Position numbers and translations under genes: made by a program
Shown: one piece after another, positions 1-64,000 of the stretch
Layout of the letters: every line of letters starts with the position of its first letter
Position numbering within the stretch: position 1 is the first letter of the stretch
Notes under the pieces: model-generated
The model's database searches: none
Told to the model about the DNA's origin: nothing
Seen by the model: only the letters and a program-made list of their open reading frames with translations
Origin: Phoronis australis
Taxonomy: Eukaryota; Animalia; Phoronida
Direction of reading: 5' to 3'
Assembly (NCBI GenBank): GCA_002633005.1
Contig: NMRA01000207.1
Location: 179,408 to 243,407, forward strand
DNA: 64,000 nt

Positions 1-114
1 GGTGATGGATAAATAGAATCCTGATATGACAGGAATTAATCAAACCAATTTTCAAATCAGACTAAAAGGCCTAATTAGGTTTTTCATTTTAGCTCAGCTA
101 ATCAAGGCAAAATG

Positions 115-657
115 CTCATTGGTTCCCTGCTTGTCCGCTAGGGGGTAGAGGACCCACAGGTATCACTTAATTTTCCTTGGCGTTTCTGATTGGCTCAACA
201 GGTAGCGCTTTAGATAAACAAACTGGCATGACCGAGGGACGAAGTGTAAACGTGGATAGTTTGTGGTCTGTTGTACCTGTAGACAAATTGGTGCTTAATT
301 GACTGGGATGTGTTCAAGAAATGTGAATTTGTGCCTTTTTGGTGTGCGTTTTTCTATGTTGCTGTCCTGTATTCAAACAGTTATGAATAACACATTGGTT
401 AAATCAGCTAGATCTGTGTGTGCAGTGTATGCGCTTCAAGCATGCGGGTATTAAACATAATTGCAGAAACGAAATATTTTCTCTTACGCCACTTGGATGA
501 CAAGGCTAAAAATTGTTCACAGTCTGCCATTTTCTTTCTTTGTTGCAAAGCTAACTAACGACCACTGAAGTTACATCAACCAGGGATAAAACGCGTGCTA
601 CTGAATGATACCTGTACCCCTAGCGGTCCCTAGTGGATACACAGGGAACCAGCGAGG
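115..657. repeat. Degenerate inverted repeats (MITE-like remnant)
   Basis: 115-177 (CTCATTGGTTCCCTG...CAGGTATCA) is approximately the reverse complement of 607-657 (TGATACCTG...CAGGGAACCAGCGAG). Confidence 0.5.
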
Positions 658-715
658 GCAAACTGTGGCTTTGAATCCATATTATGACTGGCTGCTCCAG
701 AGAGTGTCTCAAAAC

Positions 716-805
716 AGCAGTCCCTGATTATGAGAACCAGTTTCATCCACTGAATAATGCTTTCGTTATTCAGTGATTGCCTGGTTTTCAATAACAGGGG
801 CTGCT
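716..805. repeat. Fold-back palindrome (small MITE-like)
   Basis: AGCAGTCCCTGATTATGAGAACCAG...CACTGAATAA pairs with TTATTCAGTG...CTGGTTTTCAATAACAGGGGCTGCT. Confidence 0.55.
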
Positions 806-1990
806 ATATCCGACCAGTGACGTATAGTCACGGCTGTGGGAAACCAGCAATATAAGCAGAGAATTGATGAATAATAGTAGGAGAGAAATTGGTGAATGTG
901 CAGATGTAGAGATAATCTGACGCACTGCCTTTTTGTAGACAATTAATATGGGCAAAAAACACAAATAAACGGGTCTTAAGAACCAATCTCAGGATAAATA
1001 AGGAAAATAAATAATCAAATGGAAGGTACATATGTAAAGATGGGGAAATGAAAAATATACACAAAGACAAGGGCCAAAAAAACAAAAAAATTAGGCAACA
1101 ATGCTAGCTAACCAACCAACACCATACCACCTGCAAGATAACCAACCAACACCATACCAAGCAATGACCTTGGCTACTGTGTTGACTCACTTACAAACAC
1201 AAAACCGCTTCCCCATATGACCCCATCCCAAAACGGTAGAAAATGCCCAGCATCAAAGGTGGTCTAGGAAAGCAACTACATACTAGAAAAACTAGTGACA
1301 AATACGCCAAATGTTCTGATTGCCCTGGTTCTGTAGTTAGGTCTAGTACTGTGTACTGCTGTAACCAACCAGACCTGCTTCAACACAGTGCCAGACTTGA
1401 CAGGCCACATTCATGGGCTTCTGATGACTGTGTGTAGGACAAACGGGGAAGCTGTCACAGTGATCAATTACAGGGCAACACAAGACAAGGTCAAGGACGA
1501 TTACAATAATATCTGCCATGGAAAAAACGAGTAAAGTAAAATTTCGCTTGTCAGCCACACTGTGTCCTAAATTAGTGAGAGTATACCATACAAATATACT
1601 TTTGATCATTTAACAGTGTATCTGATACGAGTACAAAAGGAAAAAAGTGAAAGATAGAATATTTTTTGTCGTAAGAACAACACGGCTGGCAATAATTGTT
1701 AGTGGTAACATAAGTTGCATCAGCAAAAGCATTGGATTTAACTGAAAATTAAACTGCAAGATAAAGGAATGGGAAGGACCAACAGTTAATGGCAGGTGAG
1801 TCTAATTTTGACGTTTCGTGAATGTCAGCATATTCTTTCACAGAGACTATCGCCAGAACAGATCCCAAAGATAACTTGCAGTCAGTCAAGTGTGCAGACA
1901 GATTACAATCTGAACAGCCAAACTTATTGGCTTACCCAATAGTAAAGGTGCTCTGTTAGCTGGTTATCCTTGTAAGCCGATTGACGAAAA

Positions 1991-2538
1991 TGTTGTAGAT
2001 GTGCTTCCGGTGAATTATATGAGCCTCTGTTAGCTACTTGCTAACAGGCAATTACCTATTAGCTGAATGGTTAGCACGCTTGCCGGTTTTATGGGGGTTG
2101 CTGGTTCGATCCCCGGGTCGGGTGATCTCGGCTATTACTACAAATGGCGTAGTCGGCAAACGGATGATCTACCGATGAAGCACTGCCAACTAGTACCCAC
2201 GGACCTCGGGACGGCACGCGTGGAAGGTTCCAGGAGTCAAGGACCTGTATGAGAGACTACCTTGTGTTCACCTGTGTTGTGGTGGTAAAGGTACCAAGGG
2301 ACGTTGATGACCTGTATGCGAGACATCCTGGTATTCACCTTCCTGGTCGCGTCCCCGTTCCGTAGGGAAGGGGGGAATGTTGTAGATGTGCTTCCGGTGA
2401 ATTATATGAGCCTCTGTTAGCTACTCGCTAATGGGCAATTGCCTATTAGCTGAATGGTTAGCACGCTTGCCGGTTTTATGCCTTTTATGGGGGTTGCTGG
2501 TTCGATCCCCGGGTCGGGTAATCTTGGCTATTACTACA
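1991..2538 (+). mobile_element. TRIM (miniature non-autonomous LTR retrotransposon) with tRNA-like LTRs, Helenus-like
   Basis: Direct repeats 1991-2142 and 2378-2538 both run TGT...ACA and differ by 6 transitions plus a 9-bp duplication. PBS TGGCGTAGTCGGCA at 2145-2158 is complementary to the 3' end of tRNA-Ser(AGA) (...UGCCGACUACGCCA). Polypurine tract AGGGAAGGGGGGAA at 2364-2377 abuts LTR2. The 235-bp interior has no coding capacity. Flanks are AAAA/AAAT (imperfect 4-bp TSD). Confidence 0.9.
2060..2113 (+). promoter_or_regulatory. Pol III type-2 internal promoter (A box and B box) in LTR1; second copy at 2447-2509 in LTR2
   Basis: A box TAGCTGAATGG (2060-2070) with GCT/AGC D-stem and B box GGTTCGATCCC (2103-2113). 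Anticodon and acceptor stems are degenerate, so this is not a functional tRNA. Confidence 0.75.
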
Positions 2539-2743
2539 AAATTGTATGCTAACTGCAGAAGCAGGACAAGTGAATTGAATCAACATATTTGCATGGAACA
2601 CAGTCCTTTCCACATTATTCAGAAGTAAACTGAGGAGACACAATAGCTAGAAATACAACCTTTCAAATGATATTTCTTCAAGAACACAAGGAGCTTCTTT
2701 CTACGTCAAACTCAAAGAAGGCTTCCCTCGAATTGTAGCCGTA

Positions 2744-2876
2744 GGTAGAAGTGGAGTAAACAGGTCCCTCTTGAAAATGGCTGCTAAGAACCAGTTTTCA
2801 TTGAATAATGGTGATGTCCGTGAAACTGGTTCCAGATAAGCATTTTGAAGAGGGGCCCGTTTACTCCACTTTTACC
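2744..2876. repeat. Fold-back palindrome (small MITE-like)
   Basis: GGTAGAAGTGGAGTAAACAGGTCCCTCTTGAAAATG...GAACCAGTTT pairs with AAACTGGTTC...CATTTTGAAGAGGGGCCCGTTTACTCCACTTTTACC. Confidence 0.6.
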
Positions 2877-3654
2877 GAATTGTAGAGTGGATGTGCACAA
2901 ACGAAGACTCGAAGCCGAAGGTCGAGATTGAGCACCTGTGACAAGTACAGTACCGTTATCCATTAATCACTCACCTTTATCCACTACAATGGCCAACAAA
3001 GCTGTTCACCGTAAATGTGCGTATATGAAAACATGCATTTTCCAAACACTAGTGACCTAAAGGCCACTTAAAATGGTTAAAATATAAGACAACCTTGACC
3101 AGACCCACTCGACAAATAGGCTGAAACGCAAATAAACTTTAGTCGTTATCTCGTCTGATTTGTGAGGCTGTAACGTATACATTATTCAAAAGTTCATTTA
3201 CCCCAGAAGCCCTATTAACGTTTAAAAATTTTTAATTTGGATTAAAAGTTGGACAAATGAAGTTTTATAAATTAATTTTAAAACAACACCTCTATGTAAC
3301 ATCGAATGTTTTGTTCAACTGCTCGATTTAGAGCAGGGGAGATAATGTATTATCTAGACCTTCTGGTACTCGCGGTAGAAGTTCGATAACCACAGGCAAT
3401 GAGATAAATATAGCTCATTGACCACAAGTACCAAAACGGTGCTGAGCTTGACTTCGTGACTGAACTCGGTGCATCCAAATTTAGAGATTAAGCACATTAA
3501 GAAACATTTTTTAAAACTGTGTCAGCTAGTGGACGATAAATTGTGAGGAGCACACACATAGTTTTGGTTGCTGTGCCGAAAGATTTTTTTTTTTCAGTTC
3601 ACAAAGAGCCTACATCACTAACTCCACTCGGATCGGAATTGGCACCGCCCTTAA

Positions 3655-4143
3655 GGGGACCTGGAACGAGATAAACAGACTAAATTGCAATATTGAAAGT
3701 GGACCCTCGCCACTGAAACAGAATTCAACTTGTTCACCAGGTATTTTTAATGGTTTCTTCTTAAAGATTTTTAATTTCTGTTGATATCAAAGCATTTTCC
3801 TTTAATTTCGAAAAACGATCTCTCAACTGCTCGCCACTTCGTCGATTTTTGGCCTACAAGGCAAAACACGTCTCCTTAATTAATATGGCAAGACAGAGTA
3901 CCATATTTCTCTTATGGAAAGAGTGACCTTTGACTTCATGCGACTTCAAGGAACTGACTATGAGAGCATGAGAGCATATATCATAAGTGCGAGGGAGATT
4001 AGAAACTTTGTGGTAACCACAGAGATTTTTCTTGGCGCGTATTTCTTTCCTCACAGGAGAAAGTGAATGTACTATGTACAAGACGTTTCGAGATAATACT
4101 TTCGTCAGGATAATTTTGACGAGTTTTCGCGTTCCATGCCTCT
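3655..4143. mobile_element. Non-autonomous DNA transposon with TTAA TSD (Kolobok-like), copy 1
   Basis: TTAA|GGGGACCTGGAAC ... GTTCCATGCCTCT|TTAA. Homologous along its length to 59841-60378. Its right end sits at a TTAA within the LINE remnant (PIFK codons). Confidence 0.7.
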
Positions 4144-5800
4144 TTAAATATCGGTACTATAATGGATTTTGTCCATTCTTTTGGAAACACATTTTTAAAA
4201 AAGTAGTAGTATAGATTGGACAACGAATCGACCAGCCTTTTATAAGCATACTTGTAAAACTCAATGCCATTTTTATCACACCCTGGCGAAGTTCCGTCTT
4301 ACATACTATTGATGGTTTGTATAATTTCATCTTTTGTGATCTCAATCAGCGTCCAGCTCCATATTAACAATGGCGTTACTCGAATTGTTATCATTTTTAC
4401 TGAATTCTCAATAAAAGCATGAAATTCAGTGGCCTTTAAACAGAGACCTGAAATAATTGATCCATTTCTACGGCTTAACATTCGTCGTTACGCATTTCTT
4501 CTTAATGTTAAATGTGTGCCAGATTTTTTCTGTGTTACTCTGCACAAGTTTTTGTAACATTTTCTGTTATACTTTAACCGTTTCACTTTTTTAAGTCTCC
4601 ATAATCTCATCTATCTTGTAGTTCGACTATTGTTTTCTCTCAGTGTTCCAACACTGAATCTAAAACTTTTTAATTTTCGCCAAACGACGGCTCTCATTTT
4701 TCTACATTCAGCGTAAAATTATTTGGGAAAACTAATTGATTACATTCTTTGTTTAATTTGAATTTTACTTTGTCGGATGCACATAATGGCTTCCGTTAAA
4801 CTTTCTACACTTGAATCTATGATCGAGGGTATATGACTGTGTACGTCACCTAGCAACCGATCCACCTCCGGTCTCGTCCAGTTTTCTGCATACCTCAGGC
4901 CCAACCCCTCGTCTCATTTATGAACATTTTCAATTTGTTCGACTCCAGCCCAGTTGTTTTGCTGCGTCTTACACATACCAAAAATCACTGGAAAGTCGAT
5001 TCACAGATTTCACCGATTTCAAAACAGTCCACACAGTACAATAAATCATTGTTTATCTTGACGTAGTCAACAATACTAGATCCATTATAANGTTAAAATA
5101 GTAAAAATGAAACACGTGTGTCGTTACTAAAATATATTAAAATATTCCCCACGTTTCGAGTGATGCGCTCTTTGTCAAGGGTAAGATGCTGACAAAGAAC
5201 GCATCGTTCGAAACGTAGGGAGCATTTTAGTATATTTTAGTATTTTAGTACCGACGATTGTCGTTTTTTACTATTTTTATTATTTTATATTCTTATCCGA
5301 CGGTAACTGCACGGCATTCCAGCATCTATTTGATTTATTCATTTTAAGTGACACATGTTACATTTCCAATGTCTGCATCTTTCCCAAATCTTCCATTCAG
5401 TATTCTTATCTCGTTTCTTTGACAAAACTCTAATAATTCTGCACCAAACTCATTTACCTCACCATAATCTTGTGAGGTCCTACAACATAGCTATCTTCTT
5501 ATTAGCTAACACAATCAAAGAATAGGACTGGATTCATCCATATACTTAATACCATGATCTTCAATAAAGTGTGGCCTGTTACGCGAACGAGCATTAAAAT
5601 CGTCCATTATTAAAAAGTGACAAGCCCCCGTCACTTCCCCCAGAATAACCGTGCACCTCCCGTTTAAGTATTTTTATTGTGTCCAAATTTTTACTCGAAC
5701 TTTTTGGAGACTGAAGTATAACTGAAACTAAAACAGGACGCAAATACATGTAATTGGGGAGCACAATTTTATCCATAAATCGTCAGCAGAACTTGAAGCC
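4144..5800 (-). mobile_element. Decayed LINE (APE endonuclease and pre-RT linker; RTEX-like)
   Basis: Minus-strand fragments SGGSDGGLSLF, ELLEFCQRNEIRILNGRFGKD..GNVTC, GSSIVDYV (APE), EITKDEIIQTINSM and FPKEWTKSIIVPIFK, with many stops and frameshifts. Confidence 0.75.
5095..5277. mobile_element. Inverted pair of Penelope-like pLTR fragments with degenerate minimal hammerhead motifs
   Basis: Arms 5095-5177 and 5190-5277 are inverted copies. Plus strand reads CTGACAA-A-GAAC-GCATC-GTTC-GAAACGTA; minus strand reads ccc-TTGACAA-A-GAG..CTC-GAAACGTG-ggg. The segment is inserted between the GNVTC and GSSIVDY motifs of the LINE APE domain. Confidence 0.6.
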
Positions 5801-6110
5801 CCTAATAATACTTAGAAAATAATAATACACCACCAAAATTACGAAATGCTTGATGGTGTTTATTTCTCACCGACCCAAAACACTGGTAACCTTCAAACTT
5901 ATCTTTACCCATTACCCATGTTTGAACTAAAGCGATGACATACCGCATTTACAAAATCAATAATCTGTATTTTATGCTTTACGAGTCCTTCGATATTCCA
6001 ACAAATACATTTCCATGACGACTTGTCTTGTGGGCCTACAATTGGCCTAATCGCAAGTGCTGCACCGGCTATGTTCGAGACGGACCAGCCATGTCGAACA
6101 CCTGGTGGGC

Positions 6111-6248
6111 GTGCAGTAACGATAGGACGTGCGCTAGGACCTAGCTAAAATCTAGCCAAAGTCACGTGCTCTCATTTAAAGTACACGGCACTATCTCACG
6201 TAATCTCGCGAAGTCTTGCTTTTTAGCGAGGTCCTAGCGTTACTGAAC
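6111..6248. mobile_element. ~120-140 bp MITE family A (TIR GTTCAGTAACGCTAGGACCT), copy 1
   Basis: Homologous copies at 33172-33308 (reverse), 51373-51487, 56026-56158, 56503-56640 and 63661-63796. Ends in AGGTCCTAGCGTTACTGAAC. Confidence 0.8.
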
Positions 6249-6381
6249 GGGAGGCAGATTTTCATGATGCCGAACACCGGCTTCTGTTCGGGTTGATAGG
6301 TTGCGCATTAATCGTGCGACGTTTAACTTTTACTCATATCGTTCTTTTCGGCGTGCACCAACGCTGCTCCCGGCGAGGTGA

Positions 6382-6527
6382 CAGTGGCGGATTTAGAGGG
6401 GGGCCAAGGACCTAAAATTCTGCCAGATTTCATTTGTCAGTTCTGGGGTGCGAATATCTCACGGCCAAAATGCTGGCTAATACTCGGAGCTGGCCCCCTC
6501 TAACTCAAAATCCTGGAACCGCCCCTG
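6382..6527. mobile_element. MITE family B (CAGTGGCGG...CCGCCCCTG, hAT-like termini)
   Basis: TIRs flanked by direct repeat AGGTGA. A reverse homologous copy lies at 14241-14398. Confidence 0.75.
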
Positions 6528-8892
6528 AGGTGAAAGCCACTCATGCCCATAGTGAAGATAACAGAACACTTCACGGGACTTCGCAATGGACATTATTTGA
6601 GAATTGAAGCAGAGACTATAGAGTTTAAGTCTTAGATTTACGGATATGCATATGCGCCATCTTTTGGCTGGAAATGTGCTTCATTGGTGGGTGTCAGATC
6701 AAGGAGTGTATTGCAGACCCAAGACATGACCAGAGATTTTACTAGCTTGTTACATGTAACGTAGCATGTTGTCGATCGGGCGACTCTTGTATCAAGTGCA
6801 AAAATATGCGTTTCGGCATCGTCAAAAGAACCAAATTACTATTTTTTATAGTCGGGATTATCATTGCTTCGTAACAAACAATTTGAGACCATCGTTGTAA
6901 AGGTATTTGGTTTAAACAAATCTCAATTTTTGACAGAAATTTCGGGTTTGGTGTTGCTTTTAGCGCGCGTAGATGATATATGCTGATTTTTTGACAAGAA
7001 TCCCCAACAAAACTTGCTTAGCCTAAGTCCTATTGGGTAAATCTAGCACTGGTAATCGAAAATGTTTTTTAACCTTGTTTTTTCGCGATGTTTTTCTCTG
7101 ATCCCGTTTGAGTGAATCTGAATAGAACCTGCACGCGGTGTATGTCAGGTGCCAGCGAAATTTCGTCCCTGGCGGCTCTAAATGATTTGGTGGCATATGG
7201 CCCCTTCCCTCGCTTCTTGCGGCTATGAAATATTCGAGGAGCCGTTTATAAGTAGATTGTATGCGTGCGATTGTCATACATAAAAACAGTTCTGCTGGTC
7301 ACGAGACAGATTTTGACAATGATAGAATTTTAGATTACGTTGCTTGTACATTCCGTCTGTAAAAGAAAGCTTCAAAATTTTAGAACACAAACCCCAACTC
7401 GATAGTCTCATTAATTTTCCCGCCGTATGTTTTGCATGTTGTATATTTCGCTTTATAATACAGCTAAACGGACGTTGTGAAACGTCGAGCACTTGTAATA
7501 AACATGGGATTTATAAAACCTTGATCGTCAATTTTATCCTGACTGTCATAGGTTTTAATCTCCTTGAGGATTTTTCTTAGGTTTTGCGAAGCGTTCCTTT
7601 TCACCTCGTGCTTGAAACCTAAATGAACAAATAAAGAAATTGAAAATAATCAGTTGTACGAAAGTCCGCACAGAACTCTCCTTCGTACCGGAGGTAAGAA
7701 ACGGTACTGCGTTGTATCACTGGACCCCTTTAGGAAATTTCGGGTTGATCTTGAGGATCATGTCGGAAAACACTACGCATCCACAGATATGTGTACTTGT
7801 CAAATTTAACCAATTTTCTACTGCGGCGTTACAACTAACAACACAGCAGGAAAACTTCGCATGCATTGGAAGATCAAATGGAGAAATACAACCGAGATAA
7901 ACGCCAAAAAATAACATGCAAAATTTTACCGGCACGAAAAATGGCTGTACGAGTAAAATTCATGGTTCTTGACGGATATTAAAGCATTGTGGGTACATGT
8001 AAATAGCACAACATTCAAATACAGTGAAGAGACGCTGTATGGGATTTGGTGATATTGTACAATAGGTTACACTAGTTTAGAAAATGTCCAAATTTGGCTA
8101 ACTTCGAAATGTTACGAGGAAAGGTTGATCGGATTTAAATGAAACTTCCAAATACTTTGCAATGTTGCACTGGTCTTAAAAAGTTTGTTAAGGATTGTTT
8201 TTAGAACGATCCGTTAGTGGAAGAGGGGTTATCCAAAATGTCAGTTTATTTTTTACGTAAAAATCTCAAAAAGTTGCTTAAAATGAGAACGAAATGATAG
8301 ATGTGAAAATTATAACAGTGTTTGTGAGATTTCTTCGTGAGCATTTTCATAAAAGGAAATATAGACATGTTGTTAATGCGTTGCTTTGCTTTGAATGTTC
8401 CTTTCTTTTTGCTTAAGAGACGTCGCAACGTGACTCAATCGATGACGGATTGGTAGGAAGTCAAAAATCAAATCCTTTAGGATTTTTATAGAATAGTTTT
8501 CAAAAACATAAACGTTTACTGATACAATGGGTCCTTTATTACTCCTTTAGCGTCGGTTTCAAAATTCAGTTGGACTCCCGCACCTTCAAAACAGCTAACC
8601 AGCCCCAAAAACACGAAACCCGACTTTTGAAACAGGAATCCCGGGGACCAAAACACCTTTCCCAGTACCTCAGTACATTTCAAGTGCTTTGCGTTCACAC
8701 GACATGTATCAATTTTACATTTTGATGAAAAAATAATCTTTCTGCTTTAAGTAGTTGTTGTGATATGTTTTTTACCATGAGAGTTTTAGACAACTTGTGA
8801 CCGATTGACGATCTACCGTTAGTATGCTGCTAAAGTTGTGGTGCGATCTTTTGCATCGGCGCCATGAAATATTACGTCACCTATTGGCCAGT

Positions 8893-9040
8893 TTCTTTTC
8901 CCCAATTCTTTAATCACCTGCTCCTCTTCCACGAGGTTGCGTACATGTCACAACAAATTATCGGAACTTTCATTTCGTTACAAGTTTTTAGTATTTTACT
9001 ACCACCAAACCGAATTTCAGAATAAATTTTGCAGCAGTGA
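8893..9040. repeat. Dispersed repeat shared with 49960-50115
   Basis: Collinear matches ACGAGGTTG.GTACAT.TCACAACAA.TTATCG.AACT and AAACCGAATTTCAGAA.AAAT.TTGC in both places. Confidence 0.6.
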
Positions 9041-9810
9041 TCCGTCAAAAAGAGCGTAAATGCGTTCAGAAATTCCGATTCCAAATTCCGTTTTAACGAT
9101 GCATGAGGAGTAGATTGAAGTACACTTTTTTGAGGACAAGAACGGTGAATTTGGTGACGGTGCAGGTCTTTTGAGTGAATAATTCTCGCGGTCCATCTCA
9201 AAATCCGCAAATTGATTTTGCCGGAAATAATGTACTCACTACAACTAAATCGACGAACCCTAAAATACGACCAGTTGTAAAGATATTTAAAGGGGATAAC
9301 CAACAATGGCACTCAAAATTCGAAATAATGTTTTTCATTTTTGGGAATATTTTTGGAGAAACTATTGGATAATCTAAAATAACTAAATATTCACCGAGTT
9401 TTAATGTATTAAATACTCTCAACACGTTGTTAAAACAATGTGTTGAGAGTATAGATTATGTTGAAATTTGCCAACAAGAAAGTTGCACGAATTTTACCAA
9501 TGAAAATCAAATAACATTGTCAATATAATATAAATTACGTTTTATTTTTTGGCAATTTTTTAACAAGCAAATGCAGAAAACAACTGGAAAGTATTTGAAG
9601 ATGCTTTAACTCAAAGCTTGAGACTGCTGACATCCGCCGTCTCAGAAAATTTGAAAAATTGTCCAGGTTTCCTGTCCGATGCCTGCGGTTCTTGTTTTAA
9701 AGGTCGTCGTTAGTTTTTTTTCGGGCTGGATAGCTGTGTTGAAGGTGCGGGGGTCTTTTTTCTATTCCGGGATATCTGTTTTACATGGGTTCCAATTTCG
9801 ATAGATCACC

Positions 9811-9890
9811 CTGAATTTAGCTCGTCAGAAAAGCGTTCAACTGCGTACCGGTACGCGCTGATTCCCGGTTCGAAACCGCGTTGGGGCTGA
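9811..9890 (+). repeat. tRNA-derived SINE head fragment
   Basis: A-box-like TAGCTCGTCAG and B box GGTTCGAAACC; cloverleaf not intact. Confidence 0.4.
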
Positions 9891-10281
9891 TTTCAGAAAA
9901 TTCTTTTCTCGCCGATAATGTCTCATTATAAGTCAAGAACGATTTTGTTAGTCAGAGGGCAAGCCGAAGACAAGTTTTGATTTTTTAGTTTTATGAAAGC
10001 AAATTCAGACGATTTGTGAGGTTTTTACCGTTTGCATGATCGACGTGCTTGCAGCTTCTGCTAAAACAAGTGACTTAGCTCCTGTTTTCAAGATATTAGT
10101 GACCTCTGGCGAGAGGTCAGATTAGCGTATTCGTGAGATCGGGTTATCGACAGCTCTGTCGGTATTTACTCTCATTGGGCATGGTCGTTAACAAAAATCG
10201 TCTGGTCTCGTCTTGAATTTCAAACACAGCTGAGCACTTGTACAAGAACCACTGCCTGATTCTCAGAGAACCGGGGTCAAA

Positions 10282-10386
10282 ATGGGTTACAAGACAGCAG
10301 TGGAAAGACTTTCTGCAAAATTGAAGATTAAGAATTCCCTCGTACGAGAGATGTTGGCGGAGCTTTTAGGAACCTTTATTCTAATA
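10282..10386 (+). CDS. AQP3/9-like: Aquaglyceroporin exon 1
   Basis: [35 protein letters not shown]|gtaagt. Confidence 0.92.
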
Positions 10387-13300
10387 GTAAGTAGGCCATG
10401 CTGTTTATCATAATTATGTTACGCGAAGGTGACAATTTATTACCCCCATACAAACTTATCTAGATGACATTCTGCATCCTACTGAGTTTTGACACAGTTT
10501 CCGACGTCCATGTGGAGAACATGCGAGCCCGTAAGATGCTTCTGGTTAGGCCGACTGTTGGAACGAACGTTCATGTTGACATCGTAGTCATAACAATGCA
10601 AGGTTAACAAAATGTTTCCACTAACTAAAAATTAGGCAGATGATGTACGTAGGCTATAGTCTAGTGGCACGTTACATGGTCATTAATACACTTTCTCAAA
10701 TGAGATGCTTTTAATTACGCCATAGCTTAATTTGCCTTAGTATTTCCTCATAGGTTCAAACGTCTCCTAAAAATCCCCACGGTTTTTAATTCTGTAGCCT
10801 ATTTTTCACATTACATGTGTCCTAAATACAATGGGCGGCGCACCATAGGGGGCTGGGAGCTATAGCCCCCACTTTTCAGTGTTGTTCGCCCGTGTCTATG
10901 CATTCTCAGTTAACATTAATTCGTTTTAGAAGGGAATTAATTAAGAATATTGATAAATATCTCGAGTGTTGTAGACTTTCCAAAAATATGAAACAGTTGG
11001 TTATCACCGCACCTTTACTAGCAATACAAACACTTACATACCCCTCCACAAGGGAGATAACGCCAAGTTAAGAGTTAAGCCTTATCGACAAGTGTGTGTA
11101 TTAATCCAAAACTATACAAAATTTACTGTACTAGTATTTATTTTCTTAAAATAGAAAACCTGTACGTTTTGATTTCTAACTTCAGAACAGTTTGTCTAAA
11201 GCGTACGTCGGACCTTATCGACAAGTCTGCGTATTTAGTCAAATGTCAACAAAACTGGATCATTTTAACATAAAATCCTAATAGGGTCGTTGAGAACTGT
11301 GCATAACACATAGTATTTCAACGTCTCACGTGACTCCGATAAGCCATTTTTGAGATGTGATGTTCTTGTGTTTTCCTAGGATCCCATATAACCCTAAGTG
11401 TTGCCGACAGAGCGATATGAATTCATACCGTGGCGCGATTAGATATCGACTAAGCTGTAAGAGCAAATGTATCCTCAGATAAGATGATTGTAAACAGTAG
11501 CTCTGTATATCTGGATGAGCTGCACTTTACGTTAGCTTGTCATTAGTTCCTGACAATGTAATGTGTACTCCCAAGTAACTGTTTGTCATGGACTCGGTGA
11601 TACTATTTTTTGGATTGAAGCCAATGTTACTGTAGTTAAGTTCAATATGCAAATACCAATAAAACTCACACGTACGTTCATGTGTGTGTACCATAGGCGG
11701 TGCACCATAGGCTGTGCACCATAAGGGGCTGGGGGTAGGGATATAGCCCCCAACTTATTCCCGTGCTGCGCCGCCCATGTGTACGTGAGCTGATACGTCA
11801 TAGACATCACACTCACGTGGCCTAGTCAGATAAGTAGGCCTACGTATGCATATATTTAAGCAAGCATACTTACAAAGCCTACACACGTGTATGCTTTGCT
11901 ACGTATGAAGATCCATGTCTATCAAGACTTACATATCTACGCTGTCATCCTTACATAGCCTACATATTTACTAACGCACGTGCGAAGAGTATAATTTGGT
12001 AACGGTCCTTCCTTCAAGTATGGAGGTTTTACTTGGCCTGCTTGAGCGCAACAAACTCCAGATAGTAAGCAGTACAATGCGTGAAGTTTTCCACACTGTA
12101 TGTGTACGTATTGTATGTATAAAATCTGTCATACAGGTACACGCACGCGTACGTGCGTACATTCATAGAAATATTGCACAGAACTACGAAATTTATGTAA
12201 AATGTAGATCAATTTGGTTTGAGTGGAACTGATGTTTTTATTTTTTGTGGACGATATGAGGCATCAAACGTGCCACCACGTTCCCACAATATGCGCGTAC
12301 TAACACCGCTCATTACACGTTTGTACGACTCCTCTTACGCATTCTCTGAGTAAAGAATTATGGGAAATATGCAACCTCTTTCCATCTTTCGTCGCCGTGC
12401 ATGATTCCCATAGTTCTTCATTGTAGACCTGCGTGAGAAAGCCGTAGACATATCAGTTGTTGCTTACTGCTTGCATTGCAAGTGATAGATTGGAGATACA
12501 TGTTGGTATTCCGCAACTTTGGGCTCCAAAGTTGTGAAGTAGTTGTCTGCACCACTTACAAGAACAAATAACTTCGAAGCAAATACCCCATCAGAGCATT
12601 TGATAAAAGTTACGCATCTGCTGGAAATCTTTGAAAACATTTGTGGAAATATATTCGGGAAAATCAACTTCAACTTATTCTTTGAATCAAAATTCAAGGT
12701 TGTAATAGTTTACATTTGATGTCCGCATGCAAAATGCGTTGTAAAACGACAAAAATTAACAAAAAATTAAAAACGGTAAAAGAGTTTTTTTTTCTAAAGT
12801 TACTAAAATGACATCGCCTATTTTACTGCGCAAGTATCCACCCCGCGTTGAAGGATAACTATGCTCGTAGTGTTTTTGAATGTTGAGTAAAAACAATTAC
12901 TGCACCTACTATCAGGGTCTACATCACGTGTTTTTATGTTTCTGGGAAAACTCGCCCTCTTCCACCTCTTTATGTATTAGATATCGCACTTAGAAAAGGG
13001 CAATTTGAATTCATTCCGATGCTCCTTTCTCCTTGTTTGTTTTCGTCGCCGCCTTTGGAAATGGGCCACAAAGGAAATCTAGGCTTTGACTATATTGTTG
13101 GACTAAAAAAGTATTAATGCGGTTATTTCATTATTTATAGTCGTAGCTCCAAATTTTGCTCCCTGAAAGGAGATTTACAACAAGAATGTCCTGCTATTTT
13201 ACGATCTCGTCCAAGGCAAGTAGCGTTGCAAAAACCACAATCTACGCGCAGTGATAATATGTCATTAATCATCGTGATTCCATAAACTGTCAAACACACG

Positions 13301-16300
13301 CATAAATAAATAAATGCTCCCAGTCTCTTTTTGCAAAAGGCGTAGCCTGTAGCGTACAGTCAAGGTAAACATTTGGTTCTTACAGACCTTTTGTTTGTTC
13401 ATACACAGAATCAGATATTGCACGCCCAAGTCACGTGGTACGTAGCTGAGGTAACACTTCGCGCGTGCTAACACTTCGCGCGTGCTACTGCGTAGATGAA
13501 CCTTTGAAAGTTAGGCAGCCTATTAAATGTAAAAGCTAGTGATTAGGTGAGATCTGGAAAGACTTCTGTCACGTTCGAGATACAACATAGTTGGCTCAGG
13601 TTGCAAAATTTCGTAATTAAAATTCATACAGTTAGGTTGAATATTGAACGATTTGTTACCCAGGCTCGCGCGACGTCATGGTACAGACTGGTTTTAGCAA
13701 GACTACGTCTCTCCCGCAGCGTGTAAAGACTAATAGTAAAACCGACGGGCGGCGTGCTGGACACAGAAGACACGAGACAAATCGCTGATTGCGCGCTCTG
13801 TGACCAAATTGAGAAGAGGAGTACTATATTTACCGGGAACTTCCGATTATAGGCCCATGGACAGATGCAGATTTTGTTAAACAAACATTACTTGTTATTT
13901 TTTTAAATAAACATGCCGTGTTCTTTATTCTTCCATACTTATTTCGCACTCAGCGAACGCAGTGCTCTAAAATTTCACTTCATACTGTGCGAACAGAACA
14001 ATCCGTCAGACTTTCAAAACACCCAAACAGTTACAGAAAGTACGGTCATGGGCGTACTTTTAGAAAATTGTCCGAAAATACGCCCTTGGGCATTACGTCT
14101 CTTGGTGTTTTGCTTCGTAACTGCACGCCTGAAGACAGGAGATAGTGAAGAAACTACGAGCGATTGTATAATAAGATGTCCAACAAACGGTAAAGTCGTG
14201 CCTTCAACCAAGAGCTGCTCCGAAGTTACCATTCATAAGACAGGGGCGGATCCAGGATTTTGAGTTGGGGGGGACAGGGCAGAGTATTAGCCAGGATTTT
14301 AGCTTTCAGACTTTCACACCCTCGAACTGCCAAATGGAATCTGGGGAAATTTCAGGGGGTGGCATGGCCCCCTTGGCCCCCCTCTAAATACGCCACTGTA
14401 AGAGTAAACATTTTGAGGAAAATTTCGCAAACACCCAAAATCTGCGAGTGCTAATACAGCTCTTAAAAATTATACAAATAATAACGACTTCTAAAAACCA
14501 ACAATATAAGTGTAAAGTAGATTTGAACCGAATGTGACAGTTAAATGTTGTATGTTAACATTTTTAGTATTTCTAATCTCGATTTTGATTAAACATTAAA
14601 AAAATGTTTGACGGTGCTAATCAAGGGACAAGACGCACACGAACATAGAGATATAGTGTTGCCCTAAATATGGATATTTTAAAAAAAAAATCAAAATGAT
14701 TGTTCTCGTGCTACTTGCTAAAAGCTGAACTTGCATGAAGTCTGTAGAGCAAAATTTGCCGATGTACAAAAAGAGCAAAAGACATCCGATGTACGTTGTT
14801 GTACGGCCAGTCTTATCTGAAACCTCTGTACCTCTGTTGCTTACTGGAACTCTTACGAAAACGTCGCTACTGTGCGAACGCCTGACCTTAGCAAACGCGG
14901 CATCAGCTAAGGTAAAAACCGTGCGTACGATGTTTGGTAAAACGAACCCAGACCAGGATGGTAGGCCTACATGGTTGTTCAGTTTTTTTAAAATACACAC
15001 ATTTTGTGACTTGCATTTTATTGTTGTAGGTATTTGGCGACGGTTCTGTGGCACAGAAGGTTTTATTTCCTGGAAATCTTGGTACCAATTTGTCCATCCA
15101 CATAGCTTACGGACTAGCGGTCACGTTTGGCGTCTATGTATCCGGCGGAGTGTCAGGTTGTTTCTTTGATCTCTGAGCATAAATCTCCTTTTTAAAGCTG
15201 ATATATCAAGTTCTTGAGATACACGAAAGCGCATTATTTTCACTGTGTTAGCTTCAACGACTTGTACAACAATTCAAAAATAGCAACGGCCACAAGCTTT
15301 ATATTTTGGTCGTTACTCTTCGCAAAAACAACTTCCCAAAATGTTGATGTGTATTCAATATCACAATTCTATTTTACTTTGCTCTTTGGATTTCATATTC
15401 GTGGAAGAAAACTAATATCAGCTACAAAAACATTTAGTTTCTGTGCTGTAAAACACACAGGTGACTTGACTCAAGGGGTAGGCTATTTTGACGTTAAGAC
15501 AAGCTAATTAACTAATATTATTCTTTCCCAGGCGGGCATATAAATCCCTCGGTCTCTGTTGCCATGGCAGTGATCGGACGTTTCAAGTGGACCAAATTAC
15601 TGTGTTACACCATCGCGCAGTATGTCGGCTGCTTTCTTGGTGCGGCTGCTGTTTATGGAATTTATTACGGTAAACACACTTGTTGTCGCACTCGGTGTTG
15701 AATTGTGTTGATCGTAAGAATACGTTGATTTAAAAGGCACTTGAATGTAGAATTACACCATGAATTCCATATTTTTTATTTAACTTCAGCACGATTTTAA
15801 AATTAAGGAATGGGTTTTAAAATTTGTATTTAAAACGCTGTCTCCAGATAACTTTAGTTTATTCTAATGGGAAGCCAGTGACCACAAAGAACGGCATTAA
15901 CAGTATTTCAACACAACCGATAATATTTGCAGTGCACAGAAATCGCTTGGCAATTATCCTGCTATGCTGCGTTCAAGTACACAGGCGAAGAATTTGATGC
16001 GGTTCCTTTTGAACCCGGGATGCCGATAGTTTTAGTCGGCTACTCGTACTACCGAGTGCCTTTGTTTTAAATATATTCCAATTTACCACGTTAGTGCCGA
16101 ATTAAAGGCCTTATCTCAAGGACCTATTCTGGTTGAAACACTTGAAAATATAAACCAAATTAAATAATGTGTCACATTCTATAATTTTCCTGTTTTCTGT
16201 TATCAAACTTGACAAGCTAATTGTTATCTATTTCCGTGAACTGGGTTCTTTGTAAATGAGTTAGGAACGATTCCGGAATGACGGCCAAGTTGTCCTTGAA

Positions 16301-19300
16301 AACGTATTCACCTTGTTATTTTGTTAGATTGTTTGCGATTCACATTTTGTGTTCTTTTTCTTCATTTAAATTTGGTTTTCTTTTGTCCATATGCTTGCAC
16401 ATGACACCTAGCATTCAATATAATTGTAAACTGAAATCATGCCGGGTTAATACGTCGCACTTGCCGCAGCCAGTAGTGAAGTCTCCCCGGCGACTCATTA
16501 CGACAGTACAGCAAAACGCAATTAAAGTACTAATCACTCTGGTAATAAATTTAATGAAAAATCTTGCAAGCGCATTTTCTTGTTGCCCTACTTATCCATT
16601 TCGTTAGGATGACCCGCAGGTAACGATGGCAATCACGTCCAACAACTAACCGTGAAGTGTTTTTTTCTGGACCCGAAACCTAAAACCAGCCTGTGGCACT
16701 CGTAGTAATTCGTTCTGCTCCGGGCTGCCACCAAAATGTCCTCGTTTTCGAGTGCCTCATTTTGGCTACGACGCGTCGCACCTACTTTGTAAGGAGCCCT
16801 ATGCTGTAGCTTGGTTAGCATAATGGCCAATCCGGCACTGCACAACAGCCATGACTACGTCAGTTGTGACTACGTTGTCATGACTACGTCTACATCAGCC
16901 ACGACTTCGTCAGCTGTGACTACGTAGACATGATTACAACAGCCTGACTTCGTCAGCTGTGACTACGTAGACATGATTACAACAGCCTGACTTCGTCAGC
17001 TGTGACTACGTAGACATGACTACAGCAGCCTGACTTCGTCAGCTGTGACTACGTAGACATGATTACAACAGCCTGACTTCGTCACTGAGCTGTGACTACG
17101 TAGACATGACTACAACAGCCTGACTTCGTCAGCTGTGACTACGTAGACATGACTACAACAGCCTGACTTCGTCAGCTGTGACTACGTAGACATGATTACA
17201 ACAGCCTGACTTTGTCAGCCACGACTACGTCATACACGACTAAATCAACCATCGAAAGAACTTGGTTAAGCATACATTCGTGCTCGTAAATTGACCGCCG
17301 CAAAAACTGTTTAAATTTTGCCCGTCAGGAGGACTGTCATCTTACAACAAATGTAATCTATAATAGGATCTGGCGCAATCCCAAAATATCGCCTTGATCG
17401 AATGTTCAGATTCGCTTTGCAAATGTTCGAGGCGGATGTGGGTTGTCTTCCATACATGTAGGTGGGCTAGTACGGAACTATATGGGTTTTTGTCCTCTCA
17501 GGAAATAATTTTGAGTTCAAGTGTCGTATTCGGTTGATATTTTCTTTTCTTGGGTATCGTCCAGGTTGGGTGTGTTGGCTTGATACTTCCCTTCGCGTTT
17601 AGTGAACGAGAGAAGTGGCGACAGGGAAGGAATGACGTAAGTAGTATTGATTGCGGTGTGGCATTCTGCTCGACAGGTGTCGTTTTGGGTGAACAAATTT
17701 CCTTCCCTGCGCCCCAACTAAAAGAGAACACGTTCCTTTAGACCAAAGGAATTCACCGCATCATGGTGTGCAGTTTTGGTTTCAGATGCCATAGCGAATT
17801 TCGACGGGGGCGTGCGAGCAACTACGGGTCCAAACGCCACAGCAGGGATATTTGCCACATACCCTCAGGACTTTGTGTCAACCACCACTTGTTTCTTTGA
17901 CCAGGTAACTGTTTCACATCACGGAGCCGTGTTTGCTGAAAACTTGCTATAGCAACACTTTACGTTTATTTTAGTGTTAGAACTTGAGCTTCACCCACCA
18001 GGTGTCGTTATGCGTTCTTCTGTAATCATTTTAAATCTAATTCGAAATTTGTAGTCTGAATGGCCGGTCTTATACCTTAAAATGAAATGTAAAACTATGA
18101 AAGCAGGTTCTTTGAAGATGCGCTTTCCAAGAGGGTTTTGAAAAGAAAATAAGTTTCATCAAATAAAAATATCACTAATAGTTTTCCATAAATAACAGCC
18201 AGGTACATTTTCGCCTTTGCGTTTTACATCATAATTAAATTCAACTTAAAAATAGTACATATTGAATTCTGTTTAATATCACGTTGAAAGAGCTCATGTG
18301 GCCCATAGGTATATTTGATGAATATGCAAATCTTAAACCGGCGTGGAAATACGGATCACATATATTTTTACGTCTGGTCTGCACGCCATCTATTGGCCAC
18401 ATCACGTTACCTCATGAACATAAGTCCTGTTCTAGTCCCGGTCCGGGGTCAGAAATCTTTTCGCACTTATGTTCATTAGGTCACGTGATGCGGCCAATAG
18501 GTGGCGTGCAGTCCAGACTTAAAAATGTTTGTGATATATATCTGATGAAATTGATTTGCGTTTTTTCACGAAATTGAAAAAAAAAGTTTCTTCGACGGAT
18601 CAGAATAGATATTGCAGAACCTACCTTTTAGAAATATGACGTTTCGTGACAAGGGCAAAACATATTGTCCGCGAGGTTCTTGGCAAAACATGATACTTGA
18701 AATTTAAAAATCTTCCAAATGCCTTCGAGGAGATCTTTGATTTGCTTCAAAAATTGTATTCTTCAAAAGGTGTTTGGAACTGCTCTTCTTGTCGGCTGTA
18801 TCTTGGCGATCACAGATAAACGAAATATGGAGACGCCAAAAGCCGCCGTACCTTTTGCCGTCGGGGGTCTAGTGGCAACATTGGGAATGTCGTTTGGCTC
18901 CAACTGTGGCTACGCTATCAACCCGGCTAGAGATTTAGGTCCGCGATTGTTCACCTTAGTCGCTGGATGGGGAACCGAGCCGTTCAGGTAGGCAATATAA
19001 ATGCTCAAATCTGTCAAGACTCATTGCCTGGGCTCTAATCTTCGATCTCGAACTCCAAATTGTACTTGACATTTTCAGTCCCACTTAGTGCAAACTCAAG
19101 ATACGTGTTTATTATTCTGTGCCCAAGTACTTTATGGTCTACATGGATGAATGTTTATTCCTAGTCCGCACTTAATGACTACGTCACTAAAGCTTTAAAT
19201 TTATGTTTCGAAATCTCGAGTTTAAACTCGAGATTGGAGCCAGTATTAATATGTCCTCAAGTGTGAACTAGGACCAGAAATTCATCTGCAGAAGCCATAA

Positions 19301-20932
19301 TATACTTGAGCTTGCCATGATGGGTCCATAATAAGTACAACAAAAGTGTCACGAACTATTTTAGAGCGCGCGTTCGGAGATTTGACCCCAGGCATATGTG
19401 CTGCCAAATTACTATTGAACACAGCATGCTCTAGTTGCACTTAGCCGCACGACAGAAATAATCACACCAGGCTGCGCTGTGTGCTAACAACATGCCACAT
19501 TTGATCTTAGTTGACAAGAATGTCACACACGTATTTGATTGACATTAGACATCTTCTTTATTGTGGTTCTTCCCAATAGTTTCAGGAATTATAACTTCTT
19601 CTGGGTACCCATCATCGGACCTCACGTGGGCGCCATCTTAGGAGCTCTCGCCTACTTGGTGCTGGTTGAGCTGCACTGGCCGGATCAAGTCTCATTTGCC
19701 GAACAAGATAATCCTGGCTTCAAGCTTGGTAAGAACTTATTCTTCATCTTTTATTCTCTATGTGGAAATAGCATTTGGTGGTGTTGCAGAGTTACTTGAC
19801 TTCTTTGAACACAGTCATTCGTGGTTGCTGTGCCGAAAAAGATCGGATTCACTACGGACAGTAAAATATCATAGTCATTTATATCGTTTCCGTTATACCA
19901 CTATGTTCATTGTTGTCACCATCCTCGCATTAAACATCAACATTAATATCGCCAACAATACCTTTGTGCGCTTCATCATTGTTGCCATCGTCAACGTCAT
20001 CATCATCATCTTCACCACCGATCGTCACGATCGGTGTTATCTTATAACCATCATCATCATCCGACTCACCGTTGCCATGGTTACCACCAGCGACAACATG
20101 GCCGTCTTCACAGTCACGTTAACGCCACCACCACTTCCACTGGAAACACGCAATCGTTATCATCGTTGTCATCTTGATTATAATTTGATCGCTGACTATC
20201 CCTAGCCATCACCGCCAGTGACGTGTTGTCGATTTCACGGCAGTTGTACGCCTCTCCGAAATCGCGTAGTCGTCGTTTTGCTTATGTCAGTCTGCGGCAA
20301 ACCGTTTTCAAGGCACAAAAATGAAACTGAATTGGCCTTTATTATAATCATTTGCCTTTTCTGCCAGTTTCGTCCTGATTTATATTGAATTAAGTTAAGA
20401 AGACGCATTAGATTTAAAAGCGAACTTAAGTTAAAACTCAACGTTTTGAGATCGTGCTCTTTGTCAAAGGGAGTGCCCAAGACAAGAGTCTAACATGGGC
20501 GGCGCACCATGGGGGGCTGGGGGGGGGTCTATAGCCCCACTTTTTTCAGTGCTCCGGTGTTTTTTCAGTGCTGCGCCGCCAATGTTTAAACATATTTTTA
20601 TCCCTTTTCGTTTGGTAACTCTATAATGATTATCTCCTCTGGTACATATCTTATTGCAGATAAAGGGACACGTGGCAAGAAAGGATATATTCCCTGGTTA
20701 CTGCCGTCGCGTCGACGTCATGGTCGTCATTGCTATGGCTGTAACCTTTCTCGCTTCGCGGCTGCTACAAATATGTGCTTTTTTCTCTTGTTGTCTGCTT
20801 CACGTGTAAATCCGCTTAATATGTATTTCACATGTAGTTCTTGGTGATTTTTCATTCCCTGAAATATTTACAGAATCAAATACTTCACAAGTAGAGCTGG
20901 TGGAGGCTGAAAACAAAGGTGAACGGACCTGA
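10282..20932 (+). CDS. AQP3/9-like: Aquaglyceroporin (MIP family, AQP3/7/9/10 clade), 7 coding exons, 304 aa
   Basis: Exons 10282-10386, 15030-15156, 15532-15669, 17786-17904, 18770-18987, 19580-19728 and 20874-20932 join through GT-AG introns in compatible phases (915 nt). Motifs [27 protein letters not shown] and [13 protein letters not shown]; D after the second NPA-R is diagnostic of glyceroporins. Confidence 0.95.
10831..11779. mobile_element. MITE family C (ATGGGCGGCGCA...TGCGCCGCCCAT) in aquaporin intron 1
   Basis: Matching terminal inverted sequences at 10831 and 11779, with related GC-rich blocks at 10831-10880 and 11693-11779. A compact copy lies at 20494-20584. Confidence 0.55.
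14241..14398. mobile_element. MITE family B copy
   Basis: CAGGGGCGGATCC...TACGCCACTG flanked by TAAGA direct repeat; reverse homolog of 6382-6527. Confidence 0.75.
15030..15156 (+). CDS. AQP3/9-like: Aquaglyceroporin exon 2
   Basis: tag|[42 protein letters not shown](G)|gttgt. Confidence 0.93.
15532..15669 (+). CDS. AQP3/9-like: Aquaglyceroporin exon 3 (NPS box)
   Basis: cag|[46 protein letters not shown]|gtaaac. Confidence 0.94.
16843..17250. repeat. 43-bp higher-order minisatellite in aquaporin intron 3
   Basis: About 7 near-identical units TGACTACGTAGACA-TGATTACAACAGCC-TGACTTCGTCAGCTG, with degenerate 14-15 bp monomers at both edges. Confidence 0.95.
17786..17904 (+). CDS. AQP3/9-like: Aquaglyceroporin exon 4
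   Basis: cag|[40 protein letters not shown]|gtaact. Confidence 0.94.
18355..18535. repeat. Fold-back element in aquaporin intron 4
   Basis: About 70-bp arms: ATCACATATATTTTTACGTCTGG..GCACGCCA.CTATTGGCC.CATCACGT.ACCT.ATGAACATAAGT and its reverse complement at 18466-18535. Confidence 0.75.
18770..18987 (+). CDS. AQP3/9-like: Aquaglyceroporin exon 5 (NPA box 2)
   Basis: aag|[19 protein letters not shown]...[26 protein letters not shown]|gtaggc. Confidence 0.95.
19580..19728 (+). CDS. AQP3/9-like: Aquaglyceroporin exon 6
   Basis: tag|[37 protein letters not shown]...FKL|gtaaga. Confidence 0.92.
19905..20180. repeat. Degenerate (ATC/ACC)n low-complexity tract
   Basis: Triplet-periodic CAT/CAC-rich sequence in intron 6; it accounts for the spurious 179-aa Ile/Thr-rich ORF. 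Confidence 0.7.
20494..20584. mobile_element. MITE family C compact copy
   Basis: CATGGGCGGCGCACCAT...GTGCTGCGCCGCCAATG. Confidence 0.65.
20874..20932 (+). CDS. AQP3/9-like: Aquaglyceroporin probable terminal exon 7
   Basis: Phase-1 acceptor tttacag| followed by [19 protein letters not shown]. Assigned from splice phase and composition only. Confidence 0.65.
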
Positions 20933-21339
20933 AGACCAGACGCTTTGGTTGCATATTGAAAGGATGTTAGTCATCGACTTTACTACATTAATCAAATACG
21001 CCACACAAAGTATTATAAGTGGCATCATTCAGTTTATCATCGAACACTGGCACGGGTAAATCTCTGGCATTTGGCAGATCATCTCGGATGTACGCGAATC
21101 GTGCGTCTGCAGTTGCCTTCCATACTTCCTTTAGACGCCGCTTGTTCGACAAACTGTTTGTGAACTGTAAATTACACACGAGCTGAAGGACCCAATGCTT
21201 GACAATGAGCATAGGTTTTCATTTTAGGATCTGGATCGTCAGGTGTACTTTATTTTTTTCCAAGTACTTCACCTTTTTTCGCAACGTCTCCTTAATGATA
21301 ATGTACAACTGCATGCCATCATTGGGAACTGGGGTTATG

Positions 21340-22157
21340 TGCCGGGTTGCATGAAACAGTCTCAAATAGGGACTCAACTAAGTTTCCTAAATCTTTTGCC
21401 CTATTTACGTCTTTGTTTACACACAGATGTAATCTTTTTCTGTCATTTCTTTGTTATTGTGAGCTCCCCTTTCGCTAATGATATTTTCTAATAAATATAA
21501 CTAAAATCTGAGCCAAAAATTCAATGAAAACAAATAGGGACTTAGTCCTTAAGTTAGGAGCGTTGCATGAAAAGATCCCTAAACATTATCGATAATATTG
21601 AGAATTCAGCTTTGAGTTCACTCTCAAGTTGTATCAAAATCAAAAGTTGACTTACATGTACAGTGTAGTAATGAAACTCAAACAGCATAACATAGATTAA
21701 TTCTTATTGACACAACCAAGCAAAAACGCTGTAGGCCTACCTTGACAGTTTCGGCTACTCACAGCAGCCATCTTCGAAAGATTTTGGACACTAGGTGGCG
21801 ATGTGATGACACTGTTCCAAATTTTAGACAATTTATATCCCCCATCGCCTCTGTTCATAATTGAGTCACTTTTTTCACCCAAATAGACTCTGTAATCCGT
21901 CTAGATCTCAAGTTATTTTCCGTCTCGACAGGACGAGCATCTTTCCAGTTAATTACGTGTCACGGTAACAACGTTTTTGCTTGGTTGTGCCAATAAGAAT
22001 TAATATATGTGTTCTCTACCAACCTTATGAAATTATTTAGACAAGTGTCAAACACCATAAGAAAGGACAATCAGTGTTTTCACAAGTCAAAAAATACGCA
22101 GGAGATTTAGGGAACTTAGTTGAGTCCCTATCTGGGACTGTTTCATGCAACCGGGCA
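21340..22157. mobile_element. MITE with ~60-bp TIRs containing a nested Penelope-like fragment
   Basis: TGCCGGGTTGCATGAAACAGTC.CA.ATAGGGACTCAACTAAGTT.CCTAAATCT at 21340-21399 is inverted at 22098-22157. ATG flanks both ends. Confidence 0.75.
21696..22004 (-). mobile_element. Penelope-like retroelement 3' remnant with hammerhead motif and inverted terminus
   Basis: Minus-strand HVINWKDAR..ESIW and MNRGDGGYKLSKIW (GIY-YIG C-terminus). Hammerhead-like fold at 21741-21780. A 33-bp inverted repeat at 21696-21728 / 21972-22004 brackets it. Confidence 0.75.
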
Positions 22158-24321
22158 ATGGTGTTACCAAGATAAACAGCACGACCACGTGGTGCCATTG
22201 ACCAAAAATAGTGTAATTGGTTCTCATTTTGAAATCTTGAAGGGAGCTCCTTAGATACCAGTAAAGCTTCTGTAATAGCACTTGCTTCACTTGTAATGCA
22301 GGATCATATTTCGCGAAGACTTGCGTGACCTTCGTGAGTGCAATACCGGGCACCTCTACGGAATGGGCTCCAGGGCTTCACTACTGACACTAGACGTGCG
22401 TTTCGTATGCGCGAAAACGTAAGATCACGTAAAAGTTCGCGAGGTTTCGACATTTATTAAAAGACAGTGAATCACGTGATCACAACAGCTTCCTTCTAGA
22501 GATTCTTGCGTCTACAGAACTCAGCTGATGGGACTGTTTCAGGAAAAGAGTCCTATGAATCGAAACTTCCAGAAATTTGATCTTACGCGCCACTTGTAAT
22601 TTTTCACTTTTCGTGAAAAAGACCTCAGACATCATTGGAAGAAAAAGTGAATCCCTGCCAATTTCTGCTGGCATCAGGTGACGCCTGGGAAAAACGAATG
22701 ATTTTGATTGACTCAGACTAATTTCAAATGGCACCAAGTGACGTTTTCTTCTTGGAAATATGGACATTTAACTAAACTAGATAACACATATCTGCGTCAA
22801 TTTTCAGAGCGGAGCAGATTATGTTTATTTTCTTCGTTGTTATGAAGAATTTACCACTCTGACGACAAACATGTGTTCCTCGGAAAATTTGTGCCCATAG
22901 TTATCCACCGTTTCAATTGGAAAATGACACGTGGCAAGTCTCAATGTAGTTCGGACACGAAAGCTATGTTTAAGAAGAATTTGGAAAACTCAAACATGAG
23001 AAACGTGTATATTTGTAAATATAATAAAAACATTGCCCAAGTCGTAAAAAATATTTTTCCTCTGAGATGGTAACAAATTTACACGACTACACCCGGCAAA
23101 AGGCAATTTTAAGTAACTTTAGACATCACTTCCCTGGCACTAGAGGACTTAGACACACTCGACACCAATGTCCAAGACAAGCATTTGCACATACCCCAAC
23201 AAACGGTATGCCGTCACCGTTTTTGGTCTGTCCTCCCTCTCTTTTGATTCAGGGATCCGCTTTACGTTGCCCGTTTGTACGACACAGACGCTCGCAAGCT
23301 TGCACTACTGGCCAAAGATTGTGCGTGGATTTCACTGTTATTTAGTTAAGGAGGAATCCATTAATATTTCAGACAATCGTAGTGAATTCATTCTAGAACA
23401 AGCACAATTCGTTAAGGAAACATCTTTTTAAAAGGTCCACAATCCTATTCAAGACCGCAAAAGTGAAGGAAACTTCGGGGAGGCTGTACAGCTCACCGAA
23501 AACAATTCACGGTACAACCCTGGTCAGGAACGCTTTTAGATTTTAACGGTAGATTACTTGCCACTTGGCGATGTGGCGTATTTGGGTCTTCTAATGCTAG
23601 TACAACTAGGAAAGTGCAGATATGAAAAACCCACATACACACCAATACATTAGATGCGGGCTTTTGTGTAAACTAGTCTTGTTGGACTTTAAAGTGTCCC
23701 AGTACACCAAGCCAGGCTTTGGATATTCCAAGAAATGGGATTTTTTTTCAAATTCGCTGACTAACAGTGCCCGGAAATGTGTTTCTTTCATAGTTAGTTT
23801 GTTTATAGCGGGACGCTTTTCAACTTTCGGAATTTTATGCGTATTTAACTGACAACTAAGGTCAGTGTCTCTTATTTTAGTTAATCCTACCGAATGGATA
23901 AAGTCAACGTAGGGAATAGGCGGTTTCGTATATAACCGCTAATTTTTCTGTTTTATAGTTCTGATCAAGGTCAGTAACCTCAAGGGACCTATCCTACTTA
24001 ACGACGATCCCCAAAACGAGTCTTTCGGTTCTAAAACCGCCTGTGCCTCTTTGACATCACGATTAGGTTCACAACGGAATAGATTTGTGTAGCTTTGAAA
24101 TGTATACACCGTGGATAGCCCATTACATTAGTTGCAGTTTAGGACTTTACATAGAAATTTAGAAAGAATCTGTGATAGTGATATAGGCCTATGTCGAGTG
24201 TGTTACCGAAAACAAGAGAGATTGGAACACATTGATACGATGGTTATGTTACTAAAGAATCAGATCTAGAGTCAATGAAATTATGAAACCCTGTGGCATA
24301 TTTGTCATCACTTGGGAATGA

Positions 24322-24690
24322 CAAAACAGGGACAATTTAAATGAAAATATGGCTCATCCTGATAAAAAGCGGGACATCTACATGCGCGCACCCAGCCTTC
24401 AATATGGGGGGGACTCGTTCGATGATTTAGGTCTATGCCAAAACGCAAGGTTGAAAATGTTCACATAACGTCTCGTCAGCGGCACTTTTTACTTTTAGTA
24501 GAATAAGCATTTCGAGTGCCGCAAAAACATAGAACTTGTCGTTTTCTGTTTATTCGAACGGAAAAACAGGGTAATGTTGCATGGGAAATCAAAATAATAA
24601 ACGAAATGTAAATTTTGTCGTGCGTCAAAAAGTGGGATATTTGATGGGGAGGCTAGATGGTGGGAAATATCAGAAGATGGCACAGTCCGC
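24322..24690 (+). repeat. Degenerate direct repeat, copy 1 (copy 2 at 27760-28160)
   Basis: Collinear blocks AAAAAGCGGG, TCTATGCCAAAACGCAAGG, TCGAACGG.AAAA and AATTTTG.CGTG.GTCAAAAAG..G..A.ATTT.GATGG appear in both copies. Confidence 0.7.
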
Positions 24691-26000
24691 TTAGAGCGGG
24701 GCCATTGGCAACTACACTGCACGCTGTTGTAACGCAAAGTAGTATTGGACTGGGTTCTCTTATAAAAACTTTTCATGTGTTGTATTTTATTTCACGGGTA
24801 TTAGGTAAATTCTTCAGGTAACATTAGTGTTCAGAAATAAAGTCAAAATTAAAATTGGAATCTTGTAACCACTGTGTAAAAGAATTATTACAGAAACAAT
24901 ACAAGACAGTAATTAGGCCTAGATGCACACACTTAGCTACGCAAATAAATGCTCCAGTAGTTTTTCGAAAATTATACAAACACACCATTCACTTATAGTT
25001 GCAGAACAATCAGTTGCAAGGAAAATGTCATTTCCTTCCCTAAAATACGGAGACATGATTATAACCACCATAATGTCTTGCTGAAGAACTCCTACCGGTA
25101 AAATGTTATTTGATAAATCATCGAAAGTGACGCTAAGATTCCCGATGTAACCAGTGCCACAGGTAGGAGCGTATAAAGAATGACCATGCAGCTTGTTGAC
25201 CAGATCTTAGGTTAGTCATATTTCAGTCACTTTTAAATCACATTTTAGGACGGGAAATCTAGGTGTTTCAAGGTCTAACATTAGAACGTAAGGTCAAGCG
25301 CGGGAGTTGCCACTCCATTCGTAGTTATATGCGCAATGGTACTGAAAACTCAAAAAAATCAACGATGTGCAGAGACAATTAACCTTCTTCCCAAATTACT
25401 GAAAAGTCCTTTTACTTTGGTTTCTAAAAATAATTCTTTTTTGAATAGGTGTTTAGGATTTAAACCAATAATCTTGTGCCAAAATGATAAACAACGCAGT
25501 TCTTGTCATTTTAATTGTGCGTACACTTTGGGGCACCCTCTGCATAATTGTTCGAGTAGTACGAGTCCAGTTTTAAAACTGAGAACTAATTTTGTTTGGT
25601 TTACAACTAACACGTCACCATAATCCATGACAACACTGCCGATGGTGATAACTGCAATTTGATTGTTGTATTTTAATGCAGCATTGCCGTTACTGTGTTG
25701 TTGTCTATATGAGGTTTAATTTTCTCGTTTGTGGTTCATATCAGTGTTATCTCATTTGAATGTCCCTTCCTACAGCTAATCGGGACCTAGTACTAGTGGT
25801 AGTAGGCTTAATAATGTTGGTGATAGTGTTAGGGATAGCTGTTGGAGTGAGGCATTATTCAAGTCTGTCTTGTTGGTTAGAATGAGCGAGCTTTGTTAAA
25901 GCCCAAGATGAACAAGCGCATTATTAATGAGTAGGATATTTTATATTAAAAGTCATGAAAAATAGTCTGTAAACTTTAAGCCTCTGGGATTGAATACGTG

Positions 26001-27021
26001 TCAATCTATTGGCGGAGGTCCACTGAAACAGCAAAGCAGACGGCACCCTTTTCTCTTTGGACGTTTGCATCTGAACCTCTTTTTCAGCCTTTGCAAAAAT
26101 CCTTTGCGTTGACTGGTCTCAGATTTTTCAGCCTCACTCTCAGGTTTGGGAACGTTGCATGGTATAACGTCTTCCATCTGGTCCTGTAGTCGATCCTCGT
26201 TAATTGAGAGGTGCCATGCAGGAGCGGTTACACTCCTGAATTGGGGAGGGTATATTTTGACGCCTTCAAATAAGAACGACACATGTTGCTGGCCAGTTAC
26301 ACCCTTGAAGTCAGAAAAACTGAAGCATTCCGGCTGCATCATTGAATTTGTATTGCCAGTGTCACATTTAGCGAGGTCGTGGGTGTATTCTATTCCAGAT
26401 CCACGGCTCCATTCCCTAATACTTTTCTTCTTCACTTTCTTCATTATTTACTTCCATCTTCATCCTCTCATCCTGAATCAGCTCAACTGCCTGCAAAAGT
26501 ACCATTTCTACGAAGACGTCAAGGACAGCCTGCTCGACCGTGGCGTCCACAAACGCTTCTATCTCATCTTTCTCATCGCACCTCTTATCAGAAGCTAAAC
26601 CCGTATCTGACATGCTGTGATGGGTTGTAGACAACACCTCCGACTGGGACATTCGTAATTTCGTAACTCCGGCGAGGTCTTGTGTGATTTCCGCCTCTGG
26701 CTCTTTGGTGCACCGTATGCTTTTCTTGCTTACGGTCTCTTTGTTGTTATGTTCCACGGCCTCCGAAACCACATCTTCAACATACACCTTCTTTATGACG
26801 GTCTCCACAAGAGATTCCACTGCGTCTTTTTCCCCGAGGTTTAGATCAGGGCGGGTTAGACCTTCTCTTGGAGTCGCCGTCTTCTGTGTGGCTTGTGTAG
26901 CTCTAGCTACGCATACTGACAGCAAGTGACAATGAATGCACATGTTTACCAGGGCACCTAGCATAGCCACGTCTGTAGTACTGGTAATATTTTTCAAAAT
27001 CTCATCTCTAAATTCATCCAT
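26001..27021 (-). CDS. Orphan intronless gene split by a +1 frameshift (~339 aa if joined); acidic N-half with AKAP-like helices and a basic, Cys-rich C-terminus
   Basis: ORFs 27021-26416 (201 aa) and 26444-26001 (147 aa) overlap. Removing one A from the run at 26423-26426 gives continuous ...NNEESEEE-SIREWSRG.... Composition looks protein-like. Could be a sequencing error or a pseudogene. Confidence 0.6.
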
Positions 27022-27759
27022 TCTGCTATCTCCTTCGCTAAATGTACAGAAACAACGTCAGCTACTATGACGTAAGCAAAGTATCAATCACGTCATCGTT
27101 AGCGCATCGTCTGTCTTGTTTTAGTCAGAATAATAATAACGCAAAGATGCCCACACAGCATAATACAAGGACATTGTAAGCCAATAAAATTCTGCAGTAT
27201 GGCTGACGAGTACATAGACCAGGAGAACCGTCGAATTCCATGTTCGATTGCTACAGGACATCGTTCATTTAATGCAAAAATATTTTGTAATTGTAACGCA
27301 GCGCTTTAACCAGTTAATTATGACAACCGTGAAAGATTGGCGGTGGACATTTCGGGTTAGGCTAGGTGTCTATATTTCCTTCATAAGCACGTGTTGAACT
27401 AGTAGCATGTACATGGTGCAAATAGCGTCACTGGGATGCAATGACATTTCACAAAAATGTGCTAAATTAAGTACTCCAACTATTTTTCCGAAAGTTACAG
27501 GGGTTTCTGGTAGACAGAAATAGGCAAACATCTATTGCGTAACTTGAAATATACTTACAGGGTAGTAGAAATTAATTTCATTTCTTCATAAAGTAAAAAT
27601 TAGTGATACTGATGCATGTAGTGTGTGTCATCATAAACCAAAGACAGTGGGACACATTTTTACGATTGTTATGTTTCTAAATAAAGTAGATCGGAAAAAT
27701 AACAATGTTTGTAACAAAGAGTTGAAATATGTGTTGCATAGTTGCCAACATTCGGACAT

Positions 27760-28160
27760 GAAAAACGGGACAACTAGATTGAAAAGCTGGACTCTCGGAG
27801 AAAAAGCGGGACTCTCCTAGAAAAAGCCGGACTCTCGGAGAAAAAGCGGGCCTACGTATAGCGGATCTATGCCAAAACGCAAGGATGTAATGTTCGCACA
27901 AGATGTCCCGATAGTGGTTTTGTGAAACGGAACATTATGAATGTCGTAACAGCACCCAAAAGCACTGGATGTCGTGTATAGTCGAACTGGAAATTGCAAT
28001 TCAGTGTAGCGAAAACCAAGAAAAATCCCTTTTTATCTTTTTAGTCGAACGGGAAAATTGGTCTATGTCCGATATTGTGTCAATTTTGGCGTGTGTCAAA
28101 AAGGCGGAAGATTTTGATGGTGTAGAGGGATGGCGGGAAATTTTTTAAGAATTGGAACAG
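27760..28160 (+). repeat. Degenerate direct repeat, copy 2, with internal 3 x ~21-bp tandem GGACTCTCGGAGAAAAAGC (27787-27850)
   Basis: Homology to 24322-24690; the local tandem triplication is directly visible. Confidence 0.7.
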
Positions 28161-30583
28161 TACTCTGTGCATGCTGAGAGCGAAGCGATTGGAAAGTACA
28201 ATGTATATAAATACCCCAGTTGGAACTTAGAAGTTCCTTGGCCGTACAAAAAGTACTCACAGGTGCGCAACTGTGGACGCCAAAGCAGACTTTCCGACAA
28301 GACCTAGTTATTTATCTTCAATATTCATTTTGAAGCTCGAAACTGACACGGCTCTCCTTGGCGGACTTTCACCAATATCTTCTAACCGGTGGGCAAACTT
28401 GGGCTTGCCTTACGCCAACATCTTCGTAGGACAGCTTACTGCCGTGTCCAAGCTTTGTAATTCATAGCCGAAACACACATCCCCGAGTCGGCTGCCTGGA
28501 ACACATTGGAAGGATGTAAAACTCGAGCCCCAACTTACTGCGGACAACTATAAGACGGCAAACGCATTGAGTGCTAGTGGCCTCTGCCTCGCCCCCATTC
28601 ACTCCCTCTTGTCACTTTAGATGGAGCATTGGCCTCATGAGTGAGGACGCTTGCTCCCCCCCCCCCCCACCCCCCTCCCTCCTCTTCCAACGCCTTCTGG
28701 TTATGACTGGGTCTTTTCGTAACCCTGGATGCGGTGTTTGCTCATTTTATCTCGCGTAATGCGGCTGACTGATATAGATTTACAAGACTGGAACATTTTC
28801 GGCATATACATTTGTGAAAGACGTAGTGGTTCTTGGGCTTTTGAAACGAAAGAGGAGGGGTTGTGGAATTCGTGTTATGATCTTACCTTTGAAAGGTAAT
28901 AGCTTTAGGTTTAGATAGATTTAAGTATAAACTTTCTCAATAGCTAAGTATGAACACAGAATTAGGTCGCTATTTAGTCGTTATTTTAGTCGCTATGTAC
29001 TCTCGAGCACTTCATAGTTTTAATCGCTACTTCACTTCGCAAGAGAACTGCAGTGCGCGACAGCTATCGGTGAACTACATAAACCGTTTCGGCAAAAAGT
29101 GTTCAACTGGTGGTCTATAATGTCACGCTATATTTGATAACTTGAAATCTAACGGCTATCGAAATGGCTACTGTATTACTTGCAAATCATTCACTGCTTC
29201 TTGAATGTTTTAGCACATTTTATTGAGATAAATAAGCAGACGACAGTAAGTGCAACACCGTCAAACATAAAGACAATTTCCTATGACTATATTAGTTACG
29301 AAGTCTTGCTGCTAGTGGAAAATAACAGGTGGCTTGCAGACATAAAGACTAATCAGACGATGTGATAGTGAGAATCTTTTGCATGAGCATGCGCGATATG
29401 GAGATAAAAGAATGCTGTTATCGAAGGATTCCGATATGGGTATGAAGAACGGCAGCATAATCGAGAGCGTTCAGATGAATGGATTCAAACAAGTCACATT
29501 GAGATCAACCTGAGAGCTATGGTGGACCACTGCCAGCTTACTCCATACACGATTTCAGGGTTTCGTTCAGCATCTTGAATATTTAGTTAGATTGAATAAA
29601 CGAACCAATTAACTACAGTATTACAAAGGCTTTAGCAATGGCAGATCCAACGCAGTCTCTCACTGGCTTGTTGCAACCACTATGGCGTAGCAGCAAACAA
29701 ACGAACCAACGTCGTTTTTTGTCGTGGAAACGAAATAAAAGAAAGCGAGATGACGAACGGTGAAATATGCTGTTGAAAAGCGAGCTATAACGGCATGTTC
29801 AAAAGTGGAAGGTGGCATGTGTTGCACTTCGTTTGAACGTGACTGACCTTGAAAAATGCCGGATTATTTCTAATTTCGCCATTTTTAAAAAGCGTTTCAA
29901 AATTGAGCGTACGACGGTCGTTCTCGAAACAAAAAAACAAGTATGTGACAACCCGGAACACTTTGGGAATGACGTTACTGCAACCTTTTCACAACATAAT
30001 GCATCTTTAGAAAAATATTGATGTTTAAACTCGTTAGAACAGCTCAAGTCCGCTTCTTAAATGGGAAAGGTGCGTGCAATAGCGGAGTTGCAACCGAATC
30101 GATTTAACGATAGCGCATGTCCGGAAATTAGGGTGCGCAAAGGCTACTGGGATTGTTGATGGTAAACTGGATGACCGACTGGTTTGCACGACGTGTAATT
30201 TGTGTGCATTAAACTACGCTGCTGTATGTAATTCTGCCGCTATTCGCCCTAGTTAGCGCCCATGGCTCAACAAGTGCCCCAACGCGTTTTCAGACTTTGC
30301 TNAGTCGAATACCGTCTCAGTGTGCAATGCACGTGAATTTATATAACAGTAAACTAACTCTAAATTTTTAGTAAAAACTTAGAGTTGTTACGAATGAATG
30401 GAATGTGTGTCCCACCAAGCTGTTTCAAAACGACTTGCTGTGGATTTTTAGGACTCACTATTGAATGGAAATTTCTGCATCTTTACACTCCCTCATTTAC
30501 GGACATAAAATATGAACATTTGTACTCTTCAGTTGGAATATAGAATTGACACGCGTTTTTTTTTGTTATCTTTCAGTCCAAAC

Positions 30584-31858
30584 ATGATACAGACGCTGGT
30601 ATTTGTTATCATACATGCATTGTTCACACAAGTACAATGCCTACTGTGGCGTGTTACCGGCATCTTTTCAAAACTCCAAGAACTCAAGAGCGACCATTAC
30701 GAAAATTGCGCTCAGGTATTGCACGTTTTACCTTATAAGCGGACGATGCTTTTCCCATGGTTTCAGAGTACAAAGGAAAACTTTTTGACGTTTCATCACA
30801 GTTTTGCCCATCCTCGAGTGGTGCTTGCGTCAAACGTGACCCTCTATAATGTGACTGGAGAAGAGGCTGTTTTTGTAAGAACAGACGATGGAATTGACGT
30901 CTATAGCTCGGACGTGAATCCCTTCACTTACATGGCGCAGAAAGCGCACGCGCGCCAGTTAATCGTGTTGCCCATTCATCACTTCATGCGATTGGCTAAA
31001 GAACTTGGACCCACGTCAGCACCGCTGTTGTTTTTGTTCAGCACTGGTCGTTGCGGTTCCACTCTAATTACACAATTGTTTGAAGCCACGCCAGGAGGAT
31101 TATGCTTGTCCGAGCCACCGTGGTTCGTGGGTCTTGGAGAGATGAAGAAAAGTGGCCGTGATGTTAGCGCTTTGTTGAAAGCGTGCACAGATATTGCTTG
31201 TCGCGCGGACGAACAGGACTCAAAACGATTTTACTGTGTGAAATTGATGAGCTATTCGTTTGATTTGATGGAAAAGGTGTCGATGGCGCTACCTCATGCA
31301 AAGCTTTTGTTCCTGTATCGTAAATTTCCGATGAAGACGTTTGCATCCTTCGCTCGTTTGATTACACAGACACGTAAGAACGCCATACTGCAGCTAATGC
31401 CTCTCTTGCGCGATAACTTCCTGTACAATGTGAAGAGGCGCTACTTGTGGACAGACATAAATCCATGGGCTGTTTCTGAGCAGCTTAACTTCCTGGAGAT
31501 CATTAGTGTCTTTTTGGCGTTGTGTAAAGACACATATCGAAGAAACAGCGAGAAATTCGAGGTAAGGGCATTACGCTACGAGGATTTCTTAGAAAATCCA
31601 GAGAAGATGGCGGTACTACTGTGCGATTACTGTGGTGTAAGAACTGACAAAATCGGCGAATATGCCCGAACGGTTGTTGGGCGAGACTCACAACGCGGAA
31701 CACGTTTTGGTAAATCTCACCTCGGTAAGATTTCGTGGAGCTTAAATGATAGTTACGTGGAACAGATCCATCTCTTGGCAACCAAGTATCGCGTGCGAGG
31801 ACTGGAGGTTCCAGTCCCCAACGATGTCTGGTGTTTACCAAAAACGATTATGCCTTAG
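30584..31858 (+). CDS. Sulfotransferase-like P-loop protein, single coding exon (~424 aa)
   Basis: Long ORF with 5'-PSB-like loop FLFSTGRCGSTL, 3'-PB-like FLYRKFPMKTFASF and LRYEDFLENP. A strong acceptor (T-rich...tttcag, ending at 30576) just upstream of ATG 30584 suggests an upstream exon and that the ORF-track start at 30512 is intronic. Hydrophobic N-terminal segment. Confidence 0.85.
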   Translation: MIQTLVFVIIHALFTQVQCLLWRVTGIFSKLQELKSDHYENCAQVLHVLPYKRTMLFPWFQSTKENFLTFHHSFAHPRVVLASNVTLYNVTGEEAVFVRTDDGIDVYSSDVNPFTYMAQKAHARQLIVLPIHHFMRLAKELGPTSAPLLFLFSTGRCGSTLITQLFEATPGGLCLSEPPWFVGLGEMKKSGRDVSALLKACTDIACRADEQDSKRFYCVKLMSYSFDLMEKVSMALPHAKLLFLYRKFPMKTFASFARLITQTRKNAILQLMPLLRDNFLYNVKRRYLWTDINPWAVSEQLNFLEIISVFLALCKDTYRRNSEKFEVRALRYEDFLENPEKMAVLLCDYCGVRTDKIGEYARTVVGRDSQRGTRFGKSHLGKISWSLNDSYVEQIHLLATKYRVRGLEVPVPNDVWCLPKTIMP

Positions 31859-33171
31859 ATATTTAAAGAAGACACGTTTAACGTGAACGTGTTTCTTTTT
31901 CAAGCAGTCCATTCTGTCAATCCTTGGTATTAGTAGGTTGTGATGAATATGTGGGCATATAGGCCTACGGGGTGTCCTTTAAAGGCTAGCAAAAATATTC
32001 TGAAATATAAATATCAGAAAACGTTTTTACTGGGAACTAATGCAACTTTTTGTATTCAATGTTTCAAAGTTTCTAATCTCAGTTAAAAGACAAACGGATA
32101 TTTTAAGCGTCGTTTGTCAGCCGAAATGGATTTTGATTAAAAAAATGACGTCTGAAAACTTTCATTCCTCGTTCCTATGCAATCAGAAACTTTTAAGATA
32201 TCGTTTCCCTAAATACTGAGAAACAAAGTCTGCGCAACTGACTGTCTTACTACTCTTGTGTACTCTGCAAAACTATCACCTGACATTCAGTTATAACATC
32301 CCATGTTTAAATAGAACAGTCTCTGCTGCAGAATACAAGGAATTTTAATTTAAACTACGGCGCATGCATTTTATCAAATGAATAACAAATCAAAGCAAAG
32401 AAATCAAAAAGATGTTAAATGTTGTGACAGTTGGACGGTTATTCTTCCAATGAGCGGTCCTTTCGCTAATCCAGAGATCTTGGTTTATTTCTCACACACT
32501 GTCCAGTTTGGTGTAATAGGTGTCACAATCTCTGAAATTTGGAAAAATTTAGCTTTCGGTGAGTGCCAGACCAAGTCTGCTACTTTTATTTTGCGCTCAC
32601 AAGAAATTAAAAACTAACTGTGGGTGGGATCAATGGGTGAATTCATAGCAGCAGAACGTGAAGAATCTTAACAATTCTGCCTGAGAATAGTGTTCAATCA
32701 AGGTTGTTGCATCTCGACTTACAGTTCTGTGCATATGGCGGATTACACAGCCCGGAAATAATCCGGAACACCTCGAATAAGTATTACTTCGTAACCCTGT
32801 TTCCTATCTGCGCTTGTGACCTTGCGTATGATTGAAGTTCGCTCACGCGCAGATATGAAGCATCTCTCAGAGAATTGGCGAGGCTACGAAAATACCCAAC
32901 ATGCTCCGGATACCATGTGGACATTCGAGGCTTTTGGAAAGTCTCGCATATTATCGAAGCCTCAAATTTACCCTCTCAGGTGCTTCATATGTGCGCATGT
33001 GCGAACTTGAGCCACAAGAAAAAGTCACGTCGCTATGAAATCTGAGAAAACCGTCTAATGTAAAACCAATCAAATGTTATTGAAATGTTCCTGTTATGTT
33101 AGCCATACTGCTGCTTCTGTTTAAAAGACACTAAAAGTAAAAAGAGTGACCGAAGAAGAAACTAGGGTAGA

Positions 33172-33308
33172 GTTCAGTAACGCAAGGACCTCACTAAAAA
33201 GCAAGACTTTGCGAGATTATGTGAGTTATTGCCGCGAATTTTAAATGAGAACACATGATTTTGGCTAGATGTTAGTGAGGTTCTGACGTAGTTCCTAGCC
33301 TTACTGAC
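33172..33308 (-). mobile_element. MITE family A copy (reverse)
   Basis: GTTCAGTAACGCAAGGACCTCACTAAAAAGCAAGAC is the reverse complement of the 3' end of 6111-6248. Confidence 0.75.
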
Positions 33309-35299
33309 ATCTCAACAGGGTCACAGTTTGCACAGTAATCGTATTTTATTTTCAATTCCACATTCCATTTCAGTTCCACATTCATAATCTCACATATATA
33401 TAGCGAGTTAAATTTTATACTCTTGTTGACAAAATATCAAATAAGGCAACTGAACAGTACATCTTCGAAGGAGAGGCTCCTCTTGGCACCTTATGAAACC
33501 GGCAATGTCCACTATTTACGGGGAAGAAGACAACGTTACACACTAAGAAACTCACAAAACGTGTTCATCAACACATGCGACTCAAACAACCAAAAATAAA
33601 GTACAGAAAAATAGCGTATTAACAGGGTAAACGACCGTCCTTCCCTATGGTCATGATGGACAGCGTTTCTTCTCGTTAACACAATTCTTGTCTTATAATC
33701 TTTAGGTCTTTTCTCATCAACCGTAATTCAGGTCTTACGAACTCGGTTCTTTTCCAATGATGAACAGCATTTCTTTTCCCTAGTGACAGAAGTTACTTGG
33801 CGCGTGCTTTACATCTGACGATTACGACGTCGAATGTGTTTGTATACTACAATTGGGAACACTTGCGGTTACTGAGAAAATATGTATTTGTAAGAATTGA
33901 ATTGGGATGAGAAAGGGTCTGTTGTTCGTGGGATGAGAAAGAGTCTGTTGCTCGTGAAATAAGAACTTGATGGAAATAACATTGTATCTTTATGTTCCGG
34001 TTTTAGATATAAATAACTATGATTTTTGTTAAACAGCAGTATAAATCTAGAAAATTTACGTACTTAGCGTGATCGAAATGTCCGGTAAACGCAAATAAAG
34101 ACATTCGTGATTTTGGAGTAAAAGTTCACAGTGTTACTCTGGCCGTACCGTCAGCTGTGGCAAATCTGCGCGCTCGCCAGGTAAGAGATGAGTGAATATC
34201 TGTTTAATATCATCCCAATAACTAAAATTAGATTGCCATTTTTGACATAGTTTGGTACTGAAGACAAAAATACACTAAATTCGCTTTTCTGAATTTACGT
34301 CAGAATTTGAACGAAACATGTATTCGGTAAGGATTACAAGTTTCTCGTTTTACCGTAAAATTATGTAGTTTCCTCCACATAACATAGCCAAGAGAAAACT
34401 CGGTGTTCATGTTCTGACGAAACTTGGAGAAGAAATCTCGTAACTTGTAGGTTTCATAGGTGTCAAAATCTCAAGCCGCGCCAATAGTGACGCTGACTCA
34501 AGTACATGTAGTTGTGTCACAGCGACCTCTGGCAACACACCCGCTAGGAAGCCAATGATAAAATTAAAATTTAAACCTTCAACAAACTAAATTAATTTGA
34601 CCCTCAAATGTTGCCTTTGATATAATCTGATCCGAGATTATTCTGCAACAGCTTATTGGCTTTACATACAGTACAGGTAAAAATGTGCTCGTCTAGAGGA
34701 GCATAGCACCAAGATACGATGAATTTTGAATTCGATACAACAGTATGTTCAATTCTTTTACCTGACGCTAGACGGCAGGCGCAGGTACTAAAATTAACCT
34801 GTGTCAGCGTATCGCTCCTGGCACAAAGCAAGAATATTTATCGCCTGTCGTTATCGTTTTGTACCAATAAAACGTCAAAAACTATGTATGGATGCATTCA
34901 ATTGACGAATTAAAGAGTAGTTTTATTACATGAATTAAAGTTCAGATGCTGGCAAATTTATCAGCCTGCTGCAGAAGTGTGCTTGTGTGATCAGTTGCAG
35001 GCCACAGTTTAAACGTTCTGGTGTAATAAAAAAGATGAACGCAGTGTATTTCTATACAGACGTGTTCACTAAGCAAGCTTACAGACGATACTTTTGTTAA
35101 CACCGAGCGTAAAAAGCAGGTTGCACTCAAGACACCTTTGCAGTAGGCTCAACAGCACAGCCATAAATGTTCACTTCACCGACAAATGTGACGATGGTCC
35201 AAAAAACAATTCTATCTGGGAAACTGTAAAATCATTCATCGTCTAAGTTTAAATCTATAAGTGTAATTGTTTGTGAAGGAAACACTCTTGGCCTCACTT

Positions 35300-35950
35300 C
35301 AGTTAGACTTATACTGTCAAATTATGAATTCCAAGAAGTTTGGATAAATCAAGGCATTTTGTGTGAAAACACTTTACTGATAATTTTTAGATAGCTAATA
35401 AAGGATAGTTATTTGCAAGGATGGAGACAGAGAGTTGACAATAATGCTAAACTGTGTTTGTATAATCAATTAAAAAAGGAATTCAAATTTGGGAAAAAGT
35501 TCAAGTTTGAATATACCCCATGCAAACTGACCTAAAAAAAACTCTATGACTGGTCTTACAAATGTAAAATGAAATTTAAACCTGAAAAAAGTGTCCATGG
35601 CACGTTTTTCTTATTCTAGCCACAGTCGCATGAAGTAGGCAGGCACTTGAATTTGGATAGGGCAAACAGAGTGTGTCCCTTCTGCCCCAATGTTGTTGAA
35701 GACGAGTACCATTTCCTTCTAAGTTGTGATAAATATTCTGAATTGAGAGAAAATTCTATTGAAGTGTATTACTGCGGGAATTTTCTGTCGGTTATCAAGT
35801 TCCATACTGAGGCTTGTCAACACGTGATGATGCTAAGCTATGCATTTTTGCTTTTCGATTCCGTGATAGCTTGCTGCACTCTTAGTACGTTACATGTTAT
35901 TCTTTTGTACAGTGGGCCAATGGCCTTTTTTACAGAAATAAATTGATTGA
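35300..35950 (+). mobile_element. 3' fragment of RTEX-like LINE
   Basis: RVCPFCPNVVEDEYHFLLSCDKYSELR zinc-knuckle C-terminus, ending in AATAAA-TTGATTGA. Confidence 0.7.
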
Positions 35951-36199
35951 TAATCAGAAAACCATGAGTTATACTTAGGCCATAGGTGTCTGATAATAGC
36001 GTAAATCCAACTTTTGTAGCGATTACAGGGGAACAACAGAGCAGAGAATACAAAATCTCTCTTTTCCAAACCAATGAAAAAATGGGGTTGTTTGACTCTT
36101 TTTAAAGAACTTGTTTCCATGATGATTAGTGTAATAAATATGGTATTCGCATGTCACGGTTTCCAATCGTCATGAATCTTTCATAATATAACCCACCCC

Positions 36200-37720
36200 T
36201 GTGTATAAGGAAAAGGAATTTAGTTTTGTGTAAAGAAAATTAAAGGCCGTATTTGTCCATGGTCCTTGGAAGTACTATAGCAGATCAATTTATTACTATT
36301 TTGAAACAGTACTCTCTCCTAGATTGTGTGCCTTTTGTAAAGGCTTCAACTGTCAGCCTATACTGCATCGGATGTGAGGACTGGAGGTCCGCTCAAGACA
36401 GCGGGAAAACGGTTAGTGTCATCATGATGGATCTGTCGAAGGTATTTGATTGCGTGCCCTATGACTTTCTGTTGCTCAGGTCTACAAGATTTTGGAGTAC
36501 GGACTGCCTGAATCCGCCCTGCTCTACCTACTTGTATCAGGGATTACCTTGGTGACAGATATCAGAGAGTTAGAGTTGGCATTGCCTGCAATCGGTGGGA
36601 ATGACTTACTGAGGGATTTCCCCCAGGGTTAAATTCTAGGTCCGCTAGTTTTTAAATTTTATTAAAGCCTATCTTGAACGATAACACGTAAATTTGGTAC
36701 CAACTGTAAGACCATCGCTCTGAGTCCACCAGTGCCATAATTTGCCAAATGTAATGAACTTTTGGGCTTCTTGGCTCGCTTTTGTCTACGTAACTGCAAG
36801 GATCAATTAGAGGCACTGCAAATACATCTTAAGGCGTTTCCAGAGTGCATTGTAAGTGTGGTCTACCCCGCTCCTAACAGCTGCGAATAACACCCGCAGG
36901 CAATAGTGTTCTGATTAGACCCCTATTCAGTACAACTGCAATCGGCCTTCTGTAGTTCGTGCTGGGATTTCGTGGTTACGCAATATGTCACAAAGAGGCA
37001 ACTTCACCTATCATTTTACTGATCATCTGAGCGATTAAGCTCGCGAGGACTACCTGATTAGCCCCGTACATCTAAATTAACAAAATTCCATTGAAGTTAT
37101 GCTTTACGGACATTTCCATGTCTGTTCACACATATGAGTTTTTGTAATTATGCGGATGATAACACACGCTCCACAGGTGGAGGTAATTTGGACACTGGGA
37201 ATGTCTATCGTTGGCCAAGTGCGACATTACTATTTATTACTGTAATAATTCGCGATTTATCCAGTAATAATTCTGTAGCCAATCAGAAGCCAAGAATAAC
37301 TACAGTAATAAATATTTGTTACATTAATCATTCCTGGATTCTGATTGCCTAAAGAATTATTGCTGCGATAAATATGACTTATGTTGACTTGGCCTGCGAT
37401 AAACGTGTTGCGTCCGGGCCACTGAGTGTTGTGACCACAAGGTAACACAAAGAAGTTTAACCCCATCGTCATTAACCCTTCCAGGAAGCTTGCTGGGAAT
37501 ATTTCTCATACATTCAAAGTGAACGGAGTCACTGTCATATTTGGACCCAGTGCTAAATTATTGGGTATTACTATTAAAAACAGGTTAGATTTAAGCCAAC
37601 ACACCAAAAGACATACATGGGTGTGGCAGGCGCTCGATAAGTCAATGTCCTGGACAACTTTTCTGATCTACTCTGACATCAGAAGTCGCATACCTGTTTT
37701 AACTCGTTTATTTGTAGTTT
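36200..37720 (+). mobile_element. Decayed CR1/L2-type LINE RT fragments with internal insertions
   Basis: GKTVSVIMMDLSKVFDCVPYDFLL, GFPQG*ILGPLVF, NYADDNT and AKLLGITIKNRLDLSQH occur in the expected RT order. Confidence 0.75.
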
Positions 37721-39484
37721 CGATTACAGACCTATTGCGGCTTCTGCTCAGAAAGGCACTCAGAAACTACAATGAAGGGCATTGTGATTTGTAATGAGGA
37801 CTTCACTAGTTACTTCTAGGAGCAAGTGAACAGACTAAAAAAATGGCTTTCAAGACTTACAACAGCGCAGTCTGAGATAACACTCGTAATTCAAGGGCAA
37901 GGATGCCCTACCCAGACATCACTAAGTTTTACATGCTTCGTCAATCACAGCTGTCGTTTGGAATAGTCCTATCAAGAAAATACGGTCTTGCACACACATG
38001 GCAGAGTTTGAACGTGTCCTCTCAACTTGGGACGGTCCGGCTCAAAGATGTGCCGCTTGAAGAATGTAGGACTGGTTTCATACTTACACAGGCTCAGACC
38101 GTTATTTCAAGTTATTTCCTATGATAATAGTGGACGGATGCTGTTGTTGCCAAAAACAACACAAAGTAACTTTTAACCAAAACGGTTTTGGTTAACAGTT
38201 ACTTTGTCACGAATGATTTTCATTATAATCCTTTTATCCTGCACATAAATATCGTTCATTTGGTTTCCTCAGCAATATACATGTAGCATCCGGACTGAGA
38301 TTCTAACTTAAATATGAACTTATGGATTTGTTTGACAAAACCATTTGAATAACCATTATTGACCAGCAATTGTTCAATGCAAAATAGTTTAATGTTGGAC
38401 AATATTCCCTGTAGCTGGACACAGAATATGCTCTCATAAAGAAAATTATTGATGACTTCTAATTTGTATCGTTCGGGACAGTCATTTAAACAAGAACAAG
38501 TGTGACAACAGTCGACTTACCATAGACAGATGTAAGAGTGAAGGTCTTGCTGTTCCACTAACACACCCAAAATAGAATTCTAGCAGCTAATTCATTTGAT
38601 GTAAGACTCAGAACGGAATTATCATAGCAGGGATTTTTTAAAGTACACCATGTTATGAGAAGTGGATACAATAAAAACATCGTCTGCATACCTACAATAT
38701 ACAGGGATGTTATAAACATTGGGCAAAATTCTAATGTTCATGATCAGGCATGTAACGGTATTCAGCGAGTGTGGGCCCTAAGGGTAACCCCATACTGACT
38801 AATTTTTATACTTTGCAGATAAAAAAATGTTCACATACTTAATGAATGGTGAATTTACCAGGGCATATTCTAAGTAATTCACGCAAAGCATCTCGTTTGA
38901 TATCAAGTGGTTTCATAAACGCGTGATGGTAGACATTTCTTCGCATAAGATGTGAATAGTATTCTTCACAGGTAAACCAACGGTGACTAATATGAAAATG
39001 TATAACAACATGACAATTATTTACAGATCGCCAGGTAATCACCACGAGATGTCTACTGGGAAGATGTGGTTTTATCTTAGAGTTATCGTTTAGTAAAAAC
39101 ATACGACGCAGTGATACACCGTCTTTGTGTAATTTAGGGATTCCATATAGGTGTAAAGTTGTAATAGTACAGTCCTTATGAATGTCTAGCTCGCTGCAAC
39201 TGTGCTACTGGTGACCTCGTGATAAAAGCAAGTATGAAATTAACCTAGTTTATTTACGTATTCGTTTTGTCCATGGCACATATGGAAAAAATTATCTCGA
39301 CCATTGAACTGAGAGCCGCTCTACAACGATTTTATCCTCACTTAAAATGGTAACTGCATCTTTCAGACGTTTGGAAAGGGTGGCACTAGATATTGAACGG
39401 CATTTCGTGCTCTCGCCCCGAGTTGATAACATGCATTGGGGTTTTCAGTAATAAAGTGTACACTAATTTTTATGTCCTTGTTGC

Positions 39485-39603
39485 GGTGGCCCAAAGATGA
39501 CATTGCGCGTTTCATTTTTAATTGTATCGAGATCTCGAGATGTCAACTTAATCCAGGCTGAGATAATTAAAAAAGAAACGCAAGATGTCATTTTCGGGCC
39601 ACC
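39485..39603. repeat. Fold-back palindrome (small MITE-like)
   Basis: GGTGGCCCAAAGATGACATTGCGCGTTTCATTTTTAATT pairs with AATTAAAAAAGAAACGCAAGATGTCATTTTCGGGCCACC. Confidence 0.65.
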
Positions 39604-40559
39604 AGTGAACTAGCATCGCAAGCGCTTACGAACAAGGATTACTGTGAAAGAACAAGGTTGGACTGTACCCGAAGTAAGAAATATATTATGTCGGACGGAC
39701 ATCAATAGTGGTCCTGGAGGGAAATATGTGTCCGTGAGAGGGGAATAACGTGCGCGAGAGAATTTTGTGCGAAGGCAGACCCTAGCCACACGCGAGTCGG
39801 AAAGTGTGGGTGCCTTCGAGAGCTAAAAATCAATCAATGCTCTAAGCCTATTGGCACGACACTGCTGCTGTCCAAAGAAATGCCCTTCTTCTTGATAGAC
39901 AAAGAACTCGTGTTCCTAAGCTCAAATTAATTCGATTTACTGAAGCCGAGAAAAAGCCAATTAAGTTGTGAGACATGGAAATCTCTTTTCATAACTTACT
40001 GTGTTCTTAAACACAAAGTCACAAAGGCGTGCGGCGATTCGAAGCGTTCGTTCTCAATGGTCGTATCTGCATGCAGACCACAACTCCCTCAGGATCAAAA
40101 CTACGTTTTGTGTTCATTTTCGCCGGCATCTTTCTATCATGTGTGTACACCTCCTTGACAAAATATTCGGTGAGTGAAAGGACTGAGGGTACATAAGGAA
40201 CTGTTCTATGCCAGGCGAGAGATTCGATTTGCGTGACAGTCCTGTAAACTGCGGTTCCAAGGTGGTTTTGATAAATCTATTTTCCCGCTACACGGTATAC
40301 ATTTCGTATTTGAAGTTCCCCGAGAATGAAGATACGGTATTCTGCTAGACATATGTGAAATATTGTAAAACGGCCATTTTTTAGAATAAATGTGTGTGTA
40401 TATGTATATGTATATGTGCATATGTATATGTATATATTTATCTTTATACAGAATTTGTTAAACGCACGACACTTCATTATTCACAGTCTTTATTCCGTTA
40501 CGTTCGTACTTTCGGAACAAAACTCTACTCTCAACTGAACATAGATACAGTAACTGACC

Positions 40560-41070
40560 TAGCGACATAATTAAAATACACACGATATTTCGAAACATAC
40601 TTGTTTCATTCTCAAGTGAAGATAAAATGACGCAGTAATGCCACCACAGAGTATAAGCTGATGACACAAACAGTGAGACACGGCGGGTGTGAAATACTGC
40701 AAAGAATGACTAATGAAGGGGGGTAACAGGAAAGTCACGCAAACAAGTGTAACGTGCGGCTCCACCCTGTTTGTTGCTCATTCAAAACAGGCTTCTCAAA
40801 AGCAAATAAAAGGGAGTCTAATACTTTCAAACGCAGCACATCTTGCTCCATGAAGCGAAATGACGTGTTTTCCACAATTTCTTGACGATTGATTTTACGT
40901 TCGTGACATTGCAGAAAATAATCTTGGGTGGCGCCATTATGAAGATGCATGGATAACCAACGGGAAAGACTGCAAACCGTTTGACCAATGTAACATTGTT
41001 TGACGTTTGAACGAAGACATTCGTTCATAGAGCATACAAACTCATAAACAACACTACACTGTGCAGGATT
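40560..41070 (-). mobile_element. Penelope-like 3' remnant (GIY-YIG endonuclease plus pLTR hammerhead)
   Basis: VYEFVCSMNEC...CYIGQTVCSLSRWLSMH...EKPVLNEQ, followed by cac-TTGAGAA-T-GAAAC-AAGTAT-GTTTC-GAAATATC-gtg at 40618-40581. Confidence 0.8.
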
Positions 41071-41993
41071 TGGAGTGATGCCTTAACTGACTAATCAGAT
41101 CGCAGCATTCGTGACACACCTTCGTTTCCAAGCCGCCATTTTACGCAACAAACTGCACGTTGCCGGATAAAACTTGTTGTTTGTTTGTCGACATTACGCA
41201 AGGGAGCGGAGCTTGCGATGGGCCAATTCCCATAAACAAGCCTCAAGTGGCTAAACCGATCAGCGCCATCTTCAGGCTTGGTGACGAGGCTGGCTCCTTA
41301 CTGTGTTTGCGGATTTTTTACATTGGCGCTCTCTAGGATAATGAGAGAGCGAAAGCGACTTTCGCTTGATCCAGACTCAGCCTCAGTCGACAGAAATGTT
41401 TTTACTACATTGTGGTTCATTAAGTTAATAACAAATGAATAAATCCCACTGTCAGTCCCGAGTGTTTTATTACGTTAAGTTCACTAATTCATGATAGCTT
41501 TCTAACATCGGCTGGGATCGAAATCCTCCCGCTTTATCAGTTGCAACCTGACTGACTTTGCAGTCGCGTATTTTTTGCAGTAGGAAATGTATGGAACATG
41601 GTATCCTTCATCCACTGACATTTCAAGAGGTCTGCCTTTCTTTGTAGACTCTACCGCACAGTAGTGGAAATTTGCCGACACAACGTGGTTATGGCAGCAA
41701 GGTAAGCTGGTGAAATCGGGACCTCGTGCTGTTGCATTTCACAAAAAGTTGGCCCTTTTTACATACGTATACCCCTGGTTTAACAACCACCTGCGACTGC
41801 AGTGATGTGCGCAAATGTAGGCGCGCGTTATAGACTCAATAAGGAAGACAGACAACTTTTCTTGTAGAGGTTTGAAGTATAAAACTTATCTACAACATGA
41901 TCATCTGAAAGTAAATTAAAAATACAAGTATATAGTAGTTTGCCCAACCTTCTGGATGCTCTGTGGTGAAAGGTTTCATTTCCAGACAGCATC

Positions 41994-43046
41994 CGTAGGC
42001 GGATTTAAGGGGGGACAGGGAGCCCGCCCCCCCCCCCTCCCTTGGCTGCCGCCAAACTGAATAAAACAGGAAGACAGTAAGAGCGTGAGGAAATATTGGC
42101 CCTGGTAACCACGAAGCGGCCGAAACAAGGTGTAGGAACAAAAACCGGACGATCGCCACACAAATAAAAAAAGTTCATGTTCAATTCAACGTTTCGTCTT
42201 TTCATTAGACATCATCAGGATCATATTTACAACAATTTAGGACAACAAGTGCCAACATACAGCTCAGGTAACATCCATAGAGTGAAGTGAGAGATACATA
42301 GAATATGGTCACTAGCTGGTCATCACCATAGCTGCAGGGTCACAGAGCTCTGCATGTTATTCAGAGAATCAGTGGCATGCTGGTTCTGAATGGCCAATGA
42401 CTCTTTAATGTACAGTAACTCCTTATTAGGTTCTCTGCAGATAATACTAACAGAGTTGGCTTGGTGATTTTAGCTAATACAATGCCTATATATGTTACTT
42501 TTCTCTGAGGTGTGATGTTCTTTCAACCTGTCACAGAGGCGTCGCTGTGTGAGTCCTATATAGAATTCCTTACGGTTGTCACATTCAACCTTATACACAA
42601 CATTGCTCTTGTTCAATAAAGGGATGGGGGACTTCAGTTTACACAGCATATTGGAAAGTTTCCGAAGGGGTTTGAAAACAACTATCAGTTCAACTGCTTG
42701 GTCTATGCAATGAATAAGGCGAGATAATTGACGTTTCAATTTTATACTACTTAGCCCGGTGTAACCAAGAGAAAAGAAAACTTTCTTTTTCTCGGGTCCA
42801 ATTGAACATGAACTTTTTTATTTGTGCTTCGATCGTCCGGTTTTTGATCTTATTGTGGCCAAAAACTGATTTAATTAAGGTGTGGGAAGCGTCTCCCAGT
42901 TTTTTTGTTCTAGTCGCGCGGTTGCATTTCAGCAAGGAAGTCCACAGTCTCAGAAGTCCAAGCCTCCTTCATGCAGTCGTGCTTTACGCGATTGCCTGAG
43001 ACAAAGTGTTGCCCCCCTCCCTTATGGTATCCTAGATCCGCCACTG
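41994..43046. mobile_element. MITE family B-related element interrupted by a Penelope fragment
   Basis: Ends CGTAGGCGGATTTA... and ...TAGATCCGCCACTG, flanked by the 5-bp direct repeat GCATC. Confidence 0.7.
42140..42845 (-). mobile_element. Penelope-like 3' remnant (GIY-YIG, hammerhead, inverted terminus)
   Basis: NVVYKVECDNRKEFYIGLTQRRLCDRLKEH. Hammerhead CTGATGA-T-GTCT-AATGAAA-AGAC-GAAACGTT at 42218-42188. A ~46-bp inverted repeat at 42140-42186 / 42800-42845 brackets it. Confidence 0.8.
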
Positions 43047-43199
43047 GCATCAACCATGAAATGTTTGCTAAACAATGATGTAGTTCTACGCAGGAACATC
43101 ACTCAAATTACCAGATACAACATGTCTAAATCTAAAATTGTGACTATTACGGATAAGCGATACCAACTGAGATCGGTAAAATGGACTTCATAACAAACA

Positions 43200-44020
43200 A
43201 AGACGTCGACAACCATAAAGCTTGTGCAGTGGTAGCCATTTGAGATCTACAAACATTTGATTAGAAGGTGTCACAATCAGTATCTAAAATAACTCTGGCA
43301 ATCTGCTCTGCAGTCTTTTACTTTTTGGCGTAAGAGCACAAGTAATGCCTTGCAGCATTTTAAGCTTACTCACAATAGGTATATAATATTTGATTCGACC
43401 CAAAAGACCCAGTTTTGTCAAAAGTCAGAGAGAGTGTAAGGTTCTTTTATAGACCAAGTTAAATTATTTTCAAATTTGACAACTACAAATATTTCATGGT
43501 CAACCACTTCTTGCTTGTCATCAGACATATACAAAGTAAGTTGAACAGCATTTTTGGACCTTTTCTGATTGGAGGTTATGCACATACATTTAATCTTTTA
43601 GTAAGAGTAATTTTGTTTTCAGAGAACCTATTTGTAACTGAGTCCAAGTCAGCCTGAAGGGCGTTTTCAATGTTTTGTATCTTTTATTTCCTTCATACAA
43701 GTTCGAATCTATTTTTTACTTAAGATATAATGGTAGATCATTCATATTAGTTAAAAATATGAGAGGGCCCAGAACGGACTCTTGGGGAACACCATGGGTA
43801 TATGAGTGAGTGGAGCCGACTGTACCCCCGAGTGATACCAACTGTGACCTCTCCGTAAGATAACATTCAAATCATCCTACAATCTCGGTTAAGACATTGC
43901 AAACAAAATTCGTAACAGGATCTCGTGATCTACAACATCAAATGCCTTTATAAAACCCAATAACACAATAGTTGTCAACAGATTTCACATTCTGTATAAT
44001 TTTGTCTTTTGATAAATGAA
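43200..44020 (-). mobile_element. Decayed CR1/L2-type LINE RT fragment
   Basis: Minus-strand IKAFDVVDHEILL and HGVPQESVLGPLIFLTNMNDLP. Confidence 0.75.
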
Positions 44021-44726
44021 GAAAGATATCGTCTTCATTGTATAGGTGTATATTTCAGTTGCTTCACCTTTGTACATACTCCCGACGTGGTTCAGCTTTA
44101 TCGGTGACTAGCATTTGTGCTAATGTTGTTTTATTGTTCCGAGTTCCTTTCTACCGATATACATCAAATATTTTACGTGTGTACAGCAGACTAATTTATA
44201 CTCTCAAGTATCGGCCAGGGTGTATTTGGTCTGCTGCGTGGTGCTACCACGCGGTGAATACCCCTGACGAAGACGTGCCTCCGGTACCCAGTGTCCCGGT
44301 CGTTGAGGTTTTGCGTTAGCCCGGATTTATACTCGGGAAAGAGAACTCTCAGCTGCACCGACCACTTCCTTGTGCGACAGCGTCAACGCTATTGGCCGTT
44401 ATAGTGGGCTTACCTGAGACTTGAGGTCGTCACCTATTGTCATTGAGTATTAACAATTTACATTCGAGCTCAAACAACTCGCCGGGGGTCACATTTCGAT
44501 AAAACAGACCTATTCAACGAAACGTGTTTACATTGCGATTTTATAAACCCTTCACGTTGCAACGTGAAAGGCTTTCATTGGTCGATAACACTGTGCTCAG
44601 CGAAGCCGCACGTTATTCACATTTCATCATCACGAGTCAGTCGCAAATTTCCCATTTAACCTTTGGACGAGTGGAGTGACGGCATCTACCTGTCTGCGAC
44701 AACTTTATTGTTACCCTTCTAGCAAC

Positions 44727-44912
44727 ATGAAGAACTTAGTACTGTGCTGTGCTACCTTGTTTGTTTGCGTTTATTCTCAACATGTCCATATGGACGGGTT
44801 CGAACTGTTCGTGAAAGAACTCAACCGTTCCTCTGAACTTCTCGTCTCCGACCTTTTTAACATTTCACACCGCGTGTTTGATAATTTGGGATGTGAAGGG
44901 GCGTGTCCTAAG
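44727..44912 (+). CDS. SLC39A4/12-like: ZIP-like coding exon 1 (signal peptide)
   Basis: MKNLVLCCATLFVCVYSQHVH...LGCEGACPK|gtaagt. Confidence 0.75.
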
Positions 44913-47566
44913 GTAAGTTTCAATATAGCCAGTCTAATTTGTAGTGTGGACTCGTAGCCGGATTCCATACATGTGATTTCAAGCAATGCGTTTTTATGTG
45001 CAACGTCTTTCCGTAGATTTAGTTGTGCTATACCCGGTAGCTCGCATTTCCGTGGTAAATGCAGTGGTAATGGTAGAAAAGATGACATGTATGGGATGCC
45101 AATCTCCTTTGGCTCGCTGTTTGTAGCAACGAAGGAGCTATTAGTCATTGCAATGAATCAAATATTTCCACCTTGATACCAGCTCGGCGTTACTTGACAA
45201 TAAGTGGCCTACCTAGGTCAGTGCTGGCGTAAATCCAATCGGTCATACTTTACATTAACTGAGGCGTGTTGTCACTGACGTGCTGTACCGAGAAGTATTT
45301 AAAAGGAGGCAAACGCGAAATTGAAACGATTTTCGACTGGGGGAGGGCTTTCGTGCAATGGCCAAGGGATCGTAGCACCGCTGAGCCCCCGTAGTTACAC
45401 GCAATACATTCAAGTAGCTTTTCTATCCTTCTCCCTTGCAATATAGATGTCAGGCAGGATGAGAAATTACCTCTCATCTCTTATTTGTCATTTATCTGAA
45501 GGACATTGATAGCTTTCCCACTGAACCTTTACTCCCACTGCGCAATACGCTTTACCGAACGCAATCGGCTTAATTGCAGTGAGAACGGCCATTTACTGCC
45601 GGAGACAAATTTAATCCAAACAATTACAGAGGTGTCTCCGTTATAGATAGTATTAATAAAATTTTTACAACTATTCTTTATTCTCGTATAATTGAATGGT
45701 AGAATAACACGAAATGTATCCCTGAAGAACAAGCAGGCTTTAAGACTGGGTACTCTACAGTCGATAACATTTTTAACCTACAGTGTATCATCTAGAAACA
45801 TGTCACTAGACGGAAGGGGAAAGTATATTGTGCATTCTTTGGTTTAGTAAGGCATTTGATAGTGTAGATATTTCCCCGTTTATTTTATGGCCTTTTAACC
45901 AAAGGTTTGCATGGAAAAATGTTTAATATTTTGCGCAGTATGTACGACTCTATACAATCGTGTGTTGTGGTACAGTCCCAGACCACATCCTATTTCAACT
46001 GTACAGTTGGTGTCCGGTAAGGATGTGTTTTAAGTCCCTGGCTGTTCTCGGTGTTTGTTACCACACTAGTGTCTGTCTGATATTAGAGAAAATGTAGACA
46101 AGGGTATAATACGTGTCTCTCCGGGCTGTGATATAGGTTCGCTGATGATTTAGTGCTGGTGTCGAATACTGTTGCTGGGCTACAGATGAAGCTCAATGCC
46201 CTCGAAAAGTTTTGTCGAGATTGGAACTTGCAATTTAATTTGGAGAAAACGAGTGTTGTGGTATTTAAGCGAGGAGGCATATCTTCAATTAATGAAAGGT
46301 GGGTTTTGTGAGACAAGAAAGTAGATACCAAGTTGTACTACAAGTACCTAGGAGTCACATTCTCCAGAAGACTTAAATGGATAGAGCATTGTAGAGTACT
46401 TGCAAGACAAGCTCGAAAAGCAATGAGCGTTATTAAAGCCACTCTGTCAAAATTTAACTGTATTTCCCATGGAGTGCATTTTAAACTCTTTGACTCTATG
46501 ATAATGCCCATATTAACACGTGGTGCGGAAGTATGGGGAACATCAATGTGTGAATCTATTGAAAAAGTTCATAATGATTTCTGTAAATATGTTCTGAAAT
46601 TGAGTACTAAAATGCCAAATGCTATGGCTCATGGTGAATGTGGGAGACAATTGCTAATTACAAAATATATGTGTAAATCAATTATCTATTGGACGAAATT
46701 ACTTGATATGGAAGAACATAGGTACCCACTGAAGTGTTATGGTATGGTTAGGGAACAAGGTGAAAATGGTAATTGTAACTGGGCACACCGTGTCAAAGAA
46801 ATTTTGTAAAGGTACAGTGTGATTATTTGGCCCAGGCAATAGTGCTGAATTTATTATGGTATTCAAACAGAGATTACTGGATTGAGGCGAACAGGAATGG
46901 TAACTGGAAATAGGTAGCTCAAATGAATATGGATTTTATAGTCTTATTAAACGTGATCTTCTTAGCGAGCAATATGTGAATTGTTTAAGCTCTTATTCGA
47001 GAATACTTACGCAATGTCGATGTTCAGGTCACTCCCTTCGTATAGAGAAAGGGAGATATATGGGTATTCCTTACATGTAATATAGAGAAAGGGAGATATA
47101 TGGGTATTCCTTACATGTAATATAGAGAAAGGGAGACATATGGGTATTCCTTACATGTAATATAGAGAAAGGGAGACATATGGGTATTCCTTACATGTAA
47201 TATAGAGAAAGGGAGACATATGGGTATTCCTTACATGTAATATAGAGAAAGGGAGACATATGGATATTCCTAGAAGTGTGAGAATATGCGGCATATGCTG
47301 TTTGGGTGAAATTGAAGATGAGCCACATTTCATGTGTCGATGCCCTGTTCTTGGAGACCTTAGAAGAAATCTTCTACCAGAGCTGGTGAATGTTAACTAT
47401 TCTCTTGTTAGGTTATTCCAACAGAAAAATCATGACAGTATTCAGCGCCTTGCATTGTATATTCCGAAGGCTATTGCTTCAAGAGAAGAACTGCTCTCCG
47501 TGTAAATACTCTGAATATACGTTTGAATTTATGTATTTATAGCCAAAGCCTACGATGTACAATAAA

Positions 47567-47602
<36 letters not shown>

Positions 47603-50600
47603 CATCATCATTATTTACTGCCGGACTAAAGTAACCGCGATATCAATTTACTCCTCATTGAAGCGTCTGCTTTGAGACTTATTAAATTTTGTCTGCTTTT
47701 TCATCTGATGTGAAGCGCTGGCTCTGTGATGATGACGTTGTTGTTGAAGCCTTTGTTCGTCTATTTACTGTATTGTTACATGTCATTTGTCATTGTCCGC
47801 TTCTCGATGACCTCGTATTGAGAGCAAATTTCTTCCCTGTGTTATACCAAGCTGGTACACAGACAATGAGCACTTGTATATATTCAGAAGCAAGCATCCC
47901 TATGTGGTTAAACGGCTTCCTCTGTGTATTCTAAAGCAACGGAATTGAGAATCCAAATGATCTCGGACAAATTGTGTGTTGAATACATATAATTATGTGC
48001 TGGCTACGCCCATTATTTTCTAATAAATATAATTATTGTTAATATCATCATCATCGTCATCATCATCATCATTACCATCGTCATCATTATCACTACTGAT
48101 TGTACACCGACGATAGGACATAGCAAGCAGTGTATCTCTACAACACTTGCTGAAACATTTTTGTAAATATGAGAGACCTGGCAAAGTTTAAGGGTAAAAT
48201 CCCCAACTTCAAGTTTGATGGCACAACAGTATATGTCGTCTATATAATTACGATTACCTCGAGGTTACTTTCATTCTAGAATGCTTTACTTTTGCAAGAA
48301 AAATAAGACTTCCGTTATTTTCACGAAAAAAGTCTGAACTCGCATAAAACGATAACGACATAATGATATAGAAAACTGCAACAGAGTTTTTGAGATTTCA
48401 TCTTGAATTTTTATTCTAAACATAATTTGGTCATGTTATTGATACTGTTCTGTTTTGGTAAGGTGGTCGTTTAAGAATGAATTGAAACATCGCTGTTTCG
48501 TGGCGTTTTATCACATATTTAAGCCGTGGCTCGAAATGTTATTCTTGATTGACGAGTGGCTCACGGCCGCTTAACCCCGATTCTTGTCTTGGGCCTACTT
48601 CTTTACCGAGCATGTTTGGCGCAACGACAAGTGAGCATCTTTCTTTTTTGCAAAAGTTTAACAAAAAGACATGGCCACGTGACCCAAGTAATGGCAGATT
48701 GCCAAAATTCAAAAATCAAACTCTACAGGCTTTCCAGTTGCAGCTCGCAGTAGGGGGTTCTCACACTGGTTTTGTACTCCCTCAAGAGGGATTCTGACAA
48801 AACACTATTAGGCACCCTATAAGTAAGTGAATTTCTTAAAAATACTCCTCCAAATATGAAAATCATTCTCTAAACGCGAAACGCCTGGTACATGCTAAGG
48901 TTAAAAAAGTGACCTTTTCTCGTGAAATTTTTGTTGAAAGATAGGTTCCCAAGTTTTTAGTGGCCACCTTACAGAGAGAGGGGGCCACAGAGGGTACAAA
49001 AGTTAGTTGAAGTCGAACTAGTTTGTGCACCGTCTTGATCTTTATTTTCCTACTTGCAGGCCTGTCTGAAGTTGTCGCGGCACAGTGCTGCAATACCATA
49101 CTCTCTAACGATGTGTTCTTCGTCATATTTCAATGAAACTGTTTAGTGGTCTGAGATTGTATAAAATGGGTTTTTAACAAAAGATGACTGATTTTAGGAC
49201 TTTTTTCAATTAAAGTAAATTATAAGTAAGAAAACATTGCAAAAGAAGACGTTATTTCTCGTGTACGTGTACGGAAGGCTAAGATGCAAATCATGCGTAA
49301 CCAGTAAAATATATATAGTATTTATAAAGTATAGTAAAAACTGGTGCGAGTTAGACAAACATGCGTAACAGTTGCAGTTTTCATTATTAGTTCGGGCCAG
49401 AAGGAGTCTACCCTTGATCGAGTTTTTAACCTACTTGAATTAACCGGCATTAAAACCGTGCTTTTTGACAAGAATCAAGTTTGGATTTAGGCTGCTTACC
49501 GTTATGGAGTTGGTCTCATATCGCTCTGCTACGGTATGGAGCGACTTATGCAGTTGAAAGGTCAATATTTAATAAATCTAACCACAAACCAACCACATTG
49601 TACCGTTTTGAGATAAATAATTGTAACTTTAACCAAAGCGTAAGTTTTAAAACAAAATGAAAATCATTTTCTTCAATTTGACGTTTTAGTCAAGTAAAAA
49701 ATGTTCAGGTTCTCGAGTGAATCATCATCATCATAACTAGCCTTTGTGCGGCTAAACATACAGCTTTGCGCCGATTTATTCATTAAAAAACTGAACATTT
49801 AAAATCTTCACCCGGCGAATTAGTGCTATTAACTACATGTACACTCTTCCTTGAGTAAACTAAATTATTCAATCGGGCGCTCGAGAAAAATTGTCGTTCT
49901 GTCGTTATTCTGCTGCTAAAATTGAGATGCGTTCTTTTAGGTCGGCTAACATTGGCCGGTTCCTTTTCCCCGATTCTTCAGTCAACTATTTTTCTTTTCT
50001 ACGAGGTTGTGTACATCTCACAACAATTTATCGAAACTGCATGGTTTCATATTGTTATAAATTTTAAGTATTTTAATACCAGCAAACCGAATTTCAGAAC
50101 AAATCTTGCTGCTGCGAAGTTGCCATCATCTTCCGAAAGATGTCGCAAAATTTTAGGAAATTGGGCGTGCACATGTCGTCACGAGCGCGACAGAATTTTG
50201 TTACAATAGTTCATTAGATTGTTTTACACTCAAGCGGCTGAAACCAGCAAGATGAGTACGTGTTGAATGACTCCTAAATTTTGCATGCGCCTGCGCCGGT
50301 CGCGAGCTCTACATGTTGATGTAATTTTCACGACGAGTTGACGAGCAGAACTACCCGGGTTGTCGGAAATTTCGGGCATGTCGGTACCGGCCGAAGTTCA
50401 ATAACGTAGTGCTGCCAAGCAATAGTCTTTACACAGCTAGCTGACCGGTTACGTCATAACCCGCAGTACATGTTCAGTCCCCGGCGGTCCTGTTTTGTGG
50501 AGGGGCCGTCATGTTTTTAGGTGCGTCAGTCCTGGGTGAGTCAGTCCTATTTAGAGGGCCGGCGGTCATGTTGTTTCTCTCCCGTTATAACTATAATAAC

Positions 50601-53600
50601 CAAATTCAAAATTTGTTTTTGACAGAAAATACTGGTCTAATGCCACTTGGAGTTATCAGTTTATTTGTATGCTAGCGACTGTAGCCAGTCACGTTTAACC
50701 TGCTTCAAGACTCGTCAATGTTACTTCGCTCTGAATTTCAATTCTACGTTTTCTGCAAATCACATTGATTTCCCACATCCCTAGGTGAGAAGGCTTGATA
50801 ACGGGAACCACTGGGCATTGCCCAAATGTCTATATGCCAAGTCCGCCGTTCTAATGGGAATACGGTTTCATCAATTGCTGCAGATTATTCAGAAAACATC
50901 GTTGAAACATTATGAAACATTAGGTGAATATGACCTTTATCATTGCATGAACTGATAAAACGGCAGTTAAACGAATGACGCCTAACGACAGCATTTCAAA
51001 ACAAACTGACTGAACCAATCGTATCAGTTCGTCTTTGTAAAGTACGGTACAATGCACATTACAGTTCGAGTGGTGAATAACAAAGCGTCTGCGCATGTTA
51101 TTTCATTTCTTATTCTGTTTGTATTTTGATTACAACAGTAAGTAATACGAAGAGAGAAACAATTGCCACGGCGCGAGTTGTCAAGGCGGCAGTTGTTCTA
51201 CTTCAGTCCATTTACTTGACCTTAGATCTCAAACTGAACCAGCATAAGCCATTGACACCAAGACTGTCCGCGCATGCTCACATAAACAATATCGAACGTT
51301 CAAACTACGTGGAGTGCCAGCGGATCACACTTATATATGCTACTGCCCAAGTGTAACAGAGATGTTAGAGCTTTCAGTAACGCTAGGACCTAGCTAAAAT
51401 CTAGCCAAATCCACGTGTTCTCCTTTAAAATACACGACAATATCTCTCGAACTATTGCTTTTTAGCGAGGTCCTAGCAGTACTGAACACAAGGCAGTTCT
51501 CTTATGTCTTTGTTTCTGCACATGCACTTGACCCTGGAGCAGCTGATCGAGTGCAACTTGCTGTATCTCCCTCTCAAACCAGTGTCAAAAATGACCGCCT
51601 CAGTGTCAACTTTCTGCATGTCAGTCCTGGTTACACACATACTTGCGCCCGATTAGCTGCTCCGTGGCAAGTGCGCACCGTGCAAATGAGGCTACAAACT
51701 AGACAGTTTATATAGAGACTGTTGTTGCAGATACATATCACCACACCTTCTCACAGGACACAGTGCAACCGATAACTGTTGTCTTATTACACAACATTAC
51801 ACAAATTCTAAACAAGACTCGGGACAAAGCGCATTTTCCAATATAATAGTCATAATAGGTGTGAGCGGTAGTCCCACTATAGCCTTGTTCTGGCCTCTAG
51901 CTAACGCGCAGTTGGTTTCGCGCAAATCGAAATTAAGTCAAATATCTGATTGTTTTGATATCTTTGTTTGGAAATTAACTAGCCTGAATACCGCAACTTC
52001 GCATTAAAGGAGGCTTTAGAGAATACATGAAAAAACGACGTTTTTTGTTATTTTGTAACCACTGTGTCAATAAGGAATTATTGTAATTTTCCTTTTAAGC
52101 CTGATAAACAATATAAAATGATGACACGGGCAAAATGTGTATGATAAGGTTTGTATCCGTGCTGCGCATGTATTACGAAATTGCACCAGCGCAGAATTTG
52201 TGGAGTGTCAGTTTATATACAGTAGGTGTTGTTGTGACTGGACAGCTACCAAATGAGAACTTAAAAGTAAATAACCTTTTTTGTGTAGAGGGGACTAACC
52301 TGTGTAGAGGGGACTAACATGTGACTTTGTTGGGAGGGCTAACCTTCGTCGTTGAGTAACTCAACGTTATTTTATGGATCCATAAGAGATCGGAGCCGTC
52401 TAGCCTATGCTAGAAACTAGCCAGTTTAGTGGTTTCCACGTGAAAGAGCGTGCACCTTTTCAGGAAAAAATCCGCAGTTTCTAGTTGGGCATGCAACGCG
52501 TGCTCAGAACTATGTAGAATAAAATAGGCTACCGTTACATTGCGATCTATACAGACTCCTGCACAACTGAAGAACTCTCTTGAAATAGCTAGTACGTAAA
52601 TGGCGAAAACAACGCTTGATAATAAACCTGTGCCATCAGTACGTACTATTGCTGAATTGTTTGGGTTATCCCCCAAAATCCCGGCTCCGCAGGTCAGCCC
52701 ATGCAAGAATGAAGTTAATGGATCTTATAATTTCCCATATTATAATGGTGAAAGGCTTTAATTGCAATAATGTAATGACTTGGGTTTTTTTTCTTTGCAT
52801 CGAGGGCTAACTAACTCCATGAATACTGGCCACGTGGTTAACTACGTGAACACATGGTTGATCTTGAAAATTGCCGGATTATTACTGACATCAAGAGCAT
52901 TTTTAAGTGAGCGCCAAAACTGGGCGTACGTTGTTATCACAATAAAACGAATGCAGCAGTTGTGGATATTTTGGGAATGACATGATTACAACCCTTTGAC
53001 AACCTTTCCCAAAAATATTCATTACCAGAAATGACAATCTTTTTTTAGCACAAATAATACAAAATTTCAAGACGCAAAGAGCGACAGATATTGCTCCATT
53101 ATCCCTTGCCAGAGAGGTGTCCCTGTGCATCTCATAGTCTTATTGAATTTAAAAATCAGAATAAATTTTCTCTCTATAAAGGTCAAGTACCCGTTATCAA
53201 AAGCAGAGGGAACCAAACTAAACACAAAAGCCGATCTTTAGGCTCTAACTTATCTTATTTTCTTTACTGTGTCTTTCTTTAATGCATTTGTGCCCGAATT
53301 TGTTGGTCGCCACCATGTTTCGCCACTGGCGCCTGCAAACTAGTTGAGGGGCACATGCAAACTCCCGCTTTCTACGGCCCTGCTGAAGTACTGAAGTGTG
53401 AGGTAGTTTTGGTCAGTATTGTCTTGTGTTCTTCACCTTCCCTTTCCGAATGTTGAAGGTGAGTGACCAACAAGAAGTAACCCTTTGGTATGGAATTCCA
53501 AGTCTGTCAGTTGTTGGTGTGCATAGATTTTGACACATTGACACAGAAATCTAGACTTGGATGTCTCGCTAATTCGCTTTGTGGCCGTGTGTTGAGTGTC

Positions 53601-56600
53601 CATTGTCTAGGTTTTGTTAGAGTTATTATAGTTACAGTGCCCTGATTCAGTTAAACTTTTGACTTGATCAGACAGAGATTATGACGTTCTATATACAATA
53701 TTCTATTTATTGATGTGGCGTATACTGAACCCCTCGCTAGAGCAGATCTCCCGACCCTTTAAATGTCTAAAAAGCGCGCGATCCTTCTGAAAGTGTACAA
53801 ATCATATCACCACTTGTCACCACCTTTCTTGTAGGACCTCTTTGAGGAAAAAATGTCTCATTATAATCTTCGCAATAAATCTGTGCTATGTGTGACGCAA
53901 TGTCGGTGCGCAAAGGTTAAACTAATTGTTAGTGTACGGCGCAAAACTTTGGAACTCTCTTCCCAATGAGTCCAAGTTCATGGACTTTTTAAGAATTTTA
54001 TTAAATCTTGGACAGAACCACCGTGCAGGTGCGGTCTATGCAGATTTTAAATCTGGTGTGTGTGTGTGTGCGTGCGTGTGTGTATGCGTGTATGCCATAC
54101 TTTCATGATATTTCGTCAATGTGTGTTTTCTCATTTTGTCATGTGTTTGGGTTTATTGTTTTTTTTTTCATTATTTTATTATTTATACGTTTTTATGTAA
54201 TTATCTACAGTCGGTGATATTAGCCTTTGGTTAATGTTTGTCTGTTTTGTCAAACTGACTATAAATAAAGAGATTTGATTTGATTTGATTTTATCCCAGA
54301 TGCAGTGGCCCAAATCGGCCACTAAATTCGAAATCCAATAACCCGAATAAATGTCAGTGAACATGCTGACCCGATGACAATAAATTCTGAGTTCATTCGA
54401 CGTACCTCGGTACCTGGATATTTTTCAGGGCATCGTGTTTTCACGATTGTTTCAATCATTAACTGTATTCATACTAGTCGGTGGGCCAGATTTTGTAGGG
54501 CCTCTAGAAAATGGTTTTTGTGAGTACTTTAGGGGGGCAATTTTATTTTAGTGTTTTTTAATTCATTTATTAGAGTGTTTTCAAAATCTAAAAAGTTCCC
54601 ACATATAAAGTTGCACATTTTTGAGAAATTTGAGTTTGAAGTTACCTAATAATCACCAAAGAGCTTAGTAAACTTATATTTGTAAAAACAACAGTTTTGG
54701 TGACTTTTTTGTAAAACAAGTAATATGGTCCCATCAGTGGCATTGTATTGAACAATATTACACTCACATTACTTGTTTTACTATTGTAAATTAATTGTAA
54801 ACAGTGAAATTTAAAAAATGTAAAGAGATACCTAGTGGCAAAAATGCAAACTAAGTCTGAATGTTACTAGGAAGTTATTCTGGCATTGTCAGGCAACAAA
54901 AATAACACAAAACACTTGAGACTGGGCAAAATGTGGGCCTCAATGACTAAAACATTGACTAATGATGTAAAATACAGCTTTTTTGCATAATACACCAGAA
55001 ATACGTTATAGCACAAATACAATATAGTTGAATGATCTCTGTGAATGTGCACAAAGACTGTATGAAAATAATAGATTATTCTGACAGCGTTTATCAAACA
55101 GTATGAGACAAATACATGACAATGATCAAAGTATGTACTTTCTATGACTTAATCAACAAATAAAATTAACTTTTTAATACAAAAAGGGAATAACGGGGTT
55201 GGAGGTCTATTTAGGGTTGACTTGTCAAAGAACTATCCAATGTTATGTTGTCAGTTGTCACAGCTGCACATTTCTGTACAGTTTGACCCAGCATTGCAGC
55301 ACAAACTCAGTTTCCCAGCACACATGTTCTTTTTGCACTTGCAGCGTTCATCGTTTAGTACTGTCAATGGAGATGCAGTCATTGCCATACATATTAACTG
55401 CAAAGCTCCACCGCCAAGGAGCCGACTATGGTCGATTAGAGAGGGTACAGCACTGCGCACTGGTGATTAGCCCGCAGGCAATGAAGGGTCAAAAACTAAG
55501 TCCCTGTTTGGAGGCGGGCACCATTTGGGCAAACGTTTGATCCAAAATATGTTATAATGGGCTGTGTTAATTAGAGTCAGCAAGTGAATTATTGAACACT
55601 AGCCTCAATTCACTTTCGTATCTCTTAGACGGGCACATACTACAACAGTGGGTAGCTTCAACAGTCGTTTCTTAAGATTGCCTGTCCAAATAACTTTATG
55701 CACACCAGCTTTGTGAAGAACACCTTCAAACTCTTGCTTTAGTTTTGAAAGGCAAATGACATCTCCTTGTGTTAGAAGCTTCGACCGCATCACTAACAGA
55801 AGAGTCCCACTCAGTCGTATTGCTCTTTTCACAATGGACCATCTCTCATTGCATCATGGTTGTATATGTAGACTACTGTCTAACTGTATTGTGTCTGCAC
55901 GACAGTAGTAGTAAGATTCCACTGCCTCTGCACGAATGTGCACCATGCTCACGCGTAAATGAAAGGGTCAGGTCGTATTTAATACTGGCTGCAATCCGGT
56001 ACAAGTCTAAATAATCAACCAATTCGGGTCGAGTTCATGAACTGCCTCGCGACGAGAAAAATCTAGCCAAATGCATGTGCTGTTAATGAGAATGTGCGAC
56101 GACATCTTGCGAGATCGTGCTTTTCTAGCGAGACACTAGCGTTATTGAACTCGATCCCGTTCTAGGAATTAATTCGTGCCACCTAGTGCGCTAACTAGTA
56201 AAATTCAAACGCTCAAGGCAACTGATAAACTGTGAAATCATTTTAGGAGGTGAGATTTGAATGTCGCGTGGAGATTCCCGTTCACGACACTAGAGTGTAA
56301 TTTTTGATTTGATACATGATGACATTTGTAGGTCATTTCCGAGATAACGTACTTTAGACACTTTGTGTATGCATAATATGAACGAACGTGAAAGTACAGT
56401 ACCATAGTTATAGCCACACGTAGTGAGAAGTTTGCAACAACCCCGTAACTGCTCAAGAATACAAGCTACTACTGGGCATTATCTTACTTAGACCAGGGGT
56501 GCGTTCAGTAATGCTAGGACCTACTCTAGGACCTAGCTGAAATCTAATCAACGTCACGTGTTCTCACTTAAAATGCACGACAATATCTCTCGTAATCTCG

Positions 56601-59600
56601 CGAAGTTTTGCTTTTTAGCGAGGTCCTAGCGTTACTGAACGGGAGGAAGGTCAGACATATACACATGTGGTATAATTGATGTTCAACTGTGGTGCACTCT
56701 CGTGGCAATTTGGCTTTTCTTTGTGTATGCCTCTATATCTATCAAATGCCCGATGTATTTTCATGAATGATAAATTTTCTGTTAATGAGGCGACAGGTTC
56801 CGATTGCCGGATGGATTCATCGTATTCTGCGCCTCCCGGCAAATGATCGTGTTTTATTATTTCTGCATCTTTCTTGGCGTCAAACTCTATATCCGCCAAA
56901 GCGTTTGTCATCCTGGTTATAAATATATTTTATTTTGCCTGTACCACAATATTTACTAAGTTCCTTAAGGATATGTTTGTTCCAGTTTAGAGTAGTGTGA
57001 CGTCGATTTTCGACCAAATACGACTATGGCGTCCCCTAGTGGCACTTTTCCTTTGGTAGTGGCTCTACCAAGCACGTTCCTTTGTTGTTGTTGTTGTTAA
57101 CAGAAATTGGCAAATAAGACGGTAGCACTTGCATTGTTTCAGGCGAATTGGAACTATGCCTGAGCCCTCTCAATGTCCTTTTTATAACATGACACAAATA
57201 AACACCCCTGTACAAGCGTACTGTTTCCGGTGTAGTCGTGGGAGCATTTCAACGCTTTGCGCTGCTTATCTGCCCAAATCTGTGTACACGGTGAAAATGT
57301 CCTATAGTTGGAGATCAAAGCAATGATCGTTAGGCCGGAAACAATGCACAGCCTTCCGCCAGGGATGCTCACTGGTTCATCGAGAATTTTTTAGCGTCGA
57401 AAACTATCTACGGAGATTAACGCTATCTGCGCATATGCCAACGGCAGTAATTCAACCAATCATACGCCAGTTTGAAAGTCTTGCCAGTTAAACCCTCACT
57501 TAATGTGATATAGGCTACTAGCAGTAGCTTGGCTAATTTTTTTATTTTTGTGTCGTTTCAGTGCTTGCAAAATGTCTCCGTTGTCATTGGATCAAACGGC
57601 ACGACAGTTAACGAAGATCAGTTCCTCGATTTCTCCATCGTCTTACTCCACTATGCAAGAAACGCAAAAGCAACTTGCACCGGTTCACCGAATCCGAGTG
57701 CAAATGTCTCTGTCTACGTGAACTATTTGATGACGGATCACGGAGTTTTATTAACCTCCTTCACCGAACACATGCTTGAGCACGTGTTTGACGACATGAA
57801 CCGAACATACTCCCCGTCCAATCACGACCATGACCACGACCATGAACACGAAAACGAACACAGCGAGGAGACCAAGGTAAGTAATGACGTAACAACGGCC
57901 TCTAGCGGTCAGGCAGCTTTTGCTTAGGTGTGCAGATTTCCTGGGCATTCCACGTATAAGCACAGACGATTGCACACCCGCTTTGCGTTCTCAGCTAAAT
58001 GTGTCAAAAATACACCGCATATATTTGGGAACGCTCACTTGCAAGGTTAAATCCTATATTAGATTACTTCCACCATTTGCACAGGAAATGAATCACACAA
58101 CTTATCCAAATCAAAACTTCCTAAATTCGTCACTGCACATATAGGTTTCAATCGCCTATTGAACTGTTGGTTCTCAGTACTATATATTACATGGACCGCC
58201 ATTTTGCATAGGCCTATTCTTGATGCTTGAGATGTGTAAACTGGCGTTTTCGGAGAACGTGATTATATGAATTAGCGGCACCTGATGAATCGTGACATGT
58301 TTGACCTGTATCCTCGTTCTGATTACGCGGGCCAGAAACTGGAGGTGTGGATTGGTCTATTTACGAATGACGGTTATCGATGCGTGCGCACTTCGTAGCA
58401 AAGACGTGAGATACGCGTCCTCTCGTCCGGAATCTAAAATGCGTCACGCAGACAATTGTCTGCTCGTTAAGCTGCCACTTGATTTTGGATAAATGCTATC
58501 TATGTACTCTCATCTATGAAAAGCTGAACTTCTGGCTGTTTGAAATTACCGTGCAAAAGGTAGAGGTTTTTGCAGATCGTAATTTTGCTGGTGGTGCAGC
58601 ATAGAGTGAGTCGACCTCTCTCGTTGTCCACAAAATGGCCAATTGTCCCTCTATAATGGCGTTGAGTTACGAATGTACTCGGGAATTCATATGGCGATAT
58701 TAGATTACCTGCCAATGTGCTTCGGCTCTTCTCCCGTGGCTTTTTCGCCTGCGTTGGCCAATTTCACCGAGCCCAGCAACGAAACAACAGATAAAGTCGT
58801 CGCTTGGATTAAGTCAATTTTGACCGGAAGCTTTTGTCAGTGTGGAATCGGTGAATAATTTGACAAAAACATAAACTGACATATTTTGCTGTTGTTTGAA
58901 TTGTTCTGGTCTAAGCCGATAACTTGAAGAAGTCAATCCTCCTCTAAAGTAAACCTAATATGCGGGTGGGGGGTTCTGCCGTAAAACCGGTTTTGTTCCT
59001 TTAAGGGCTGTCTGAGTATTAATACACATATGGCCCTTGGCGGGTATTTGGGCACCAACAACTAAGTGCCCGAGGAGCGTATATTTGATTGACTTTCGGT
59101 CGCAAAAACGTCATCTGCCGAACTTACAGTGTCGCCCCGGCCTATATTCGGAAATCTCCGATCAAGTTTGTTGTACTATGTATTCATTTTGCGTGAGATT
59201 TGTGGCACTGTTTTTGTTACTCAATCTACCAGAAAGCTCTTGATGTAACGGCAAGGAAATGGGATTGATAGACGAAGAATGTAATTATACCTTTTGTGAT
59301 GGAAACGAAGGAGGTATAAACTCACGTACTTCACGTGTCCAATTCTACCTCATTTGAAATTTTAGTTGTTATACAGAAATTAAAAATCGTTTGAAGCCTC
59401 GTCTGCGCTGTGCTGTTGCATATTTTATTTTTAAACTGCTCTCGGCATTCAGAAAAGATTTCGAGTGTATTCGAATTACACACAGGCAGTGTTGAAATTT
59501 ACGTGTAGGAGGAATTTTAAATATCTATTCTATTCTTTTCTTTTCTATGCAGTTTGTTATTCCATTGCAATGTATAACAGATTATCTTATTCTATTCTAT

Positions 59601-62600
59601 GCCTATTCAGTTCTGTTATTTAGGTCTGTGTCACGATGATAAGTATTGATGTCCATTACCCGCCTATTGTCAATATAACTCTCCAAAGCCACAGGTGTTC
59701 TGATTTGAGAAATAATCTCAACAATCATTTGCGCAAGTGGCCATCAATCACTAGCGATGATCTTCAACATATGTAGCTGGCATAATGATTACAAAGTAGG
59801 CACCTATTGTGACATCTTCATTGTCTTCATCAAAGTTTAAAGAGGCCTGGAACCCGATAGCAAAGTAAATTGCAATATTGGAAGTGTCTCTCTTCCACTG
59901 AAACCTGCTCGTCATGTGTTGTTAGGGTTTGTTCGTATATATTTTTTAATTTCTGTTGAGATCAAAGCATTTTCTTTTAGTTTCAAATTAAAAAAAAAAA
60001 ACAATCTGTCAACTGCTCGCCCCTCCGTTGTCTTTTCTCTCACAAGGCAAAGCACATCTTCTTATTTGGTATGGCAAAACGGACGTTGCACTTTTCCCTT
60101 ATATGAAAAATGTGACCTTAGACCCCAAGCGACTTCAAGTTACTGACTGTGAGCGCTTACGCGCATTTATCATAAATGGGACGGAGAGTGGAAATTTTGA
60201 GGTAACCACAATGTTTTTCTTTCGCACGTATTTCAAAAGTCGTGAATTTTGTGATTTTTTTCTGGAAATTTCCTCACAGGGGAAAGTGAATTACTCTGTA
60301 TTAGACGTTGCGAGATGGTACTTTCGTCAGGAATTGTTTAAAAGATATTTTTGACGAGCTTTCGCGTTCCATGGCTCTTTAAGTCGTCGACCTCGCTGTA
60401 GTCATCACTGTGACACTATCTTTATTCTTTTGAGAGTTTTGGGGTTTTAGTTGTTATTTCGATATATACAGTACAACATAGAATTTTCTCTTGCAGTGCT
60501 TTTCGCCGGCCTCTATATTTCACGACGCCGGGCTGGAGGGCAAGGATGCGACTCCTCAAAAGCTTGGCATTATTGCCTCATTGGTGGTTTATAGTCTTTA
60601 CGAAGGTATATCCTAACTTTACACTTTTACTCAAAATGTTTTGCCCTGTGTTGTTCCTTGCTTAATTTAAAGATAATGGCGTCTACGACATCTAAGTCAA
60701 ATCGCTTTCTTGGTTATTCCATTTTCGAAAATATCAAGTTGAGCACAAACAGCGCGTGCCTTACCTCATGTTTAAATGCATTGATTCCGACTGATGTCTC
60801 TTAAACTCTTGTCTTATAACATGTCTTTAAACTTTAATTTATTTCTATTAGATACAATTTAATAGCTAGATTTATTGTAGCGAATTTTAATGGTAATGGA
60901 TACTATGCGACAGCCTAATAGTAACGTAAGGAGACCAGGCGTAAATTAGACAGACGATTGTTGCTTACCTGACGCCCTTCAAACAAGCCTCTTTTGGGGA
61001 CAGACGATTTTTCTCGTTCTATACTATTGTTCGCGGAAGCTGGTTCTCTTATTTGGAAACAAATCAGATAATTTGATTGCTCCGCATGGAAGGGGATCCT
61101 ATTAGACTCTAAAGTTTACGTTACCGAAACCCAAACCAAAAACAATGGCGAGAATTGCACAGTGAGCAACTTTGGGATGATTTCGCTCACACGAGGGCGC
61201 TGCCACCAACTCAGAGATCGCATCAGCGGTCAGTACCAATACGGCATCAACTCGATTGTGTTTCCACTTGTTCGATTAAAGGTGTAAATATGTTCCATTG
61301 CAGCAGGTTAATGGAAGCACACAGTTTACTCACTAATAATTATTGTACAACAAATTCAAGGGCCAACAATGTCCCTTGTCGACCACCACCGCATACATTG
61401 TTTTTGGACTTTTCGTATGAATCGTTGCAAAAAGTTGAGTCATAAACTGGTAAAAGATATTGTATGCTCCTGACCCCCTACCCCTCTCACAGTTTCATCG
61501 GAAACTTTATTCACGATGTTACTGTTTTTTTATTTGGTGTTGAACGTTGCATAATTATCCAGTGTTCGTCTTCCACCTATATACTATTATCAGCAAAAAT
61601 AAACACCAGCAATACTGTTTGCGCCCTACCAAAGCCCGTTAGTGCCAGAAAATATAAAAATTGAATCTTCTGTTATGGATTGAATATCCGTAAGTACATA
61701 TTGGTTAGCTTTGATTATGAGTGGAAGAAATCTACAAGGAGGGATGTTGCAAATTCAAAATTACTGGCAACTGGGCGGGGTGAAGGGAGTATTTGGAGAA
61801 GATATCAGAGCCAGTAGTAAAAGTGACTGAGTTTGGATGCACACTTCCCTGTGGCTAGCAAAATATATTGAAGCACCCTTACATTTCCAGGTCAAAAGAT
61901 AGGTTCCTGCCCGTCAAAGAATGAAGCCCTACAGAAACTGTTTAAAGGAAACCTGTTTCATCTTCTCGGAATTGAAGAGAATAAAACAACATTGACTTCT
62001 GCAGGTGAGTTCAGTTTGTCACGGATGCTTCACATTCGCATCACAACTCATAAAAGTCACTCACGACTGCGAAAGGACGGCACATGACTTTTTCCTATGG
62101 TGATCGACGCATGACCCAAACAATGCTGGCTTTAAAACCATTGTTTTGGAATGAAACTCTCTGTTTTTGGTTTTTAATACGGCGAGTCATCGTTCCTAAC
62201 CACACACGCCCAGAATGGAGGTCGTTAGTTATTTCAAAAAGAATTTTCGTCTCCACTAACTTGATTTATTCAATTTTGAAATGTAGATGTGCGACAGCTG
62301 TAGAGACGGAATATCTGCCTATACAACATAGTAAGCGAACCAAAAAAGACAAGAATGCTATCGATAGCAATGAAAATGATGGATACATAGTAATTATTAA
62401 TCTCTGGAAAAAATCTCATGGTGTCCTTGCCTAGCCTCCGTACAAAACAAATTGTCAAGCTGAAGACAAAAAGAACAATTTATTCAGGACTGCGTTCTGT
62501 CATCCTTTGTCCTATCAGGGACGAATATGTTACTCCAGTCAAGCGTGTAAGATCACATGCTTCTCTTGTATTACAAATAAAATGTGCGAGACAAATGGCC

Positions 62601-63291
62601 GTTCTTAATGGAAGGTTAGGTTTGGACGTCACAGAGCCGTCTCTGGAAAATAACGTGAATTGACTAGCCTGCTTAAGTGTTACGCATTTACTACGATCTA
62701 ATGCTAGCGCATAACACGTCGCAGAGAGAACGTGATGACGATACCTAGTGGAATTAAAACTTTAAGTAAAAGACAATTATTGTGATGTGAGGAACAATCG
62801 GTGTCTTTGTTGGGAGACAAGCCAGCCTTCGTTGCTAACTTACTCGACGTAACTGGAATAACCACCCATGAACCGTCTAGTCTCTGCAGTGCTAGCTACT
62901 TATTTCCATGGCGATCCTTCCAAAAATAAGTATATAAATGCAACATAAAAATGATATAGTATAAGATGAGATAACGTGAGTGAGACAATTACTTAGAGTT
63001 GAGAATAAGAACTCTGCAAGAAAGTGAGAAGCCCTATTCGCCCTCTACAGGCAGTCGAACGAATACACTTACAACACCAACGGTACTAATATATTTTGAT
63101 TTTGACACTCAAATACGCCAATGTTCGTGTTCTTTACAGAATTCGAGCGCTTGCTGTCGGCGTTGAAGATCGGTAGCACATCCAGTAAGGTGGAGACAGT
63201 CAAGGACGAACACGAAGGCCATAACCATAAGAGGAGCGTCAGGATGAAAAGGGAAGCGGGACATGAAGAGGAGTTTAAAGACGTCAGCAAG
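44727..63291 (+). CDS. SLC39A4/12-like: ZIP4/ZIP12-like (SLC39A, LIV-1 subfamily) zinc transporter, N-terminal ectodomain exons 1-5; gene continues beyond the window
   Basis: Exons 44727-44912, 57562-57876, 60497-60605, 61891-62004 and 63140-63291 join in compatible phases (~292 aa). Signal peptide, Cys-led modules (CLQ.., CFSPASIF), His-rich tracts and FERLLSALKIG. The transmembrane ZIP domain is not in the window, so the family call rests on ectodomain resemblance. Confidence 0.75.
45490..47612 (+). mobile_element. 5'-truncated decayed RTEX-like LINE in ZIP intron 1
   Basis: NPNNYRGVSV, EEQAGFK, SKAFDSV, GCVLSPWLF, FADDLVL, YKYLGVTF and C-terminal ICGICCLGEIEDEPHFMCRCP. AATAAA at 47561 is followed by an (ATT)n tail. 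Confidence 0.9.
47041..47271. repeat. 40-bp tandem repeat (5 full units plus partial) inside the LINE
   Basis: Unit TATAGAGAAAGGGAGA(C/T)ATATGGGTATTCCTTACATGTAA. Confidence 0.95.
49960..50115. repeat. Dispersed repeat shared with 8893-9040
   Basis: Collinear similarity described at 8893-9040. Confidence 0.6.
51373..51487 (+). mobile_element. MITE family A copy
   Basis: TTCAGTAACGCTAGGACCT...AGGTCCTAGCAGTACTGAAC. Confidence 0.8.
53770..54290 (+). mobile_element. CR1-type LINE 3' end fragment
   Basis: HYNLRNKS and YGAKLWNSLPNE, a (GT)n tract, then AATAAA and a (GATTT)n tail. Confidence 0.65.
55230..55830 (-). mobile_element. Decayed DNA transposon fragment with Cys-rich finger (Academ-like)
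   Basis: RCKCKKNMCAGKLSLCCNAGSNCTEMCSCDN resembles the C-terminal Cys8 finger of Academ-type proteins; no intact ORF. Confidence 0.45.
56026..56158 (+). mobile_element. MITE family A divergent copy
   Basis: GGGTCGAGTTCA...AAAATCTAGCCAAA...CTAGCGTTATTGAACTCGATCCC. Confidence 0.65.
56503..56640 (+). mobile_element. MITE family A copy
   Basis: GTTCAGTAATGCTAGGACCT...AGGTCCTAGCGTTACTGAAC. Confidence 0.8.
57562..57876 (+). CDS. SLC39A4/12-like: ZIP-like coding exon 2 (His-rich)
   Basis: cag|CLQNVS...HDHDHDHEHENEHSEETK|gtaagt. Confidence 0.85.
59841..60378. mobile_element. Kolobok-like non-autonomous transposon, copy 2
   Basis: TTAA|AGAGGCCTGGAAC...GTTCCATGGCTCT|TTAA; homologous to 3655-4143. 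Confidence 0.75.
60497..60605 (+). CDS. SLC39A4/12-like: ZIP-like coding exon 3
   Basis: cag|CFSPASIFHDAGLEGKDATPQKLGIIASLVVYSLYE(G)|gtatat. Confidence 0.8.
61891..62004 (+). CDS. SLC39A4/12-like: ZIP-like coding exon 4
   Basis: cag|GQKIGSCPSKNEALQKLFKGNLFHLLGIEENKTTLTSA|gtgagt. Confidence 0.8.
63140..63291 (+). CDS. SLC39A4/12-like: ZIP-like coding exon 5
   Basis: cag|EFERLLSALKIG...HEGHNHKRSVRMKREAGHEEEFKDVSK|gtgcaa. The donor is weak, so the 3' boundary is less certain. Confidence 0.78.
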
Positions 63292-63660
63292 GTGCAACAT
63301 TTCAGAACTAATATGTGTAAAGTGGATAAGCACATTTACCATTTCTGGACTCCCTGATTTAACAAATCGTCAAAGTAACGAATCGGTATTTCAAAAGCTA
63401 TCGAATATAGAGATTTATTTTTGCTCATGTTTGCTTTCACTAAATTCCAGAATTGTTCATATTACTTATCGCACTCTGTTCATTTCCTCGGTATAGTGTT
63501 CTTAGACCATTTACTAACTAAAAGCTGGTCTCAGATTTCTCCCTTTTGCCTGCATACTCGCGCGAGAAGTGGTATGGCCGGGCTTGGAAAAGGAGTGGTC
63601 AGTGTACTAATGCTTAATATGCTCAACTTAGAAAATGACCCGCCGTGATAAACTAGGGCA

Positions 63661-63796
63661 GAATTCAGTAGATGTCTCGCGGCGAGAAAAATCTAACCAG
63701 AATCATCACGTGTTCTCATTCAAAATACACGGCAATATCTCGCGTAATCTCGCAAAGTTTTGGTTTTCTAGGGAGGTCCTACTAGCGTTATTAAAC
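63661..63796 (+). mobile_element. MITE family A copy
   Basis: Shared core CACGTGTTCTCATT.AAAATACACGGCAATATCTCGCGTAATCTCGC...AGGTCCTA. Confidence 0.7.
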
Positions 63797-64000
63797 TTTA
63801 ACCTTCTTGCTGAGCTTGGCCCCAAGCAATACCAGTTATTTCCGAGCCCAGAAATCAAACACGTGTTTGAATAAGGAACACGTTGAGGCAAATTTTAAAT
63901 ATCTTAGGTGTGAAATCCCAGATATGTAACATTTTAAGTAAAGAATTTTAATCAGTAATCGTTAGAGATTTTTTCAGTGTTTCAGCGGTGATGACTTGAT

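Follow-up and report, generated by a model that had tools for sequence, protein, structure and literature searches.

Helenus is a class of TRIMs with tRNA-like LTRs, a PBS and a polypurine tract (PPT), and its animal families combine a 4-bp TSD with a Gypsy-like PBS (Kojima 2024, PMC10886601). The LTRs of this class carry the tRNA-type promoter motifs box A (TRGCY..YGG) and box B (GGTTC) (PMC10886601). How a helper recognises non-autonomous LTR elements whose LTRs are unrelated to its own is stated to be unknown in the same source. In the autonomous retrotransposon Ty1, the formation of RNA dimers is driven by palindromes at the 5' end, according to excerpts of PMC6844567.

In this study, an element of this kind was analysed in a 64-kb window, namely, the whole stretch of 64,000 nucleotides from a contig of Phoronis australis (NMRA01000207.1). 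An earlier sequence-only reading had proposed a SINE/LTR hybrid, transcribed by Pol III and primed by tRNA-Ser. We consider it probable that the element is a multi-copy, non-coding LTR mini-retrotransposon of a new Helenus family, likely transcribed by Pol III, and that the proteins of an autonomous Gypsy element likely copy it with tRNA-Ser as primer. The Pol III promoter motifs in the LTRs place the element in the known Helenus class, and a self-complementary module upstream of box A may be the part that a specialist does not know.

Materials and methods

The search pattern for paired A and B boxes was built by us from Kojima's motifs. The module was defined as a stretch of 22–24 nt that ends at the same place in box A and has at most two unpaired positions, G-U pairs being allowed. 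It was counted by hand in all non-insect animal LTRs of the PMC10886601 data file; wasp and fungal LTRs were left out of the count. Copies of the element were sought in ten listed public sequencing runs, of which those cited below are named X1, X5, X6 and X8.

Results

Structure of the element

The coordinates of the element and its parts are collected in Table 1. The anatomy described in the sequence-only reading (TG...CA LTRs of two lengths, a 14-nt PBS, a PPT abutting LTR2 and an A and a B box in each LTR) was found again in every part.

Table 1. Positions of the element and its features within the 64-kb window
Feature	Position	Strand	Remarks
Candidate 4-bp TSD, left half	1987..1990	+	AAAA; 3/4 match to right half
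Whole element, non-coding TRIM of Helenus kind	1991..2538	+	548 bp; LTR comparison, self-BLAST, repeat status from public sequencing runs
5' LTR (LTR1)	1991..2142	+	152 bp, TG...CA; loose contig/read ends pile at 1991 and 2142
Upstream hairpin, presumed U3	2023..2049 (LTR2 copy 2410-2436)	+	z -3.49 in LTR1, -1.76 in LTR2; 2/200 and 13/200 shuffles as stable
Module, LTR1	2040..2063	+	24 nt, ends on first 4 nt of box A; 10/12 pairs; putative RNA 5' end
Box A, LTR1	2060..2070	+	tRNA-type Pol III promoter motif
T4 between boxes, LTR1	2087..2090	+	candidate leaky terminator
Box B, LTR1	2103..2113	+	tRNA-type Pol III promoter motif
Interior	2143-2377	+	235 bp
PBS	2145..2158	+	14 nt, complementary to tRNA-Ser 3' end including CCA; starts 2 nt after LTR1
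Two direct repeats in interior	2242-2273 and 2309-2340 (span 2242..2340)	+	32 nt each, 84% alike
Polypurine tract (PPT)	2364..2377	+	run of 14 purines adjoining LTR2
3' LTR (LTR2)	2378..2538	+	161 bp, TG...CA; loose ends pile at 2378
Module, LTR2	2427..2450	+	12/12 pairs, one G-U; found by palindrome search
Box A, LTR2	2447..2457	+	motif match
Two T4 runs, LTR2	2474-2477 and 2483-2486 (span 2474..2486)	+	second run from 9-bp duplication without counterpart in other copies
Box B, LTR2	2499..2509	+	motif match
Candidate 4-bp TSD, right half	2539..2542	+	AAAT; also in an X1 contig without differing letters over 2511-2783

The two LTRs differ by six substitutions, every one a transition (K2P 0.041), and by the 9-bp duplication of LTR2, which is missing at 2474 in the copies of runs X5 and X8. 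The PBS is the sole match at two or fewer mismatches in the window, where 0.09 matches were expected. The longest ATG-started frame within the element has 61 codons, and a 72-codon ORF that overlaps it has no Pfam match. No second copy was returned by self-BLAST within the window. The halves of the candidate TSD differ at one position, and random 4-mers of the window do as well 5.7% of the time, so that their agreement is not above chance; the single mismatch fits the age of the copy.

The two LTRs contain the only pairs of A and B boxes in the window. Dinucleotide shuffling of LTR1 gave such a pair 3 times in 20000, and none of 30 shuffles of the window did. No tRNA gene was called in the LTRs (ARAGORN, 0 genes; no match to tRNA in Rfam at E ≤ 10), and the fold of the tRNA-like part is no more stable than those of its shuffles (z -0.10 and +0.56). 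The expectation that the LTRs could be mis-annotated as two tRNA pseudogenes is thus unsupported with ARAGORN and Rfam, since neither program calls them tRNA genes. A tRNA gene or recent tRNA pseudogene was ruled out by the missing cloverleaf in ARAGORN, Rfam and the fold z. A tRNA-derived SINE (SINE2) was ruled out because the tRNA part sits in the middle of the LTR, inside the TG and CA ends, and both PBS and PPT occur. Rfam gave no 5S match in the LTR, which ruled out the Cassandra/Ajax class, and no ribozyme match at E ≤ 10 (the hammerhead being sought), which ruled out a retrozyme. The tRNA-like part does not correspond to the primer: BLAST of LTR against interior gave no inverted match at E ≤ 1, and only short PBS pairings of 5–6 bp occurred in the fold.

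A self-complementary module upstream of box A

The feature list of the sequence-only reading was incomplete, in that the self-complementary module 5' of box A had been overlooked. None of 2000 shuffles was as stable as the LTR2 module, whether as monomer or as dimer. The 5' arm of the module is overlapped by the upstream hairpin. By hand count, the module is present in 51 of the 76 non-insect animal Helenus LTRs, a count that cannot be read as independent trials because the families are related. It was found in 15 of 18 vertebrate LTRs (two more having it with a one-base bulge), 33 of 51 from bivalves and all 3 from nemerteans, and in 0 of 3 from Lingula and 0 of 1 from a ctenophore. Both Ajax LTRs also carry it, with 12/12 and 11/12 pairs (hand count). 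As background, the rule is passed by 836 (1.3%) of the 63970 window positions and, among the 899 that end like box A, by 15. In most Helenus families that lack the module, the tRNA acceptor stem is still intact, and no module was seen in wasp LTRs, which were inspected by eye and not counted.

The sequence of the module varies while its pairing is kept. Among the published cores, six-base centres that are perfect palindromes occur in at least 14 different forms, and a box A change is matched by the 5' arm in Helenus-1_PiIm and Ajax. A text search of the published cores found five of six, the sixth spanning a line break. The text of PMC10886601, figures aside, contains no word of a palindrome, hairpin, dimer or inverted sequence, and no description of the module or the element was found in a literature search (Repbase entries after 2024 aside). 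That the module is common to 51/76 of the LTRs counted points to homology between the element and Helenus, beyond mere likeness. The module suggests shared ancestry together with a putative signal for RNA dimerisation or end pairing.

The folds were calculated for several predicted RNAs. A duplex of two module copies is predicted to lie below two separate hairpins by 5.0 kcal/mol for LTR1 and 11.2 kcal/mol for LTR2. In the fold of an RNA from 2040 to 2477, the modules of the two ends are paired (P 0.88). The predictions of duplex and end pairing both depend on the start of the RNA and are lost with a start at 2047 or 2053 (P of end pairing 0.03 and 0.00) or an end at 2538 (P 0.07). A hairpin switch, by which the upstream hairpin would free the module only in the 3' LTR, was rejected, as the module is still paired with U3 present (P 0.78–0.99).

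The strongest competitor accepts a Pol III-driven Helenus element and reads the palindrome as a local 5' hairpin (for protection of the RNA end or binding of Gag) or as a quasi-palindrome left by template switching, with no RNA-RNA signal; we rate it as a serious explanation that falls somewhat short of even chances. An RNA that starts at the module folds it as a hairpin (P 0.94–1.00), 25 of the 76 non-insect animal families have spread without a module (hand count), and template switching can perfect palindromes without selection. Against a local hairpin stand the self-complementarity of the four central bases, which would form a free loop there, in the core of this element and in at least 14 different published ones (hand count), as well as the predicted advantage of the two-copy duplex given above. 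The departures from pairing are mostly G-U, as suits a plus-strand RNA, which also speaks against that competitor.

Transcription and termination

Pol III starts about 12–20 nt upstream of box A. In yeast, 98% of tRNA starts are on a purine (excerpts of PMC5095917). The distance from box A and the preference for a purine together place the +1 at or inside the module, whose first base is G2040. The Pol III start would accordingly lie near 2040, some 20 nt 5' of box A, and the module would form the RNA 5' end. A minority of Pol III rounds would pass the T4 of LTR1 and then stop at the T4 of LTR2. The resulting RNA would be about 440 nt long, and about 50 nt would be common to its two ends (R). 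Minus-strand DNA would be primed by tRNA-Ser and plus-strand DNA by the PPT, and insertion of the copy, with a 4-bp duplication, would be the work of a Gypsy integrase; these steps are those of the model for the class. For the module, pairing is predicted either with a second RNA, so that a dimer forms for packaging, or with the module copy at the 3' end, so that the two RNA ends meet for strand transfer.

The sequence-only reading had cautioned that the T4 between the boxes might terminate Pol III. This caveat is probably the wrong way round. Since the LTRs are alike, any terminator within them must be passed once and obeyed once, and identical LTRs need a leaky one. In a human U6 cassette, T4 terminates 75% of polymerases and T5 95% (excerpts of PMC5725217). 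By arithmetic from these human figures, correct RNAs would result from about 19% of initiations with T4, about a fifth, and from about 5% with T5. Terminator efficiency is modulated by context and RNA structure (excerpts of PMC9278858). A leaky terminator, as required by an LTR-borne Pol III unit, is a likelier reading of the T4 between the boxes than a defect. In Helenus-1_CVi and -6_SaGl, too, T4 occurs only between the boxes. The plus strand of the element contains no T4 besides the three runs in Table 1, and no T-run follows box B. An interior without T4 was dropped as a sign of Pol III because 3379 of 5000 shuffles likewise lack it.

One raw RNA run (X8, 18% read) gave 647 reads in both orientations, among which no Pol III RNA with fixed ends was found and neither starts nor ends piled up. 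The reads that cross LTR ends into unlike flanks numbered 23, 36 and 70, the pattern that host transcripts running across copies would leave. A 4-nt insertion in box A was seen in one RNA variant (24 of 186 reads).

These reads, with no fixed start, are also what would be seen if the element were an ordinary Pol II TRIM that holds a fossil tRNA or SINE piece, its boxes inherited and disused, and its RNA made from a Pol II promoter in the LTR or by host read-through. This explanation is improbable, although further points speak for it. The T4 lies 27 nt past the start of box A, and among the 40 of 176 variant rows listed, one falls within the 22 box positions (at a free position of box B) where about two were expected, which is no significant depletion. 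Pol III activity is, moreover, unproven for every Helenus (PMC10886601). On the other side, both boxes match the consensus though the cloverleaf is gone by every measure given above, and from fish to bivalves these boxes and the module have been kept. Ordinary RNA-seq, moreover, captures short Pol III RNA poorly. Transcription by Pol III is still the reading that we prefer.

Copies in public sequencing runs

The sequence is present in 7 of the 10 listed public runs, from four studies. Over 1700–2900, run X1 gave 1754 contigs, with a depth of about 42 on the unique flanks, whereas the depth of the interior was 11,000–29,000 and one LTR bin reached 198,000; this depth is not a copy number, and the contrast between flanks and element is hundreds- to thousands-fold. 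X1 contigs leave the element exactly at 1991 (17 contigs), 2142 (16) and 2378 (34), and their flanks are unlike (agreement 0.42, 0.43 and 0.37). X1 may be the source of the window and is not independent, whereas X5 and X6 belong to other studies. Run X5 holds a 416-nt contig over 2094–2519 without the 9-bp duplication, and run X6, from a second species (organism B), holds pieces that span LTR and PBS and PPT and LTR. Exact termini and different flanks in many contigs of two species indicate a family and not a local duplication.

The sequence-only reading had named the lack of further LTR-PBS-PPT-LTR copies as what would overturn it; the search of the public runs returned many copies with exact ends and unlike flanks, and its claim of a multi-copy family is borne out by contigs of two species. 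A rival explanation sees in the element a tRNA-derived SINE that was duplicated once, locally, and imitates an LTR element. The single copy in the window, the imperfect TSD and the metagenome collection (0 stretches matched in its contigs) might speak for it. It is already refuted by the copies in the runs, with LTR-PBS and PPT-LTR junctions in two species and in separate studies, and the PBS and PPT in register and the presence of neither a poly(A) nor a LINE-like tail stand against it as well.

Over the left flank, a contig of X1 departs from the window by five letters and one gap in 317 bp and contains the insertion; the copy therefore predates the split of two haplotypes. The element is a moderately old copy.

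Two observations were made beside the element in the same runs. The X1 and X8 majority letters before the LTR end in TAG or AAG, and those after it begin with CTAC or GTAA (agreement only 0.37–0.63), hinting at a symmetric target preference. A MITE-like element lies 205 bp downstream at 2744–2876, with 54-nt inverted arms that are 80% complementary; its X1 depth is 1000–4200 vs about 41 on its flanks, and loose ends occur at 2744 and 2876.

Primer tRNA and search for a helper

The complement of the PBS behind a T-loop gave 125 matches in 115 metagenome loci. Among them, 104 lie inside ARAGORN tRNA-Ser genes (65 with anticodon AGA, 28 TGA and 11 CGA), 5 in other or unnamed ARAGORN calls and 16 outside called genes. 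The pattern itself selected this tRNA end, so that the result names the isotype and not its uniqueness. The complementarity between PBS and tRNA-Ser extends over 14 nt including CCA, and a human tRNA-Ser template starts with the same string as the PBS complement (excerpts of PMC3299991). The proposed primer tRNA-Ser(AGA) was therefore upheld as to tRNA-Ser (104/125 matches) and not as to AGA, for AGA, TGA and CGA fit alike.

No LTR-element protein was found in the window by Pfam among 150 of the 158 ORFs of at least 72 codons. Among viral contigs, none of 20 loci with the PBS has an RT motif or an LTR repeat, and a literature search found no description of a Gypsy element with a tRNA-Ser PBS and a TSD.

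Other features of the window

A GIY-YIG match at 42473–42817 (-) and similar decayed frames at 38842–39204 and 40738–41082 are probable remnants of Penelope-like elements. LINE-like remnants were seen by eye near 35620, 36244, 46312 and 47206. A six-exon aquaglyceroporin (MIP) gene lies at 10282–19730 (+), with the best summed match to Lingula (58%), followed by bivalves. An intronless, sulfotransferase-like ORF of 424 codons (PF13469) at 30584–31858 has only 16 relatives, the best in Owenia (33%). These matches, none of them to a close named relative, make a lophotrochozoan host likely, and the host seems to lie outside the species tabulated in PMC10886601. The exon at 57514–57924 has a weak match to a ZIP4 zinc-transporter domain and a His-Asp repeat. 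Self-BLAST also showed tandem arrays at 16842–17250 and 47041–47271, with periods of about 45 nt and about 80 nt. Five copies of a dispersed repeat of about 150 bp, 75–86% alike and in both orientations, are located at 6100–6257, 33164–33307, 51380–51496, 56492–56649 and 63688–63804.

Discussion

A wider proposal, which we put forward tentatively and regard as possible rather than probable, joins most vertebrate, bivalve and nemertean Helenus, both Ajax and this element in one ancient Pol III-driven TRIM. In this TRIM, the tRNA acceptor strand would have been replaced by a module of 22–24 nt at the start of the RNA. The module, covarying across phyla, would be a dimerisation or end-joining signal for packaging and copying by Gypsy proteins, and the T4 of the LTR would be a deliberately leaky terminator. 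If this is true, a single origin overturns the proposed separate origins of fish Helenus, bivalve Helenus and Ajax, and a first cis-acting mechanism is obtained for TRIMp3 elements. Shared by families of the tRNA type and the 5S type, from fish to worms, the short covarying self-complementary stretch at the predicted start is a candidate signal for recognition by the helper. The module is also a character that can be used on the question of one origin or many.

Ty1 resembles the element in the self-complementary sequences PAL1 and PAL2 near the 5' end of an LTR-retrotransposon RNA (excerpts of PMC6844567). Ty1 differs in being autonomous, Pol II-made and of Copia type, and in that the function has been tested in Ty1 and is predicted here, as far as those excerpts go. 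Cassandra, a plant TRIM, is like the model proposed here in having a Pol III promoter and a terminator inside identical LTRs (PMC10886601 and excerpts of PMC7215508). According to the same sources, its RNA runs from within the 5' LTR into the 3' LTR, where it stops, the LTR is read through, and the LTRs are predicted to pair mutually. Cassandra is, in contrast, 5S-derived, a plant element and provided with a tRNA-Met PBS, and Pol III transcription has been shown for it, whereas it is predicted for the present element.

Ajax, the nemertean 5S-type TRIMp3 (PMC10886601), shares the hairpin and the 24-nt module, in both LTRs. It differs by its 5S-derived boxes, a tRNA-Leu PBS and 5-bp TSDs, the element here having no 5S match. 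Both Ajax LTRs carry a tRNA-type box A-like motif with the module upstream, as in nemertean Helenus (PMC10886601 Data S1), suggesting that Ajax arose from a Helenus LTR and not independently.

Helenus (TRIMp3) is the closest of the known systems. The 548 bp of the element lie within the Helenus range of 311–1263 bp, and TG...CA LTRs, a PBS for a tRNA 3' end and a PPT are common to both; the candidate 4-bp TSD, with its one mismatch, may be a further likeness. The LTR is tRNA-like with boxes A and B and without a working cloverleaf in either, and the upstream hairpin and module also occur in bivalve, nemertean and vertebrate families. The likeness to Helenus that the sequence-only reading had pointed to was borne out by a short non-coding LTR pair, PBS, PPT, boxes and dispersed copies. 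Its proposal of a possibly new SINE/LTR hybrid family held as to the new family; the hybrid as a novelty fell, being the published Helenus class. By size and primer, the closest relatives are the tRNA-Ser(TGA)-primed mytilid families Helenus-2_MyGa, -2_MoPh and -2_LimFor (LTR 141–156, interior 226–268). In contrast to published Helenus, none of six short motifs of the element occurs in the PMC10886601 data file, where matches across line breaks could escape, and its PBS type is absent from Fig. S2 of that paper, which covers wasps, vertebrates and bivalves. The lack of a shared motif and of this PBS type makes the element a new Helenus family. This family extends Helenus to another primer type and, probably, to another invertebrate lineage, an extension that is unsurprising and useful for repeat annotation.
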